A stretch of 54,743 nt of DNA, taken from the NCBI GenBank assembly GCA_025357215.1, contig JANXPR010000473.1:1-54743 (forward strand). Reading direction: 5' to 3'. The stretch is from Acidobacteriaceae bacterium. Lineage in GTDB: Bacteria; Acidobacteriota; Terriglobia; Terriglobales; Acidobacteriaceae. Under the pieces are notes generated by a model. It worked only from the letters and a program-made list of their open reading frames with translations, was not told the DNA's origin and made no database searches. Shown piece by piece: positions 1 to 54,743 of the stretch. Positions within the stretch are counted from its first letter, which is position 1, and every line of letters begins with the position of its first letter. A program made the position numbers and the translations under genes.

Positions 1-216
1 CGGATCGGCAACGTCTACCAAACTCTTTAAGTTATCATCCGCTGAAGAAAAGTGTCAACGCGTAGAGGGCGTTTTGCGCTCCAACAAATCGCTGCGCGGA
101 GATTATTTTGGCGCCCAGACTTTCTCTCCGGCAAAACGCTCGTTCGCCCGCTAAAAATCATCGCAGCACGACACTTTCGTCTTCCTTTCAGCGCGCGTCA
201 ACTTTATGATTTCCTC

Positions 217-605
217 ATGAGCCTCGCATACTTGGTCTTTAGGACTTATCATCGGACTTATGATCGGCCTAGTCGCCGACGTGGTGGGCCATGGGCGGAG
301 GCGTTTTGATTGTCCGGCCCTGGTCTACATCTTCGGGATGAGCCAAAACTGGCTTACGTAAAAAAGGCCCAGGGCACATCCCTGGGCGGCTTTGTTGGCG
401 CCCATCGGCGTGCTCGCATTCTGGGAGCACTACAAGGCCGGCAACGTGGACGTCAGGCCGCAATACTGATCGCCGTGGGCTTTACAATTGGCGGCAATTT
501 CGGACGGACATTGGGCGTGAGCATCTGCCGGAAGTCATTGTGCGCAGGGCATTTGGCGTCCTGATGGTAGCCCTCGGCGTGCGCTTGATATTCGCCGCAA
601 AATAA
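217..605 (+). pseudogene. TauE/SafE-family (sulfite-exporter-like) small membrane protein gene, broken by multiple frameshifts
   Basis: These family-typical segments occur in the correct order but in alternating frames: MSLAYLV, GLIIGLMIGLVADVVG, MGGGVLIV, PALVYIFGMSQ, AQGTSLG, AALLAPIGVLAFWEHYKAGNVDV, AAILIAVGFTIGGNFG, LPEVIVRRAFGVLMVALGVRLIFAAK*. No single ORF spans them. Confidence 0.5.
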
Positions 606-719
606 GGCGCCCTTGGCTCCTATTGCGCCGTTAAGAAAAGCGCAAAAAGTGGCAAAAGTTGTCACTTTTCGCAGCGATTTCTAAGAAAGATTCTAAGTAA
701 AAAGAGTTTGCGGAATTGC

Positions 720-747
720 TTGACTCCGCAGGGAACAGGCCTAAAAT
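720..747 (+). promoter_or_regulatory. Candidate sigma70 promoter (TTGACT-16-TAAAAT) upstream of the VWFA gene
   Basis: TTGACT at 720-725, a 16-nt spacer, then TAAAAT at 742-747. It lies about 190 nt upstream of the CDS start. Confidence 0.25.
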
Positions 748-939
748 GGAACTATCACCTCCGATCCAATTCAGGATCGAATGGGCTTGTGGCCAAGGAA
801 ACCGTCACCGCTTCTTGGTCTCAGGCCCATTTAAATTTTTGCCCCTCCATCAAAGAATCCATTTCATCGTCTAACCTAGGCATCTTTGCGCATCTAAGTT
901 TCCGATTGCCAGACAACGTTTGAGCAAAGGAAGGGATTC

Positions 940-2733
940 GTGCCTATGCGTCTGAATACCGTGCGTCCAAGACTTCGCAGTTTTCTGGCCCTTGGGTTGG
1001 CGATGATCGCCATGTCGGCCGTCGGACAAAACTCCTCCGCCGCGCCGGAGCAGCAGCCACTACCAAAGTTCCGCGCCGCCTCCCGCCTGGTAGTCGTGGA
1101 TGTAATCACCACGGACCCCAAAGGCAAGCCGATCACCGCTCTTAAGAAAGAAGACTTCGTCCTTTTGGAAGACGGCAAGCCGCAGCAGATCAAAGTCTTT
1201 GGTTTCCAATCACCGCAGCCGCCGCCGGACGCAGCAACCACGTCGCAGCCGGCAGCCACCACGTCTGCTGTGCCAAAACTTCCGGAGCACGTGTTTACCA
1301 ATGTCCCCACATATAAATCCACCGGAGCGTTGAACGTGATCCTGATGGATTGGCTCAACACGCCGAACCTGAACCAGACAGACGCCCGGCTCAGGCTGAT
1401 CAAGGTGCTGGACCAGATGCCCGCGGGACGTCCCGTGGCCATCTACCTGCTTGGTTCGCGTCTTCGCCTGATACAGGATTTCACCAGCGATCAGGATGTA
1501 CTCCGCCAGGTTGTGGCCGGCATCAACAGCAAGAATTCGCCAAACCTGCCGAACCCGGTCAGCGACGCCACCGCCTCCATCATCCCTTCGCAGATTGCGC
1601 AGTACATCCCTGCAGCGAACCTGCAAAAGATCATTCAGTTTGAATCCCGTAACCAGGCAGCGCAAATCAATGACCGGGTGCAGCGCACTTTGCAAGGCAT
1701 GAATGAATTGACCCAGACCTTGGCCGCTTACCCGGGACGCAAGAACCTGATTTGGATTTCAGAGGCTTTTCCCTTGCAGTCAGCCCTGATCAGCGACGTC
1801 AATTTCGAAAACCGGGATACTGCCAGCGACTTCCGCGTGGAGGTCGCGCGCGTGGCGGATCGTTTGATGAGTTCGCAGATTGCCGTGTACCCGATTGACG
1901 TCCGCGGACTCACCGCCGTCTCTGATCTGTTCCAGATCGGCAATGACGGGCATGACGAGTACGGCCGCCCTTTGCGCGGCGACAACTTGCTGCACAACGA
2001 ACAGAAGCTCTCAGAAAACCTGAGCAACGCGCACGGCACCATGGACGACCTTGCCGACCAGACCGGCGGCCACGCCTATTACAACACCTCGGACTTTGGC
2101 AAAGTGATACTGGCCAGCATGGAAGACGGCTCCACCTACTACACACTCGGCTACTATCCTGACAACAAGAACTGGGACGGAAAATTCCGCAAGCTGCAAA
2201 TCAAGTCCACGTACCATGGCGCGAAGTTGCGCTACCGGCTGGGCTATTTTGCGTCCAGCCCCATGGCGTACCAGACGGAATCTGACCGGCAACGCGCCAT
2301 TGATCTCGGCAAGGCAATTGATCTGGCGTCGCCCGCATCAACATCTTTATTGTTTCAGGCGCAGGTGTTACCGCCGTCCGCGCAAACCCAAAACAAAATC
2401 CGCGTCAGTTTTGCCATTGATCCCCATGGCGTTTCATTTGATTTGGCGAATGACGATCTTTACCACGCCGACTTGAGCTGTGTTGTCCAGGTTTTTTCGG
2501 ATAAAGGAGATGCCTTGCACGCGGAGAGCTTTACCGTAACGACCGGCTTGAAACCGCCAGATTACGACCACGTAATGAAGACGTATGTGCCTTGCCGTTT
2601 GAATTTCGTTTTGCCGCCAGGAGATTATCCGTTGCGGCTCGCTGTGCGTGATGAACACACCGGCGCTATTGGAACCGCTAACGCGCGGGTGACAGTTACC
2701 GCCGATACGGCCACGGCCGCGCAGCCGCATTAA
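940..2733 (+). CDS. VWFA-related secreted protein (acidobacterial VWFA-domain family, TIGR03436-like)
   Basis: 597-aa ORF with a signal peptide (LALGLAMIAMSAVGQ). The N-terminal motif FRAASRLVVVDVITTDPKGKPITALKKEDFVLLEDGKPQQI is typical of this family. SD AAGGAAGG lies upstream of GTG 940 (ATG 946 is an alternative start). Confidence 0.8.
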   Translation: MPMRLNTVRPRLRSFLALGLAMIAMSAVGQNSSAAPEQQPLPKFRAASRLVVVDVITTDPKGKPITALKKEDFVLLEDGKPQQIKVFGFQSPQPPPDAATTSQPAATTSAVPKLPEHVFTNVPTYKSTGALNVILMDWLNTPNLNQTDARLRLIKVLDQMPAGRPVAIYLLGSRLRLIQDFTSDQDVLRQVVAGINSKNSPNLPNPVSDATASIIPSQIAQYIPAANLQKIIQFESRNQAAQINDRVQRTLQGMNELTQTLAAYPGRKNLIWISEAFPLQSALISDVNFENRDTASDFRVEVARVADRLMSSQIAVYPIDVRGLTAVSDLFQIGNDGHDEYGRPLRGDNLLHNEQKLSENLSNAHGTMDDLADQTGGHAYYNTSDFGKVILASMEDGSTYYTLGYYPDNKNWDGKFRKLQIKSTYHGAKLRYRLGYFASSPMAYQTESDRQRAIDLGKAIDLASPASTSLLFQAQVLPPSAQTQNKIRVSFAIDPHGVSFDLANDDLYHADLSCVVQVFSDKGDALHAESFTVTTGLKPPDYDHVMKTYVPCRLNFVLPPGDYPLRLAVRDEHTGAIGTANARVTVTADTATAAQPH

Positions 2734-2770
2734 ACTCTACGGGCGCGACTTGCTGGCGCAGCAGTAACTT

Positions 2771-3514
2771 TTAGTTTTCCGCAGGCTCGGGCTGGGCCTC
2801 AAAGATTTCTTCCACGTCTGTGGCGAACCACTGGCGCGGCTCCAGGCGATACCGCAACAGGGTCCACATGGCGGCAACGCCGTCCGTCCAGCGAATTTTC
2901 TTCCCGCCTTTTGCGGTCCGTGGAAAATAAGAAATTGGCACTTCCCAGATCTTTTCGCCGATCCGGCTCATCTTTGCCGTGACTTCAGGACAGAACTCAA
3001 AACGCTGGCACGTCAGTTGGACGCGGTCCAGTGTCGAACGCCGGAAAACCTTGTAGCAGGTGGCTTCGTCCTGAATGTTGCAGCCGTAAAGAAAATTCGC
3101 CAGGTGGGTAAGAAACTTTGCGCCGGTGTAATAAAAAAAACCGCGCTCCGGACGGTCGGGCCGTACGCCATAAACCACATTGGTCAGGCGTTGGCGCAAA
3201 GGTTCCAGTAGTGCCTCGTAATCCTGGGGATCGTATTCCAGATCAGCGTCCTGGATCAGCACGTATTCTCCGCGCGCCTGTTGCAGTCCGGAAAGAATCG
3301 CCGCTCCCTTGCCGCGGTTGTTCGCATGCAAGACCAACTGGATGTCAAATTCTTTTTGGTATTGGGCCAGGAGTTCGCGCGTTCCGTCGGTCGATCCATC
3401 GTCCACCACAATAATTTCCTTCAGGGTGGCCACGGCATTCACCTGGCGGAGCAGTTCGGCAATGGACTTGACTTCGTTAAAAACCGGAATGATGACGGAG
3501 ACATAGCCACGCAT
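2771..3514 (-). CDS. Family 2 glycosyltransferase (polyprenol-phosphate sugar transferase-like)
   Basis: GT2 signatures VSVIIPVFNE, VVDDGSTDGT and a DxD-like IQDADLEYDP. 247 aa. Confidence 0.85.
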   Translation of the reverse strand: MRGYVSVIIPVFNEVKSIAELLRQVNAVATLKEIIVVDDGSTDGTRELLAQYQKEFDIQLVLHANNRGKGAAILSGLQQARGEYVLIQDADLEYDPQDYEALLEPLRQRLTNVVYGVRPDRPERGFFYYTGAKFLTHLANFLYGCNIQDEATCYKVFRRSTLDRVQLTCQRFEFCPEVTAKMSRIGEKIWEVPISYFPRTAKGGKKIRWTDGVAAMWTLLRYRLEPRQWFATDVEEIFEAQPEPAEN

Positions 3515-3628
3515 ATCCGAAGTTGGTTTTGATTCGAAGGGTGTGAGTTCTTCAGCAATCAGAGTACTACCCGCAAAGTTATGAATGTGAACCCCTTATG
3601 AAATTCTGAATTTGATAAGATTTATTAG

Positions 3629-5209
3629 ATGCGGAGTCTAACACGCGCCGCCGTATGGAAGCCTGTTTTTTTGCTCGTGGCGCTCTCCGCGGCAGTGCCA
3701 TTGGTACATGGCTACCATCTGGGCGTAGAGGACCAGGCCATCTACCTTCCGGGCATTGAACAGAAGATCCACCCCAATCTTTTTGCCGCCGACGCTGAAC
3801 TTTTTCTTCCGCAAACACGGCCCACACTTCTGGTTCCGCTCGTCGCCTGGTCCGTTCGCACGACTGGTATGCCACTCGATGTCACCGTCTTTATCTGGCA
3901 CTTTCTGTCCATCTTTGCGCTGCTCTTTGCGGCCTGGCGGCTTGCCTGCCGTTGCTTTGCCCTGGAAGAAGCACGCTGGTGTGCCGTTGCTTTGCTCGCC
4001 GCGCTGTTCACCATGCCGGTGGCCGGGACGTCGATTTTTATCGTGGATACCTATCTTCATCCTCGCACCCTCGCGACGGCCCTGATTCTCTTGGCCATAG
4101 TGGACGTGCTGGACAGCGCAGTACTGGGCTTCAAAAAGTTAGACCGTCACATCGCACGCGCTATCCTGTGGATTGGGCTTGCTGCCACGATTCATATCCA
4201 GATGGCTCTCTACGGATTTCTGCTCTCCTTATTCTTAGGATGGAAACCAGGGCGGAAAGCAATGGCCCGAGTTGGCGATGGCGAACCGCCATCAGCCCCG
4301 GGAGCCACGACACAATCGACGACTATGGCTGCCGCATTTCCCTTACAGAGTCTTTTCCAGCCAGGGTCTGAAGCATGGAAAGAAGCTGCACGCACACGCT
4401 TCCAGCACTATTTATTGAATTGGGAATGGTATGAGTGGCTCGGCGCCATCGCCCCGCTGCTGTTCTTCTGGTGGTTCGTGAAGCTGGCCCGCCGCTCTGG
4501 ACTGGAGATGGTCGATTTAATTAGCCAGCGCGTCGCCGCGTTCCAGGTCTTCAGTATCGTATCCGCGCTCGTCCTAACGCTACCGCCGCAGTTTGAAAGA
4601 CTCACCCCATTTCAACCGATGCGCGCTCTCCATTTGGCCACGCTGATCTTCGTCCTGTTGGCTGGAGGCTTCATCGGACAATTCCTTCTGCGCCGCAGCG
4701 CGATCCGCTGGGCCCTGCTTTTCGCACCTCTGTGCGCGACGATGTTTTACGTTCAGCGGCAGATCTTCCCGGCTAGTGAGCACATTGAATTTCCGGGCCG
4801 AGCTTCACACAATCCATCTTCCCGCAATCCGTGTTCCCACAACCAATGGGTACAGGCTTTTCTGTGGGCAAAAAACAATACACCGGAAAATGCTTATTTC
4901 GCCCTGGATACCCACTACGTGGAGTTACCAGGCAACGACCAGCACGGCTTTCGCGCTTTCAGCCAACGCTCCATGATGGCTGACTGGAACAAGGATGGCG
5001 GCGTGGTCACGTTGTTCCCGGCCATCGCCGAACGCTGGCAACGCGAAACGCATGCGCGCGCGAATTGGAAGAATTTTTCTTCTGCTGACTTCCAGCATTT
5101 GCACGAACAATTCGGCGTGGGCTGGGTTGTTTTGGAAAAACCGATGAAGGTGGCGCTGAACTGTCCGTATGAAAATGCGCAAGTAGCAGTGTGCAAGGTT
5201 GCTGAGTAG
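3629..5209 (+). CDS. Polytopic membrane protein of unknown function (possibly GT-C-like), divergent from the GT2 gene
   Basis: 526-aa ORF with many hydrophobic helices in the first ~370 aa and a soluble C-terminal part. I recognised no motif. Confidence 0.6.
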   Translation: MRSLTRAAVWKPVFLLVALSAAVPLVHGYHLGVEDQAIYLPGIEQKIHPNLFAADAELFLPQTRPTLLVPLVAWSVRTTGMPLDVTVFIWHFLSIFALLFAAWRLACRCFALEEARWCAVALLAALFTMPVAGTSIFIVDTYLHPRTLATALILLAIVDVLDSAVLGFKKLDRHIARAILWIGLAATIHIQMALYGFLLSLFLGWKPGRKAMARVGDGEPPSAPGATTQSTTMAAAFPLQSLFQPGSEAWKEAARTRFQHYLLNWEWYEWLGAIAPLLFFWWFVKLARRSGLEMVDLISQRVAAFQVFSIVSALVLTLPPQFERLTPFQPMRALHLATLIFVLLAGGFIGQFLLRRSAIRWALLFAPLCATMFYVQRQIFPASEHIEFPGRASHNPSSRNPCSHNQWVQAFLWAKNNTPENAYFALDTHYVELPGNDQHGFRAFSQRSMMADWNKDGGVVTLFPAIAERWQRETHARANWKNFSSADFQHLHEQFGVGWVVLEKPMKVALNCPYENAQVAVCKVAE

Positions 5210-5231
5210 CGCACGGCGAATAGCGCGAAGC

Positions 5232-6572
5232 TTACTTGCGAACTGTCCGGGCCTTTACCACATAGGCGTCCAGTGTTCGCGCCAGCGATTCCGGCGCCTC
5301 CACTTCCAGTTGCACGTCATCGTCGCGATAGGCGCGTTTAAGAATGTGTGTGCGGGCTTCAATCTGCGCCAGCAGCTTGCCTTCACTCTGTGGAATGCGC
5401 AGCTTCATGGGGCGCAACGCGTCAATCTCCATGCGCTCATCGATGGCCGCCAGCAGGTCGTCCAGGCCCAGATGCCGCGCTGCCGAAATGTATACAGCCG
5501 AAGCCGTACTCTTCAACGACCGCCGTTGCGCTTCCGGCATCAGGTCAATCTTGTTCATCACGCGGATTTGCGGCGTGTTCTGGACTTCCAGGTCTTTCAA
5601 AACTTTCTCCACTTGCTGTTGCTGTTCCTGCGCCACCGGACTGGTCACGTCCCCCACGTGCAGCAGCAGCGCCGCGCGCTGGACTTCTTCCAAAGTGGCG
5701 CGGAAAGCCGTCACCAGTGTGGTGGGCAGACTGCGGATGAAACCTACCGTGTCCGATAGCAGCACTTTGCGTTTGCTGGGCAGAGTGATGCCGCGAATGG
5801 TTGGATCGAGCGTGGCAAACATTCGTGACGACGCAACTACGCCTGCGTCCGTGAGCGCGTTGAATAAAGTCGACTTGCCTGCGTTGGTGTAGCCGACCAG
5901 CGCCACTACCGGCAACGGCACGGCTTCTCTGCGCTGGCGCTGTTGCGCGCGCACGCGTCGAACTTCTTCTACCTGGAGTTTAATGTGCCGTATCCGCCGG
6001 TGAATTTTACGGCGGTCAGTCTCCAACTGCGTTTCACCTGGACCGCGCGTGCCGATGCCGCCGCCGAGCTGTGACATTTCAATGCCGCGCCCGGCCAGAC
6101 GAGGCAGCATGTATTCAAGTTGCGCCAACTCCACTTGCAACTGGCCTTCTCGGCTGCGCGCATGGCGCGCAAATATATCCAGGATCAACTGCGTGCGGTC
6201 AATCACCCTCGCCTGGACTTCATTTTCAATGTTGCGTTGTTGCGATGGCGTGAGTTCGTGATCGATCATCACCAGATCGGCTTCTGACGAAGCCACCGCC
6301 CCGGCAATTTCCTGCAATTTGCCAATGCCCAGCAGGGTTGCGGGATCAGGCCGGTCGCGGCGTTGAATGAATTCGCCCACAATTTCCGCGCCGGCCGAAG
6401 CCGCCAGTTCACGGAATTCGTCGAGCGAATCTTCCACGGACGTGCGCAGCATTCCTTCGCCGGCCGGGCCAGCAGTTTGCGGCACGACCTTTCGGCGGTC
6501 TGACTGTTTGGATGGATCGATTGGACCGGATTCGTCGGGTACGGAGCCTTTGCGCGCCGCTTCCCGCGCCAT
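5232..6572 (-). CDS. hflX: GTPase HflX (minimum ORF; the true start is probably upstream at ATT 6716, see findings)
   Basis: G1 motif [15 protein letters not shown], HflX N-domain [14 protein letters not shown]...[16 protein letters not shown], and a position directly downstream of hfq. Confidence 0.93.
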
Positions 6573-6719
6573 AATGGCGCCGGGCGGCAGGTCCAGATCG
6601 CGGTCGCTCCGCGAGCGATGGCGGAACTCTACCCCAACCAGAAACGCGCGTTCCGGCCGGTCACGGCCCGTACTGATGCCGGCCGTTTCACGAAAACGGG
6701 AACGCTGCCCAGGAATGGA

Positions 6720-6998
6720 TTACCCCTCTACTTTGGCGGGCGCGCTTTCCACATCGCCATGGTGTCCGCGGCCTTCATGGTGTGTGCTGCCCTTGGACAT
6801 CACCACCGTTGAGATGGCATGTTTGAAAATAAGCTGTTCCTGATTATTGGTTTCCAGGACTACCGAGTACTTATCAAACGACCGTATACGCCCGGTGAGT
6901 TTGACCCCGCTCAGCAGATAGATCGTGACCTGCGTCTTATCCTTCCGCGCAGTGTTTAAGAAGGAGTCCTGTATATTCTGTGCCGGCTTGTTTTCCAT
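6720..6998 (-). CDS. hfq: RNA chaperone Hfq
   Basis: Sm motifs [40 protein letters not shown]...[12 protein letters not shown], plus a His/Gly-rich C-terminal tail. Confidence 0.97.
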
Positions 6999-7175
6999 TT
7001 GCCGATCGTTCTCCTGTTAAGTCTTCTTCTACCCGAAACTGGGGGAACAGCTAGTTCGTCGCATTTTACATCTACCTTACATTGTAGCTTTTCAAGGCCT
7101 TCCGGGCAAAAGCCGCCCCGAATACCCAATGCCGCCCCAGCCGCCCTAAATGCTAGAATTTAGCTTACATCCTTC

Positions 7176-8339
7176 ATGAAAACTGTAGGCCAAAAGTTTG
7201 TGGAAGTGCCCATGCTGGACCTCTCGCGCCAATACACCGGGCTGCGGGACGAGTTTCTAGCCGCCATCACCCGTGTGTGCGATTCGCAACAGTACATTCT
7301 GGGCGAAGAAGTAAAAGTTTTTGAGCGCGAATTCGCCGCTCTCTGCGGGACCGCCGACTCCATTGCCTGCGCCTCCGGCACGGACGCCCTCTGGCTGGCC
7401 ATGGCCGCCGCCAACATCGGCCCCGGCGATTCGGTTATCACCACGCCCTTCAGTTTTTTTGCCACCGCCAGTTCCATCCTGCGCGCGGGCGCCCGTCCGG
7501 TGTTCGTGGACATTGACCCGGAAACCCTGAATATTGACGCCGCAAAAATCGAACAGACATTGCGCTCCGGCCCCAAACGTCACGGCATCATGCCTGTCCA
7601 TCTTTACGGCCAGTGCGCGGACATGGACGCCATCGGCAACCTCGCCGCCGAATTCAAACTCCATATCATTGAAGACGCGGCGCAGGCTTCCGGTGCCACA
7701 TGGAACGGCAAGCCCGCCGGCGCTTTGGGTACGGCCGCCGCATTCAGCTTCTATCCGACAAAAAACTTGAGCGCGTTTGGCGATGCCGGAGTGCTTACCA
7801 CCAGTGATCCCGCGCTGGCCGAACACGCACGCTCTTTGCGCAACCACGGAGCCAAGCAGCGTTACTATCACGATGAGATCGGCGCCAACAGCCGCATGGA
7901 TTCCATTCAAGCCGCGGTGCTGCGCGTGAAGATGCGTCACCTGCAAAGCTGGAATAACGCCCGCCGCAGCCACGCCAAGCTTTACGATCAATTGATCGCT
8001 ACCGCCGGACTAACCCGCACCGGCGCGAACTCCGCGGCGCCCGTCGTATTGCTCAAGACGCGTCCGCAGGCGCACCATATCTATCATCAATATGTTATCC
8101 GTGTTCAACAGCGCGAAAAGCTGCGTGACTTCCTGAAAGAACGCGGCGTGGGATCTGAAATCTACTACCCTGTGCCGCTGCATTTGCAGAAATGTTTTGG
8201 CTATCTCGGCCACGTGAAAGGCGATCTGCCGGAATCAGAGCTGGCCGCCGCGGAAGTACTTGCGTTGCCCATGTTCGCCGAACTTACGGAACCCGAGCAG
8301 CGGCATGTGGTGGAATCGATCGCGGAGTTTTACTCCTAG
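7176..8339 (+). CDS. DegT/DnrJ/EryC1/StrS-family PLP aminotransferase (sugar aminotransferase)
   Basis: Family-typical sequence across 387 aa, for example DALWLAMAAANIGPGDSVITTPFSFFATA, IIEDAAQASGA and FSFYPTKNLSAFGDAG (Lys in YPTKNL). Confidence 0.92.
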   Translation: MKTVGQKFVEVPMLDLSRQYTGLRDEFLAAITRVCDSQQYILGEEVKVFEREFAALCGTADSIACASGTDALWLAMAAANIGPGDSVITTPFSFFATASSILRAGARPVFVDIDPETLNIDAAKIEQTLRSGPKRHGIMPVHLYGQCADMDAIGNLAAEFKLHIIEDAAQASGATWNGKPAGALGTAAAFSFYPTKNLSAFGDAGVLTTSDPALAEHARSLRNHGAKQRYYHDEIGANSRMDSIQAAVLRVKMRHLQSWNNARRSHAKLYDQLIATAGLTRTGANSAAPVVLLKTRPQAHHIYHQYVIRVQQREKLRDFLKERGVGSEIYYPVPLHLQKCFGYLGHVKGDLPESELAAAEVLALPMFAELTEPEQRHVVESIAEFYS

Positions 8340-8475
8340 ACTCAGACCTCAACCGACTCCGAACGACAGCGGACCAAGGTTAACGGGCTGGTCCCTCCAC
8401 AAATGCCGCACTCCATTGCAGGCTGCCGAAAAACCCTTTGCGCAGCGAGTCCTATCAGGGCACAAGTCTTACCCG

Positions 8476-8540
8476 GATTGTCATCAACCGCGATGATTGT
8501 TATCAATCGTCCGGATTATCATCAACCGCCCGGATTGTCT
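8476..8540. repeat. Tandem 19-bp repeat, 3 full units plus a partial fourth
   Basis: Units start exactly 19 bp apart at 8476, 8495, 8514 and 8533: GATTGTCATCAACCGCGAT, GATTGTTATCAATCGTCCG, GATTATCATCAACCGCCCG, GATTGTC.... Confidence 0.8.
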
Positions 8541-9117
8541 CGCCTGAAGCCGGCCAGGTCTGTACCTATCCTGATTTGTCAAAGATCATTCGTTCCGCGC
8601 TCTGAAGCGCTTTCGCATTGTATCGTATTATGTTCGCTATCGCAACTCTGGCTGCCGGCGGTGATTACTCCCGGATGGCGCAGTCGAGAAGCAGAATCGC
8701 CCATCATTGAACATGCACGATGCCCGTGTCGGGGTCGGCATCGCGGATGAGCTGACGGATATAACAGCATGGCAGGGGAGACCTTGTCGGGATCTCTCCA
8801 CTCCTTTTCAGTCGCAAGGCTCCTTCGTCGTCGGTCGAGATGACAAGGGTCCGGGTGCGTGGTGACAACGGTTGGGGGTGTCCTGCTGGCGGCTGAAGCG
8901 GCACACAGCAAAGGACGCAGAGAAAGGGGTTTGGTGGAAGAGCGGCCATTGATGGCCGCGTAAAGAGTCTTAAACTTGGGCTTTAGCCTTGGTGGGCTCG
9001 AATCTCACTCTTTCGCAAATAGCGCGAAGAGATACGGCACCCGGCTCTGTCTTGCGACCTTCTTGCCCAGGCCTTCACTGCGCTATACAACGTATAATTA
9101 TCGCGAGGATTAAGTAA

Positions 9118-9315
9118 ATGGCACACGTACTGAATACAAGAGAGGCAGTTGATAAGCTGACGAGGCAAGGTCATAAAGTTCAATTGATGCCTGGTCCTCA
9201 GGGACACCGCTACGCGGTTGATGGTGAAGAATCCTATACTGACGACGAATTGGTCATGTTGGCGTCAGGTGTCAAAAAAGAGGATATTCAATCACAGCGA
9301 AAGACCACAAAATAG
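9118..9315 (+). CDS. Hypothetical small protein (65 aa)
   Basis: ORF preceded by GAGGA about 9 nt upstream and a TATAAT box about 25 nt upstream. It lies in a lower-GC stretch and I recognised no homology. Confidence 0.4.
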   Translation: MAHVLNTREAVDKLTRQGHKVQLMPGPQGHRYAVDGEESYTDDELVMLASGVKKEDIQSQRKTTK

Positions 9316-9691
9316 CAGACGCGGTGATTCACGCGGCTGACACAAGCTTTTTATAACCAAATCATGGCTGTCAAGGGAGGAAGCTGTGACACCAGAACAG
9401 TGGCGAAAACTGGAAGATATGGAACGAGCCATTACGGCTCCAGCTAGCCAGTCAAATTTCGCCCTGACCAGCGGCTCGTACTCACCAACATTTACCTAAT
9501 ACGTAGCGTGGACAGCCTGGATAAAACAAGCGCTCGCCTCTGGCGCGTGAACATTGCCCTCACAATCGTGGCTGTTCTGACTGGGATTGCCACACTAGCA
9601 ATCGCCCTCTTTCGGCGGCATTAGAGGTGACAAGTTAGAACACTGCCGAAAGCAGGTAGTGTCTCAGTTTGTCTGATGGACCACCCGGCTG

Positions 9692-10348
9692 TCACTTCTT
9701 CTCCGGTTTGGCGTCCGCGCCCTTCTCTTGGCCGAGAACAGTTTGCAGCGGGTCAGTGAGTCCGCCTTCATGTATCCATTTCATGGCATCCTCAATGATG
9801 TACCTGCTGGTATGGCACTTGATGGGGATTCCGTAGAGCGTATGACACAAACCCTTTCGTTGGAAATTGTGCAACACGGACCATTTTGTGTCAGCAATCT
9901 TTGTTGTCACGGAAAGTGTAAAAATAGGGTAATCGAAGGACTCAGGAACAGCTGTTGTTGTTGTCACTTCTTGATTCCCCTTGATGGTGGCTGTATTGCC
10001 GGCGTCGTCCCGCACCTCGCCCTTGATTGGCTCAGAATGGGTTTCCTGTGACGTACGATATCCGTGGTGGGTGTCCTTTGTCATCGCTATCCAAAAGACG
10101 AGATGAACGGACGGGTCGGGCTGAGCATAGCAAACGCCGGGATATTTCTTCTGCATTTTTTCCTGCATCCACTTGGCATCATCTTTTGACAGTCCCTGCT
10201 TGATATTGTTGAGGTGGTCTTTCCAAACAACGGAGAAATACGTCTTGCAGTTTGTGTCAGCTTTCGCCTGGCCCGTGCAGGGTATGGCGAGAAAGGAAAA
10301 CAACAGTGCTTTCAAAAGAGCACTAACTCGCAACGAACCAGTACACAT
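9692..10348 (-). CDS. Hypothetical secreted protein (218 aa)
   Basis: Start set at the internal ATG 10348 (GGAG 8 nt upstream), which gives a signal peptide MCTGSLRVSALLKALLFSFLAIPCTGQAKA. Lower GC than its surroundings and no recognised domain. Confidence 0.55.
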   Translation of the reverse strand: MCTGSLRVSALLKALLFSFLAIPCTGQAKADTNCKTYFSVVWKDHLNNIKQGLSKDDAKWMQEKMQKKYPGVCYAQPDPSVHLVFWIAMTKDTHHGYRTSQETHSEPIKGEVRDDAGNTATIKGNQEVTTTTAVPESFDYPIFTLSVTTKIADTKWSVLHNFQRKGLCHTLYGIPIKCHTSRYIIEDAMKWIHEGGLTDPLQTVLGQEKGADAKPEKK

Positions 10349-10730
10349 TTGGGCTCCTTCACAGCATGGTAATCGTATCCGCGCGATGGAGGAGTGTCTA
10401 GCGGAAACAGAGGCTGGGATCCCACGTTTTGATTGGTTCTTTCGAGGCCTTACGATAGCGCGGGTGCACCGTTCCGCGGGTGGCCCACGCTTTCGCCCGC
10501 TGTTGGCGAAGCGTGGGAAGTGAGAGTTGTGTTCCAAGACAGCGCAAGATACAGTGCTGCCGGCATGCCTTCACGATTGCAGCCGGGCATTCCATGGTTC
10601 GGGTTCCTCCGGCTACGTCGTCTCCCGTCGCAGGCTCCACAGTCCGCGCGCTGAGAGGATGAGGGAGAACATCCCAGTCACGCCCAGCGCAAGGAGCGAC
10701 CGGATGAGCCGGGCATACATGAGACCCGCT

Positions 10731-11048
10731 TCACCCCTGGCGGAGATGCCGCCGCGACGTTTTCGTCTCCGCGCGTTTCTTCTTCGCCTTGGCAGGCGGA
10801 GGCTCTTCTCCCGGCGCTTAGAACTTGCGCACGATGGGCGGATTGAACTTGTACATCTGCTCACGCGGTTTGCCGTCGTCGTTTTTCACATGGAGCTTGA
10901 AGGTGAGCAGCGTGCCTTCTCTGCCGCCAAAATCCTGTTTGCCCAGGGTCACCGGCAGTGATCCGGTCATGGTTTTTTCGCGATACGCCGTCTCATAGCG
11001 ATGCTTGCCGGGTGCCTCATCCTTGCGGAGAAGCTGGCATTTGCTTTT
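10731..11048 (-). pseudogene. Truncated, nonsense-containing fragment paralogous to the 3' end of the SH3-lipoprotein gene at 12985..14097
   Basis: The minus-strand frame reads ...KHRYETAYREKTMTGSLPVTLGKQDFGGREGTLLTFKLHVKNDDGKPREQMYKFNPPIVRKF*. The intact gene reads ...KHRYETAYREKNMNASLPVTLGKQDFGGREGTLLTFKLHVKDDDGKAREQMYKFNPPIVRKFYAPGEEPP.... The fragment has TAA where the intact copy has TAT. There is no upstream start, and an in-frame stop lies at 11049-11051. Confidence 0.8.
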
Positions 11049-11176
11049 TCAGCTTCGAAGCAAGGGTGGGATTAGATGAGCGTGACCCCGACATTGTTTT
11101 CCACCGTGGTGAATTCGAGATCATCTTCTCCCACCCTTCGCAAAAACGCGAAGGATGGTGCACCCGGCTTCCAACA

Positions 11177-11410
11177 TCATTTGTATCCCGGCCAGTTTTT
11201 CTGGACGTCCGCAATCTTGGCGCGCAGTTCTTCTTTTGATTGGGCTTCCGGGGATACAGCCGGTGCCGGCAGGGACGAGTTCTGCCGCTGCATTTCCGCC
11301 AGAATAGCTTTCAATGTGCCGTCAATACTGAAGAGCCGCAGTTGGGCAATGATCAGAACAATGCCAATGATCAGGGTGAGGATTGAAACGATAGCTCCTA
11401 TACCTTCCAT
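11177..11410 (-). CDS. Small membrane protein (77 aa), last gene of the ECF sigma module
   Basis: N-terminal TM helix GIGAIVSILTLIIGIVLIIAQL. Same strand as, and just downstream of, the anti-sigma-like gene. Confidence 0.5.
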   Translation of the reverse strand: MEGIGAIVSILTLIIGIVLIIAQLRLFSIDGTLKAILAEMQRQNSSLPAPAVSPEAQSKEELRAKIADVQKNWPGYK

Positions 11411-11460
11411 GTAGGTTCCCTCCCGGGGGCCGCTATCCTACATTTATGGTTATGAAGAAC

Positions 11461-11829
11461 TCAAGTACGCGATACCCGTCCGCTACGCAGGAATATCACT
11501 ACCGCTGAAACTACGGCGACCGCAACTATCAGCGCCAACAGAATTCCTCCTTGTGTAATCGACGCGCCCAACTTCGAGTTCGCCACCAGCGCGGCAATTA
11601 GTACGCCCACGCCAAAGGTTGTCACCAGCATCCGCATGATCACCATGGGACGCTCGATCCGCTCTTTCTGTTCCAGCTTCTTCAATATCTGCGCGCGCCA
11701 CCAGATCAAACCCGCACTAGTCCGCGGCGCCGGATGACTGGCCGCCATCTGCTTGATCAGCGAATCGAGTTGCAAATCACGATTCGCGATGTCCTTATTC
11801 ACATCATTACTCTTCTCTTCATCAAACAT
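11461..11829 (-). CDS. Putative membrane-anchored anti-sigma factor
   Basis: Its start overlaps the sigma gene stop by 8 nt (ATGTTTGA), which suggests translational coupling. It has a cytoplasmic N-terminus and two TM helices. The function is assigned from position only. Confidence 0.55.
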   Translation of the reverse strand: MFDEEKSNDVNKDIANRDLQLDSLIKQMAASHPAPRTSAGLIWWRAQILKKLEQKERIERPMVIMRMLVTTFGVGVLIAALVANSKLGASITQGGILLALIVAVAVVSAVVIFLRSGRVSRT

Positions 11830-12397
11830 GGGAACCTCTGAACCCTGCTTTTTCCAGCAGATCTTTCGCCTTCTCCCGCGCGCGGAACACTATCACCTTC
11901 ACGCTTTGTTCCTTCACGCTGAGAATCGCTCCAATTTCCTTGTGACTTAATTCTTCCACGTGCGCCAGCCATAGCACGGCTCGTTCCTGCGCGCTCAGTT
12001 GGTCGAATAACGCTTCCATGTCCACGGACAGATTGAAATTCTGGTGGATCTCTTCCGTCGCGGGATTAAGTTCGGTCCACTCGCGCTCGCGTTTCTGCCG
12101 CCGCCATAGATCACGCAGGATGTTTGTTGCCGTGGTGTAAAGATACGCCTTGCGCGCGGCTTCTTCCTTGCTCGAATCCATCGCTCCGATCACGCGGATG
12201 TACGCGTCTTGTAACACTTCTTCCGCCGTCGCGGGATCGCGGCTCAGGCGACATAGGTAGCCATGCAACTGCCGCGACGTCCGCAGGTAGAACGCCTCAA
12301 ACTCCACCTGAGCGGCAGACTCGGCCGTGATCTCGGCTTGTTTAGCGCGCTCTTCAGTCATCGCCAACCACCGTGCTCCAATTGCGGCGAATACCAC
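11822..12397 (-). CDS. ECF-subfamily RNA polymerase sigma-70 factor
   Basis: Region 2 (EEVLQDAYIRVIG, YLYTTATNILRDLWRRQKRE) and region 4 (LSAQERAVLWLAHVEELSHKEIGAILSVKEQSVKVIVFRAREK). ATG 12361 is an alternative start. Confidence 0.9.
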   Translation of the reverse strand: MVFAAIGARWLAMTEERAKQAEITAESAAQVEFEAFYLRTSRQLHGYLCRLSRDPATAEEVLQDAYIRVIGAMDSSKEEAARKAYLYTTATNILRDLWRRQKREREWTELNPATEEIHQNFNLSVDMEALFDQLSAQERAVLWLAHVEELSHKEIGAILSVKEQSVKVIVFRAREKAKDLLEKAGFRGSHV

Positions 12398-12400
12398 GGT

Positions 12401-12835
12401 CTACTCCTGCTCTTTGCCGATTTTTTTTGCCAGAAAGAATGAGACCACGGCGGAAGCAAGGAATCCGCCTCCCGCCAGAAACAATACGCAGCCGACCCGA
12501 TAGCTTAAGGTATCTGAACCTTGGCCACCCGCCAGAAACCCGGCTCCAGCGAAGGCGATAACAAAGCCCGCTCGAACCGCATTCAGGATTGCGCCGCGTG
12601 GACTGGTAACCTGGTCGGTCAGGCTGGTCACATACTTTTGTCCCGCCGGCGACTGCATGAACTCGGCAAAATCGTGGGCCGTGGCAAACTTCTCCAGCAG
12701 CGCTTTTTGCATCCCCATCTGCTGTCTGCGCCGCAATGAAGTTGCCACGATGTAGCCAAGCCACGCAATTGTTCCAATAAACGTGAGCAGTATGACCCAT
12801 TCTTTTATCTGACTGTTGAGTGCAAATGAATCCAT
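12401..12835 (-). CDS. Membrane protein of unknown function, first gene of the ECF sigma operon
   Basis: 144 aa with an N-terminal TM helix and Gly-rich C-terminal TM helices. SD GGAGGAAAG precedes the ATG. Its stop lies 4 nt before the sigma ORF. Confidence 0.6.
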   Translation of the reverse strand: MDSFALNSQIKEWVILLTFIGTIAWLGYIVATSLRRRQQMGMQKALLEKFATAHDFAEFMQSPAGQKYVTSLTDQVTSPRGAILNAVRAGFVIAFAGAGFLAGGQGSDTLSYRVGCVLFLAGGGFLASAVVSFFLAKKIGKEQE

Positions 12836-12855
12836 ATGATCTTTCCTCCGGCTCT

Positions 12856-12884
12856 AGTACGAACCAGCAGGGCACAAGGTTAAC
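12856..12884 (-). promoter_or_regulatory. Candidate ECF-type (autoregulated) promoter GTTAACC-N-CGTACT
   Basis: The minus strand reads TGTTAACCttgtgccctgctggttCGTACT, about 20 nt upstream of ATG 12835. AAC-N17-CGT matches the general ECF -35/-10 pattern. Confidence 0.35.
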
Positions 12885-12984
12885 AGGGCTTTTTGCGGAA
12901 AATGGCGGGAAATAGCAGGGCTAGGAGAATTAGGGAAATACGTCTGAAGGGACGACAGGGTCGCTTCGCCGCTCTTTGCTGGCT

Positions 12985-14097
12985 TTAGCCGCGACGGCGT
13001 GTACGCTTGGTGTCCGCGCTTTTCTTCTTCGTCTTGGCCGGAGGAGGCTCTTCTCCCGGGGCATAGAATTTGCGCACGATCGGCGGATTGAACTTGTACA
13101 TCTGTTCGCGCGCTTTGCCGTCGTCATCTTTCACATGGAGCTTAAAGGTTAGCAGCGTGCCTTCTCTGCCGCCAAAGTCCTGCTTGCCCAGCGTCACCGG
13201 AAGCGATGCGTTCATGTTCTTTTCACGATACGCCGTCTCGTAGCGATGCTTCCGCGTGTTCCATGTGTAAACGCGGACCTGGCTGAAGTCATACGGCAGG
13301 CCGTCTTTATTCTCAGTGAGCAACGCCAGGTATTCAGGGACTTTCTTGTCGCCATCCTGTACCTGGTCCAGGGGGAACGCGCCAATCACCCGCGAGCCTT
13401 CGGCATACTGTGCAATTTCCAATGGGATGTCCAGGTACAAAGCCCGGCCCAGCACCCAGCCCACGCGATTTTGCGGGTCGCGCACCAGCCACCAGTCTTC
13501 CATCACCACCTCGGGTCCGGCTGTGTCTTTATCGTCATCGCTGTCGGAATCTGTATCTTTGTCTTTATCCTTATCTTTATCCCTCAATTGCGCTGGGGTG
13601 GCGTTACGCGCGGCGGCACGACGCTCCAGCAAATCAACTTTCTGCTTTTCGTTGAGTAAATAAAGGTAGCCGGCTTTCCGTCCGGGAAGCACGTGGACTT
13701 TTACTTGCACTTCAACCGTTGCGGTCGCCTGGGGTGGCGCCGTTTTGTATTGGTCGGCCAGGCGTTGGAACTGATCAAAGGTTGGCTGGTCCGTAAGGAA
13801 GCGTTCCTGTATCCAACCTTCTTCGCCGCGCGGCGTCCGCACCCGAACAAACCGCCGGTTCTGTATGCGCTCCAGCACCTGCAACCGCTCGCCGTTATGG
13901 ACGAGCCCAGTCTTGTTGTAGATGGTGGAAACGTGGTCGCGGAGAGAAGCGTCCGGCACAGCGACGTATAGATACTCCGCCCTATCGGACGTCCCGCCGC
14001 CGCACCCGGCGGCCCCGAGCAGACCTGCCATAACGGCTGCCGCGCAGACAAAACCGCGCGCGCGTCCGGCGACCCGCCTTATGACTTGGAATTGCAT
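12985..14097 (-). CDS. Lipoprotein with bacterial SH3-like repeats and an acidic Asp/Lys low-complexity linker
   Basis: Start set at ATG 14097, which gives a lipobox LLGAAGCGG. SH3b-like segments are RFVRVRTPRGEEGWIQERFL and WWLVRDPQNRVGWVLGRALYL. The linker reads DKDKDKDKDTDSDSDDDKD. Confidence 0.65.
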   Translation of the reverse strand: MQFQVIRRVAGRARGFVCAAAVMAGLLGAAGCGGGTSDRAEYLYVAVPDASLRDHVSTIYNKTGLVHNGERLQVLERIQNRRFVRVRTPRGEEGWIQERFLTDQPTFDQFQRLADQYKTAPPQATATVEVQVKVHVLPGRKAGYLYLLNEKQKVDLLERRAAARNATPAQLRDKDKDKDKDTDSDSDDDKDTAGPEVVMEDWWLVRDPQNRVGWVLGRALYLDIPLEIAQYAEGSRVIGAFPLDQVQDGDKKVPEYLALLTENKDGLPYDFSQVRVYTWNTRKHRYETAYREKNMNASLPVTLGKQDFGGREGTLLTFKLHVKDDDGKAREQMYKFNPPIVRKFYAPGEEPPPAKTKKKSADTKRTRRRG

Positions 14098-14258
14098 TGG
14101 ATTCCTGAACCACAAATATAGCAGCCTTCCGCGCCGGGAAACAGATGACGCGAAAGTGTCCAGCTGGACATGCGGCAACAGGATGGCGGACGCAGGCCTC
14201 CGCTGCCACTGGCCAATGTACCTTGACTGATTTGTGGTTGAGTGCAGCCTGCCGTCAG

Positions 14259-14393
14259 CTACTTGGCCGGGGCGGCGGACTTGGCGGTGGTCTTTGCGGG
14301 CGCTTTCAGGCTGGCGCGGAGTTCGCGGTTTCTTTCGCGCTTCTTGGCGTTGGATTTGTTACGGGTGTTTTCCCGCGCATTCAATTTCGGCAT
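14259..14393 (-). CDS. Very small, highly basic protein (44 aa)
   Basis: MPKLNARENTRNKSNAKKRERNRELRASLKAPAKTTAKSAAPAK, with SD AAGGAG 7 nt upstream of ATG 14393. The longer track ORF (to 14534) has no such signal. Confidence 0.55.
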   Translation of the reverse strand: MPKLNARENTRNKSNAKKRERNRELRASLKAPAKTTAKSAAPAK

Positions 14394-14478
14394 GGTAAGA
14401 CTCCTTGAGTACACCTTGATCCTACCCTCTTCAGGCGCGCTGCGCCGGAAATCGCCGAATAAAGTGGTGTTGGGGTAG

Positions 14479-14754
14479 TCAAAGTTGGCACCCACCTGAC
14501 ACGCGAGATAGCCCGCGAAACAGACTCTGTCCAATATGTTTAAGGAGCATGATCGCCATCCACAGGCAAAAGCCGATGGCTAATGTAAGCACGGCGGCAG
14601 CGGGATCTTCAAAAATTCCTCCCACGAAGTCAAAGAAGCCCTCACCTAAATCGAAGGAGAACCTTTTGCCGGCGCCAGAGCCAGCACTCCAGACACCCAG
14701 CACCAACAATACCGCTGGAACCGCGATTGGCAGGACTCGCTCCAAGATCGCCAT
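14479..14754 (-). CDS. Hypothetical two-TM membrane protein (91 aa)
   Basis: The internal ATG gives MAILERVLPIAVPAVLLVLGVW...LTLAIGFCLWMAIMLL. There is no clear SD. Confidence 0.3.
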   Translation of the reverse strand: MAILERVLPIAVPAVLLVLGVWSAGSGAGKRFSFDLGEGFFDFVGGIFEDPAAAVLTLAIGFCLWMAIMLLKHIGQSLFRGLSRVSGGCQL

Positions 14755-14836
14755 ATAAAGGAGAGACGAAGCTCGGACAGGCCTATTTCGGACGCGGTTG
14801 AATTTTTTTCCCGATAACCGGGGACCAAGATGGCGA

Positions 14837-15283
14837 CTAATTCGGCTTTTCCCGTTTCCGGGGATTCTTGATGCGCTCGTCGATCGGCCTGCGTCCACGG
14901 AAGCCTTCTTCCAGGCCGTGCCAGTATTCGAGTTTTTCTTCGCCGTACTTCCAGCACAACAGTACAATCTCGCCTTCAACCACGCAGGGAAAATCCAGCA
15001 GACCGATGTCCAGGTCCTTTACCTGTACGCCAATGGAATCGATTTCCGCCAGAGCGTCTTTGGTTTGTTGTAAGACCTGTTCGCGCTGGGTGAGACGTTT
15101 CATGCGTGCGACAATGTCCACGTGAAATCCGCCGCTCACTAGAATGCGCCGCTGCAATTCCTGCGATTCTCTCTCGATCTGTTCCAGGGTCCGCTTGCCG
15201 TCCATGGCGACCTTGAATAGAGACTTGAGAACAGGAAGCAACGATTGCGCTTCTTCGAAGGTAAATGTCTTCATTTTGTCCAT
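14837..15283 (-). CDS. DUF2203-like protein
   Basis: Start at MDKMKTFTFEEAQSLLPVLKSLF.... The motif DLDIGLLDFPCVVEGEIVLLCWKYGEEKLEYWH is typical of this family. Confidence 0.7.
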   Translation of the reverse strand: MDKMKTFTFEEAQSLLPVLKSLFKVAMDGKRTLEQIERESQELQRRILVSGGFHVDIVARMKRLTQREQVLQQTKDALAEIDSIGVQVKDLDIGLLDFPCVVEGEIVLLCWKYGEEKLEYWHGLEEGFRGRRPIDERIKNPRKREKPN

Positions 15284-15426
15284 TTTTTCGCTACGCTCCA
15301 ACCCGCTCGACAGCCTCGCCCGCACCGAAGGCATTTCGGCGCTTGAATCAACTGGCTCAGCGCGCTAGTCGGCCTCGCCAGTTTTTCTCCGTGCCTCCAC
15401 GTCTACTTGCTTGGTTTTGGTTTTTA

Positions 15427-15458
15427 AATTACCCGATTACCAAATTACTCAATTACCA
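15427..15458. repeat. 8-bp tandem repeat x4 (ATTACCNN)
   Basis: ATTACCCG ATTACCAA ATTACTCA ATTACCAA, immediately 3' of the nadA stop. Confidence 0.8.
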
Positions 15459-15464
15459 ATTCCT

Positions 15465-16598
15465 TTACCGCACTTCCAGCATCCGGTCCAGCGCTACTTT
15501 CGCCCAGTGCTTCACATCGTCAGGGACTTGAATCCGATTCACCACTTGTCCCTCCACCAGGTTTTCCAGCGTCCAGCACAAATGCTGCGGTGAGATGCGG
15601 AACATGGTGGTGCACAGGCAACCGGAGTCATCCAGGGTAATCACTTTTTTGTTTTCAGGCGCAAACTCCTTGCCCATGCGGTTCACCAGATGGATCTCCG
15701 TTCCCACCGCGAATTTGCTGCCGGCTGGCGCGTCTTTGATCATCTTGATGAGACCTTCGGTGGAACCGATGCCGTCCGCCTTCTGGCAGACTTCCCATCG
15801 GCATTCCGGATGGACGATGACTCTAATATCCGGATACTTTTCGCGGACGCGGTCCACATGCTCCGGCAAAAATCTCTGGTGAACGGAGCAGTGCCCCTTC
15901 CACAGAATCACTTTTGCCGCGCGCAGTTGTTCCGGCGTTAATCCGCCCAGGACCTTGAACGGGTCCCAGACGACGCAGTCTTCCAGCGGAATGCCCATGG
16001 CGTAGGCCGTGTTGCGTCCCAGATGCTGGTCCGGTAGAAAGAAGATCTTTTCGTTGCGCGCGAACGCCCACTTGAAAGCCGCACCGGCATTTGACGACGT
16101 GCAGACCAGTCCGCCGCGTTCGCCGCAAAATGCTTTGATCGCCGCTGTGGAATTCATATACGTCAACGGCGTAATTCCCTGGCCCTGTTCATTGGTCAGT
16201 CCGGCTTTTACAAACTCTTCCCACGCGGCTTCCACTTGGCCAATCTCCGCCATGTCGGCCATGGAACAGCCTGCGTTCAGGTCCGGCAGGATCACTTGCT
16301 GGCCGCTTTGGCCCAACACGTCCGCGCTTTCCGCCATGAAATGCACGCCGCAGAAGACCACGTAGTCGGCCTTGGTGCGCCCGGATTCCTGAGAAAGTTT
16401 GTAAGAGTCGCCGCGAAAATCGGCAAAACGGATCACTTCATCGCGCTGGTAATGATGGCCCAGCACGACCACGCGGTCGCCCAGGGCTTGTCTGGCCGCA
16501 CGAATGCGCGCGTCCATGGATTTGTCGGGGAGTACGAGATAGTTTTCCAGCGAACAAGTCTCAACTCGCTCGCCAACTGGAGCAATTACGGTCGCCAT
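15465..16598 (-). CDS. nadA: Quinolinate synthase NadA
   Basis: NadA motifs VFCGVHFMAESADVL, NAGCSMADMA, HPEC and GCLCTTMFRISPQHL. Start set at ATG 16598 because the track's upstream extension (to 16697) overlaps the riboswitch. Confidence 0.93.
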   Translation of the reverse strand: MATVIAPVGERVETCSLENYLVLPDKSMDARIRAARQALGDRVVVLGHHYQRDEVIRFADFRGDSYKLSQESGRTKADYVVFCGVHFMAESADVLGQSGQQVILPDLNAGCSMADMAEIGQVEAAWEEFVKAGLTNEQGQGITPLTYMNSTAAIKAFCGERGGLVCTSSNAGAAFKWAFARNEKIFFLPDQHLGRNTAYAMGIPLEDCVVWDPFKVLGGLTPEQLRAAKVILWKGHCSVHQRFLPEHVDRVREKYPDIRVIVHPECRWEVCQKADGIGSTEGLIKMIKDAPAGSKFAVGTEIHLVNRMGKEFAPENKKVITLDDSGCLCTTMFRISPQHLCWTLENLVEGQVVNRIQVPDDVKHWAKVALDRMLEVR

Positions 16599-16599
16599 T

Positions 16600-16720
16600 T
16601 TTTCCGCCTTCAGTTCCCACCGGCTTGATGCCGCGGGAACGGGGATGTTGAAAGCATCCGCGGGCTCCAGTAGATTCACTGCGCGTTTCGCGCCCAATCC
16701 ACGGGGTTGTTGAAGCCCAC
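16600..16720 (-). ncRNA. NAD+-I riboswitch (nadA motif), two tandem domains
   Basis: The minus strand reads GGGCUUCAACAACCCCGUGGAUU-GGGCGCGAAACGCGC-AGUGAAUCUACUGGAGCCC, followed by GCUUUCAACAUCCCCGUUCCC...GGGAACUGAAGGCGGAAAAA-AUG. The box UUCAACA(A/U)CCCCGU is repeated, closing stems are present, and the second domain's 3' strand overlaps the SD (GAAGGCGGA). Confidence 0.8.
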
Positions 16721-16944
16721 AGTCTTACTCGTTTCTTTTGATGCCTATCGGCCGGGTTTCGACACAAACCTTTTGGGAGCAAGATTGCCACCACAAAAGC
16801 TGCCTAACCGCCGAAAAACACTGGGGTATTCTGCCATCGAGCGCCCCCGTAGCGCAAATAAAGGCGTAAAACGGGCGGACGCAAATCCGCGGCGGCAAAC
16901 CCGGTAAGGGGGCTATCGGCAAAATCCAGCAAAAACTCCGGGCT

Positions 16945-19725
16945 TTATTCGTAGCGCAGGGCCACCAAGGGATCGACCTTGGTTGCGCGGCGCGTCGGCA
17001 CCAGGCAAGCCAACATGGCCACTAGAACCATGAGCACGAGCACAAACAACAAGGTGGTTGGATCGCCGGGCTTCACTCCGTAGAGAAGTGTCGAAAGCAC
17101 GCGAGTCACACCCAGCGAAAGACCAACGCCGAGAACCGCTCCCAACGCAGCCACCAGCACGGCTTGTCCCATGACCAGGCGAATCACGTTGCCGGCTTGT
17201 GCGCCTACGGCCATGCGAATGCCGATCTCACGCGTTCTGCGCGTGACTTCATAGGACAAAAGACCGTACAGACCCATGCAGGCCAATACCAGGGCAAGCA
17301 TTCCAAAGAAACTGGCGAGTTGCGCCACCATGCGATCTTGTGACAGTTGCCGTTCGATTTCGGCCTTCTGCGTACTGATGCGATACATGGCCAGGTTGGG
17401 GTCAATGCCGTTCACCATGTTGCGGATGCTCGGAACCAAGGATGAAGGGTCGGCGACAGTACGCAATTCAAAGAACGCTCCACCGTCCGCGGCCGGCATA
17501 AAGATGGTTGGCTTGATTTCCCGGCGCAAATTGCTGTACTTGGCATCGCTCACCACGCCTACGATCTCATAACCGGGAAATGCCGGATAAGGCCCGTCAG
17601 CGAGCGAGTCGCCAAACAAGTGACCCAGCGGGTTCTGCTTGGGAAAGTACTGGTGCGCAAACAATTCATTCACCACAGCGGCTGCCGGAACCTTTCTGGC
17701 CTCAAGAGGTGAGGAGTGAGACAAGGCTTCCGCAAAATCAGCGGGAGCAAGATCACGGCCAGCCCGCAACGGCATGCCCATGGTTGCAAAAAAGTTGGGA
17801 CCTATTTCCATCTGGTCGGCATCAACCTGGTCCTTGGAGTCAACCGGTGTGCCGGGACGATGGAACGAAGTCATGGAAGAACTTCCCGACAACATCGGAG
17901 CCCAGGAATACGATACTGATTTGACGCCGGGCAGAGCCGAAAATTTTTCCTGCAATCCGCTGTAGAGATGGCCGACCTGTGTTCCTTTGTAGCCTGCGAA
18001 CTTAGGATCCAATCCAAACAACAAAATATTGCTGGTATTGAACCCCGGATCAATGTTCTTGAGGTTGCTTAGAGTGCGCACCAGCAGCCCAGCGGTAGCC
18101 AGAACCAGCACCGCTAAGCCTACCTGGGTAGCCACCAGCAGGTTTCCCATGGTAAATCGACGACGGCGCGACCCTGTACCGCCGGACATGTCCGCGGTTT
18201 TGAGTGACGGCGTAAGGTCCACACGCAGTCCGCGATATGCGGGCGCCATCCCAAATATCAGCCCGGTGAGAATGGACACGCCGAACGTAAACGCCAGCAC
18301 GCGCCAGTCAAGATGCGGTGAGAATGTGGGAGGCTGTATACGTCCTGAGAAAAGGACCGCCATGAGGATGCGCGATCCCCACACGGCCAGCAGCAGTCCC
18401 AATGCGCCGCCCAAGACCGAGAGCGTCAGGCTCTCCACCAGAAGTTGCCCAAGCAGCCTGGTCCGCTTGGCCCCTAAAGCCATGCGGACGGCGATCTCGC
18501 GCTCGCGGCTGGCAGCCCGGGCCAGCAATAATCCGGCAACGTTGGCGCAGGCGATCAGCAGAATAACGCCAACGCAAAGCATCAGCACATACACGGGTTG
18601 CAAGAGCCGGTTGTAGCCTCCACGCAGTTCTTGTTGCGCCGGCATGAGCCGCAGATGAGGATCGTCTTCGGATTTGAAAAATGCTTTGTCCCCCTTCAGC
18701 ATGAGGTTGCGAAAGATCACATTTGCCGCTGTTTCCGCCTGCGACCCGGAAACTCCAGGCTTAAGGCGGCCGACAATGGTGTATCCAAAGAAGCCCATCC
18801 CCTTGGCGTCTCGCAGCCAGGTCATTCCCATGATTTTCTGTTGGGCGAGAGGTACCCACAGATCGAACTGGCTGGCCATGGCCAGGGATGTAAAGCGTGG
18901 CTCCGCGACTCCGATGATGGTGAATGGGCTGTTGTTCAGCCGGACGGTTTTACCCACCACGGAAGGTGAGCCGCCAAAGTCGCTCTGCCAGATCTTGTAG
19001 TTAAGGACCGCCACCGCCGGCGCTTCCGTCCGGTCATCGGATTCAGAAAGCAGGCGGCCCGCCGCAGGCATTACGCCGATCGTTTCAAAATACTGCCCGG
19101 AAACGAACTGGCCTTGAACGCGTTTGGCGGGACCATTGCCCGCCAAATCCATCTGTCCGAATCCGGTGGACGCACCAAGACTGGAAAAAACATTCGTCTG
19201 AGTCTGAATCTCTTTGACCAGCGGGTACGGCAGTGAACATCCCATCGGATGTTCCCGCAATCCTTCATTGCAGTCGCCAAAGTTCATGGCGCCTTCCGAT
19301 TCAGGATCGTGGCGAGCTTCCCATTTCAAAACCACCAGGCTTTGCGGGTCGCGCACCGGCAAGGAACGGAACACTACGGCGTCAATCACGCTGAAGATGG
19401 CGGTGTTCATCCCAATACCCAGGGCGAGGGTAAGCACCGCGACGGTGGTAAACGCGGGACTCTTTCGTAGCACGCGCACGGCGTAGCGAAAGTCTTGTGC
19501 CAGCTTTTCAAGGAACGCCGTCCAACGTACGCTATGAACAGCTTCGCGTGTCTGCTGAACTCCGCCAAAGGCAATCAAAGCCCGGCGACGCGCTTCTTCA
19601 GCCGGCATGCCCGCGGCAATGTTCTGCTGGATTTCTTTTTCCAGGTGGAACCGCAGTTCCGCATTCATGTCATCGTCCAGCTTGCTGTGTTTCAGTCCAT
19701 TGACCAGCCGCGTGAAAAAGTTCAT
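16945..19725 (-). CDS. ADOP-family duplicated permease (MacB/FtsX-like)
   Basis: N-terminus [55 protein letters not shown], two FtsX-type TM blocks, and a C-terminus [15 protein letters not shown]. Confidence 0.9.
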   Translation of the reverse strand: MNFFTRLVNGLKHSKLDDDMNAELRFHLEKEIQQNIAAGMPAEEARRRALIAFGGVQQTREAVHSVRWTAFLEKLAQDFRYAVRVLRKSPAFTTVAVLTLALGIGMNTAIFSVIDAVVFRSLPVRDPQSLVVLKWEARHDPESEGAMNFGDCNEGLREHPMGCSLPYPLVKEIQTQTNVFSSLGASTGFGQMDLAGNGPAKRVQGQFVSGQYFETIGVMPAAGRLLSESDDRTEAPAVAVLNYKIWQSDFGGSPSVVGKTVRLNNSPFTIIGVAEPRFTSLAMASQFDLWVPLAQQKIMGMTWLRDAKGMGFFGYTIVGRLKPGVSGSQAETAANVIFRNLMLKGDKAFFKSEDDPHLRLMPAQQELRGGYNRLLQPVYVLMLCVGVILLIACANVAGLLLARAASREREIAVRMALGAKRTRLLGQLLVESLTLSVLGGALGLLLAVWGSRILMAVLFSGRIQPPTFSPHLDWRVLAFTFGVSILTGLIFGMAPAYRGLRVDLTPSLKTADMSGGTGSRRRRFTMGNLLVATQVGLAVLVLATAGLLVRTLSNLKNIDPGFNTSNILLFGLDPKFAGYKGTQVGHLYSGLQEKFSALPGVKSVSYSWAPMLSGSSSMTSFHRPGTPVDSKDQVDADQMEIGPNFFATMGMPLRAGRDLAPADFAEALSHSSPLEARKVPAAAVVNELFAHQYFPKQNPLGHLFGDSLADGPYPAFPGYEIVGVVSDAKYSNLRREIKPTIFMPAADGGAFFELRTVADPSSLVPSIRNMVNGIDPNLAMYRISTQKAEIERQLSQDRMVAQLASFFGMLALVLACMGLYGLLSYEVTRRTREIGIRMAVGAQAGNVIRLVMGQAVLVAALGAVLGVGLSLGVTRVLSTLLYGVKPGDPTTLLFVLVLMVLVAMLACLVPTRRATKVDPLVALRYE

Positions 19726-19754
19726 TAGGATACCTGCCGTCAGCAAATTGATTT

Positions 19755-22541
19755 TTATTCATAGCGCAGGGCCACCATGGGATCAACTTTGGTGGCACGC
19801 CGGGCCGGCACCAGACAAGCCAGCATCGCCACCAAACCAAGCAACAACAACACGGCCAGAAGAGTCAACGGATCTCCGGCCTTCACTCCGTACAAGGCGC
19901 TTTTCAACAGCCGCGCCACACCCAGCGAACCCGCGATGCCGATGACCGCTCCCACGCAGACCAGGACCATGGTCCTGCCCAGCACAAGCCGGATCACGTT
20001 GCCGGCCTGCGCGCCAATGGCCATGCGAATTCCGATCTCACGCGTCCGTCGCGTAACTTCGTATGCCAGCAACCCGTAAAGTCCCATGCAGGCCAGCCCC
20101 AGGGCGAGCAGTCCGAAAACGCTGGCCAGCTGCGCGGTCAGGCGCTCACCTGTCATCTGATTGTCGATGTCCTGTATCTGGGTAGAGATACGGAAGAGAG
20201 CCAGGTCCGGGTTCTCATGGGTCACCAGATTTCTGACGGTGGGAATCAACGCGTTGGGATCGGTGGCGGTCCGCAATTCAAAGAACGCCGAGCCGCTGGC
20301 ATTAGGCGAATACAAGGTTGGATGGACTTCGCGTTTCATCCCGCTGTACTTCGCATTGGCTACCACGCCCACAATTTGATATCCCGGATCTTTTTTGCCA
20401 TCACCCTTAGGTATTGGATTGTCGGCGAAAGTCTGGCCCAGAGGATTGGTCGATGGCAGAAACTTCTGCACAAAAAACTGATTCACAATCACCGGTGTCG
20501 GCACACTGCCTGGGATCTCCGAATCATTCGTCGCCGTCACGCTAAAATCAGCCACGGTGAAATCTCGTCCAATCTGAAACGGAATACGTAAAGTGGTAAA
20601 GAAGTTGGGCCCCACGGGAAGTTCGTCGCATTCCACTTCTTCCTTGGAGTCCCGCGGAGTTCCCGGTTTGCGGAAGCTCGTGGTCGACAAGCTGCCAATG
20701 AGAAGCGGTACCTGCGAATAACTGGCCGAGGTGACTCCCGGAAGCGCTGCGAATTTTTCCTGCAACTGATGGTAGAGATTGTCCACGTGTGCGCCTTTGT
20801 ATCCCGCCATGCGCGGATCCACGGCAAACAGCAGAAGGCTGCGCGTGTCAAAACCCGGATCAATGTTCTTCAGGTTGCCGAGCGTGCGGACCAGCAATCC
20901 GGCTACCACCAGCACTAGAATTGCCAGCGCCATCTGAACCGAAACCAAAGTACTGCCGGCAGTGAACCGCCGCTGCCGTCCGGCTGCTCCCGCGGACGCC
21001 GCTCCGCCTCCAGCTTTAAGAGACGACGTTAAGCTGACGGCAGAAGCGCGAAACGCGGGCGCAAGTCCAAAAATGATTCCGGTAAGGACGGAGATTCCTG
21101 CCGTGAATGCCAGTACGGTCCAGTCTATGTGCGGAGAAATTTGCGGCGGGTTTTCATCGCCGGCTCCAACCATCGCCAGCAGCACTCTCACGCCCCATAC
21201 TCCAAACACCAGTCCCAGCGCGCCGCCGATCGCAGACAGCATCACGCTTTCCGTAAGCAACTGCCGGATGAGCCGGCCACGCTTGGCGCCCAGCGCCAGT
21301 CGGACCGCCATTTCCCGTTGCCGAACGGCCGAGCGCGCCAACAGTAATCCAGCCACGTTGGCGCATGCGATCATCAAGACCACTCCCACAAAAAGCAGCA
21401 GAATGTAGAGCGGCTGCAGGATCTGGTCTTTGGCCGCGCCCAGGTGTTGAGCTGCAACCAGTTTGATTTCCGGTTGGCCTTCGGACTTGAAGATTGGCTT
21501 GGCGCCTTCCAGCATGTCATTGCGATAGAGCAAGCTCGCACCGGCCTGCGCCTGAGTCACGGGAACTTCCGGCTTCACGCGGCCAATAACAATCAACCAG
21601 TAGGAGTCCATTGCGTCTTGCTTGGCGGTCCATTGCGGCACCACGGCGCGATGATGAGTCAGCGGAACCCAAACATCATTCCTGCCACCCATGGTCAGTC
21701 CCTCAAACTTGGGCTCGGTCACACCGATGATGGCAAATGGCTGTCCATTGAGTCGCACGGTCTTGCCGATCACTGATTCCGATCCGCCAAACGTGGACTG
21801 CCAGAAAGCGTAACTCACCACCGCGACGGGCGGCGCTTCCGGAGTGTCGTCATTATCGAGAAACACGCGTCCCCTGTGCGGGCGAACGCCCAGCGTCCCA
21901 AAATAATCTCCGGAGACAAATTGTCCGTACACAATGCGCGCCGGACCGTTGCCGCTGAGATCGAGCCGTTCATGTCCGGTATACGCGGCTACATGAGAGA
22001 AAACGCCGCTCTTCGATTGCAGGTCCCTGAAGAACGGCACGGGCAACGAACAACCGTTAGGGCGCGGGCCGTCAGTGTCGTCCTCGCAATCGCCAAAGCT
22101 GCGGTAGCTGTGCGTCTGCGGTCGCTGGAGCGAATGCCATTCCAGGAACACTAAATTCTTTGGATCGCTTACTGGCAGCGGACGAAACAGCACCGCGTCA
22201 ATCAAACTAAAGATGGCCGAATTGGCGCCAATACCCAGCGCCAAAGTCAGCACCGCGACCAGCGTAAATACCGGCGTGTTGCGCAACATGCGCGCGCCAT
22301 AGCGGACGTCTTGCACCAAGGAATCCCAGAAACGGCCGTGCTGGACCTCACGCAACGATTCCCGCGTCTGCTGCACGCCGCCGAAAGAAATCAGCGCCTG
22401 ACGACGCGCTTCCTCCGCGGACATTCCGCGGGCCATGTTCTCTTCGATTTCTTTTTCCAGATGGAAACGCATCTCGGCGTTGAGTTCGTTTTCCAATTTG
22501 TTTTTTTTCGTCGCATTCCACAGACGTTTGAAAATGTTCAT
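19755..22541 (-). CDS. ADOP-family duplicated permease (paralogue of the previous gene)
   Basis: N-terminus [55 protein letters not shown] and C-terminus [15 protein letters not shown]. Start set at the internal ATG 22541. Confidence 0.9.
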
Positions 22542-22599
22542 AGGATTACCTGTAACAAGAAAATTTAACTTCCAGGCCCCGTAAGTTTTGTTGCAACGG

Positions 22600-22929
22600 C
22601 TAGCTTTGTTGCAAAACCAGCGCAATGGCCGCGGAGAGCCGTTCCCACTCGCCCATTTCTTTTTCCAGTTGCTTCACGCCGTTCCTGGTCAACGAATAAA
22701 ACTTGGCGCGGCGGTTGTTGTCAGAGGTACTCCACTCGGCGCCGATCCAGCCTTTCTGTTCCAAACGCGCCAGTGCGGGATAAAGCGATCCCTGCCCCAC
22801 TTGCAGCACCTCTTTTGAAACTTGCTGGATGCGTTGGGCAATTCCCCAGCCATGCATCGGGCCCAGAACGAGCGTCTTGAGGATCAAAAGGTCCAAAGTG
22901 CCTTGCAGCAGATCAATCTGGCTTCCCAT
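22600..22929 (-). CDS. PadR-family transcriptional regulator
   Basis: [51 protein letters not shown]...KFYSLTRNG. Confidence 0.92.
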
Positions 22930-22947
22930 AAGAACTCCCCTCGGATA

Positions 22948-22980
22948 TCGACAAGAGATTAGACTCGCGACTCTTGTCGA
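22948..22980. promoter_or_regulatory. Perfect 10-bp inverted repeat (candidate PadR operator)
   Basis: TCGACAAGAG (22948-22957), a 13-nt spacer, then CTCTTGTCGA (22971-22980). It starts 19 nt upstream of the padR start codon. Confidence 0.35.
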
Positions 22981-23306
22981 ATGTCAACAAGAAGCAACAT
23001 TTTTCCAGAGGGAGGTCTCGCCACCCCCTCGGGAAGTCTGAGAATAAAAAGACTTGGCTCGTTTCTGGAATACCCGTTCTGGAATAGAAGACGAACTGCA
23101 CAATCGAATGTGCATAAGTGGCACTTTGTGGCACTTCTAAGGTAAAAAAGCCATAAGCAGACTGTTAAAAATGCAGCGCAACTGATGCATTCCCAAAACA
23201 GATCGTCTAAGATAAGTGCCCTTCGTCTGGAGCAGTTTCAAGCTCCGCTTAGCTTGCTTCGCCAAAGCAAGCGGCTAAAACCCGCGCCACTTCCTCTGGA
23301 GACCCT

Positions 23307-23765
23307 ATGTTGAGGATCAGCAGGGCGGACTACGACTTGATCCGCTGGGAAGCCGAACGCAATTATCCGAACGAATGCTGCGGAATTCTTTTGGGCAATG
23401 TGATTGAAGGCGTGCGCCAGGTGAGTATGACGATTACCTGTGACAACGCGCGCACGGACTCGCTCGCCAACCGCTACAGTATCCGGCCGGATCAGGTGGT
23501 AGCCACCCAGAAACTGGCCCGGAGCCGCGGCGAAAACATCATCGGCTTCTACCACTCCCATCCCGACCACCCGGCGGACTATTCCCGGACCGACTTGGAT
23601 GAAGCTCACTGGTTTGACTGCTCTTATCTGATTATTTCCGTGGAGCGCGGCTCTCCCGGCGCCACCAGTTCTTTTGTGCTGCTGGGTGGAGAAGATCGCA
23701 AGAAGTTCGAGCAGGAAGCGATTCAGATTGTTGCGTACCGACAGCCGCTCAAAGTTGCCTTGTAA
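23307..23765 (+). CDS. JAMM/MPN+ metalloprotease (Mec+/QbsD/HcyD-like)
   Basis: ECCGILLG and the JAMM motif HSHPDHPADYSRTD. 152 aa. Confidence 0.88.
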   Translation: MLRISRADYDLIRWEAERNYPNECCGILLGNVIEGVRQVSMTITCDNARTDSLANRYSIRPDQVVATQKLARSRGENIIGFYHSHPDHPADYSRTDLDEAHWFDCSYLIISVERGSPGATSSFVLLGGEDRKKFEQEAIQIVAYRQPLKVAL

Positions 23766-23929
23766 CGTATAATGGTTTTCGTGACGATCAATTCTCAGTT
23801 GACGACCACCCCGCCACGCCGAATGTGTCGCCCCTCCCGTTAACGGCACGCGTGTGCGCTTCTTTTCAGGAAACAGCTTCGAAGAAGCAATCTCAACCGT
23901 AATCCCCAACATGCGAAAGGAAACCCATT

Positions 23930-25102
23930 ATGGCCACTACATTGGCGCCAGAGTCCAATCCAGTTTTGAGCAATGAAGAAGTTTTGCGTTATTCGCGGCA
24001 CCTGATCATGCCGGAAGTGGGGATGCACGGCCAGCAGAAGCTGAAGGCAGCGCGCGTGTTGTGTGTTGGCACTGGAGGACTGGGTTCGCCGCTGGCCCTG
24101 TATCTGGCCGCAGCCGGCGTGGGCACATTGGGCCTGGTGGATTTTGACGTTGTGGATTTCACCAACCTGCAGCGCCAGATCATCCACCACACCAGTGATG
24201 TGGGCCGTCCGAAACTGGAATCGGCGAAAGAAAAGATTGCAGCCATCAATCCTTTCGTCAACGTGAAGACCTTCAACACGAAACTCACCAGCGAAAACGC
24301 TCTGCAGATCTTTGCCGACTTCGACATCATCGTGGACGGTACAGACAACTTCCCTACGCGCTTCCTGGTCAACGATGCCTGCGTCTTCACCGGCAAGCCA
24401 AACGTTTATGGATCGATTTTCCGCTTTGAAGGACAGGCCAGCGTCTTTGCCGCCAAAGACGGACCGTGCTATCGCTGCCTGTATCCGGAGCCGCCACCGC
24501 CGGGTTTGGTTCCTTCTTGCGCGGAAGGCGGAGTGCTGGGCATTCTGCCCGGACTCGTCGGTCTAATCCAAGCCACGGAAGCCATCAAACTGATTCTGGG
24601 CACCGGACAGCCTCTCATCGGCCGCCTGCTGCTCGTCGATGCGCTGGGCATGAAGTTCCGTGAACTCAAGCTACGCAAAAATCCCGATTGCGTGGTTTGC
24701 GGGAACCACCCCACAGTGACTAAACTCATCGATTACGAAGAATTTTGCGGACTACGTGGACAGGAGACACCTGTGAATCAAAGCGGCACACCGGAAATCA
24801 GCGTGGAAGAATTGAAGCAAAAGCTGGACGCCAAGGAAGATATCTTTATTCTGGACGTCCGCGAACCCCACGAATACCAGATCTGTAACCTTAACGGCTA
24901 CCTTATTCCTCTCAACGATCTTCCCAAACGCGTGAGCGAACTGGATCCTGCCAAGGAAATGGTCGTGCATTGCCGTTCCGGCGTCCGCAGCGGACGGGCC
25001 GTGGCGTTTCTCCGCCAGGCTGGCTTTACCAAAGCCACCAACCTTGCCGGCGGGATACTAGCCTGGGCCGATAGGGTTGACCCGAAAGTGCCGAAGTACT
25101 GA
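23930..25102 (+). CDS. moeB: MoeB/ThiF-type adenylyltransferase fused to a rhodanese domain (MoeZ-like)
   Basis: RYSRHLIMPEVGMHGQQKLKAARVLCVGTGGLGSP, Zn-site Cys pairs (CYRC and CVVC), and a C-terminal rhodanese with active-site loop HCRSGVRS. Confidence 0.9.
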   Translation: MATTLAPESNPVLSNEEVLRYSRHLIMPEVGMHGQQKLKAARVLCVGTGGLGSPLALYLAAAGVGTLGLVDFDVVDFTNLQRQIIHHTSDVGRPKLESAKEKIAAINPFVNVKTFNTKLTSENALQIFADFDIIVDGTDNFPTRFLVNDACVFTGKPNVYGSIFRFEGQASVFAAKDGPCYRCLYPEPPPPGLVPSCAEGGVLGILPGLVGLIQATEAIKLILGTGQPLIGRLLLVDALGMKFRELKLRKNPDCVVCGNHPTVTKLIDYEEFCGLRGQETPVNQSGTPEISVEELKQKLDAKEDIFILDVREPHEYQICNLNGYLIPLNDLPKRVSELDPAKEMVVHCRSGVRSGRAVAFLRQAGFTKATNLAGGILAWADRVDPKVPKY

Positions 25103-25218
25103 AGAAGCAATTGGCAATTAGCAAATGGCTTTTGGCATGTGGATGATTGCCCACGAACCGCCTAGCGTGAGAAGTCAGAGCCAAAGGCCAGGAGCTAACT
25201 GCCAATGGCCGATTTTCC

Positions 25219-26148
25219 TCACCTCTCCGGCTGAAAAAGATAGCTTCCACCCACGTTTTGGCTTACTGATTCTGCTACCTGCAAAAATGCCCGTGCCGCG
25301 TGGGAAAGCTGTCCACCTTTGCGGGACACAATGCGCAGTTTACGTTCCAGCTTTAACTCTTTCACCGGCACGGCCACCAGTTCGCCGCGTAACAGCTCCG
25401 GCTCCACCGATATCTGCGGCACCAGCGCCACGCCATTGCCTGCTGCTACAAAACGTTTGATGGCTTCCAGCGTGGGCATTTCCACGTCCATATTGAGCGG
25501 CGTTTTGTGTTTGGCAAAAGCTTCCAGCACTTTCAAGCGGTAAGGCGACACCACGTTGTGCGCCACAAAAGATTCCGCGCCAAGTTGCCGGATGCTCACG
25601 GTCTTCGCTTTCGCCAACGGGTGCTTCGGCGGCACAACAAAGACTAGTTCGTCGCGAAAGACCACCACCGATTGCAGATTCGAACTTTCCGGGCGAAACG
25701 AGAGCACACCCAGTTCCACCGAGTGATCCGCCACCTGGCTGGCGATGTCGCTGGCCAGGGACCGTTGCACCGCAACTTTAATCATCGGCGAAAAGCGCCG
25801 GAATTCTTCCAGCACGCGCAACAGGTAGAGCGAAGTAAATTCGTTGGCGGCTATGGTCAGCATGCCGCGCTGAAATTGCCGCAGCTCTTCCATGGAGGCG
25901 CGCGCTTCCCGCCGCAGGTTCAACATTTTCTGCGCGTATTCCTGCAACACGCGGCCGGCGTCAGTAAGCATGCCGTCCCGCGACGAACGGTCAAACAGCG
26001 CTTCGCCCACCTCTGCTTCCAGTTTGCGAACCATCTGGCTTACAGCCGGCTGCGTCCGGTGGACGATCTTGGCCGCGCCGGAAAAGCTGCCGGTCTGTGC
26101 TACGGCCAGAAATGTTTCGAGTTGGAAGAAATCCATAGTCTCATCCAC
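25219..26148 (-). CDS. LysR-family transcriptional regulator, divergent from the leu cluster
   Basis: HTH region FFQLETFLAVAQTGSFSGAAKIVHRTQPAVSQMVRKLE, followed by a LysR substrate-binding-type C-terminal part. Confidence 0.9.
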   Translation of the reverse strand: MDETMDFFQLETFLAVAQTGSFSGAAKIVHRTQPAVSQMVRKLEAEVGEALFDRSSRDGMLTDAGRVLQEYAQKMLNLRREARASMEELRQFQRGMLTIAANEFTSLYLLRVLEEFRRFSPMIKVAVQRSLASDIASQVADHSVELGVLSFRPESSNLQSVVVFRDELVFVVPPKHPLAKAKTVSIRQLGAESFVAHNVVSPYRLKVLEAFAKHKTPLNMDVEMPTLEAIKRFVAAGNGVALVPQISVEPELLRGELVAVPVKELKLERKLRIVSRKGGQLSHAARAFLQVAESVSQNVGGSYLFQPER

Positions 26149-26223
26149 CAGCCTGAAGGCCGCTTCCTAGAAGCAACCTTCCTGGAAACAGGCTTTCTCA
26201 CCTGAGAAGGCGTGGCTTATACA

Positions 26224-26238
26224 ATAAGTGATTCTTAT
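26224..26238. promoter_or_regulatory. Candidate LysR box (T-N11-A palindrome ATAAG-N5-CTTAT)
   Basis: ATAAGTGATTCTTAT in the lysR/leuA-like divergent intergenic region. CTTATAC also occurs twice, 20 bp apart. Confidence 0.35.
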
Positions 26239-26322
26239 ACTATCAGAAGAATTATAACTTTGACTTATCATCTCCGGCGGCTGAAGATTACCTGTTCTTG
26301 TTGACTAGGGAGGAAACCGCCA

Positions 26323-27510
26323 ATGGAACGCCCCCGTATCTCTATTTTTGACACCACGTTACGTGATGGAGAACAGGCCCCCGGTTGCAGCATGGGAATC
26401 CGCGAGAAGTCCCGCATGGCCTTCCAACTGGAAAACCTGGGCGTGGACATTATTGAAGCCGGGTTCCCGGCCGCCGCCGACGCCGACTTTGAAGCCGTGC
26501 GAGTGATCTCCGGACAGCTACGCAGCCCGATCATCGCTGGACTGGCCCGCGCCTCCGAGCCGGACATTCTCCGCGCATGGACGTCGCTGGAAAATGCCAG
26601 GCGCCCGCGCATCCATGTGTTTCTGGCGAGTTCTGATCTGCATTTGACATGCAAGCTGCGCATCACGCGCGAACAAGCGCTGGACCAGGTCTACAAAGCG
26701 GTTTCTTACGCGCGCACATTGTGCAATGACGTGGAGTTTTCGCCGGAAGACGCATCACGCTCAGACGTTTATTTCCTTTGCCGCTTTGTGCAGGCCGCCG
26801 TGGACGCCGGCGCCACTGTCATCAACATCCCGGACACGGTGGGCTACACGCTGCCGCAGGAATTTTCCGAGCTCATTCAGATGGTCCGGAAATCAGTCCA
26901 TGGAATCGAGAAAGTAACGATCTCCGCGCACTGCCACAATGATCTTGGACTGGCCGTGGCCAACACGCTGGCTGCCATACAGGCCGGAGCCCGGCAGGTG
27001 GAATGCACGATCAACGGCATTGGCGAGCGCGCAGGTAACGCGTCTTTGGAAGAGATCATCATGGCGCTCAACGTCCGCCAGGAAAAGCTGCCGTATGAAA
27101 CCGGCATCGATACGCGGGAAATCTACCCCACCAGCCGATTGCTGGCCGAACTGATCGGCTTTGAGCCGCAACCGAATAAAGCCATCGTCGGACGGAACGC
27201 GTTCGCGCATGAAGCTGGCATCCACCAGCACGGCGTGATCAGCAATCCACTGTGCTACGAGATCATGACGCCGCAATCGGTCGGCGTGCCCGGCAACAAC
27301 CTGGTACTGGGCAAACATTCTGGACGCCACGCGCTGGGCAAACGTCTGGCGGAACTGGGCCATGCAGTTTCGCGCGACGATCTGGACGGCGTCTACAAAC
27401 GGTTCATGAAACTGGCAGAAATGAAGAAGAACATCTACGACCAGGATTTGATTTCCTTGCTGCCCTCCGCGGCGCGGCAATCTGTCGCGGTACAACAGGC
27501 GACGAACTAG
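26323..27510 (+). CDS. leuA: 2-isopropylmalate synthase/homocitrate synthase-family enzyme, short form without the C-terminal LeuA regulatory domain
   Basis: [30 protein letters not shown] and HEAGIHQHG. At 395 aa it is shorter than canonical LeuA. SD GGGAGGAAA precedes the start. Confidence 0.8.
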
Positions 27511-27555
27511 CATTTTTGAAACAGACTTTTTGGCGAAGTAGCTGTTAAGAGGTAT

Positions 27556-28692
27556 GTGGGACCCATGCGTATCAAGATGAAGATCACCATGCTTCCGGGC
27601 GACGGTGTTGGGCCAGAAGTTTGCCGCGAAGCCGTGCGAGTGCTCAAGACACTCAACCACTATTACGATTGCGATTTTCAGTTCGATGAAAAACCGATTG
27701 GCGGCGCGGCCATCCGCGAACATGATAATCCGCTGCCGGACGCCACACTGCAAGCTTGCCTGAAGAGTGACGCGGTTTTCCTGGGCGCCGTTGGCGCGCC
27801 GGAATTTGATCATCTATCGAGCCAGCTGCGTCCGGAAGCTGGGCTTCTTCGTTTGCGGACCGCGCTCGGCGGATTTGCTAATTTGCGTCCAGCCATCAGC
27901 TATCCGGCGATTGCCGATTGCTCGCCGTTGCGTGAATCGCGCGTGAAAGGCGCGGACGTACTTACCGTCCGCGAACTGCTGGGCGGCATGTACTTCTCTG
28001 AACCCCGTGGTTTCGGTCCAGACAAAGAATCCGCGTTCAATACCATGCGCTATTCCATCCCGGAGATTGAGCGCGTGGCGCGCGTGGCGTTTGATCTGGC
28101 GCGCACCCGCCGCAAGAAAGTCACGTCCGTGGACAAAGCCAATGTGCTGGAAACGTCCCAGCTGTGGCGTAACACGGTAAACGCCGTGGCCCAGAAATAT
28201 CCAGACGTAAAGCTCGATCACATGTACGTAGACGCTTGCGCCATGCACCTGATCACCACGCCCACGCGCTTTGATGTGCTGCTCACGGAAAATCTTTTTG
28301 GCGACATTTTGTCGGACGAATCCGCGGCCATCACCGGATCGCTGGGCACGCTGGGGTCGGCCACCATCGGGGGTAAGGTGAATCTATACGAGCCGGTCCA
28401 CGGATCGGCGCCGGACATCGCGGGCAAAGGCATTGCTAATCCGCTGGGCGCCATTGCTTCCGCCGCCATGTTGTTGCGCCACTCCGCTGACATGCCGCAG
28501 GAAGCTGACGACCTGGAAGAGGCCATCAATGACGTACTGGAAGCCGGACATCGCACAGCGGACCTGATTGAACCAATAAAGACCGCACTAGCCGCTAAGC
28601 GCCATCTGGCCAGTACCAGTGAAATGGGTAAGCAGGTGGAACGCGCGTTTGCCGCCCGGCTGGACGGACGCTTTGCCTACCATGCTGTATAG
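27556..28692 (+). CDS. leuB: 3-isopropylmalate dehydrogenase
   Basis: [20 protein letters not shown] and [14 protein letters not shown]. The start is ambiguous (GTG 27556, ATG 27565 or ATG 27577). Confidence 0.93.
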
Positions 28693-28734
28693 TCTTGCGA
28701 AAATACTTCTAAGCGCGGAGAGATTCGAGAACTG

Positions 28735-30141
28735 ATGCCGGCACGCACGCTGTTTGAAAAAATCTGGGACAATCACACCGTCTGCGCCGGGCCGGAAGGC
28801 TCCACCATCCTTTATATCGATCTGCACCTGGTGCATGAGGTCACGTCTCCGCAGGCCTTTGAGGGTCTGCGCATCGCCGAACGTAAAGTTCGCCGCACAG
28901 ACCGCACCTTTGCCACGCTCGATCACAACATTCCCACGATCGGCAACCGTATGGTGATCGACGATCCCCTGGCGCGCGGACAAGTGGAAGCCCTGCGGCA
29001 TAATTGCCGTGAATTTGGTGTTCCGCTGTTTGATCTGGAAGCGCCGGAGCAAGGCATCGTCCACGTGATTGGCCCGGAATTGGGACTGACGCAGCCGGGC
29101 GCGACAATTGTTTGCGGTGACAGCCATACCAGCACGCACGGAGCTTTCGGTGCATTGGCTTTCGGCATCGGCACATCAGAAGTCGAACATGTGTTGGCCA
29201 CGCAGTGTCTGGTCCTGAAAAAAGCCAAAACCATGCTGGTGAACTTTACCGGCCAGCTTTCTCCAGGCGTCACATCAAAGGACGTGATCCTGGCATTGAT
29301 CGCGCAGATAGGAACCGATGGCGCCACCGGACACGTGATCGAATACTCGGGCGAAGCCATTCGCGCTCTCTCCATGGAAGCGCGCATGACCATCTGCAAC
29401 ATGAGTATTGAAGCTGGAGCGCGCGCCGGCATGATTGCCGCCGACCAGATCACGTTCAACTATTTGCGCGGACGCCGTTACGCGCCCAAAGCCTGGGGAG
29501 AAGCTGAGGCCCACTGGAAGACGCTACACAGCGATCCCGGGGCAAAGTTCGACACCACGATTGAGATTGACGCCACGCGCATCGCGCCTTTTGTCACCTG
29601 GGGAACGAATCCGGGTATGGCCGCGCCGGTGACCGGTGTTGTCCCAGATCCGGACCGCGCCGCCAACGAGTCCGAACGCAACGGCATCCGGCGAGCTCTT
29701 GAATACATGGACCTGCGTCCGGGAATGCGGCTGGAAGAAATTCCCGTGGACCGCGTGTTCATTGGCTCGTGTACCAACGCGCGGCTTGAAGATCTGCGCG
29801 CGGCGGCGCAGGTGATCAAGGGTTACAAAATTTCTAAAGGGATCCAGGCCATGGTAGTGCCCGGCTCGCAGCAGGTCAAACGCGCGGCGGAGCAGGAAGG
29901 TTTGCACACGATCTTTCGCGACGCGGGCTTTGAGTGGCGCGAAGCGGGGTGCTCCATGTGCCTGGGTATGAATGCTGACCGCTTGCAACCGGGTGAGCGG
30001 TGCGCTTCCACCAGCAACCGGAACTTTGAAGGCCGCCAGGGCGCCGGCGGACGCACACACCTGATGAGTCCGGCGATGGCGGCAGCGGCGGCGGTGTCCG
30101 GGCACTTTGTGGACATACGAAAGTGGCAATACAAGACTTAG
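28735..30141 (+). CDS. leuC: 3-isopropylmalate dehydratase large subunit
   Basis: Aconitase-family motifs [48 protein letters not shown], and CSMCLG...NRNFEGRQG. Confidence 0.95.
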
Positions 30142-30205
30142 CCGTCCAGTGCGTATAGACCATAGTCATATCGATGTGGTCACAGAACAAAGTTAGGACC
30201 AATAA

Positions 30206-30793
30206 ATGCAGAGTTTCACCGTACATACCGGACTGGTCGCACCACTGGAACGCGAAAATGTGGACACCGATCAGATCATCCCCAAACAGTTTCTCAAGCG
30301 CACGGAGCGCACCGGCTACGGCGAATGCTTGTTCTTCGATTGGCGCTTTGACGCGGCGGGCAGACCCAACCCGGCGTTCCCGCTGAACGCTCTGCAATAT
30401 ACCGGCGCAAGCATTCTGCTGACAGGGAAAAACTTTGGCTGCGGATCGTCGCGCGAACACGCCGTGTGGGCGCTGCGCGATTACGGATTCCGCGCGGTGA
30501 TTGCTCCCAGCTTCGCGGACATCTTTTCCAGCAACTGCGTAAAGAACGGCCTGTTAACAGTCGCCCTGAAACCGGAGGAGATCAATACTTTGATGGCGCG
30601 GGCTTCCGCCGATCGCCTGAACCTGAAAGTTGATCTGGAAAAATGCGAAGTCTCAACCGCCGATGGTTTCACCGCGAAGTTTACGGTTGAGCCGTTTCGA
30701 CGCATGTGCCTGTTGGAAGGCATGGACGAAATTGGCATGACGCTGAAACACGATGCGGAGATTTCGGCGTACGAGCGAAGGCAAAGGGTTTAG
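30206..30793 (+). CDS. leuD: 3-isopropylmalate dehydratase small subunit
   Basis: NVDTDQIIPKQFLK and GKNFGCGSSREHAVWAL. Confidence 0.95.
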   Translation: MQSFTVHTGLVAPLERENVDTDQIIPKQFLKRTERTGYGECLFFDWRFDAAGRPNPAFPLNALQYTGASILLTGKNFGCGSSREHAVWALRDYGFRAVIAPSFADIFSSNCVKNGLLTVALKPEEINTLMARASADRLNLKVDLEKCEVSTADGFTAKFTVEPFRRMCLLEGMDEIGMTLKHDAEISAYERRQRV

Positions 30794-30813
30794 CCGCAGA
30801 TTTGCAAACCATA

Positions 30814-30890
30814 AACCACAAAGGACACAAAGTTTCACGAAGGAAGGACTTACACAAAGCCCTTCGTGTTCCTTCGTGTCCTTTGTGGTT
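30814..30890. terminator. Long hairpin / bidirectional terminator-like element between convergent genes
   Basis: Perfect 15-bp inverted repeat: AACCACAAAGGACAC (30814-30828) and GTGTCCTTTGTGGTT (30876-30890). Nested CACGAAGG / CCTTCGTG pairing lies inside it. Confidence 0.6.
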
Positions 30891-30907
30891 AAAAAGCTCT
30901 ATGCGTC

Positions 30908-32254
30908 TTATTGCGGGATCACCGGCGTCACCACTCCTGTGCTGGTATCGCCCGTCATGCCCAGCGCCTGAATAGGCGCATTGCCAGAAGTCACGGTCAT
31001 TCGCACCTTGACAGCACCCGCCGGGACTGGACCTGGGAACCAATCGGCTAGCACGTCACGCGTGATCTTCTTGCCAGCAGTTCCGCCAGCGGCAATACCC
31101 GGCAAGATAAAGTTGACTGGAGTTCCCACCGTAGCATTGCTGGCGTTCAGCAGCTCAATCTTGATCCCATCGTCAACTGCCGACGTATTCTGCAAAGAGA
31201 ATCCCGTAAATGTGGTGCCGCCTGTCACCAGTGGAATGGTCGCCGTGAGATACGTCGTCTTGGACGCATACATGGGATGCACCTGCGCCACCAGCGTATT
31301 GGAACTGGCTGGCAGAACATCGTCCCCGCGGAGGTAGCTGTAGTAGTCAATCTGGGTGGTGGGATTGTTGGTGGTGTCGCGCACGCGGATGCGTTCGCCA
31401 TCCAGTTGGAAAACCGGGCCGCCACCCGGGCAGGTTGCCGGAGCCGGTGTAGGCAGCACACCGTTGCATATCTTCACGTCAACTTCCGTGGCGCTGATCA
31501 ACGTGATGTCCACCGGCAGAATATTGGTGTCTTCAATCGCCACGCGCGTGTTGGCCGTGAATCCGCTGCCGAAAATCTTAATAAGAGTACGGTCCGGCAA
31601 AGAACCGCCCGCCGGCACTACGTCAGTGACATAGGGCGTACCGACACCGCCGATGGTCAAAAAGCCAGGACCGGTCGGCGGAAAGAGTGTGTACGGTGCT
31701 TGCGAGGCGTCGAAGAAAGAGGAATTGGCTAGGTCGAAATTGGCGAAAAACTGCTGTCCTTGCGCTCCGCTGATCACAGGCATCGAAAGGGTCAACAACG
31801 GGTAGGCGGTGGTGTTTCCCAGAGTGGAGCCCAGATTCGGTCCAACGAGCTGCACGGAAATATTCGTACCATTGATCACCGCGATGCCTGCGGCCAGTCC
31901 AGCGGGATCATTGAGCGCCGCGCCGCGTACCGGGCCTACCGGTCCGGCAGGAACCTGGGGACGTGTGCTGCCGTGGCCAATCGGTTTGGGTTCGGTGGTG
32001 GAAAGCTGGTATTGATAAATACCACCGACAGGAACCGTGCTATCCAGGACTTTGAATTCGATCGCGCCAGAAGGCAACGGCGTTGGAGTGGGCACGGGTG
32101 TAGGAACAGGTGTAGGCGTGGGAGTTGGCGTTGGCGTGGAACCGACGGCGCCACCTGATCCGCCGCAACCGGCAAGCGCCAGCACAGCGGATAGCACCAC
32201 GACAGAAAGACACGTTCTCCAGGCAAGCTGGGGTTGGCCTGCGCGACTAGCCAT
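30908..32254 (-). CDS. Lipoprotein with Pro/Thr linker and IPT/TIG-like Ig-fold region
   Basis: Lipobox LALAGCGG, linker PTPTPTPTPVPTPVPTPTP, and an IPT/TIG-like segment LIKIFGSGFTANTRVAIED. Confidence 0.6.
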   Translation of the reverse strand: MASRAGQPQLAWRTCLSVVVLSAVLALAGCGGSGGAVGSTPTPTPTPTPVPTPVPTPTPLPSGAIEFKVLDSTVPVGGIYQYQLSTTEPKPIGHGSTRPQVPAGPVGPVRGAALNDPAGLAAGIAVINGTNISVQLVGPNLGSTLGNTTAYPLLTLSMPVISGAQGQQFFANFDLANSSFFDASQAPYTLFPPTGPGFLTIGGVGTPYVTDVVPAGGSLPDRTLIKIFGSGFTANTRVAIEDTNILPVDITLISATEVDVKICNGVLPTPAPATCPGGGPVFQLDGERIRVRDTTNNPTTQIDYYSYLRGDDVLPASSNTLVAQVHPMYASKTTYLTATIPLVTGGTTFTGFSLQNTSAVDDGIKIELLNASNATVGTPVNFILPGIAAGGTAGKKITRDVLADWFPGPVPAGAVKVRMTVTSGNAPIQALGMTGDTSTGVVTPVIPQ

Positions 32255-32548
32255 GGGGAAAACTCCTTGTCACCCGGTACTTTCTAATGTTTTGGGGTTG
32301 CAGTCCAGGCGGAACTCTAAACAAAAGCCTCAAGAGTCCTCATCACTATAGTGGCTTCCTGGCCTCCGAAAAATATAAGACCCATGCCCAGGGCTACCGG
32401 GTTTCCTGGAGGATGAGTGTCTCGCCGTTACTAACGTAAAAGCATATTTATCAATAGGTTGGATGCATCTCCATGGTCTCGCGATTCGTGCCTTTCGCGG
32501 CAATTTCACAATTTCTGCACTGCAACGTTCTGTTAACCTGTAAAAGCG

Positions 32549-34120
32549 ATGGGCGAACCCACCTACCTTCTTTCTGTGCCCGGCTACAAACCCGGCAAAA
32601 AAGCCTTGCTGGTCTTTTTTGAGACCGACTGCCCCACCTGTCAACTGGCGTTGCCTTACCTTAATTCACTCGACTCGAACGCCGTGCAGGTACTTGGCCT
32701 CTCTCAAGATGATGAGACACACACCCGGGCCTTTGTGGAACAACTAAATCTCAAATACCCGGTCAACGTGGACCGCGGCCTGAAGCTGACGCGGGAGTTC
32801 GACCCGCAATCCGTACCCACCATGTACCTGCTGGATGAAAGCGGTCACGTGCAAAGTAGTCTGATCGGGCTGGACAAAGCGGCCATGAACACAATGGCTG
32901 CGGCCCTGGGACAGAAGACCATTGCTCCTCTCGACGACGGGACGCCGGCCTGGAAACCAGGATGCGGTTCGCGGCATTTGGAACCCGCGACTCAGGATGG
33001 ACACAGCGGCGCCGGAGATGTAAGCGAGGAATCCGCGAACGGTCCGCTGCTGCGGCGCATCGCCGAACCCGCCAGCCGGATCACGCTGCGTGACGACGAA
33101 GATCCGTTCGAATACTGCATACAGAAATTTGGTGACGCGCTACCAGTCATCCCACCGACGGAAGCAAAAGTCTCTGCGATGGTGACGGCATCCGGACTCG
33201 CGGCGGAAAACGTGATAGCCCGCGTGCCTCCCGTATACGGCGAAGCTACAGTAGAAAAGATTGCCGCCAACGCTGTGATGGCCGGCTGCACACCGGAGAT
33301 GATGCGCGTCCTGCTGCCGCTGGTACGGGCTGTTTGCGACGAAAACTTTAACGCCCACGGCGTCCAGGCCACCACGCATTTCGCCGCGCCCATCATCATC
33401 ATCAACGGGCCGGTTCGGCAGGAATTGGGATTTTGGTGCAAGCAAAACGTCTTCAGCAACGTGGCCCGCGCTAACAGCACAGTTGGCCGCGCGCTACAGT
33501 TGATCCTGCTGAACCTGGGCGGCGGGCGTCCGGATGGCATTGATATGTCGGCGCTGGGCAACTCCGCGAAATTTTCCTGCTGCATTGCGGAAAACGAAGA
33601 AGAAAACCCCTGGGAACCGTTTCACGTGGACCGCGGATTGCAACGCGACCAAAGCGCGCTTAGCCTGTTTGCCGCGGAGCCTCCGCGCGGCGTGAGTGAA
33701 CATACCGCCCAAAAAGGCGCTGTGGTGCTCAAAGCAGTTTGCCAGGCGCTGGCCACGGTATGGAGCTACCGCATCTGCATGAACCACGAAGCGATTGTTG
33801 TGTTGTGTCCGGAACACGCCAAGACGCTGGCGCGCGACGGCTTCACCAAACAACAAGTCCGGCAATTTCTTTTTGAAAATACCGGCGTGCCCAAGCGGCT
33901 CTACGCGGAAAAAGATACCGGCGAAGGCACGCAACTCGTCCCTTACTATCGCGAGATCATGATTCAGGGCGAGCCTTGTTACCAGAAATTCCGCTCGGCT
34001 GAATCGATTCACATCGTGGTCACCGGCGGGACGGCAGGAAAGTTTTCCGCTGTGCTGGGCAGCTGGGCTGTTGGACCAACAGGCAGTCAACTCGTCACAT
34101 ATCCAATTTCACCGAAGTAA
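32549..34120 (+). CDS. Fusion protein: N-terminal thioredoxin-fold (TlpA/redoxin-like, CPTC) domain plus ~380-aa uncharacterised Cys-rich C-terminal domain
   Basis: The N-terminal part reads KALLVFFETDCPTCQLALPYLNSL...VPTMYLLDESG. The C-terminal part has VEKIAANAVMAGCTPEMM, NAHGVQATTHFAAPIIIINGP and KFSCCIAENEE, and I recognised no family. Confidence 0.75.
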   Translation: MGEPTYLLSVPGYKPGKKALLVFFETDCPTCQLALPYLNSLDSNAVQVLGLSQDDETHTRAFVEQLNLKYPVNVDRGLKLTREFDPQSVPTMYLLDESGHVQSSLIGLDKAAMNTMAAALGQKTIAPLDDGTPAWKPGCGSRHLEPATQDGHSGAGDVSEESANGPLLRRIAEPASRITLRDDEDPFEYCIQKFGDALPVIPPTEAKVSAMVTASGLAAENVIARVPPVYGEATVEKIAANAVMAGCTPEMMRVLLPLVRAVCDENFNAHGVQATTHFAAPIIIINGPVRQELGFWCKQNVFSNVARANSTVGRALQLILLNLGGGRPDGIDMSALGNSAKFSCCIAENEEENPWEPFHVDRGLQRDQSALSLFAAEPPRGVSEHTAQKGAVVLKAVCQALATVWSYRICMNHEAIVVLCPEHAKTLARDGFTKQQVRQFLFENTGVPKRLYAEKDTGEGTQLVPYYREIMIQGEPCYQKFRSAESIHIVVTGGTAGKFSAVLGSWAVGPTGSQLVTYPISPK

Positions 34121-34146
34121 AGAAACAGGAAAGTAGAGGTTGACTT

Positions 34147-34677
34147 ATGCCGATCACTCTTGTTCATCCGGGTAACGAAAAAGTGGCCACCGCAGCCGCG
34201 CCGCCACCGCGACTTAGCACGCTGAGCGGAAAAAAAATCGGCCTGCTGGACATCAGCAAGCCGGGTGGCAGCCACTTCCTTGATCGCATGGAACAACTGT
34301 TGCGCCAAACTTACGGCGCTGCGGACGTTGTCCGCGTAAAGAAGCCCACATATACCAAGAATGCTCCGCAAGCGGTCATTGATCAGTTGCGTGGCATGGA
34401 CGCAGTCATCGAAGGTTTGGCCGATTGAGGATCGTGCACAACGTGCAGTTTGCACGATACGGTCCGCCTAGAGAATCTTGGAATACCCGCTGTAGCCGTC
34501 GCGACCACGGAATTCATGGCGCCCGCGCGAATTCAAGCTGGAGCGCTGGGACGTCCGGGCTTTGACGCTATTTACGTTCAACATCCGATCCAGGACCAGA
34601 CGCTGGAGCAGATTGCCGCGCGCGCGGATGCCGTGGCTGCGGAGATCGTGAAGCGACTAACCACAGCCGGGAAGTGA
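34147..34677 (+). CDS. UGSC-family selenoprotein (TGA 34426-34428 read as selenocysteine; 176 aa)
   Basis: Track ORFs 34147..34428 and 34450..34677 are in the same frame with no other stop between them. The joined sequence is ...DAVIEGLAD-U-GSCTTCSLHDTVRLENLGIPAVAVATTEF.... A hairpin follows the TGA directly. Confidence 0.8.
34431..34458 (+). promoter_or_regulatory. Bacterial SECIS-like stem-loop
   Basis: AUCGUGCA-C-AAC[GUGCA]GUU-UGCACGAU: an 8-bp stem, a bulged C, a 3-bp stem and a 5-nt apical loop beginning GU. It starts 2 nt after the UGA codon (at 34431). Confidence 0.65.
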
Positions 34678-34751
34678 CAAAAGTTTCAGCCCAGTGGCTG
34701 ACAACCATGTTTTACCGCCAGGTTCTGGGTAGAATTGAGCCATCAGGAAAG

Positions 34752-34785
34752 CCCGCTGCACGGCAAGCAGCGGGTCTTCCGTTTA
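34752..34785 (+). terminator. Weak terminator-like hairpin after the selenoprotein gene
   Basis: CCCGCTGC-acggcaa-GCAGCGGG followed by TCTTCCGTTT. The U-tract is poor. Confidence 0.3.
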
Positions 34786-34848
34786 ATGAGAACCAGTTTT
34801 TTGCGAGCGCCGCAGTCTTTTTAAAAGCGGAAAGGACCAACCAACGCG

Positions 34849-35721
34849 ATGACTTCCACTTCTGCTTCCTCCGGCACCAAGACCCAAACCCAGACCGCGG
34901 CAACATCCGCGAAAAAGAAAATCGCGGTGCTGGGTTGCGGCAAGATGGGCACCATTTTGCTCCAGGGATTTTTGCAACACGGTCTGATCGCCAAAGGCGA
35001 AGCCGTGGCCACGGTGCAGCATGAAGAACATCGCCGCGAACTTTCGCGCGAGCTGGGCGGGGTGACCGTAACGACCGACAACCGCGCGGCCGTCCACGGA
35101 GCGCCGACCGTCCTGCTGGGCGTGAAGCCGCAAGCGTTGCCCGCATTGCTGGAAGAGATCACGCCAGAGCTTGCGCCGGACACGCTGATCATTTCGATTG
35201 CCGCGTCCACCACGACGGGATTCATTCAGGAAAAAATCGGCAAAGATGCGCATGTAGTCCGTGCCATGCCCAACACTCCGGCCATGGTCGGCGCGGCGAT
35301 GACCGCGTTGTGTGCCGGACGCTCCGTCCGCAAAGAACATTTGGAAACCGTGAAGAAGCTGTTTGAAAGCGTGGGCCGCGCGGTGATCGTTGACGAAAAA
35401 CACATGGACGCCATTACGGCGCTTTCCGGCAGCGGTCCGGCGTTCGCGTTTGTGATACTGGAATCCATGGCCGAAGCCGGTGTAAGTGTGGGACTGCCGC
35501 GCGAACTGGCGACAACTCTTGCCGCGCAGACTTTGTTTGGCGCGTCCAAGCTGGCGCTGGAAACCGGACACCATCCTGCGCTGCTCAAAGACGCTGTAAC
35601 CACGCCCGCTGGATGCACCATTGAAGGCCTGATCGAGCTGGAAAAAGGCGGCCTGCGTGTGACACTGATGAACGCCATCATCAAGACGACGATTCGGGCC
35701 AGGGAGTTGATGAACAGCTAA
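34849..35721 (+). CDS. proC: Pyrroline-5-carboxylate reductase
   Basis: KIAVLGCGKMGTILLQG, RAMPNTPAMVG, ALSGSGPAFAF and TTPAGCTIEGL. Confidence 0.93.
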   Translation: MTSTSASSGTKTQTQTAATSAKKKIAVLGCGKMGTILLQGFLQHGLIAKGEAVATVQHEEHRRELSRELGGVTVTTDNRAAVHGAPTVLLGVKPQALPALLEEITPELAPDTLIISIAASTTTGFIQEKIGKDAHVVRAMPNTPAMVGAAMTALCAGRSVRKEHLETVKKLFESVGRAVIVDEKHMDAITALSGSGPAFAFVILESMAEAGVSVGLPRELATTLAAQTLFGASKLALETGHHPALLKDAVTTPAGCTIEGLIELEKGGLRVTLMNAIIKTTIRARELMNS

Positions 35722-35724
35722 AAC

Positions 35725-35775
35725 AATCGGGTGATCTGATGATCGCGAGTGATCCGGTGATCGGGAAACCAATCC
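35725..35775. repeat. Short GTGATC-type repeat cluster
   Basis: GGGTGATCTGATGATCGCGAGTGATCCGGTGATCGGG, immediately 3' of proC. Confidence 0.6.
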
Positions 35776-35825
35776 CACCGTGGAGACGCGGAGGCACGGA
35801 GAAGACCTGGGCAGCGCAACGTTTC

Positions 35826-35875
35826 CGCAATTTTCAATTTTGGCAATTCCGGCGATTTTGGCAATTCTGCAAGGA
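35826..35875. repeat. Short GGCAATT-type repeat cluster
   Basis: GCAATTTTCAATTTTGGCAATTCCGGCGATTTTGGCAATTCTGC. Similar GGCAATT motifs occur at 25107-25122. Confidence 0.6.
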
Positions 35876-35908
35876 GTTAGCTATCCTGCATACCTCCCAC
35901 CCTTTCCC

Positions 35909-35937
35909 TTGCCCAACCGTCCATCCTTATATATAGT
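35909..35937 (+). promoter_or_regulatory. Candidate sigma70 promoter TTGCCC-17-TATAGT
   Basis: The -35 box is at 35909-35914 and the -10 box at 35932-35937. The leader-peptide ATG lies only 9 nt downstream. Confidence 0.45.
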
Positions 35938-35946
35938 AATGACCTG

Positions 35947-36030
35947 ATGTTTACTCCTGTCGCCAACATGGCCATGTGCTGTCACACCATGGCTATGCGT
36001 GTGTTCACACAAAGGCAGACAGGTTCATAA
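35947..36030 (+). CDS. Met/Cys-rich leader peptide (27 aa) of a putative transcription attenuator
   Basis: MFTPVANMAMCCHTMAMRVFTQRQTGS* has 5 Met and 2 Cys in the first 17 residues. An intrinsic terminator follows 25 nt later. Confidence 0.55.
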   Translation: MFTPVANMAMCCHTMAMRVFTQRQTGS

Positions 36031-36055
36031 GCAAAGATTCATTCAGCAATTTTTG

Positions 36056-36092
36056 AACCCGCTGCCTCAGGGCAAGCGGGTTTTGTGCTTTT
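36056..36092 (+). terminator. Intrinsic terminator (attenuator) in the 5' leader of the ThrC-paralogue operon
   Basis: AACCCGCTGCC-TCAG-GGC(A)AGCGGGTT followed by TTGTGCTTTT. It lies about 95 nt upstream of ATG 36188. Confidence 0.65.
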
Positions 36093-36187
36093 GGGCCGGA
36101 AGAATCGGACTAAAGCAAGCTAGCAGACAGCGCAGCCGACGAGACATACCTGAGAGCAGCAGAAAACCGAGAGAAGATAAAAAGATC

Positions 36188-37522
36188 ATGAGCAATCAAG
36201 CCAGCACCAAGCCGAAACCGACGCAATTCTACGAACTGCGATGTCGCGAATGCCATACGCCGTGGGGCAACCAGCCGATTTCCTTCTGCCAGAAATGTTT
36301 CGCTCCGCTGGAAGTAGTGTACGACTGGGCGAGCATCAAGCCGCTAATCAGTCGCGACGAAATTGCCCGCCGCGGCACCACGCTGTGGCGCTACAAGGAA
36401 CTGCTTCCGCTTCCCGATGAATACGACGCTTCGCTTCCAGTGGGCTTCACGCCCCTGGTAAAAGCCGCGAACCTGGGTGACGCTCTTCCCGGCGGCAGCG
36501 CGCGCAACAAATCGTTGTACCTAAAAAATGACGCTTCCTGTTTCCCCACGTTGAGCTTCAAGGACCGCGTGGTGGCCGTGGCTCTGGCGCAGGCGCGCAA
36601 CTTCGGGTTTGAAGTCGTCAGTTGCTCTTCCACCGGCAACCTGGCGAACGCCGTTGCGGCGCAAGCCGCGCGCGGCGGATTCAAAGCCTGCGTGTTCATC
36701 CCGTCTGATCTGGAGTCCGCCAAAGTCTTGGGCACGGAGGTCTACGGCGCGCAGATCGTCCGCATTGCCGGCAATTATGACCACGTGAATCGCCTGTGCT
36801 CGCAGATCGCGGACAAACACCGCTGGGGATTTGTGAACGTAAACCTGCGGCCATACTATGCCGAAGGCTCGAAGACCGTAGGTTATGAAATTGCCGAACA
36901 ACTCGGCTGGCGCCTGCCGGACAACGTTGTCGTCCCCATGGCCGGCGGGTCTTTGATTACGAAAATCTACAAGGCGTTCAAAGAACTGGTAGAACTGGGC
37001 CTGGTGGAAGCCAAGAACGTCAAGTTCTTTGGCGCGCAAGCCACCGGCTGCAGCCCAATCAGTACTGCCGTTAAAGCCGGACGCAACGAGATCCAGCCGC
37101 AGAAGCCGGCAACAATTGCGCGCTCGCTGGCCATCGGCAACCCGGCGGACGGATTCTACGCGGCCCGCACTATCGCCAGCACCGGCGGCTGGGCGGAAGA
37201 CGCAAGCGATCCGGAAATTGTGGACGGCATCGCTCTGCTGGCCGAAACCGAAGGCATCTTCACGGAGACCGCGGGCGGCGTGACCGTGGCTTCCGCGCGC
37301 AAGCTCTACGCGCAAGGCCGCATCAAGCCGGAGGAAACTACCGTGCTCTGCATCACCGGCAACGGACTCAAGACCACCGACGCACTCGTCGGACGTTATG
37401 AAGCTTCCGAGCCCATCGCGCCAAAACTGGCGGCGCTTGAAGAATATCTTGAACAAAAACTGGTTGGCGTCTATGAAGCGTTTGGCGAAGCCCGCGCCGG
37501 AGCGCGTGGAGGTGTGCTGTGA
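36188..37522 (+). CDS. Threonine-synthase-family PLP enzyme with N-terminal zinc ribbon (paralogue; candidate sulfur-carrier-dependent homocysteine/cysteine synthase)
   Basis: CRECH...CQKC zinc ribbon and PLP-lysine context FPTLSFKDRVVAVAL, with ThrC-like sequence throughout. Start set at ATG 36188 because the track's upstream extension overlaps the leader and terminator. Confidence 0.85.
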   Translation: MSNQASTKPKPTQFYELRCRECHTPWGNQPISFCQKCFAPLEVVYDWASIKPLISRDEIARRGTTLWRYKELLPLPDEYDASLPVGFTPLVKAANLGDALPGGSARNKSLYLKNDASCFPTLSFKDRVVAVALAQARNFGFEVVSCSSTGNLANAVAAQAARGGFKACVFIPSDLESAKVLGTEVYGAQIVRIAGNYDHVNRLCSQIADKHRWGFVNVNLRPYYAEGSKTVGYEIAEQLGWRLPDNVVVPMAGGSLITKIYKAFKELVELGLVEAKNVKFFGAQATGCSPISTAVKAGRNEIQPQKPATIARSLAIGNPADGFYAARTIASTGGWAEDASDPEIVDGIALLAETEGIFTETAGGVTVASARKLYAQGRIKPEETTVLCITGNGLKTTDALVGRYEASEPIAPKLAALEEYLEQKLVGVYEAFGEARAGARGGVL

Positions 37523-37791
37523 GCGTTACCGTTTCAATTCCGTCGGCCTTCCGGCGGCACACAGAAGGCCTGGATCGCTTTGATGCATCCGCGGCGAACA
37601 TTAATGAACTCCTGGACGTTCTGGGCAATCGCTTCCCTGAACTCAAGCCGCACCTGCGCGATGAGCAAGGCAACGTCCGGCGCTTTCTGAATATTTACGT
37701 CAACGACGAAGACATCCGTTTTCTGGACAAGGACTACAAGTTCGCCGAAGGCGATGACGTAACGCTAGTGCCATCAATTGCAGGGGGGTAG
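37519..37791 (+). CDS. MoaD/ThiS-family ubiquitin-like sulfur-carrier protein ending in Gly-Gly
   Basis: 90 aa ending ...DDVTLVPSIAGG*. Its GTG start overlaps the upstream stop (GTGA), which suggests translational coupling. Confidence 0.85.
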   Translation: MSVTVSIPSAFRRHTEGLDRFDASAANINELLDVLGNRFPELKPHLRDEQGNVRRFLNIYVNDEDIRFLDKDYKFAEGDDVTLVPSIAGG

Positions 37792-37858
37792 GGCGAGTAT
37801 CGCTTACTGATTCGGCGGATTTACGGGTCGGATTGGAGCCACTTCGCTTCTAGCCTCT

Positions 37859-38094
37859 GTCATACTGAGCGCCGCTCGAGCGCGCCATGCAATGCGAGAG
37901 CAAGTCGAAGTATCCCGAGAATGTTTGATCGACGATGAAGATTCAGGGAGTTTCACCGAATCTTCCTGACGAAACAAGCCTTGGGCGCGACTGGATGGTG
38001 AGAACTCCCCGCTGCAGTATCGTCGAGGAAACATCCTCGGGATCTTTCGACTTCGCTCCGCCTGCTAACGTAGCGTCGCTACGCTCAAGATGAC
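37859..38094. repeat. Pair of ~65-bp imperfect inverted repeats (dispersed repeat family) between convergent operons
   Basis: Arm 1 (37859-37925) runs GTCATACTGAGCG...AAGTCGAAGTATCCCGAGAATGTT. The reverse complement of arm 2 (38030-38094) runs GTCATCTTGAGCG...AAGTCGAAAGATCCCGAGGATGTT. Each arm has an internal palindrome. Confidence 0.7.
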
Positions 38095-38173
38095 AGGGGG
38101 CAACGATTGGCATTGGTGTTCATAGGCCCGAATGCCTTCCGCAAAACGCTGCGCGGATGCGGAGCGTAAGAAT

Positions 38174-38992
38174 CTACGCCAGCAACTCCAGGCGCTTCAC
38201 GTCGCTTCGGTTTTCGTCTGATTCCGCCAGTACTGGCGGAAGAAATTCACGCGCATCAATTCCTTGCTCGCCCGGCACGCGTCGCGCGACTTCGCCCACA
38301 ATCAAAATGGCCGGCGCGGCCACGCCACCGGCAAACGGCAAATCCAGTAAAGACATGAAGCATGTTTTCTGGTTGGCGCGCCCTGCGCTGGAGATCAGGA
38401 CCACGGGCGCGTTGCAATCCACGCCGGCTTCCATCAATTCGCGCGCTGTCTTGTTGTAGTCCGGTCCCGGCATGTAGACGGCAAAAGTTGTGCGCTGGGG
38501 ATCAAGCCCCGGGGTTCGGAGCTTGTCGCCACGGATGTTGTGTCCGGTAACGATCGCCAGCGCTGACGCCGAGTTGCGATCGGTGAGCGTGATGCCCGCC
38601 GTGGAAGCCGCCGCCGATGCCGCCGTAACGCCCGGCACGATTTCATAGGCTACGCAGGCCTTGCGCAGCGCGTCGAGTTCTTCACCCAGTCGTCCGAAAA
38701 CCGCAGGATCACCGGACTTGAGACGCACCACGGCCTTGCCCCGGCGCGCGTGCCAGATCATGAGAGCGTTAATCTGGGCTTGGTTGATTTGACCCTGACT
38801 GTTCGTCCGGTTGCCGCAACGTTTGCCAACGTTCACAATTCTGGCATCAGGCGCGGCTAGGGCGAGAATCTCCGGGGTCACCAGATCGTCATGCAAAACG
38901 ACCTGGGCCGCGCGTAACACTGCTGCGGCCCGCACCGTGAGCAAATCAGCCGAGCCTGGCCCGGCGCCTACGAGATGGACTTTCCCCGGCAC
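38174..38992 (-). CDS. cobA: Uroporphyrinogen-III C-methyltransferase (SUMT)
   Basis: VHLVGAGPGSADLLTVRAA...VVLHDDLV and VVRLKSGDPAVFGR. Confidence 0.92.
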   Translation of the reverse strand: MPGKVHLVGAGPGSADLLTVRAAAVLRAAQVVLHDDLVTPEILALAAPDARIVNVGKRCGNRTNSQGQINQAQINALMIWHARRGKAVVRLKSGDPAVFGRLGEELDALRKACVAYEIVPGVTAASAAASTAGITLTDRNSASALAIVTGHNIRGDKLRTPGLDPQRTTFAVYMPGPDYNKTARELMEAGVDCNAPVVLISSAGRANQKTCFMSLLDLPFAGGVAAPAILIVGEVARRVPGEQGIDAREFLPPVLAESDENRSDVKRLELLA

Positions 38993-39067
38993 TTAGTCGT
39001 GCTTCTCTCCAGCGCTTTCGCGCTTGTTTTCTTCGAGCATCCACGCACTTTTCTTTCTAACGAGAAC

Positions 39068-39289
39068 TTAGGCGCTCTTCATTTTTCGGGGAACGCTCAC
39101 GCGGCCACCTTCATATGAAACGCTACGCGCTTTTGCGAGAAGTGCGCTCTTCGTCCAGCCACTGTTCCACGGCCGAAAGAATGCGGCCACCAGTTGGTCC
39201 ACACCGCCGATCATGTGCAGACCTTCGTGCTGGTGCTCTTTCAATGCTTCGCGAATCTTGGTTTCCAATGGGGTTGCTTTCAGACTCAT
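39068..39289 (-). CDS. Small hypothetical protein (73 aa) inside the siroheme/sulfite reductase operon
   Basis: Start set at the internal ATG 39289 (MSLKATPLETKIREALKEH...), with GAGAGGTG just upstream. No recognised domain. Confidence 0.5.
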   Translation of the reverse strand: MSLKATPLETKIREALKEHQHEGLHMIGGVDQLVAAFFRPWNSGWTKSALLAKARSVSYEGGRVSVPRKMKSA

Positions 39290-39326
39290 GTTCACCTCTC
39301 GTTTCGGTTCACGTACTTTAGTTGGT

Positions 39327-39908
39327 TCACTCACTAACAAAAGACTTCGGCCTGCATAGTGCAATCAGATGCAGCAACTGCTTGCGGCGTTCGCCAGCCG
39401 GGAGTACATGGCGGAGGGTTGTCCGTATGCGCCCCAGCCACTCGGCGAATGGGCCAAACTCCGGCCCGTACTGCCGTTCCAAATTTTTTCGCACTTGCTG
39501 GGCCAGCGCCGGACTTTGTCCGCCGGTGGAAATGGCGATCTGAAACTCACCGCGGCTAACCACGGATGGCGTGTAGTAATCGCAGTATGCGGGATCATCC
39601 ACGGCATTGCCCAAAGCGCCGGCTTGCTGCGCGTCTTGATAGACTGCCCGATTTACGGCTTCCAATTCTGTGGCGCCGATCACCAGGAAAAAGTGACGCG
39701 CCATGCCAGCCTGGTACTCGGTTTCTTTGTGCTTGAGTAGGCCTTGCGCTGCCCACTGGGCGATGCGCGGCGAGATGCGCGGCGAAACAACGGTCACGTC
39801 CGTGGCCGAGCGCAACACGCCTTCCAGCTTTTCTTCGCCGATGTTTCCGCCGCCGACAACCAATACCTTGCGGCCTTCGAGTTTGAGAAAAATCGGATAG
39901 AGGGCCAT
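39327..39908 (-). CDS. Precorrin-2 dehydrogenase / sirohydrochlorin ferrochelatase (CysG N-terminal-type, SirC-like)
   Basis: MALYPIFLKLEGRKVLVVGGGNIGEEKLEGVL, a Rossmann-type motif typical of the siroheme synthase N-domain. Confidence 0.88.
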   Translation of the reverse strand: MALYPIFLKLEGRKVLVVGGGNIGEEKLEGVLRSATDVTVVSPRISPRIAQWAAQGLLKHKETEYQAGMARHFFLVIGATELEAVNRAVYQDAQQAGALGNAVDDPAYCDYYTPSVVSRGEFQIAISTGGQSPALAQQVRKNLERQYGPEFGPFAEWLGRIRTTLRHVLPAGERRKQLLHLIALCRPKSFVSE

Positions 39909-39916
39909 GTTTGTTT

Positions 39917-41689
39917 TTATCCTTCCGCTCCGTGGGGTACGCGACCCGGAGCTGCATCGCGCGCCACGGGAGCAACCGTTTCGCCCGCGAGGAACGTCCG
40001 AAGCTCCGCGTCCGAATGCCGCAAAAAAAACTTGCGCAGATTTTCGTTGGCTTCGCGCCGGACAAGATATTCGCGCAGCAAGCGCTCAATGGCGTCTGGG
40101 GCTTCCGTGGCCACGCAGCGGTAACCGACCGGCCTGCCAAACGCCGCGTATTCACCGACGGCGCCGCCCAGGCAGAAGTAGTAGGCGTCCTGCATGCGGC
40201 CATCGACTTTTAACTTCTTGCCTTCCAGACCGATGTCCGCGATGCGATGCTGCCCGCAGCTGTTGGGGCAACCGGTTACGTTGATCTTGAGCGGCTGGTC
40301 GAATTCCGGGAGACGTTCTTCCAGTTCGTCCACGAGCCAGCGCGTGTAGGACTTGGTTTCCGTGATGGCCAGCTTGCAGAACTCCGTTCCGGTGCAAGCC
40401 ACCGCGCCGCGCCAGAACGGCGAAGCTGTAACGTGAAGTCCGGCGTTTTCCAGGCCCTGAACCACGGCTTGCGTTCTTGCCTGAGGCACGTTCACGATCA
40501 CCAGGTTCTGCGCGATGGTAGCGCGCAGGTCGCCGGAACCGTATTGCTCGGCGAGATCGGCGGCGGCACGCAGTTGCTCCGGCGAGATGCGACCGCGCAA
40601 CACAGCAGCGCCAACGTAAAAAAGCCCCGGCAGTTTTTGCGGATGGACGCCGGCATGATCGCGAAATACATCTGCCGGAATTTCTTCCGGCACGCCCGGC
40701 GCGAGTTTGAATCCCAGCCGGCGCTCAACTTCGGCGAGAAAGCTTTCCGCCGTCCAGCCGTGTTGCAGGAAAAGAAATTTCAGACGGGCGCGTTCGCGAT
40801 TTTGGCGCAATGGCTCCGCGTTGCGAAAAATCTCGCTGATGGCTTTGGTCACCGGCAACATCTGTTCCCAGGCGACAAAAGCGTTCAGGCGCACGGCGAG
40901 GTGCGGATCAGTGGAAAGGCCGCCGACGACGCGGACGGAAAAGCCGATTTCCTTTTTGCCACCCTCGTCCTCACCACGAACTTCGCGTACGGCCGGAGTG
41001 AAAGCCAGATCGTTGATTTCTGGATAAGAGCACCAGTCGCGGCAACCGCTCACGCTGATTTTGTACTTGCGCGGAAAGTTGTAATAATCCGCGCTGCCGA
41101 CCAACAGCTTTTCCATCTGGGCCACAAGTGGCGAGGCGTCACAGATTTCGTGCGCGTCCAAACCAGCCAGCGGGCAGCCAGTGATGTTGCGAGTAACATC
41201 ACCGCATGTGGCAAGCGAAGTTAGACCCACGGCATCCAGTTGCTCCAAAACGTCCGGCAGATCCTGCACGGTGATCCAATGGAGCTGAATGTTCTGACGC
41301 ACCGTGATGTCCGCGGAACCGCGCGCGTATTTTTCTGACAATTCGGCGATCGTACGCAACTGGCGGGCACTGACGATCCCGTTACCTAGACGTATGCGCA
41401 GCATGAGGAAAGGCAGGGCTTTGCCTTCACCGTTGGCACCGCCGAGAACACCAGCGCCATCACCTTGCGTGTACACGCCCCACCAGCGGAAGTACGTCTT
41501 GATCCAGGCTTCAGGAACTTCGGTGAAGCCTCCGCGCGCAAAGCTCCGGATTTCTTCCAGACACTCCCAGGGATTTTTTTCGCGCTTGAGCCGCTCGGCC
41601 TTCTGCGCCTTGCTTTCCTTCACTACAGTACCGGGTGTGCCGATGGCCTGTGTGACCGTTGCTTGTGATCCGTTTATTTCCAAACCCAT
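39917..41689 (-). CDS. sir: Assimilatory sulfite reductase (ferredoxin-type nitrite/sulfite reductase, siroheme/4Fe-4S)
   Basis: Cluster-binding motifs CTGTEFCKLA and TGCPNSCGQH, with duplicated NIR_SIR-type sequence. Start set at ATG 41689 because the track's TTG 41728 lies in the terminator U-tract. Confidence 0.9.
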   Translation of the reverse strand: MGLEINGSQATVTQAIGTPGTVVKESKAQKAERLKREKNPWECLEEIRSFARGGFTEVPEAWIKTYFRWWGVYTQGDGAGVLGGANGEGKALPFLMLRIRLGNGIVSARQLRTIAELSEKYARGSADITVRQNIQLHWITVQDLPDVLEQLDAVGLTSLATCGDVTRNITGCPLAGLDAHEICDASPLVAQMEKLLVGSADYYNFPRKYKISVSGCRDWCSYPEINDLAFTPAVREVRGEDEGGKKEIGFSVRVVGGLSTDPHLAVRLNAFVAWEQMLPVTKAISEIFRNAEPLRQNRERARLKFLFLQHGWTAESFLAEVERRLGFKLAPGVPEEIPADVFRDHAGVHPQKLPGLFYVGAAVLRGRISPEQLRAAADLAEQYGSGDLRATIAQNLVIVNVPQARTQAVVQGLENAGLHVTASPFWRGAVACTGTEFCKLAITETKSYTRWLVDELEERLPEFDQPLKINVTGCPNSCGQHRIADIGLEGKKLKVDGRMQDAYYFCLGGAVGEYAAFGRPVGYRCVATEAPDAIERLLREYLVRREANENLRKFFLRHSDAELRTFLAGETVAPVARDAAPGRVPHGAEG

Positions 41690-41724
41690 GGTTCCCACTT
41701 TCTCGAACGCTTGCCTGGTTTCTC

Positions 41725-41770
41725 CCAAAAAAGCAAAAGGCCCATCACCTTGTCTGGCGATGGGCCCTTC
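41725..41770 (-). terminator. Intrinsic terminator (attenuator) in the 5' leader of the sulfite reductase operon
   Basis: The minus strand reads GGGCCCATC-gccagacaaggt-GATGGGCC followed by TTTTGCTTTTTTGGG, about 35 nt upstream of ATG 41689. Confidence 0.65.
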
Positions 41771-41791
41771 CTAAAGTTGAATAATGGCTTT

Positions 41792-41872
41792 TTAGGTAGC
41801 GGCTTCATTGGCCAGAGACACGAGTGTCGCCTTACAGCAACACATACACATGTCCTGGCAAAGAATCCGCAT
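41792..41872 (-). CDS. Cys-rich leader peptide (26 aa) of a putative attenuator
   Basis: MRILCQDMCMCCCKATLVSLANEAAT* has 5 Cys and 3 Met in the first 13 residues. It lies between a promoter-like element and the terminator. Confidence 0.55.
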   Translation of the reverse strand: MRILCQDMCMCCCKATLVSLANEAAT

Positions 41873-41878
41873 GAATCC

Positions 41879-41906
41879 AAGCTAACCGCGAACGAAAAAG
41901 TGTCAA
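41879..41906 (-). promoter_or_regulatory. Candidate sigma70 promoter TTGACA-16-TAGCTT
   Basis: On the minus strand, TTGACA is at 41906-41901 and TAGCTT at 41884-41879. The leader ATG lies 6 nt downstream of the -10 box. Confidence 0.4.
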
Positions 41907-41957
41907 GGCGGAACTTGCCCGGCAACACTTACATTCACTTGCTTTGGCGAATATTCA

Positions 41958-43169
41958 TTAATGAGTTTTTGCGACTCCCACGCCACTTGTTGCATCGCCA
42001 GATCGGGTTGTTTGCGGCGATGCGCTGTTCCTGGTTTTGATTACCGCTTGTATCGGCTCAAGGAACCGGCTGTATTTAGCCAAGGTGACTTGATCGTTGG
42101 AAGCGAGTGCGGCTTGCACGGCTTTTTGCGTTGCCGGACTGACAATTTCAAGCCTTCCAACAAAAACGCGAACCGTCTGCGCCGGAGATGGCGCGATCGT
42201 CAGAGGCAGAATGCTGTCCACGAAGGATGGCGGCACAATGTAAAACAAGCGGGAGCCTTCTTCAAACCACGTGCTGCGCCAAGTCTCAAGCATGGCATGC
42301 GCTTCGTCAGGATAAAGGCCGTTTTCAACCAGGATACTCTCCAGGTCGGCATAGAGCGATTCGACGGAGGAAGTCAGTTCTGGAAAATCCAGCAGGGTGG
42401 TCTCCTGAAGCGGACGTGACAGGCGATAGCCAACTTTATCTCCACGGCGCTCGAACAGGATGGCTGCCGGAATCTCTGCCTTGATCAATGGTTTGACCAA
42501 CAACCTGCCCTGAGGATCGATCTGGGCCGCGACCGGAACCCGCATCGCGGACACTCCACGATAGAAGAGGAATTTCTCATGCTGGTCACCCTTGGAACTG
42601 TTCACGCGGAGCGGCGTAGCTGAAGTTGCGCGGGCGGCATAGTAGTGATTATCACTGTCGCTGGTTTCGCGCAGGAAAGTGGCGGGGCCGGGCTCCAGGG
42701 AAACAGATTTCCATGCAAGAGTGGCGTTGCCCGTTCCAGAAAGCGTTCCGCCAGTCCATGCGGTATTCGGAGTAACGCGGGCGTGCGGGTACCATTCCGT
42801 GAAGAGTCCGTTGGCAAACGCCACTTGCACGGATACCGTCATGCTTCGCGGCGAGTAGAAATAAAGGACCGGCGTTTCCATCCGTACCGTGCCCCGTAAA
42901 CTTACCTTGAACCCTTCGGTCCGAAAATGTTCAACGAACCCAGGCAGATTCGGTCCGCTGAGCGGCGACCACTCAACGGCCAACCCGTCAACGCCGGCGA
43001 CGGAAGTAAACGTACCCCATTCGTGGACCGTGAGTGCGGGATCAACTATCCGCGATTGGGCGTTCCCACACTGTGCCAGCAGCCCCGAGAGGATGATCAC
43101 CAGCGTCACGAAACGTAATACGAAACGAAATGAAAAATGAAGAAGGTGATTGTGCTGGGAAGTGTTCAT
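41958..43169 (-). CDS. Hypothetical secreted protein
   Basis: Start set at MNTSQHNHLLHFSFRFVLRFVTLVIILSGLLAQCGNAQS (signal peptide). No recognised domain. Confidence 0.6.
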   Translation of the reverse strand: MNTSQHNHLLHFSFRFVLRFVTLVIILSGLLAQCGNAQSRIVDPALTVHEWGTFTSVAGVDGLAVEWSPLSGPNLPGFVEHFRTEGFKVSLRGTVRMETPVLYFYSPRSMTVSVQVAFANGLFTEWYPHARVTPNTAWTGGTLSGTGNATLAWKSVSLEPGPATFLRETSDSDNHYYAARATSATPLRVNSSKGDQHEKFLFYRGVSAMRVPVAAQIDPQGRLLVKPLIKAEIPAAILFERRGDKVGYRLSRPLQETTLLDFPELTSSVESLYADLESILVENGLYPDEAHAMLETWRSTWFEEGSRLFYIVPPSFVDSILPLTIAPSPAQTVRVFVGRLEIVSPATQKAVQAALASNDQVTLAKYSRFLEPIQAVIKTRNSASPQTTRSGDATSGVGVAKTH

Positions 43170-43455
43170 GTTCGCTACCGCCTTTTCCAAAAGCCTTTCG
43201 CTTTTCGAACAAGGACGCGCCATCTGCGCAAACTGTTAGCGAGCGAAGGCGATTCGCCGATTTTGGTTTGGTTGAAGCGGGCAAGTTATTAGGACGGCTT
43301 AATCTCCAGCGAGAAATGGCAGCCCGGGCGAAGCCCTGTGGGCGAAAAAAACGCGGCTATTACGCTAGCTACAAATCCATCTAACAGCATGAAAACTCAA
43401 GGGAATCGCGCATGCACGAAGGAGTTACCTCGGTTCGCGTCGTCCACGCTTTTCC

Positions 43456-43484
43456 TTGACTCCATCGCACAGCAAAGCTATAGT
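43456..43484 (+). promoter_or_regulatory. Candidate sigma70 promoter TTGACT-17-TATAGT
   Basis: The -35 box is at 43456-43461 and the -10 box at 43479-43484. The leader ATG lies 9 nt downstream. Confidence 0.5.
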
Positions 43485-43493
43485 TCAGGCTAG

Positions 43494-43595
43494 ATGCACC
43501 GGAATCAGAACATCGCGATGGCCAAGACATGCATGTGCACAACAGGCACAGGCACAACTACATCCATGCGATTTTCTGGCGAGCCGGTGAGATAA
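43494..43595 (+). CDS. Thr-rich (plus Met/Cys) leader peptide (33 aa) of the thr operon attenuator
   Basis: MHRNQNIAMAKTCMCTTGTGTTTSMRFSGEPVR* has 7 Thr within 12 residues, plus a CMC motif. Confidence 0.6.
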   Translation: MHRNQNIAMAKTCMCTTGTGTTTSMRFSGEPVR

Positions 43596-43623
43596 GAACT
43601 AAGCAGCAATCATAAAGTTCCTT

Positions 43624-43663
43624 AACCCACTCGCCCAATCAAGCGAGTGGGTTTTTCGCTTTT
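43624..43663 (+). terminator. Intrinsic terminator (attenuator) upstream of thrB
   Basis: AACCCACTCGC-ccaatcaa-GCGAGTGGGTT followed by TTTCGCTTTT. The track ORF start at 43647 falls inside it. Confidence 0.7.
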
Positions 43664-43751
43664 ATGCGGTGAGGATTTGGAGACATCCCCGGGGATGAAT
43701 GGCGTAAGTCCTTATTTTTCGGGGATGACCGGGGTAGGGGTACAAATAGGC

Positions 43752-44729
43752 ATGAGCAAAATTGATCACAGCTTTGACAGCAGCGCCGTTCGCGACACTG
43801 GTTACGGATGGCGCGCGGTAGTCCCGGCGACTTCAGCTAATCTGGGCTGCGCGTTTGACTGCGGAGGACTCGCGCTCAAGCTGTACCTGAAAGCCCTGTT
43901 CGTCCCCGGTGAAGGCGAGCAGCTGGCTCTGGAATACAAAGGCGTGACCCCGGACCGTTTCCCCACCGACGACTCCAACCTGATCCTACATGCTTTGCGT
44001 TTTGCGGCAGCCGAACTTGACGTGCCTCCTCCCGCCGGAAAAGTCTTTGTCGAAAGTGAAATCCCTATCAGCGTTGGACTGGGCAGCAGCGCTGCCGCGG
44101 TGATCGCCGGCCTGCTTCTGGGCGCACGCTACTCCGGAAAAGACGCCCCGGCGGAAGACATACTGCGTTGGGCGGAAAAGATTGAAGGCCATATCGACAA
44201 CGCGGCAGCCGCATATCACGGCGGACTGGTGCTGGCCCTGTCCAACAACGTGGAAAAAGTGCACTCGCTGAAAACGGATTTCCCGGAGAGCATCCGCCTG
44301 GTGGTGGTAAGTCCATCAGTAACTGTGCCCACGCACGAAGCACGACAGGTGCTGCCCAAGGCTTATGAACGAGCGGACGTCCTGCACACGCTGCAACGCA
44401 CCGCGCTGTTGGCCGCAACCTGCTTCTCCGGATATTTCGATCTCTTCCCTGAACTCTTCCATGACAAATTGCACCAGCCGTACCGGCAAAAACTGGTTCC
44501 CGGTATTGAGCGCTGCCTGAAATACCGGCGTGAAGGCTTGTTGGGAGTGGCCATCAGCGGATCAGGCTCGTCAGTAATTGCGTTCGTGACGAAGCACGAC
44601 GAACAGATCGCGGAAGATTTGCAGGAACTTTTCAATCTGGAAGGCGTGCAGACGGAAGCACGATCTACTTCAGCCGACAATCACGGCGCATGGGTGACAC
44701 GCGAACCGGTGGAAGCAAACAGAACGTAA
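43752..44729 (+). CDS. thrB: Homoserine kinase
   Basis: VPATSANLGCAFDCGGLAL and GLGSSAAAVIAG (GHMP kinase motif). Start set at ATG 43752, downstream of the terminator. Confidence 0.9.
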   Translation: MSKIDHSFDSSAVRDTGYGWRAVVPATSANLGCAFDCGGLALKLYLKALFVPGEGEQLALEYKGVTPDRFPTDDSNLILHALRFAAAELDVPPPAGKVFVESEIPISVGLGSSAAAVIAGLLLGARYSGKDAPAEDILRWAEKIEGHIDNAAAAYHGGLVLALSNNVEKVHSLKTDFPESIRLVVVSPSVTVPTHEARQVLPKAYERADVLHTLQRTALLAATCFSGYFDLFPELFHDKLHQPYRQKLVPGIERCLKYRREGLLGVAISGSGSSVIAFVTKHDEQIAEDLQELFNLEGVQTEARSTSADNHGAWVTREPVEANRT

Positions 44730-44794
44730 AGCTTCGGCAGTTAGAAATTCAAGACAAGGAAGCTGAGAGTTTTTTGCAAGTCAGGGAGCATGGC

Positions 44795-46264
44795 ATGAGC
44801 AGCAGACGCTTGATCGTGATGAAATTTGGGGGCACGTCCGTGGGCAACGCGGAACGTATCCGCCAGTGTGCGCAGATTGTGAGTCAGGCGGCGCAGCAGG
44901 ACCGCATTGTGGTGGTGGTATCCGCCATGGCCGGTATCACAGATCTGATCTTCAAGACTATTGATGCCGCGCGGCAGGGCGACGCCGCTTCTACTGAGAC
45001 GAACCTGAAAAAGTTTGAGGCGCTGCACCGCGAGTTGATGGCCGAGTTGTTTGGCGCTTCCGCGCCCGCCGCTGTTGAGTTTCTGGCACAGGTAGTTGCC
45101 CAGTTACAGAAATCAAGCGGCGCGTTGCTTGCATTGCGGACGGACATCTCTGCACAGACCGCCGACTCGCTGGTCGCACTGGGTGAACGCATCACAGCTT
45201 GGGCATTAGCGAATTACCTTCAACAATCTGGCAGTCCGGCCGAATTTGTGGCCGCGGAAAAAGTAATCGCCACGGACGGCAACTTTGGCAACGCCGCTCC
45301 GGACATGGAAGGCACGCGAGCCAACTGCCAGTCCGAATTACTGCCGATCCTGGATCGCGGCGCTTCGCCCATCGTGGCAGGTTACAGCGGCGCTGCTCCT
45401 GGCGGCCAAACCACCACGCTGGGACGCGGCGGTTCAGATTATTCGGCTACGATCATCGGCGCGGCGGCCGGAGCCGACGAAGTCTGGATATGGACTGATG
45501 TTGACGGCGTCCTAACGGCCGATCCGCGCATTTGTCCGGACGCCACTACACTGCCGGAAATCACTTTTCCTGAAGCTATCGAGCTCGCGTATTACGGCGC
45601 CAAAGTTATCCATCCCAAAGCGTCTTATCCCGCGGCGGACGCCGGCTTCCCGGTGTGGATCAAGAATTCGTTTCGCCCGGAAGTCCAAGGCACCAAAATC
45701 ACCAATGACGCAACACCCTGGAATTCTCCGGTCAAGTCCGTGACGTGCGTGAAGAACGCAACGCTCATCACCATGGTCACCCGACGCGACGTGCATCCGG
45801 TAGATCTTTGGGGACGGCTGTTCCTGCGGCTTGGGCAGGAACAGGTTGAAGTACTGTTTGCCACGCAGTCTTCTCCGGAACATGCGCTTGGTCTAGTGTT
45901 GCGCAAAGAAGACAGCGCGCGAGTGCTCAAACTGATCAACACCACGTTCCGCATCGAACTGGCGCAAGGCGTGTTGTTGCCGGTGGAGGTGAACAACGAA
46001 ATTGCCGTGGTGGCCGTGCTGGGCGAATCCATGAAAGGCACCTGCGGCATTCTGGGACGCGTGTTTTCTGCCGTGGCCCGCGAAGAAGTAAGCGTGATTG
46101 CCGTGGCCCAGGGCGCCAGCGAGTTGAGCATATGCTTTGCCGTACCTGCTCCGGCAGCTTCGCAGGTGGTGCGCGCGGTGCATAATGAGTTTTGCGGCAA
46201 GGCGGATTTCTCAGTGCCGGTATGCCTGCGTCCCACGGCAGCGGCCGCTTCAGGAGCGCGATGA
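44795..46264 (+). CDS. lysC: Aspartate kinase
   Basis: LIVMKFGGTSVGNAERI, LGRGGSDYSATIIGAA, and C-terminal ACT-like repeats. SD AGGGAG precedes ATG 44795. Confidence 0.92.
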   Translation: MSSRRLIVMKFGGTSVGNAERIRQCAQIVSQAAQQDRIVVVVSAMAGITDLIFKTIDAARQGDAASTETNLKKFEALHRELMAELFGASAPAAVEFLAQVVAQLQKSSGALLALRTDISAQTADSLVALGERITAWALANYLQQSGSPAEFVAAEKVIATDGNFGNAAPDMEGTRANCQSELLPILDRGASPIVAGYSGAAPGGQTTTLGRGGSDYSATIIGAAAGADEVWIWTDVDGVLTADPRICPDATTLPEITFPEAIELAYYGAKVIHPKASYPAADAGFPVWIKNSFRPEVQGTKITNDATPWNSPVKSVTCVKNATLITMVTRRDVHPVDLWGRLFLRLGQEQVEVLFATQSSPEHALGLVLRKEDSARVLKLINTTFRIELAQGVLLPVEVNNEIAVVAVLGESMKGTCGILGRVFSAVAREEVSVIAVAQGASELSICFAVPAPAASQVVRAVHNEFCGKADFSVPVCLRPTAAAASGAR

Positions 46265-47583
46265 AAACTACGTTACCGAATCCGGCTGGGATTATTTCGT
46301 CCGCGGGAGCGCATGCACTGCGTTGCGTTCATTGCGGCGTGGTGCAGGCCACCACGGACCGAATGTTCCGCTGCCACGAATGTTCCGAACTTGTGGAAGT
46401 GATCTATCCCGAGTGGTCCGGCGCCGGACGCGAATTCGGCCTTCGCTTGAAAGAAATTTGGCGGGAACGCAAAGCTTCCACTCTTCCTGAAGATCAGAGC
46501 GGAGTTTGGCGCTTCCGTGAACTTCTTCCGCAGGTGGACGGCAAACACATCGTCACCATGTGCGAAGGAAATACGCCGTTGCTGCGGCTCACGGCCGCGG
46601 CCCGAGCGCTTGGGCTGCCTAACCTGATGGTCAAGCACCAAGGCATGAATCCAACAGGATCATTTAAAGATACAGGCATCTCCGCGGCCATCAGCGTGGC
46701 ACGCTCACAAGGCTTTTCGATTGTCTGTTGCGCTTCCACGGGAAACACGTCGGCATCTGTAGCAGCGTACGCGGCTCGCGCGGGGATCAAGAGCATCGTT
46801 CTGCTGCCCGCCGGACAAGTCACTTCCGGCAAATTGGCGCAAGCGCTGGAATATGGCGCACACGTCCTTCAACTTCACACGGATTTTGATGGCTGCCTTA
46901 CGGTGCTGCATGAAGTGGTGAACAAGTTTCCTGCTTACCTTTTGAACTCGCTCAACCCGTATCGACTGGAAGGACAAAAGACCGTTGCGTTCGAGATGAT
47001 GGAGCAACTGGACTGGCAAGCGCCGGATCACGTGATCGTCCCTGGCGGCAACTTGGCCAACAGCTCGGCGCTGGGCAAAGGATTTCTTGAGCTGCAGCAG
47101 CTTGGACTCATCCGTTCGCTGCCGAAGATTTCCATCATCCAGGCCGCGGGCGCAAATCCTCTTGTCCGCACCATGCGCGAGAACGGTGGAACGGAACTCA
47201 TCCGCGTGAACGCGGAGACGCGCGCCACGGCCATCCGCATTGGCAACCCAGCATCGTGGCGCAAAGCGGCAACGATCCTGAAGACCACCGGCGGCGCGTG
47301 CGAAGACGTAACGGAAAAAGAAATTGCGCAAGCTAAAGCTGAGTTGGGCGCGGAAGGCGTGGGATGTGAACCGGCGTCGGCGGCAACATTGGCAGGGCTG
47401 AAGAAACTCGTCCATGCAGGCTTTGTGAAGGCCGGGGAAAGCGCAGTGCTCGTACTCACCGGACACATGCTTAAGGACGTGGACTACATGCTGAGCGACC
47501 AGGTCAAGCGCGTTTACGGTCCCATGGACGCAGCTCCGGCCACGGTGATCAAGACATTGGAGACCATCTATGCGGGGAACTGA
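46261..47583 (+). CDS. thrC: Threonine synthase (with N-terminal zinc ribbon)
   Basis: CVHCG...CHEC zinc ribbon and PLP-lysine context NPTGSFKDTG. The ATGA start overlaps the lysC stop. The gene lies in the thr operon. Confidence 0.9.
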   Translation: MKTTLPNPAGIISSAGAHALRCVHCGVVQATTDRMFRCHECSELVEVIYPEWSGAGREFGLRLKEIWRERKASTLPEDQSGVWRFRELLPQVDGKHIVTMCEGNTPLLRLTAAARALGLPNLMVKHQGMNPTGSFKDTGISAAISVARSQGFSIVCCASTGNTSASVAAYAARAGIKSIVLLPAGQVTSGKLAQALEYGAHVLQLHTDFDGCLTVLHEVVNKFPAYLLNSLNPYRLEGQKTVAFEMMEQLDWQAPDHVIVPGGNLANSSALGKGFLELQQLGLIRSLPKISIIQAAGANPLVRTMRENGGTELIRVNAETRATAIRIGNPASWRKAATILKTTGGACEDVTEKEIAQAKAELGAEGVGCEPASAATLAGLKKLVHAGFVKAGESAVLVLTGHMLKDVDYMLSDQVKRVYGPMDAAPATVIKTLETIYAGN

Positions 47584-48937
47584 AATCTCAGCCGAGCCCA
47601 AAGCGGTGGCGGTCACGCCGGAGAGCGGCAAGCAGGTGCGCGTGGGCATCGTCGGCTACGGAACGGTGGGCCGCGCTACAGCGGAAATTCTTGCGGGCAA
47701 CGCCGCTGACATTCGCCGCCGCATGGACGGAGTCTCAGTGGTCGTCACGCGCATCAGCCGCAAAACGCCGCGCGGATCGGAGACCGGACCGAACGGTGTT
47801 GCGGTCGTCGCCGACTGGCGGCAAGTAGTCACGGCGGATGACGTGGACATCGTCGTCGAAGCGGTCGGCGGGACAACGACTGCGTATGAAGTTGTCCGCG
47901 CCGCGCTGGAACATGGCAAGGCCGTGGTGACCGCCAACAAAGCTCTCATCGCTAAGCATGGCGAAGAACTGTTTGCGCTGGCCCGCGAACGCAACCTGCC
48001 CATCGGCATTGAAGCCAGCGTGGCCGGCGGCGTGCCGGTGATCCGCGCAATTTCTGAAGCGCTGGCCGCGGACCGCGTTACCGCGATCTACGGCATCGTG
48101 AACGGAACGTGCAATTACATCCTGACGCAGATGGAACTGCGTGGCCTGGATTTTGCCGCGGCGCTGGAACAAGCCCAAGCCGCCGGATTTGCCGAAGCCG
48201 AAGCCAGCCTGGATATTGACGGCTGGGACTCACGCGATAAGATCGCGATCCTGGCGCGCATCGCTTTCGGGCTGAGCGTGAATCCGCAGGACATTCCTGT
48301 TTCTGGTATCCGGCAGATTTCCGCCACGGACTTGCACTATGCACACCGGATGAATTCAACCATTCGTCTGGTGGCGTCAGCTGAGTTGACGAAAGACGGA
48401 GTCCACATAGCCGTGCAGCCGTGGCTGGAGCCGCGCGATTCCATGCTGGCTAAAGTTGACGGCGCCAACAATGCAATCTTCATCGCCGGCGAGCGCGTTG
48501 GCACACAAATGCTTTATGGACGTGGCGCCGGCGGCGACGCCACCGGCACGGCTGTACTCTCAGACGTGTTGCAGATCGCGCAACAGATTGCCAAAGGGCA
48601 GTCGGCTCCCTCTGCGATTGCCGGATTCCATAACGCCAAGCCGTTGCGCTTTTCTCCGCGCCAGCAGCCGATGTGCTGGTTCCTGCGGCTCGCCGTGAAT
48701 GACGCTCCGGGAATTCTGGCGAAAACGGCGCAGGCCATTGCGGATGAGGGCATCAACATTGATTCGGTGATCCAGGAACCCAACATGCGCAAAGACCGCT
48801 TGTCGTTCGTGATCACTCTGGAACCAACGGACCAAGCCCGCGTGCTGCGCGCCGTCAAGAATATCGATGGCTTTGAATTTATGCGCGAACCTGTGCTGCT
48901 GCTGCCGATGATTTCATCGGTGGAAGAGCATGTTTAG
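47570..48937 (+). CDS. hom: Homoserine dehydrogenase
   Basis: VGIVGYGTVGRATAEIL, NGTCNYILTQM, and a C-terminal ACT domain. Confidence 0.92.
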   Translation: MRGTEISAEPKAVAVTPESGKQVRVGIVGYGTVGRATAEILAGNAADIRRRMDGVSVVVTRISRKTPRGSETGPNGVAVVADWRQVVTADDVDIVVEAVGGTTTAYEVVRAALEHGKAVVTANKALIAKHGEELFALARERNLPIGIEASVAGGVPVIRAISEALAADRVTAIYGIVNGTCNYILTQMELRGLDFAAALEQAQAAGFAEAEASLDIDGWDSRDKIAILARIAFGLSVNPQDIPVSGIRQISATDLHYAHRMNSTIRLVASAELTKDGVHIAVQPWLEPRDSMLAKVDGANNAIFIAGERVGTQMLYGRGAGGDATGTAVLSDVLQIAQQIAKGQSAPSAIAGFHNAKPLRFSPRQQPMCWFLRLAVNDAPGILAKTAQAIADEGINIDSVIQEPNMRKDRLSFVITLEPTDQARVLRAVKNIDGFEFMREPVLLLPMISSVEEHV

Positions 48938-48961
48938 CGATTGCGTCACACTTACGATCGA

Positions 48962-50635
48962 TCAGGGCAACGGTTCAGGTTCCGCCACGCCGTCAGCTCG
49001 CGGGTCTGATCCGGCAAAGTTCATTCCAGTTTTTGCGTTGTGCATCACGGCCTGTCCGCGTCCCATCAGCGAAGTGTATTCCTTGCGGACGATCAGATTG
49101 TGGCCCTTGGCGCGGAGAGCGTCGAGCACATCGGGCTTCACGCGGGACTCAATCACAATGTCACAGGTCACGGTGTTTCCGGCAACGGTGAACCGCGGCG
49201 CTTCCAAAGCTCCTTGCAGGTTCATGTTGTAGTCCACGAAGTTGGAAACAAATTGCGCATGCGCCAGAGGCTGATTGGCTCCGCCCATGATGCCAAAACC
49301 AATGCGGACGTCACCGCGCGCCATAAACGCAGGAATAATGGTATGGAAAGGACGCTTGCGCGGCTCCAGCACGTTAGGATGGTTCGCTTCCAGAGTAAAA
49401 AGAGCGCCGCGGTTTTGCAGAACAAAGCCCATGCCTTTTACCACGACTCCCGAACCGAACGCCGAATAGTTACTCTGGATCAAAGACGCGATATTGCCTT
49501 CCTTGTCTACAACCGCAAGATAGGTCGTATCACTCGTAGCAGGACTTCCCGTCCCCGGATTGCAGTTCGCCACGTCGGGACTTATCTGTGCAGCGCGTTG
49601 TGCGGCAAACTCTTTGTTCAGCAGGCCGTGCACTGGAACTTTCGCGAATCGCGGATCGGCATTGAAGCGATACAGATCGGCGTAGGCCAGCTTCATGGCT
49701 TCAATTTTCTTGTGCAGTTCAACTGTCCCCTGTGGGCCGGCGTTGTCTGGCGAAAATGTTTCCATGATGTTGAGCATCTCCAGCGCGGCCATGCCCTGGC
49801 CGTTGGGAGGAAGTTCGTAAACCGTCCAGCCACGATAGTCGGTGGAAATTGGCTCAACCCATTCGGACGAGAATTCGGCGAGGTCGTCCAGCCGCATTGT
49901 TCCACCCAAGGCGGACGAAGTATTCACGATGGCCTGGGCGATCTCGCCTTTGTAAAACACATCGCGGCCTTGCTGGGCGATTAGACGAAGCGCCTTGCCA
50001 ACGTCCGGGTTCGCAAACTTTGCGCCAATCTCAGGAGATTTGCCGCCGGGCAGAAACACGCGACGCGCTTCGTCCGTCTTCTGCATCTTGGCTTCGCCAT
50101 CTACCCAATAGTCATGGATGATTTCCGGCACTGCATAACCATGGTCGGCGTGGTAGATTGCGGCGCTGAACAAATCTTTCCATGCGAGCCGGCCAAACTT
50201 CTTGTGGGCCTGGCTCCATCCATCCACCGTTCCGGGAACGGTCACGCTATGGATGCCTTCACGCGGCATGATCTTAAAACCTTCCCGCGCGGCGTAAGCA
50301 ACGGTGAGTTTCTTCGGCGCCCACCCGCTGGCGTTCAGGCCGTAGAGCTTGCCGGCTTTGGCGTCCCAATAGATCAGGAAGAGATCGCCGCCGATGCCGT
50401 TCATCATCGGCTCGGTCACGCCCAGCGTGGCGTTCGCGGCGATGGCCGCGTCCATGGCCGATCCGCCTTTGGCCAGCACCTGCGCGCCGGCTTGCGACGC
50501 CAGATAGTGACTCGTCGCCACAATGCCGCGGTCCGTCATCACGACGGAGCGTCCGTAAGCGCGGTCCTGGCAGTAGATGTTCACAGTAGTTCCCAGAAAA
50601 CAGGCAAGCAGAAGAAGAGAGCGCAGCATCCGCAC
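48962..50635 (-). CDS. ggt: Gamma-glutamyltransferase
   Basis: Signal peptide, autoprocessing site DTTYLAVVD, and GGANQP. Confidence 0.92.
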   Translation of the reverse strand: MRMLRSLLLLACFLGTTVNIYCQDRAYGRSVVMTDRGIVATSHYLASQAGAQVLAKGGSAMDAAIAANATLGVTEPMMNGIGGDLFLIYWDAKAGKLYGLNASGWAPKKLTVAYAAREGFKIMPREGIHSVTVPGTVDGWSQAHKKFGRLAWKDLFSAAIYHADHGYAVPEIIHDYWVDGEAKMQKTDEARRVFLPGGKSPEIGAKFANPDVGKALRLIAQQGRDVFYKGEIAQAIVNTSSALGGTMRLDDLAEFSSEWVEPISTDYRGWTVYELPPNGQGMAALEMLNIMETFSPDNAGPQGTVELHKKIEAMKLAYADLYRFNADPRFAKVPVHGLLNKEFAAQRAAQISPDVANCNPGTGSPATSDTTYLAVVDKEGNIASLIQSNYSAFGSGVVVKGMGFVLQNRGALFTLEANHPNVLEPRKRPFHTIIPAFMARGDVRIGFGIMGGANQPLAHAQFVSNFVDYNMNLQGALEAPRFTVAGNTVTCDIVIESRVKPDVLDALRAKGHNLIVRKEYTSLMGRGQAVMHNAKTGMNFAGSDPRADGVAEPEPLP

Positions 50636-50714
50636 CTCAGTTCACAACCAGACTCAGTTCAAAACCAGATTCAGTTCACACCAGCAGCGCAGATTATAGT
50701 TCGCCGGACCATTG

Positions 50715-51518
50715 CTACGGATGAGATTCTTGTTTCTTCCAGTTGAACCGCCGGCCGATGATGGCTTTCACGATCAAGTGGTCGGTGGATCGCGTCACGC
50801 CCCAGCCAACGCCGAAATTGACTTCCCATTCGGGTGAAAGGTTGAGGTCAATAGACGGGAAAAACTGTTGTTGCTGGTCCGCCAGCGGATCAAAAGTGGT
50901 GGCCGGACCAACCGCTCCGTAATATTCCAGGCCGCCAGTTATTTTTTTGGAAAAATCGTAAGACACCTTGGCGTTCGGCGAAAACTCAAAGCCCTTGCTC
51001 ACGTTGCCGCCATGCAGCGACTTGTCGAATACCGGATTGAAGGCCAAGTACCAACGCCCGGCTTTCTTATCGATGATCGGACGCATCTCCCACGTCCATG
51101 TGTCTTCAGAAAACTTGCGCCGCTGATAGCCAACTTCGTTGGAGATACTCAGGCCCACCGGCCAGTGCCATTTTTCCGGTATACGAAACCGCGGCCGGAT
51201 ATGGTCGCCTACCCAATCCCATCCATCACCGGAACGGGCGCTGGTAAAAATGTAAAAGCCAGTTTCAAACCAGTCGTTGAAGCCCTGAGTGATCTCGATG
51301 GTTTCATGGATCGCATGGTTGGTGGGCGCCACACCGTTGACGGTCGTTTTGCTGCCCTGGATGGTGAAGTTGGTATGGAATTCAACCATGGTGGAGTGGG
51401 GCTCCACCGTGTCCGCGCCGTATACCTGTATTTCGTAGTTGTCCTGGGCCTGGGATGAAACGCCTGCCGCCAGCACCGCGCACACCAGCAGAGATGAACG
51501 AAACATACTGCTATTCAA
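50715..51518 (-). CDS. Putative outer-membrane beta-barrel protein
   Basis: Signal peptide SSLLVCAVLAAGVSSQAQ, alternating aromatic/hydrophilic strands, and an aromatic residue near the C-terminus. Confidence 0.55.
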   Translation of the reverse strand: MNSSMFRSSLLVCAVLAAGVSSQAQDNYEIQVYGADTVEPHSTMVEFHTNFTIQGSKTTVNGVAPTNHAIHETIEITQGFNDWFETGFYIFTSARSGDGWDWVGDHIRPRFRIPEKWHWPVGLSISNEVGYQRRKFSEDTWTWEMRPIIDKKAGRWYLAFNPVFDKSLHGGNVSKGFEFSPNAKVSYDFSKKITGGLEYYGAVGPATTFDPLADQQQQFFPSIDLNLSPEWEVNFGVGWGVTRSTDHLIVKAIIGRRFNWKKQESHP

Positions 51519-51649
51519 TCACACCGCGGGCGATTCCCAAACTTCCGGCGAAAATGAGTCAATTGGCATCCGGCGCCTGCGGCCACCAATAAAGAAGGCC
51601 GCTGTTTTCAGCGACCTTCTTTATACCTTTATTTTTGCCTTGCTTCAGC

Positions 51650-51871
51650 TTACGCTGCTTTCATGGCTCTTTTGCGTTCGGCCCAGCGCTTTTTCATCAT
51701 TTCAGAAATGCGCCTTTTTGCAGCAGCACTCAACCGGCGGCGGCCACGGCGTCCTTTTACTACAGGCCCGGCCCCGCGGCGACCACTCATGGATCCCTTC
51801 AGAGCAGAGATCGCCTGCTCCAAACGGTCCCGTTCTGCTTCCAACTCCGAAAGAATCTGTTGCGTATCCAT
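51650..51871 (-). CDS. Small basic protein (73 aa)
   Basis: Start set at MDTQQILSELEAERDRLEQAISAL..., with SD GGAAGGAG 6 nt upstream. The C-terminus is Arg/Lys-rich (RRLSAAAKRRISEMMKKRWAERKR). Confidence 0.6.
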   Translation of the reverse strand: MDTQQILSELEAERDRLEQAISALKGSMSGRRGAGPVVKGRRGRRRLSAAAKRRISEMMKKRWAERKRAMKAA

Positions 51872-52574
51872 ATAGCTCCTTCCGGGTGCAATGCTAACAG
51901 TGAAAAGTGCGCTGTGGCAAGATGAATCCAACCTCTGCGCGGATTTTTCCCTATCCAAGTCTCTTTCCGCGTTCCTGCCCATGCACGCTAGCCCAACCTA
52001 CCATCTACCTCAATGTATAGACTTGGATAGATAGTATTAAGCTGAAAGTATCGCCAGCTTATTCTGTTAACTCTAAGGGTTGTTTGAACTAAGGATGTTA
52101 TCTACAAATCAGCTTCACCTATGTTTGCGCCAGCGCGCCTACGCGCTGCACCACTGACAACCGCATAATCGAACGCTTAAGAAACGATGAGGAAATTAGA
52201 AAATTAGAAGCAACTCGCAATCAAGCCAAGCCGGCCCCCTGCGAATCCGGCAAAACTCTTGAACATGGCGCAAGCATGAAAGCAACACCCGCCGCGTTTC
52301 TTTGCTGCAAGGAGTCAGAAAAATCACCTGAGGTATCACCCTTGAGTTGTGAGGAATGTACTCTTAACCTAACTAAACCTTCTTATAAGCTTGTAAAAAC
52401 TAGCTGCAAAGAAGGACACACAACTACATCCGGTACGGAGATTGCTTGTTTCAGACTTACAGCCTATAGCAACAATTGGCTATACCTATATGTCCGCCGG
52501 CAGTTTTTCCTGGGAAGGAAAAACATCACCGACAATAACGAGGTATGATTAAGAGGCCTGCGGCGGCAGTTACT

Positions 52575-53267
52575 TTAACTTGGGAAGTGGTAGAGCACAT
52601 CGTGTTTCGAAGGGATGGGCACGCCGTTCCGGGTGGCCGGCCGGAAGTGCCAGGCGCGCACCGCGGCAATTACTGTTTCATCAATTCCGTAGCCAATTCC
52701 CTTGAGCAGCTTTTCTTCAATCACGTTGCCTTGCACGTCAATGGTGATTTCCACCACCACATCACCCACTACGCCACTGGGGACCTGGCCACGAGGAATC
52801 TTAGGATCAGGAAAAGTTTGTACCAGCGCCGGCACAACTTCGTCCCCGAAAGCTGGGCCGTCCAGCTCTGAGCCGTGCTTTGAACCGGCTTCCGCGGTCT
52901 TGGATTTGTCTTCCTTCTCCAGAAGGTTGGTGCGTTTCTGCGGAATCGATTTGATTTTCTTCTGCGTGCGCGCCGCCACCGGCAAGGTGAGCTGGGGCAT
53001 TTGCGCCTGGGAAGTCACCCGGGTATCCGCCGGCAGGTAAAGCGCCACCGCAACCGGGGTGGCGTAGCCGCCTTCTCCGTGCACCACGAAATTCGGCTTA
53101 ATAAAGAGCTCATTAAAAACGGGCAAAGTCGGCCAGCAAAGGACCAACAGCACAACAATGTGGACGACCGTTGACACTACAAAAGACAAGCTCCAGCGCT
53201 TACGCCGAGGCTGGTCCTCCGGCGCCACCGGCGTTTGATCGGTCTTCAGTTGGATGAAATTCCACAC
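52575..53267 (-). CDS. TonB-family energy transducer
   Basis: N-terminal TM helix, and a TonB C-terminal domain DVVVEITIDVQGNVIEEKLLKGIGYGIDETVIAAVRAWHFRPATRNGVPIPS. Confidence 0.85.
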   Translation of the reverse strand: MWNFIQLKTDQTPVAPEDQPRRKRWSLSFVVSTVVHIVVLLVLCWPTLPVFNELFIKPNFVVHGEGGYATPVAVALYLPADTRVTSQAQMPQLTLPVAARTQKKIKSIPQKRTNLLEKEDKSKTAEAGSKHGSELDGPAFGDEVVPALVQTFPDPKIPRGQVPSGVVGDVVVEITIDVQGNVIEEKLLKGIGYGIDETVIAAVRAWHFRPATRNGVPIPSKHDVLYHFPS

Positions 53268-53404
53268 AGCTTAAAGCCTTATCTGGTTAAGCTTCACTCT
53301 TCGACACGTTCTAGCGACTGCTTTCTGTTAGACGTGCATCCTTATATTATGGTCATCCATGTGGAATTTCAGAAGAAGAAAATGGTTTCTTTGAGTTACC
53401 TCAG

Positions 53405-54238
53405 CTACCAGCCTGTAACCAATAACTTGCGGGCCCCTCCTAAGCTACATTTCTGATACTTGCTGTAAGCACTCGCCGCGCGGCTGCGGACGGCTTCGGC
53501 ATTTTCGTGCAAAATCCAACCGTCCAGTGCGCTTTTGAGCGTATAGGCTTCTGGCGTCATCAGGCCTGTGGTCCAAACCAGGGGCGTCGCTCCGGCGCTG
53601 CGCAACGCGTCACGAAAGTATGTCTTGCTGATGCACGCCAGCACAATGGCGTCGCGATGTCCTTGACCGCTGGCCTGCGGGAGCGCCTGCAGTTGGAAAT
53701 CCATGAAACCTTCATGCCCGATGTAGGCCACCAGATTGGCGCCGCCGTGGCCGCTTAAGACAACTTCTCGCGAACCGTCCCTCGCCTTGATCTGTGCCGG
53801 ACCAGCACCAGCCGCGGCGCTCAGAAAATCGATCATTGCCTGCTTGATTTTGTCTCCTTGATACGCGTCGGCGATCATGAAGACGTTGGCGTGGCGGTGC
53901 TTGAAGATGCAACGCTCCAGAACTTCGGCTTTCGGCGTCTGCCCTTGGGAAATTAGTTCCCACTCAGCGCTACGGGCAAAATATGTCTTTATGCCATATG
54001 CCGATCCCCAATAGAGATTGTTCCTGGGGTCGGTTCCATTACCTAGCTTAGCTGCGACCGGAACGATTCCCTGGTTCTTGTTGTCAGCCAGCGCAACAAA
54101 AACATGGACCGTCCGTAGAGGTTCCTGCGCCGCGCCTTTTGACCCGCCGACCAATGAACCGGCGACCAACGCAGTACACAGGAGGACCATCAACCATACG
54201 GTGCGCGTTGTCGTCGCAAAAGTTTTCATAATAAGCAC
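53405..54238 (-). CDS. Hypothetical secreted protein
   Basis: Signal peptide VWLMVLLCTALVAGSLVGG. No recognised domain. The SGHGG / ACIS pairing is only faintly reminiscent of a His/Cys peptidase dyad. Confidence 0.55.
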   Translation of the reverse strand: MLIMKTFATTTRTVWLMVLLCTALVAGSLVGGSKGAAQEPLRTVHVFVALADNKNQGIVPVAAKLGNGTDPRNNLYWGSAYGIKTYFARSAEWELISQGQTPKAEVLERCIFKHRHANVFMIADAYQGDKIKQAMIDFLSAAAGAGPAQIKARDGSREVVLSGHGGANLVAYIGHEGFMDFQLQALPQASGQGHRDAIVLACISKTYFRDALRSAGATPLVWTTGLMTPEAYTLKSALDGWILHENAEAVRSRAASAYSKYQKCSLGGARKLLVTGW

Positions 54239-54286
54239 ACAAGCCGGCTTGATCTACTGCAGCCATTCGTCATGGCAAACGTTGCG

Positions 54287-54743
54287 TTATTGCAAATATT
54301 CAATGATGGTCGCGTTAGCCATGCCACCGCCTTCACACATCGTCTGCAATCCATAGCGGCCGCCGCTGCGCGCAAGTTCGTGGACCAGCGTCGTCATGAG
54401 TCTGGCGCCGCTCGCGCCCAGTGGATGCCCCAGGGCAATCGCGCCACCGTTGACATTCACTCGCGCAAAATCCGCGTGCGTTTCTTTTTGCCAGGCCAGC
54501 ACCACGCTGGCAAAAGCTTCGTTGATTTCGATCCGGTCCATGTCTTCCAGCTTCATCCCGGATTTTTCCAGAATGCGCCGTGTGGCTGGAATCGGCGCGC
54601 CCAGCATCAGCACGGGATCTTCCGCCACCAGCGCAAACGCCACGAACCGCGCCATGGGCTTGTATCCCATCTTTTCCGCGAGCGCGCGTTCCATGATCAA
54701 TACGGCCGCCGCGCCGTCAGTAATTTGAGAAGAGTTCCCTGCC
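54287..54743 (-). CDS. Acetyl-CoA C-acyltransferase (thiolase), C-terminal part; the N-terminus lies beyond the window
   Basis: NEAFASVVLAWQ, NVNGGAIALGHPLGASGARL and CEGGGMANA. The ORF is still open at the window edge. Confidence 0.9.
   Translation of the reverse strand, partial: AGNSSQITDGAAAVLIMERALAEKMGYKPMARFVAFALVAEDPVLMLGAPIPATRRILEKSGMKLEDMDRIEINEAFASVVLAWQKETHADFARVNVNGGAIALGHPLGASGARLMTTLVHELARSGGRYGLQTMCEGGGMANATIIEYLQ

Follow-up and report, generated by a model that had tools for sequence, protein, structure and literature searches.

A threonine synthase paralogue and its overlapping sulfur carrier in an Acidobacteriaceae genome: a probable MetM/MetO-type homocysteine synthase system behind a predicted Met/Cys leader

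Background

What is the role of a second threonine synthase (ThrC) homologue whose gene overlaps that of a small sulfur carrier, in a bacterium which already holds a threonine synthase gene in its threonine operon? The question is raised by a stretch of 54,743 nucleotides from an Acidobacteriaceae bacterium, hereafter the window, in which a preliminary description had proposed that the gene pair at 36188..37791 is the acidobacterial equivalent of MetM/MetO. In Streptomyces albulus, these two proteins produce homocysteine from O-phosphohomoserine and a carrier thiocarboxylate (Hasebe et al. 2024, Appl Environ Microbiol 90:e01247-24, as reported in the GapMind preprint 10.1101/2024.10.14.618325).

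The proposal gained in-silico support from the clade of the enzyme, the linkage to the carrier, SAM-I riboswitches, thrB operons and MoeZ/Mec-like genes, and on this comparative basis the pair is likely, with good confidence, to be a MetM/MetO-type homocysteine synthase system. The enzyme and its carrier thereby join an already known type of pathway, and the less expected part of the locus is the Met/Cys leader which precedes them.

Results

The enzyme gene and its carrier

The genes on which the question turns are the following:

36188..37522, plus strand: MetM-like ThrC-family PLP enzyme, 444 aa, with a PALP domain, a Cys4 zinc ribbon and K125 in SFKDR
37519..37791, plus strand: MetO-like sulfur carrier, 90 aa, beta-grasp of the ThiS/CysO type, C-terminus ...LVPSIAGG*
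46261..47583, plus strand: bona fide threonine synthase paralogue (thrC), 440 aa, with all ThrC signature residues kept

The 444-aa protein matches PF00291 (PALP) with 217 bits and is a fold-type II, ThrC-homologous PLP enzyme. Its Schiff-base lysine, K125 within SFKDR, occupies the alignment position of K61 in the T. thermophilus enzyme. The cysteines of the N-terminal CxxC...CxxC motif (C19, C22, C34 and C37) are invariant across the enzyme alignment and a zinc ribbon is found in both ThrC-family proteins of the window, as had been described. The 444-aa protein passes the 167.1-bit cut-off of TIGR00260 (thrC) with a score of 266.5 bits, which is why the gene receives the database name 'threonine synthase'; the same label is carried by every named match of the enzyme family, because the cut-off of the thrC model is permissive. 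The score with NF006050, 280.7 bits, lies under the cut-off of 303. All of the best solved relatives are threonine synthases, and the best 25 of the 34 matches listed for the enzyme include no cysM or cysK model, the top ones being ThrC throughout. Cysteate synthase, a ThrC-family enzyme which uses a sulfur oxyanion, was weighed as a candidate because sulfite reductase adjoins the gene, and was rejected because the protein reaches only 53.7 bits with TIGR03844, whose cut-off is 324.9.

The carrier gene is joined to the enzyme gene by the GTGA overlap noted previously, in which the TGA stop of the enzyme (37520-37522) shares letters with the GTG start of the carrier (37519-37521), and GGAGG is located 8 nt 5' of that start. 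The 90-aa GG-ended product matches PF02597 (ThiS) with 42 bits, in agreement with the beta-grasp assignment. The nearest solved structures are carriers of the CysO type, namely 4n6e_B (E 1.9e-16) and, from M. tuberculosis, CysO itself, 3dwg_C (E 8.3e-15). The SAMP1 and moaD_arch models match the carrier weakly, the latter (TIGR01687) with 39.6 bits, under the cut-off of 49.5 and so short of a MoaD assignment. No moaA, moaC, moaE or thiG/thiH was found among the window ORFs scanned. The possibility that the carrier might turn out to be the MoaD of a molybdopterin operon was therefore not borne out, as the protein is CysO-like and no moa gene is linked to it.

Separation from threonine synthase

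The MetM-like protein shares 32-33% identity with the window's own ThrC paralogue, and 33-35% when relatives of that paralogue are taken in. In a neighbour-joining tree, MetM-like and ThrC sequences were split in 100 of 100 bootstrap replicates, so that this phylogeny of the paralogues places 36188..37522, with its altered phosphate-site residues, outside bona fide ThrC. A residue signature separating the two groups emerged from the comparison of 79 MetM-like with 8 ThrC sequences in T. thermophilus ThrC numbering. All 79 MetM-like sequences carry L88, V/I155, R157, Y160, S164, G/S188, L191, A(S)242, D248 and G249, together with the motif TG[NQ]GLKT, whereas all 8 ThrC sequences have T, S, N, R, Q, N, N, R, S and W at the same ten positions and the motif TG[NH][GM]LKD. 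Five residues of T. thermophilus ThrC, T88, N154, S155, R160 and N188, are taken by us to form the substrate-phosphate site. N154 alone is retained in the window enzyme, the others being replaced (T88L, S155V, R160Y, N188G), and the exchanges at T88, S155, R160 and N188 are fixed in 79/79 clade members. A threonine-pathway operon and Thr-responsive control fit the paralogue at 46261..47583 and not the gene at 36188..37522.

Neighbouring genes in the window

Several genes of related function surround the pair:

23307..23765, plus strand: Mec-like JAMM/Prok-JAB metalloprotease, 152 aa, with the motif HSHPDHPADYSRTD
23930..25102, plus strand: MoeZ-like adenylyltransferase/sulfurtransferase, 390 aa, ThiF plus rhodanese
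38174..41728, minus strand: sulfite reductase/siroheme operon, convergent with the enzyme-carrier pair
38174..38992, minus strand: cobA
39327..39908, minus strand: siroheme synthase N-terminal-like gene
39917..41728, minus strand: NirA/SirA-type sulfite reductase
43494..43595, plus strand: leader ORF of the thr operon, MHRNQNIAMAKTCMCTTGTGTTTSMRFSGEPVR, Thr-rich, with Met and Cys codons before the Thr run
43752..44729, plus strand: thrB (homoserine kinase), TIGR00191, 220 bits

The MoeZ-like and JAMM genes lie about 11-13 kb from the enzyme-carrier pair, and the former reaches 520.7 bits with NF005902 (MoeZ), under a curated cut-off of 647. By analogy with related systems, both proteins would act on the MetO-like carrier, and they could also serve a different one. 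The pair itself lies embedded among proC, the thr operon and the sulfite reductase/siroheme operon, the last of which it faces as had been stated. The thr operon has the order thrB-lysC-thrC-hom, with the Thr-rich leader and the bona fide paralogue attributed to it earlier; for thrB the longest ORF begins at 43647 and the likely start is the ATG at 43752. A hairpin with a U-run follows the thr leader at about 43625..43665, and the layout of this leader, with Met and Cys codons before a Thr run, is also found in the relatives L001, L084 and L093.

Conservation of the pair in other genomes

A carrier gene lies directly 3' of the metM-like gene in 71/80 genome loci, and the adjacency extends over Acidobacteriota, Nitrospirota, Nitrospinota, Planctomycetota, Cyanobacteria and Deltaproteobacteria. 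This arrangement recurs across several phyla and is far beyond chance. In many Acidobacteriota, the carrier gene overlaps the enzyme gene or lies within 2 nt of it. Nine of the 80 loci have no adjoining carrier gene, one of them (L011) stopping at a contig edge, and the same holds for the metM-like gene of Micromonospora coriariae. MoeZ and/or JAB genes follow on the same strand within 3 kb 3' of the carrier in six loci (L047, L049, L055, L063, L073 and L082), while L001 carries JAB, an AAA protein and MoeZ just 5' of proC-metM-metO; L001 and L004 also share the sulfite reductase/siroheme neighbourhood of the window. The clade is widespread, with members in the abundant Acidobacteriota of soils, in nitrite oxidisers, in anammox Planctomycetota and in Cyanobacteria, the cyanobacterial ones being 54-56% identical to the window protein and the actinobacterial ones about 50-55%. 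A homologue search from an actinobacterial representative gave Micromonosporaceae only, and one in a plasmid collection gave Nonomuraea only.

SAM-I riboswitches and linkage to thrB

Immediately 5' of the metM-like gene, a SAM-I riboswitch was called in 39/80 loci with Rfam and a covariance model built in the analysis. The actinobacterial homologues of Micromonospora and Nonomuraea have one upstream too, with the layout SAM riboswitch-metM-metO in Nonomuraea, and the metM gene of S. albulus has likewise been reported behind a SAM riboswitch (PMC12172450). In five loci the riboswitch controls an operon which includes thrB, either as metM-metO-thrB (L020, L040, L045) or as metM-thrB (L022, L041).

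Rfam found no SAM riboswitch in the window, where two nadA riboswitches located elsewhere were the sole matches, and the SAM-I covariance model had no match in any of the five sequences scanned, the window, L001 and L003-L005, the omitted L002 being only a shorter copy of L001. Ten further acidobacterial loci have neither riboswitch nor leader: Rfam detected no known element upstream of eight of them, and a relaxed leader-ORF screen of nine gave nothing convincing. The riboswitches of the orthologues speak for membership of the metM-like genes in a methionine/SAM regulon, within which the window gene has a predicted Met/Cys leader instead of the riboswitch.

The Met/Cys leader and a putative attenuator

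Upstream of the enzyme gene, the following elements were identified:

35909..35937, plus strand: promoter-like site from a scan, TTGCCC, 17 nt spacer, TATAGT
35947..36030, plus strand: Met/Cys leader ORF, MFTPVANMAMCCHTMAMRVFTQRQTGS, 27 codons
35956..35964, plus strand: attenuator segment 1, CCUGUCGCC, pairing with segment 2
36013..36025, plus strand: attenuator segment 2, AGGCAGACAGGUU, immediately before the leader stop, with two alternative partners, segment 1 and the terminator's 5' arm
36056..36092, plus strand: predicted intrinsic terminator, AACCCGCUGCC, loop, GGCAAGCGGGU, then UUUUGUGCUUUU (hairpin and U-run)

The Met/Cys leader which had been noticed before the enzyme gene is present at 35947..36030, and a hairpin with a U-run comes after it. 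Only 9 nt separate the -10 element from the leader ATG and a Shine-Dalgarno sequence is absent, so the ORF is probably leaderless; the TTGCC -35 and TAnAnT -10 elements are kept with equal spacing in 26 distinct upstream sequences. Beyond the start codon, the 27 codons include six for Met or Cys, with Met outnumbering Cys (2-3), and the regulatory block NMAMCCHTMAM (35965..35997, 11 codons) holds four Met and two Cys codons. The leader peptide, conserved in 32 copies, is kept in the relatives L001 and L003-L005 and in 27 metagenome loci, and a metM-like gene lies 3' of it in 27/27 metagenome copies with enough downstream sequence.

Three helices, 1:2, 2:3 and 3:4, are mutually exclusive. In a survey with a fixed segment-2 window, which missed L004 and L097, duplex 1:2 had -14.2 kcal/mol in the window and -11 to -21 in 27/29 variants, and duplex 2:3 had -18.3 kcal/mol in the window and -15 to -19 in 27/29 variants. 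The terminator stem is conserved, at -21 to -25 kcal/mol. A simple terminator scan of 35700..38200 returned no site, probably because the stem of the 36056..36092 hairpin is bulged, and the terminator call is based on folding and conservation. Minimum-free-energy folding with a masked ribosome footprint and the full terminator always favoured the terminator, and antitermination would consequently have to be kinetic. Covariation in the leader is sparse, since the copies are closely related. The locus presents, at the level of prediction, what is expected of a leader-peptide attenuator: a short ORF of end-product codons, a terminator, an exclusive antiterminator and linkage to the gene.

According to the mechanism which these pairings suggest, stalling of a ribosome on the Met/Cys block would hide segment 1, so that segment 2 could act as an antiterminator by binding the terminator's 5' arm, and transcription would continue. 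If translation instead proceeded to the leader stop, the ribosome would hide segment 2, the terminator would form and transcription would halt. In view of the Cys codons, control of the leader may also be linked to cysteine.

Discussion

Proposed function

The chemistry and substrate of the pair are proposed by analogy with CysO/CysM/Mec/MoeZ, HcyS and MetM/MetO. The MoeZ-like enzyme (23930..25102) would adenylate the C-terminal Gly-Gly of the carrier, which would then be converted into a thiocarboxylate, its sulfur ultimately coming from the adjoining sulfite reductase branch. The substrate O-phosphohomoserine would be supplied by thrB, and the ThrC-like PLP enzyme would bind it and eliminate phosphate, after which the carrier thiocarboxylate would attack C-gamma, instead of the ThrC-style addition of water at C-beta. 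The Mec-like JAMM protease (23307..23765) would finally resolve the carrier-homocysteine adduct, releasing homocysteine for methylation to methionine. Orthology to S. albulus MetM is suggested indirectly, through actinobacterial and cyanobacterial homologues which share the clade and signature of the window enzyme and through the same riboswitch-metM-metO layout.

Three other explanations have to be weighed against this one. The gene might encode a redundant or specialised threonine synthase, its beta-grasp neighbour being an unrelated MoaD/ThiS protein for molybdopterin or thiamin, as would be suggested by the TIGR00260 score of 266.5 bits against 167.1, by solved relatives which are all threonine synthases and by the weak moaD_arch and SAMP1 matches of the carrier. 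Such an enzyme would, however, have lost the equivalents of T88, S155, R160 and N188 in every member of its clade, a true thrC is already present in the thr operon and the orthologues are found under SAM riboswitches, not threonine control; for the carrier, the window ORFs scanned include no moaA, moaC, moaE or thiG/thiH, the 39.6 bits reached with moaD_arch stay below 49.5, and adjacency to the enzyme is kept across phyla, all of which renders this reading extremely improbable.

A cysteine system similar to CysM/CysO, producing cysteine from O-phosphoserine and the carrier thiocarboxylate, would agree with the presence of CysO among the closest solved relatives of the carrier, with the two or three Cys codons of the leader, with the adjoining sulfite reductase and with the Mec-like and MoeZ-like genes. 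It is nevertheless very unlikely, given an enzyme of the ThrC family and not of CysK/CysM, orthologues placed behind SAM-I riboswitches (marks of methionine/SAM regulons), thrB in the same operon in five loci without any serine-pathway gene there (the queries being the window's own proteins only), and a leader in which Met codons outnumber Cys codons. The product had been left as homocysteine or cysteine in the preliminary description, and the first of these is favoured while the second is not, on account of the ThrC family, the SAM-I riboswitches and the co-operonic thrB. As to the sulfur donor, free sulfide could be used by an O-phosphohomoserine sulfhydrylase for which the carrier would be dispensable or an alternative, oxidation-protected donor. 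The nine carrier-less loci out of 80 (including L011 at its contig edge), the case of Micromonospora coriariae and the sulfide-producing sulfite reductase next door fit such an enzyme, but it has little probability in the light of a carrier adjacent in 71/80 loci and overlapping or at most 2 nt away in many Acidobacteriota, and of MoeZ and JAB genes co-operonic in several phyla.

Implications

A MetM/MetO function for the pair would alter the reconstruction of methionine synthesis and sulfur assimilation in all the groups in which the clade is widespread. Steps that seem to be missing from their methionine synthesis would be filled, or a seeming redundancy of threonine synthases would disappear. 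The ten-position signature, combined with linkage to SAM riboswitches, provides a practical rule for re-annotation.

The Met/Cys leader, for its part, offers a testable case in which a leader-peptide attenuator would have taken the place of a riboswitch on orthologous genes. No Met-codon attenuator was found in the literature searched, and as far as that literature shows this would, if true, be the first methionine-sensing leader-peptide attenuator to be described. The two differently coded leaders of the window, that of the thr operon having its Met-Cys codons directly before the Thr run, point to a possible control of the threonine/methionine branch point at O-phosphohomoserine. Whether, in Angelobacter-like Terriglobia (Candidatus), a leaderless Met/Cys attenuator replaced the SAM-I riboswitch of sister lineages and coordinates that branch point through ribosome stalling instead of a metabolite-binding RNA is a proposition for which we see the chances as evenly balanced.

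Comparison with known systems

The closest counterpart is MetM/MetO of S. albulus, which likewise combines a ThrC-homologous PLP enzyme, often misannotated as threonine synthase, with a GG-ended carrier and MoeZ and Mec helpers, and for which O-phosphohomoserine is the implied substrate; the riboswitch-metM-metO layout is shared by the Nonomuraea relatives and by most acidobacterial orthologues. The window pair differs in belonging to another phylum, in the GTGA gene overlap, in a carrier which is already GG-terminal, in a Met/Cys leader peptide in place of the SAM riboswitch and in its setting among proC and the sulfite reductase and thr operons. MetM of S. albulus shares 51.6% identity with a Microcystis ThrC, and in the one published test the Microcystis homologue displayed no clear MetM behaviour, threonine deaminase activity being reported (PMC12172450).

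With CysO/CysM/Mec/MoeZ of M. tuberculosis, the locus shares a CysO-like carrier, a ThiF-rhodanese activator, a JAMM protease and the principle that a PLP enzyme acting on a phosphorylated amino acid is supplied by a thiocarboxylate donor. Unlike CysM, the PLP enzyme of the window is of the ThrC family and would convert O-phosphohomoserine into homocysteine. HcyS/HcyD/HcyF/MetY of Wolinella succinogenes also constitutes a protein-thiocarboxylate route to homocysteine (Krishnamoorthy and Begley 2011, as cited in PMC5764234), with a metalloprotease and an adenylating enzyme, but its PLP enzyme is MetY, of fold type I and the O-acetylhomoserine sulfhydrylase family, with an acyl-homoserine substrate. 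True ThrC (T. thermophilus 1UIM/1V7C, B. subtilis 6CGQ) has the same fold, PLP lysine and presumed O-phosphohomoserine substrate as the window enzyme, from which it is set apart by the ten replaced signature positions near the phosphate and PLP-phosphate sites and by clade, regulation and gene partner.

For the leader, the nearest parallels are the classical attenuators (thr, his, trp) and the mycobacterial attenuators built on leaderless polycysteine short ORFs (Canestrari et al., bioRxiv 10.1101/834739), all of which rely on a short ORF of end-product codons and on ribosome-dependent RNA pairings. Like the mycobacterial leaders, that of the window is probably leaderless and lies upstream of sulfur-amino-acid genes; unlike them, it contains mainly Met codons (four, with two or three for Cys), and its output seems to be transcription termination and not the masking of a ribosome-binding site.

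Enzyme-carrier pair and its genomic neighbourhood

The metM-like gene and the carrier gene metO lie between proC and a set of convergent sulfite reductase and siroheme genes, past which the thr operon follows. As anticipated in the preliminary description, the window holds two ThrC-family genes, the second being part of a thrB-lysC-thrC-hom operon, and both products carry an N-terminal CxxC...CxxC, invariant in the alignment. The Met/Cys leader, the GTGA overlap with a GG-ended carrier and the facing sulfite reductase genes (minus strand, 38174..41728) were likewise recovered.

Features of the window
15465..16697: nadA, quinolinate synthase
16606..16717, minus strand: two tandem nadA riboswitches (RF03013, 60.6 and 49.7 bits) upstream of nadA
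23307..23765: Prok-JAB/JAMM protein, motif HSHPDHPADYSRTD, ~11-13 kb upstream of the pair
23930..25102: ThiF + rhodanese protein (MoeZ model NF005902, 520.7 bits), ~11-13 kb upstream of the pair
34849..35721: proC, upstream of the metM-like gene
35947..36030, plus strand: Met/Cys leader ORF MFTPVANMAMCCHTMAMRVFTQRQTGS, conserved in the closest relatives
36188..37522, plus strand: metM-like enzyme, 444 aa, PALP domain PF00291 (217 bits)
37519..37791, plus strand: carrier, 90 aa, GTG start, ThiS family PF02597, C-terminus ...LVPSIAGG*
38174..38992, minus strand: cobA, downstream of the pair and convergent
39327..39908, minus strand: siroheme-synthase-like gene, downstream and convergent
39917..41728, minus strand: NirA/SirA-type sulfite reductase, downstream and convergent
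43494..43595, plus strand: thr-operon leader ORF MHRNQNIAMAKTCMCTTGTGTTTSMRFSGEPVR, with ...AMAKTCMCTTGTGTTTSM..., 7 Thr in 13 residues
~43625..43665: terminator-like hairpin and U-run between the thr leader and thrB
46261..47583, plus strand: second ThrC-family gene, inside thrB-lysC-thrC-hom

The enzyme stop codon (TGA, 37520-37522) overlaps the carrier start (GTG, 37519-37521), which is preceded at 8 nt by GGAGG. The closest solved relatives of the carrier are the ThiS/MoaD-family protein 4n6e_B (E 1.9e-16) and M. tuberculosis CysO, 3dwg_C (E 8.3e-15). In a closely related locus, L001 (GCA_041481995.1; enzyme 84% identical), proC-metM-metO is immediately preceded by genes for a JAB protein, an AAA protein and MoeZ. 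The window ORFs scanned include no moa, thi, cysK or cysM gene.

Other elements were also registered. The AAA protein of L001 (5331-6782, between JAB and MoeZ) is a 483-aa AAA + AAA_lid_6 ATPase, and next to this cluster are genes for a redoxin-domain and a UGSC-family protein, with window homologues at 32549..34120 and 34147..34428. For two minus-strand ORFs of 420-448 aa (30908..32254 and 41958..43223), Pfam and NCBIfam gave no match, the latter being the first gene of the run containing the sulfite reductase. The gap separating the convergent genes metO and cobA contains an element of nested inverted repeats, ~246 nt long (37854..38099) and present in single copy in the window. It has one pair of arms of 18 nt (83% complementary) and another of 51 nt (76%), folds into a single long hairpin (-117.9 kcal/mol, z-score -7.7) and could represent either a MITE-like insertion or a bidirectional terminator.

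Divergence from threonine synthase

The enzyme is 32-33% identical to the product of the window's own thrC. It passes the thrC model TIGR00260 (266.5 bits, cut-off 167.1) and falls under the cut-off of NF006050 (280.7 bits, cut-off 303). Every named homologue in a large protein collection is labelled 'threonine synthase', because the cut-off of the thrC model is permissive; MetM is often misannotated in this way, according to the GapMind 2026 preprint (10.1101/2024.10.14.618325).

The sequences aligned were 79 MetM-like proteins (from 80 genome loci), 30 cluster representatives and 8 bona fide ThrC, namely the window's, five from related loci, T. thermophilus 1UIM and B. subtilis 6CGQ.

Table. 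Residues separating MetM-like enzymes from ThrC (T. thermophilus ThrC numbering)
Position; ThrC; MetM-like
88; T (8/8); L (79/79)
155; S (8/8); V or I (79/79)
157; N (8/8); R (79/79)
160; R (8/8); Y (79/79)
164; Q (8/8); S (79/79)
188; N (8/8); G or S (79/79)
191; N (8/8); L (79/79)
242; R (8/8); A (78/79)
248; S (8/8); D (79/79)
249; W (8/8); G (79/79)
C-terminal motif; TG[NH][GM]LKD; TGNGLKT (77), TGQGLKT (1), one gapped

In ThrC, the phosphate of the substrate/product helps water addition at C-beta, and it is held by T88, N154, S155, R160 and N188 in the T. thermophilus enzyme. Only N154 is kept in the metM-like enzyme, and such a remodelled pocket would be expected if the enzyme carried out a gamma-replacement instead of the ThrC reaction. 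A phylogeny of both paralogues had been proposed in the preliminary description as a check: a neighbour-joining tree split the MetM-like and ThrC sets in 100/100 bootstrap replicates, setting the metM-like enzyme apart from ThrC, with a Micromonosporaceae (actinobacterial) representative branching beside the MetM-like clade.

Gene context and SAM-I riboswitches across phyla

The genome scan for metM-like genes returned 80 loci, spanning Acidobacteriota, Nitrospirota, Nitrospinota, Planctomycetota (including Brocadiaceae), Cyanobacteria, Deltaproteobacteria and others, whose neighbours were identified by tblastn with the window's proteins as queries. A MetO-like gene lies directly 3' of metM in 71 of them, one of the nine exceptions ending at a contig edge. 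MoeZ and/or JAB genes follow the carrier on the same strand within 3 kb in L047, L049, L055, L063, L073 and L082; thrB follows metM-metO in L020, L040 and L045, and metM directly in L022 and L041. A separate true thrC was detected by tblastn in L001, L004, L046, L052, L069 and L077.

About half of the delimitable carriers end in GG, and the others extend 1 to ~35 residues beyond IAGG (e.g. L027:11247-11621, L030:3674-4051 and L033:10880-11251, among loci L006-L053), some with Cys-rich tails (...QEECICGD). Unlike the window carrier, which is already GG-terminal, these would necessarily have to be trimmed at the C-terminus, presumably by the JAMM protease.

Rfam searches placed a SAM-I riboswitch (RF00162, 69-96 bits) immediately 5' of the metM-like gene in 4 of 7 loci tested. 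A covariance model built from these four matches detected it in 39/80 loci, always on the coding strand and just 5' of metM, with no match anywhere else in 1.5 Mb. All five thrB-containing metM operons are among the 39, and homoserine kinase under SAM control makes sense only with O-phosphohomoserine as a methionine precursor. In Micromonospora coriariae, where no carrier gene is adjacent, the metM homologue is preceded by this riboswitch too, and in Nonomuraea gerenzanensis the order is riboswitch, metM-like gene and a carrier of 91 aa with the C-terminus PAVAGG. L016, L018, L019, L023, L025, L029, L035, L039 and L050 have neither a SAM-I riboswitch nor a Met/Cys leader 5' of metM, and the Rfam scan of the first eight detected no other element there. 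The flanks of the L018 locus contain a lysine riboswitch (4870-5058, minus strand) and an Acido-Lenti-1 RNA (16960-17005, plus strand).

A putative leader-peptide attenuator in place of the riboswitch

In the window and its relatives L001 and L003-L005 (at least 83% identical), no riboswitch was found ahead of metM (Rfam on the window, SAM-I model), and a conserved leader ORF is present instead. A pattern of degenerate codons for NMAMCC[HR][TA]MAM matched 27 metagenome loci; among 33 copies at 32 distinct sites, a metM-like gene lies downstream in 27/27 with enough sequence. The putative attenuator comprises the following segments.

Segment 1: the codons immediately preceding the Met/Cys block
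Segment 2: AGGCAGAnAGGUU, with its 3' end at the stop codon of the leader
Segment 3: the 5' side of the stem in a strong hairpin that has a U-run after it

Three mutually exclusive helices are predicted, 1:2 (-11 to -21 kcal/mol), 2:3 (-15 to -19) and 3:4 (-21 to -25). Equilibrium folding retained the terminator in every case; switching would therefore have to depend on kinetics, as it does in classical attenuators. The leader hairpin went undetected in a simple terminator scan, and since the known copies are close relatives, covariation lends the helices little support. The promoter is conserved (TTGCC -35, TAnAnT -10); with the -10 ending 8-9 nt before the ATG and no Shine-Dalgarno sequence ahead of it, the leader ORF is probably leaderless. 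A leaderless Met/Cys leader-peptide attenuator has apparently replaced the SAM-I riboswitch in one lineage.

The thr-operon leader also has Met and Cys codons directly ahead of its Thr run, as do its counterparts in L001, L084 and L093. Such a layout is consistent with a common requirement for the homoserine branch and does not on its own discriminate between methionine routes.

Proposed function and alternatives

The pair is probably a MetM/MetO-type homocysteine synthase. By analogy with CysO/CysM/Mec, HcyS/MetY and MetM/MetO, MoeZ would form the carrier thiocarboxylate, the ThrC-like enzyme would join it to O-phosphohomoserine supplied by thrB, and the JAMM protein would set homocysteine free. 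The main caution is that a cyanobacterial homologue, in a single published test, showed ambiguous MetM-like activity (PMC12172450).

A sulfide-dependent O-phosphohomoserine sulfhydrylase, for which the carrier would be dispensable, keeps a small share of the probability, as no carrier gene is adjacent in some loci. A CysM-like cysteine synthase using O-phosphoserine is slightly less probable: the family of the enzyme, the SAM riboswitches and the linkage to thrB all contradict it. Least probable, and very unlikely, is a genuine ThrC beside an unrelated MoaD: the active-site signature and the SAM control of metM-like genes contradict it, as does the lack of moa genes among the window ORFs scanned, which also bears on the molybdopterin-operon origin for the carrier that the preliminary description had named as an objection. 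The MetM/MetO-type reading ranks best among the four.

Comparison with known systems

The MetM/MetO/Mec/MoeZ pathway is credited to Hasebe et al. 2024 in the GapMind 2026 preprint (10.1101/2024.10.14.618325). As the kind was described in 2024, the acidobacterial pair is not categorically new. What is added here is a clean residue signature separating MetM-like enzymes from ThrC, evidence that the MetM-like clade is widely distributed and that a SAM riboswitch often precedes its genes, and a lineage in which a leaderless Met/Cys leader-peptide attenuator apparently stands in for this riboswitch. Literature searches turned up Cys-codon attenuators and no Met-codon one. S. albulus metM is reported to have an upstream SAM riboswitch (PMC12172450), a trait common to the Micromonospora and Nonomuraea homologues. 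The window's Met/Cys leader resembles the leaderless polycysteine short-ORF attenuators of mycobacteria (bioRxiv 10.1101/834739).

Follow-up and report, generated by a model that had tools for sequence, protein, structure and literature searches.

A putative cysteine-codon leader peptide and transcription attenuator upstream of the sulfite reductase-siroheme operon in an Acidobacteriaceae bacterium

The sir operon and its leader region

The window, the whole stretch of 54,743 nucleotides of an Acidobacteriaceae bacterium that was analysed, carries on its minus strand a sulfite reductase-siroheme operon (sir-sirC-orf-cobA), and the region in front of sir contains a promoter-like element, a short Cys-rich reading frame and a GC-rich hairpin followed by a U-tract. 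In the direction of transcription, the features are as follows.

41901-41906, minus strand: -35 box TTGACA, read from the sequence
41879-41884, minus strand: -10 box TAGCTT, separated by 16 nt from the -35 box and by 6 nt from ATG 41872
41792-41872, minus strand: leader ORF of 26 codons, MRILCQDMCMCCCKATLVSLANEAAT followed by a stop, with its ATG at 41872-41870, read from the sequence
41858-41860, minus strand: Cys5 codon of the leader ORF, read from the sequence
41834-41848, minus strand: regulatory codons UGU AUG UGU UGC UGU (Cys9, Met10, Cys11-13), read from the sequence
41727-41770, minus strand: predicted intrinsic terminator with stem 41770-41756/41749-41735, loop AGACAA and U-tract UUUUGCUUUUUU ending at 41727
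39917-41689, minus strand: sir, NirA-family ferredoxin-type sulfite/nitrite reductase (Pfam NIR_SIR and NIR_SIR_ferr; NCBIfam NirA family)
39327-39908, minus strand: sirC-like precorrin-2 dehydrogenase (siroheme synthase N-terminal domain), from Pfam and NCBIfam matches
39068-39364, minus strand: small ORF between sirC and cobA, 98 residues from a TTG or 74 from ATG 39292
38174-38992, minus strand: cobA, uroporphyrinogen-III C-methyltransferase, from Pfam and NCBIfam matches

A preliminary description of this region had reported a TTGACA-16-TAGCTT element followed after 6 nt by ATG 41872, five Cys and three Met residues within 13 codons, including three consecutive Cys codons, and a GC-rich hairpin with a U-tail ahead of the sir ATG; all of these hold on the minus strand. 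The five Cys codons are codons 5, 9, 11, 12 and 13, the last three of which read UGU UGC UGU. The -10 hexamer matches TATAAT at three of six positions and is weak alone, and a generic promoter scan did not include the TTGACA-16-TAGCTT site among those that it listed. The promoter is called because it is conserved among relatives rather than for its own score: a TTGNNN box occupies the equivalent position in 44 of 66 related leaders (TTGAC in 28 of these 44), and the complete arrangement TTGNNN-16..18-TANNNT-5..8-ATG is found in the same proportion of loci (44/66), compared with 0.4% of control ATGs. The -10 box and the leader ATG are separated by 6-7 nt in 42 of these 44 loci, the distance in the window being 6 nt. 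A -10 box lying only 5-8 nt from the ATG implies a leaderless mRNA, and inspection of the leader ORF in the window revealed no Shine-Dalgarno sequence before ATG 41872. The sir-operon mRNA is thus most likely to be leaderless, with the ATG at or next to the predicted 5' end of the transcript; a search of the literature for a demonstration of leaderless translation in Acidobacteriota found none.

The hairpin (GAAGGGCCCATCGCC-AGACAA-GGTGATGGGCCTTTT, 41770-41735, then GCTTTTTT to 41727) comprises 15 pairs with a predicted stability of -26.6 kcal/mol, and is the best terminator-like site within 36-46 kb. The sir ATG at 41689 lies 37 nt past the U-tract, while the TTG start of the longest ORF (41728-41726) falls inside the U-tract itself. 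The earlier suspicion that this TTG start is an artefact is borne out by the relatives, since in eight of the 15 nearest ones examined a stop codon interrupts the frame between the U-tract of the terminator and the start of sir, and the closest relative has the same sir ATG in the same context. From these comparisons sir most likely begins at ATG 41689, which corrects the annotation of its start codon. Short regulatory ORFs of this kind escape gene callers and can cause start-codon errors in the genes downstream. The small ORF between sirC and cobA matched no family in Pfam or NCBIfam, and has a homologue downstream of sir in 14 of 80 loci. The presence of a Cys leader argues that the substrate of the NirA-family enzyme is sulfite and not nitrite.

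Conservation among Terriglobia

The preliminary description had proposed looking in related genomes for a run of Cys codons between promoter and terminator. Searching just upstream of sir for ATG-led short ORFs with at least three Cys in six codons retrieved such an ORF in 65 of 77 related Terriglobia loci (84%), compared with 1.6% of 4184 control pieces of 300 nt, whereas the opposite strand of the sir loci yielded two in 77. With a stricter run of at least four Cys the proportions are 62% of sir loci and 0.1% of controls. The frequency of the Cys-run ORF upstream of sir far exceeds chance. The Sir proteins of the loci compared are 59-82% identical, and across these loci the run of Cys codons, the promoter next to the leader ATG and the intrinsic terminator directly ahead of sir are conserved. 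The element travels with sir-sirC-cobA, sirC lying downstream in 75 and cobA in 71 of 80 loci. Sir loci labelled Methylomirabilota or Rokubacteria have no Cys leader; a small CxxC...CxxC ORF is found upstream of sir there instead.

Cys makes up 22.9% of the residues of 66 leaders, and its codons are strongly biased, UGU accounting for 68% of them compared with 9% in sir genes. Within the clade of the window the positions of the regulatory codons are nearly invariant. A hairpin with a U-tract follows 52-85 nt past the leader stop in nearly all loci, and its stem shows compensatory changes among related sequences. From the U-tract to sir the distance ranges from 0 to 130 nt, and neither this distance nor the intervening sequence is conserved; most loci have only tens of bases between the terminator and the start of the Sir match, and the sir ATG of some directly adjoins the U-tract, so that most of them have no room for a separate sir promoter.

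These data bear on two readings in which the short ORF would have no role in controlling sir. The Cys-rich ORF could have arisen by coincidence, the hairpin being the 3' terminator of the upstream gene, which encodes 421 residues, runs in the same direction and stops 188 nt short of the hairpin, at 41958. Of 80 related loci, however, a single one has that gene, whereas most have both leader and terminator, and a promoter lies between it and the leader ORF; the hairpin is therefore not the terminator of that gene, and coincidence has a practically negligible probability. Alternatively, the ORF could encode a functional Cys-rich micropeptide, either metal- or redox-binding or a peptide precursor, with the hairpin acting as the terminator of its own small gene. 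The ORF is indeed conserved, and its C-terminal VSLA.E.AT looks like a conserved peptide within the clade of the window, but the Cys run is the sole peptide feature common to all clades, the length varies from 12 to 33 residues and the remainder of the sequence changes completely between them. Furthermore, the codons of the seemingly conserved residues keep their synonymous third positions when these are paired in the RNA and vary there when they are unpaired, the element invariably accompanies sulfur-assimilation operons, and a terminator confined to the small gene would leave sir with no space for a promoter in most loci. A micropeptide is accordingly regarded as extremely unlikely.

Leaders of this kind are not restricted to sir. 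Of 74 metagenomic cysD loci, 32 have a homologous leader and terminator in front of cysD, and the element also precedes other sulfur-related genes; the leaders of sir and cysD can be aligned, and relatives have further Cys leaders before cysD, PF03601 transporters and outer-membrane proteins. Within the 54.7-kb window the sir leader is the only Cys-run leader of the attenuator kind. The other striking Cys-run ORF, MALNLCANLCCCCR (48867-48911), was set aside as a chance occurrence because it is contained within the 3' end of hom, where CTG repeats are read in a different frame, and because the gene that it faces is convergent. The two operons adjoining the sir operon carry leaders of the same design:

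43494-43595: Thr-rich leader and terminator before the neighbouring thr operon
35947-36030: Met/Cys-rich leader and terminator before a ThrC-like/ThiS-like operon

Alternative RNA structures and the proposed mechanism

Folding of the leader region predicted the following structural elements, among which the 3' half of the ORF, stop codon included, can pair either with the 5' half of the ORF or with the 5' arm of the terminator.

41849-41859, minus strand: segment 1 (GCCAGGACAUG), 5' arm of the leader hairpin, from minimum-free-energy folds
41811-41822, minus strand: segment 2 (CGUGUCUCUGGC), able to pair with either segment 1 or the 5' arm of the terminator, from folds
41753-41816, minus strand: antiterminator, a long imperfect hairpin, UCUGGC..AUG..GCC.GC with GC.GGC..CAU..GCCAGA
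41796-41791 with 41775-41770, minus strand: antiterminator cap helix, CCUAAA (stop codon inside) with UUUAGG

The duplex between segments 1 and 2 in the window has a predicted energy of -36.9 kcal/mol, compared with a mean of -18.7 for shuffled sequences (z = -5.0), and over 63 loci the median z of this leader hairpin is -2.0. Segment 1 and the 5' arm of the terminator have the motif GCCAG in common. The corresponding motif varies by clade (GCCAGA, UGCCAG, ACCCG, UCCAC), its complement being found in segment 2 each time. Comparison of 15 sequences supports a constraint on segment 2 at the RNA level: UCUCUGG does not vary, even at the third bases of codons 19 and 20 (UCU, CUG), while the third base of the adjoining codon 21 varies freely.

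The prediction of alternative structures had also been suggested at the outset, and a mutually exclusive antiterminator can be folded. As a simple duplex, segment 2 and the terminator arm do not pair significantly in the window (p = 0.18), and the median z is -1.2; in its place the entire antiterminator with its stop-codon helix was folded, the region of the stalled ribosome being masked and shuffled sequences serving as the reference, and only then is the result significant. In the window the antiterminator reaches -20.6 kcal/mol against -14.0 for shuffles (z = -2.4), sequestering 12 of the 15 terminator-arm bases, and p <= 0.05 is obtained in 43% of all loci, where 5% would be expected. Between clades segment 2 tracks the terminator 5' arm (interaction -3.7 kcal/mol, permutation p < 0.001, with few independent lineages), and the same mutually exclusive plan can be drawn in distant clades with different sequences. 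A three-way shared k-mer test was positive in the clade of the window and several others, and revealed no evident segment 1 in the Terracidiphilus-type clade. Covariation of the antiterminator among 15 close sequences did not exceed shuffle controls; since the key helices are invariant, classical covariation is not demonstrable within the clade of the window. In one relative (L012) the cap helix CCUAAA/UUUAGG reads CUUAAA/UUUAAG. Together, the masked folds, the co-variation between clades and the shared motifs give moderate support to a mutually exclusive antiterminator.

On these grounds the element is probably a ribosome-mediated transcription attenuator of the trp type, by which the sir-sirC-orf-cobA operon responds to charged tRNA-Cys, as the preliminary description had proposed from a single sequence; the conserved components and the predicted alternative pairing both speak for it. 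Given its conservation across relatives, it very probably switches sulfur assimilation on when charged Cys-tRNA is low. In the mechanism that we infer, transcription would start at or within a nucleotide of the leader AUG, so that the 26-codon leader would be translated as a leaderless mRNA. When cysteine is plentiful, the ribosome would pass the Cys codons and reach the UAA, where it would cover the 3' half of the ORF, that is the 5' strand of the antiterminator, including the stop-codon helix. Upon its release segment 1 would re-pair with segment 2, the GC-rich hairpin and U-tract would form and RNA polymerase would terminate 37 nt before sir. When Cys-tRNA is scarce, the ribosome would instead stall on UGU-AUG-UGU-UGC-UGU and mask segment 1, leaving segment 2 and the stop-codon helix available to the terminator 5' arm (through UCUGGC and GCCAGA, among other pairs); the terminator would thereby be blocked and the operon transcribed. 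Because the predicted stability of the antiterminator (-20.6 kcal/mol) falls short of that of the terminator (-26.6 kcal/mol), the model depends on co-transcriptional kinetics. The elements, their spacing, the preference for UGU and the linkage to sulfur operons can be read directly from the sequences, as can the potential for alternative pairing.

A metabolite- or protein-binding RNA, i.e. a riboswitch or the target of a regulator in which the reading frame is incidental, would account for the stretches conserved at the nucleotide level (GUCUCUGGC, CGCCAGAG and CCUAA/UUAGG) and for the favourable folding of the whole region (z = -5.7). At the gathering score Rfam gave no match at the sir leader, the only hits in the whole window being two nadA riboswitches elsewhere, and at E <= 10 the interval 41650-41960 returned chance-level matches only (E >= 1). 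Moreover, the conserved nucleotides are those that form the alternative helices of the attenuator, and the frame, the promoter-abutting ATG and the Cys run are kept in clades with otherwise unrelated nucleotide sequences, which makes such an RNA very unlikely.

It is also unlikely, if less remotely so, that the Cys-rich ORF is regulatory but acts mainly through translation or Rho-dependent termination, as in mycobacterial Ms5788A, with a hairpin that is no conditional intrinsic terminator. The minimum-free-energy fold of the window does pair some bases of the spacer with the 5' region of sir, but a GC-rich stem with an immediate U-tract is kept in nearly all loci, in contrast to the unconserved distance and sequence between terminator and sir start, and the complement of the 3' half of the ORF is the terminator 5' arm rather than the sir ribosome-binding site.

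Transcription attenuation by charged tRNA-Cys would provide a concrete cis-regulatory mechanism for sulfate assimilation in Terriglobia, and the element represents an uncatalogued RNA/leader family that is a candidate for Rfam-type resources. At about even weight, we consider that much of the control of sulfur assimilation in Terriglobia may lie with a single, duplicated family of poly-Cys leader RNAs, leaderless and equipped with intrinsic terminators (at sir, cysD(N), PF03601 transporters and outer-membrane uptake proteins) in place of a CysB-type transcription factor, the leaderless-leader design extending to the neighbouring Thr and Met/Cys-rich leaders. If so, the leader before the ThrC-like/ThiS-like sulfur-carrier pair would be a rare methionine-codon attenuator, and leaderless leader peptides would be a general strategy for amino-acid sensing in Acidobacteriota. 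Members of this phylum are abundant in soil, and to our knowledge almost nothing is known about the regulation of their genes.

Comparison with known systems

The preliminary description did not recognize the mechanism as a standard one for this pathway, but Cys-codon leaders have been described in mycobacteria and other Actinobacteria and before cysS in Rhodobacterales. The type of leader is already known; the case of the Terriglobia sir operon is new. A full-text literature search, limited in its coverage, found no paper on the element in Acidobacteria/Acidobacteriota or at a sir operon.

The classical enterobacterial leader-peptide attenuators (trpL, hisL, thrL, leuL and pheL) are represented by Rfam leader families. 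The predicted architecture at sir resembles the trpL type in its four segments, with a 1:2 leader hairpin, a 2:3 antiterminator and a 3:4 terminator, in the placement of the regulatory codons in or just past segment 1, and in the location of the stop codon inside the 5' strand of the antiterminator. It differs in that cysteine would be sensed and initiation would be leaderless rather than led by a Shine-Dalgarno sequence, and in lacking homology or any Rfam match at E <= 10 to these leaders.

Among cysteine leaders, the uORFC-8-2 motif upstream of cysS in Rhodobacterales (Brewer et al., 2021; PMC8632094) likewise combines tandem Cys codons in a stem with a subsequent intrinsic terminator stem and U run, and read-through is proposed to occur when Cys-tRNA is scarce. 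It controls a tRNA synthetase gene, however, and not genes of sulfur assimilation; its two Cys codons occupy positions 14-15. The motif belongs to α-proteobacteria, is not described as leaderless and gave no match in the Rfam scan of the window. The Cys leader peptides predicted in Actinobacteria (Seliverstov et al., 2005; PMC1262725) are also short ORFs with runs of Cys codons, located upstream of cys or cbs operons, but no terminators were found for them and Rho-dependent termination was suggested, while the terminator is the best-conserved part of the acidobacterial element.

The closest parallels are with the polycysteine leaderless short ORFs of mycobacteria (Ms5788A, Rv2334A and others; Canestrari et al., 2020, Mol Microbiol 114:93; 10.1101/834739). 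Both have a leaderless ATG at the 5' end of the transcript, here predicted, followed by consecutive Cys codons, both lie upstream of cysteine or sulfur metabolism operons, with several operons per genome, and in both stalling is read through alternative pairing, which is again a prediction here. Mycobacterial members have at least two consecutive Cys codons and occur at several loci; the sir leader has three, and further leaders are found in relatives. The two groups belong to different phyla and have no sequence similarity, and the mycobacterial leaders are said to have arisen independently at each locus (10.1101/834739), unlike the acidobacterial sir and cysD leaders, which align. They differ also in output, since Ms5788A attenuates translation by releasing a ribosome-binding site and does so without an intrinsic terminator, while the acidobacterial leader ends in a conserved hairpin and U-tract, and sequestration of the sir ribosome-binding site by the 3' half of the ORF is not predicted, its partner being the terminator arm. 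The mycobacterial idea of a polycysteine leaderless ORF would thus recur in an unrelated phylum, coupled to a classical intrinsic terminator.

A cysteine-codon leader upstream of sir

The sir operon is preceded by a short Cys-rich ORF and a hairpin, which are very likely to constitute a leader-peptide transcription attenuator sensing Cys-tRNA, as had been proposed in the preliminary description and is now supported by comparative evidence. The elements read in the sequence and the operon genes, assigned with family models, are as follows.

Leader elements and genes of the sir operon
41906-41901, minus strand: -35 box TTGACA
41884-41879, minus strand: -10 box TAGCTT, after a 16-nt spacer
41872, minus strand: ATG of the leader ORF MRILCQDMCMCCCKATLVSLANEAAT (26 codons, stop UAA 41794-41792), six bases past TAGCTT
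41770-41735, minus strand: hairpin GAAGGGCCCAUCGCC-AGACAA-GGUGAUGGGCCUUUU (15 pairs), then U-tract GCUUUUUU to 41727
41689, minus strand: ATG of sir
39917-41689, minus strand: sir, NirA-family ferredoxin-type sulfite/nitrite reductase
second operon gene, minus strand: sirC-like, siroheme-synthase N-terminal-domain protein
39068-39364, minus strand: small ORF between sirC and cobA, 98 aa from a TTG start or 74 aa from ATG 39292
last of the four genes, minus strand: cobA, uroporphyrinogen-III methyltransferase

Reading of the minus strand bore out the promoter-like element with its closely following ATG, the stretch of 13 codons that includes five for Cys, three of them in a row, and three for Met, and the GC-rich hairpin with a U-rich tail. 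The latter ranked top in a scan for terminator-like sites at 36-46 kb. The TAGCTT hexamer is weak (3/6 matches), the TTGACA-16-TAGCTT site was missing from the output of a generic promoter scan and no Shine-Dalgarno sequence precedes the leader ATG.

Conservation was assessed in 80 genomic loci with Sir relatives of 59-82% identity, the nearest belonging to Terriglobia and 'Ca. Angelobacter' genome bins (up to 82%); in 77 the sequence available upstream was long enough. Of these 77 loci, 65 have, at most 300 nt upstream of sir, an ORF of 8-60 codons that opens with ATG and contains at least three Cys in six codons. Such ORFs occur in 2/77 loci when the opposite strand is read, and in 1.6% of 4184 control pieces of 300 nt from elsewhere; requiring four Cys or more gives 62% of loci and 0.1% of control pieces. 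The run of Cys codons between promoter and terminator is thus conserved in related genomes, and the feature is real. The leader peptides, exemplified by M..I.Q.MCMCCC...VSLA.E.AT, ...CMCACCCCACVCSGAGKLLT, M...CCRCC..LRA.R and MESCTRTKNCLPCACCCQSHGW..., form clades between which the Cys run is the sole common feature, and Cys makes up 22.9% of residues across 66 leaders. Just one of the 80 loci has the 421-aa gene that lies upstream in the window, whereas sirC and cobA lie downstream of sir in 75 and 71, respectively; the leader is therefore part of the sir operon. Three loci labelled Methylomirabilota or unclassified bacterium (L018, L020 and L036) contain sir without a Cys leader. In these, the region upstream of sir holds a conserved ORF, some 70 aa long, whose CxxC...CxxC motifs are zinc-ribbon-like.

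Codon choice in the leaders is also distinctive, with UGU accounting for 225 of 332 Cys codons, whereas sir genes at those loci use it for 83 of 897; in the window, ten genes contain 15 UGU and 42 UGC. Favouring the less common codon, which is read by wobble, would suit a sensor based on stalling, and constraints on RNA structure may also contribute.

The pattern TTGNNN-16..18-TANNNT-5..8 immediately precedes the in-frame ATG of 44/66 leaders but only 0.4% of 18,021 control ATGs. Of these 44, 42 have 6 or 7 nt between the -10 hexamer and the ATG; gaps of 9-12 nt occur in others. Transcription from sigma-70-type promoters starts about 7 nt past the -10 hexamer, which places the ATG within a few bases of the transcript 5' end, if not directly at it; together with the lack of a Shine-Dalgarno sequence, this implies that the leader ORF would be translated as a leaderless mRNA. 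At 52-85 nt past the leader stop codon, nearly all loci have a GC-rich hairpin with a U-tract behind it, the stem displaying compensatory changes within the clade of the window, and in most loci the gap between U-tract and sir is too short for a promoter.

Alternative structures of the leader RNA

The whole leader folds far better than shuffled sequences (z = -5.7). The RNA of the leader ORF forms a long hairpin, in which segment 1, GCCAGGACAUG (41859-41849), pairs with segment 2, CGUGUCUCUGGC (41822-41811), with a duplex energy of -36.9 kcal/mol compared with -18.7 for shuffles. When the region under a ribosome stalled on the Cys codons was masked and only RNA made before the terminator 3' arm was folded, an antiterminator competing for the terminator 5' arm emerged, a check that had been suggested beforehand: UCUGGC..AUG..GCC pairs with GGC..CAU..GCCAGA of that arm in a long imperfect hairpin, capped by the helix CCUAAA/UUUAGG with the stop codon in its 5' arm. 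This structure (-20.6 kcal/mol versus -14.0 for shuffles, z = -2.4) sequesters 12 of the 15 arm bases. With the ribosome footprint used for the stall geometry, a ribosome stalled with the Cys13 codon in its A site would extend to approximately codon 17, so that segment 2 (codons 17-21) would just escape coverage, while one at the stop codon would mask most of the antiterminator 5' strand. This modelled geometry fits the classical attenuator model.

The same folding plan is present in clades with quite different sequences. When the two main clade types are compared, segment 2 tracks the terminator 5' arm (interaction -3.7 kcal/mol, permutation p < 0.001). Segment 1 and the terminator arm have a motif in common that differs by clade (GCCAGA, UGCCAG, ACCCG or UCCAC), and its complement in segment 2 differs with it; in one relative (L012) CUUAAA/UUUAAG replaces the capping helix. 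Within the clade of the window the helix never varies, making classical covariation uninformative, and in the window a simple duplex between segment 2 and the terminator arm does not reach significance (p = 0.18). In the same clade codons 19 and 20 (UCU, CUG) never change at the third position, whereas the unpaired third position of codon 21 is fully variable, so that the apparent conservation of VSLA reflects an RNA constraint. No clear segment 1 was found in the Terracidiphilus-type clade.

The sir gene and other leaders

The longest sir ORF starts at TTG 41728, within the terminator U-tract. In-frame stops lie between the U-tract and the sir start in 8 of the 15 nearest relatives examined, and the nearest relative shares the ATG and its context, GAAAGTGGGA.CCATGGG; the TTG start, suspected from the outset, is therefore most probably an artefact. 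In L013 (about 3992) and L016 (about 3989), two related loci, the sir ATG directly abuts the U-tract (UUUUUCUUUUUAUG) with no Shine-Dalgarno sequence. The best NCBIfam scores of the sir protein, all below cut-offs, are for ferredoxin-nitrite reductase and NirA-family models, that of the plant-type sir model being much lower; the best argument for sulfite as the substrate is the Cys leader itself. The small ORF, whose TTG start overlaps sirC, matches nothing in Pfam or NCBIfam and has a homologue downstream of sir in only 14 of the 80 loci.

Leaders of this kind also precede other sulfur genes. The minus strand of L047, L067 and L072 carries two tandem Cys-run leaders (for example MQKIMLKLACCCCR, then ...GCCCC...) that are divergent from sir and are followed by the gene for an Alginate_exp-family outer-membrane protein and then by cysD. 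A Cys-run ORF precedes a PF03601 membrane protein in L070 (2635-2688), where that gene precedes sir, and in L076, and a TonB-dependent-receptor-like gene in L029 (8064-8138). Among 74 metagenomic contigs with close CysD relatives (L081-L160), 32 carry an ORF with at least three Cys in six codons at most 330 nt upstream of cysD (none on the opposite strand), many followed by terminators; examples are L123 4239-4331, L132 251-343 and L136 4219-4311. The sir and cysD leaders align (UGUUGU..UGUUGCGCAU.CGUGU..UCUGG ... CCCACCGCCAGAG ... CGGUGGGUUUUUU), both having the UCUGG segment and, as terminator arm, CCCACCGCCAGAG; hence one leader family serves at least two operons.

Two adjacent operons of the window, thr and ThrC-like/ThiS-like, carry candidate leaders of the same design as that of sir.

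Further candidate attenuators in the window
43456-43663, plus strand: before thrB-ask-thrC-hom; TTGACT-17-TATAGT, 9 nt, ATG 43494
35909-36095, plus strand: promoter-like TTGCCC...TATAGT, then ATG 35947

The thr leader ORF MHRNQNIAMAKTCMCTTGTGTTTSMRFSGEPVR contains nine Thr, with the run TTGTGTTT, and is followed just before thrB by the hairpin AACCCACUCGCC...GGCGAGUGGGUU and a U-tract (43624-43663); the region folds with z = -5.6. The other ORF, MFTPVANMAMCCHTMAMRVFTQRQTGS, has five Met and two Cys, with a hairpin and U-tract at approximately 36057-36095 (z = -3.4 for the region); the genes downstream of it encode a ThrC-like PLP enzyme (ATG 36188) and a ThiS/MoaD-like protein (37519-37791). 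This leader may be a methionine/cysteine-codon attenuator for a pathway that depends on a sulfur carrier. The ORF MALNLCANLCCCCR (48867-48911, plus strand), with four consecutive Cys codons, was judged a chance occurrence, as it faces a convergent gene and lies out of frame within the hom 3' end, over the Leu run CTGCTGCTGCTG. The only Rfam matches at gathering score in the window are two tandem nadA riboswitches (RF03013, 60.6 and 49.7 bits; 16606-16717, minus strand), which, together with the nearest Sir relatives, point to Terriglobia (Acidobacteriota).

Relation to known systems

The leader region matches no Rfam family, and a full-text literature search returned no account of a Cys-codon leader for Acidobacteria or sulfite reductase. 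Cys-codon leaders have been predicted in Actinobacteria, without terminators (PMC1262725), and one with an intrinsic terminator has been proposed upstream of cysS in Rhodobacterales (PMC8632094), while in mycobacteria leaderless polycysteine ORFs have been shown experimentally to affect translation (10.1101/834739). The sir leader represents a family that has not been catalogued, from a phylum that has received little study. The ribosome-binding-site sequestration of the mycobacterial system is not a feature of the sir leader. Use in several operons is common to both, as leaderless initiation probably would be, without homology. In its proposed working logic the sir leader resembles the classical trp-type attenuator, to which it is likewise not homologous.
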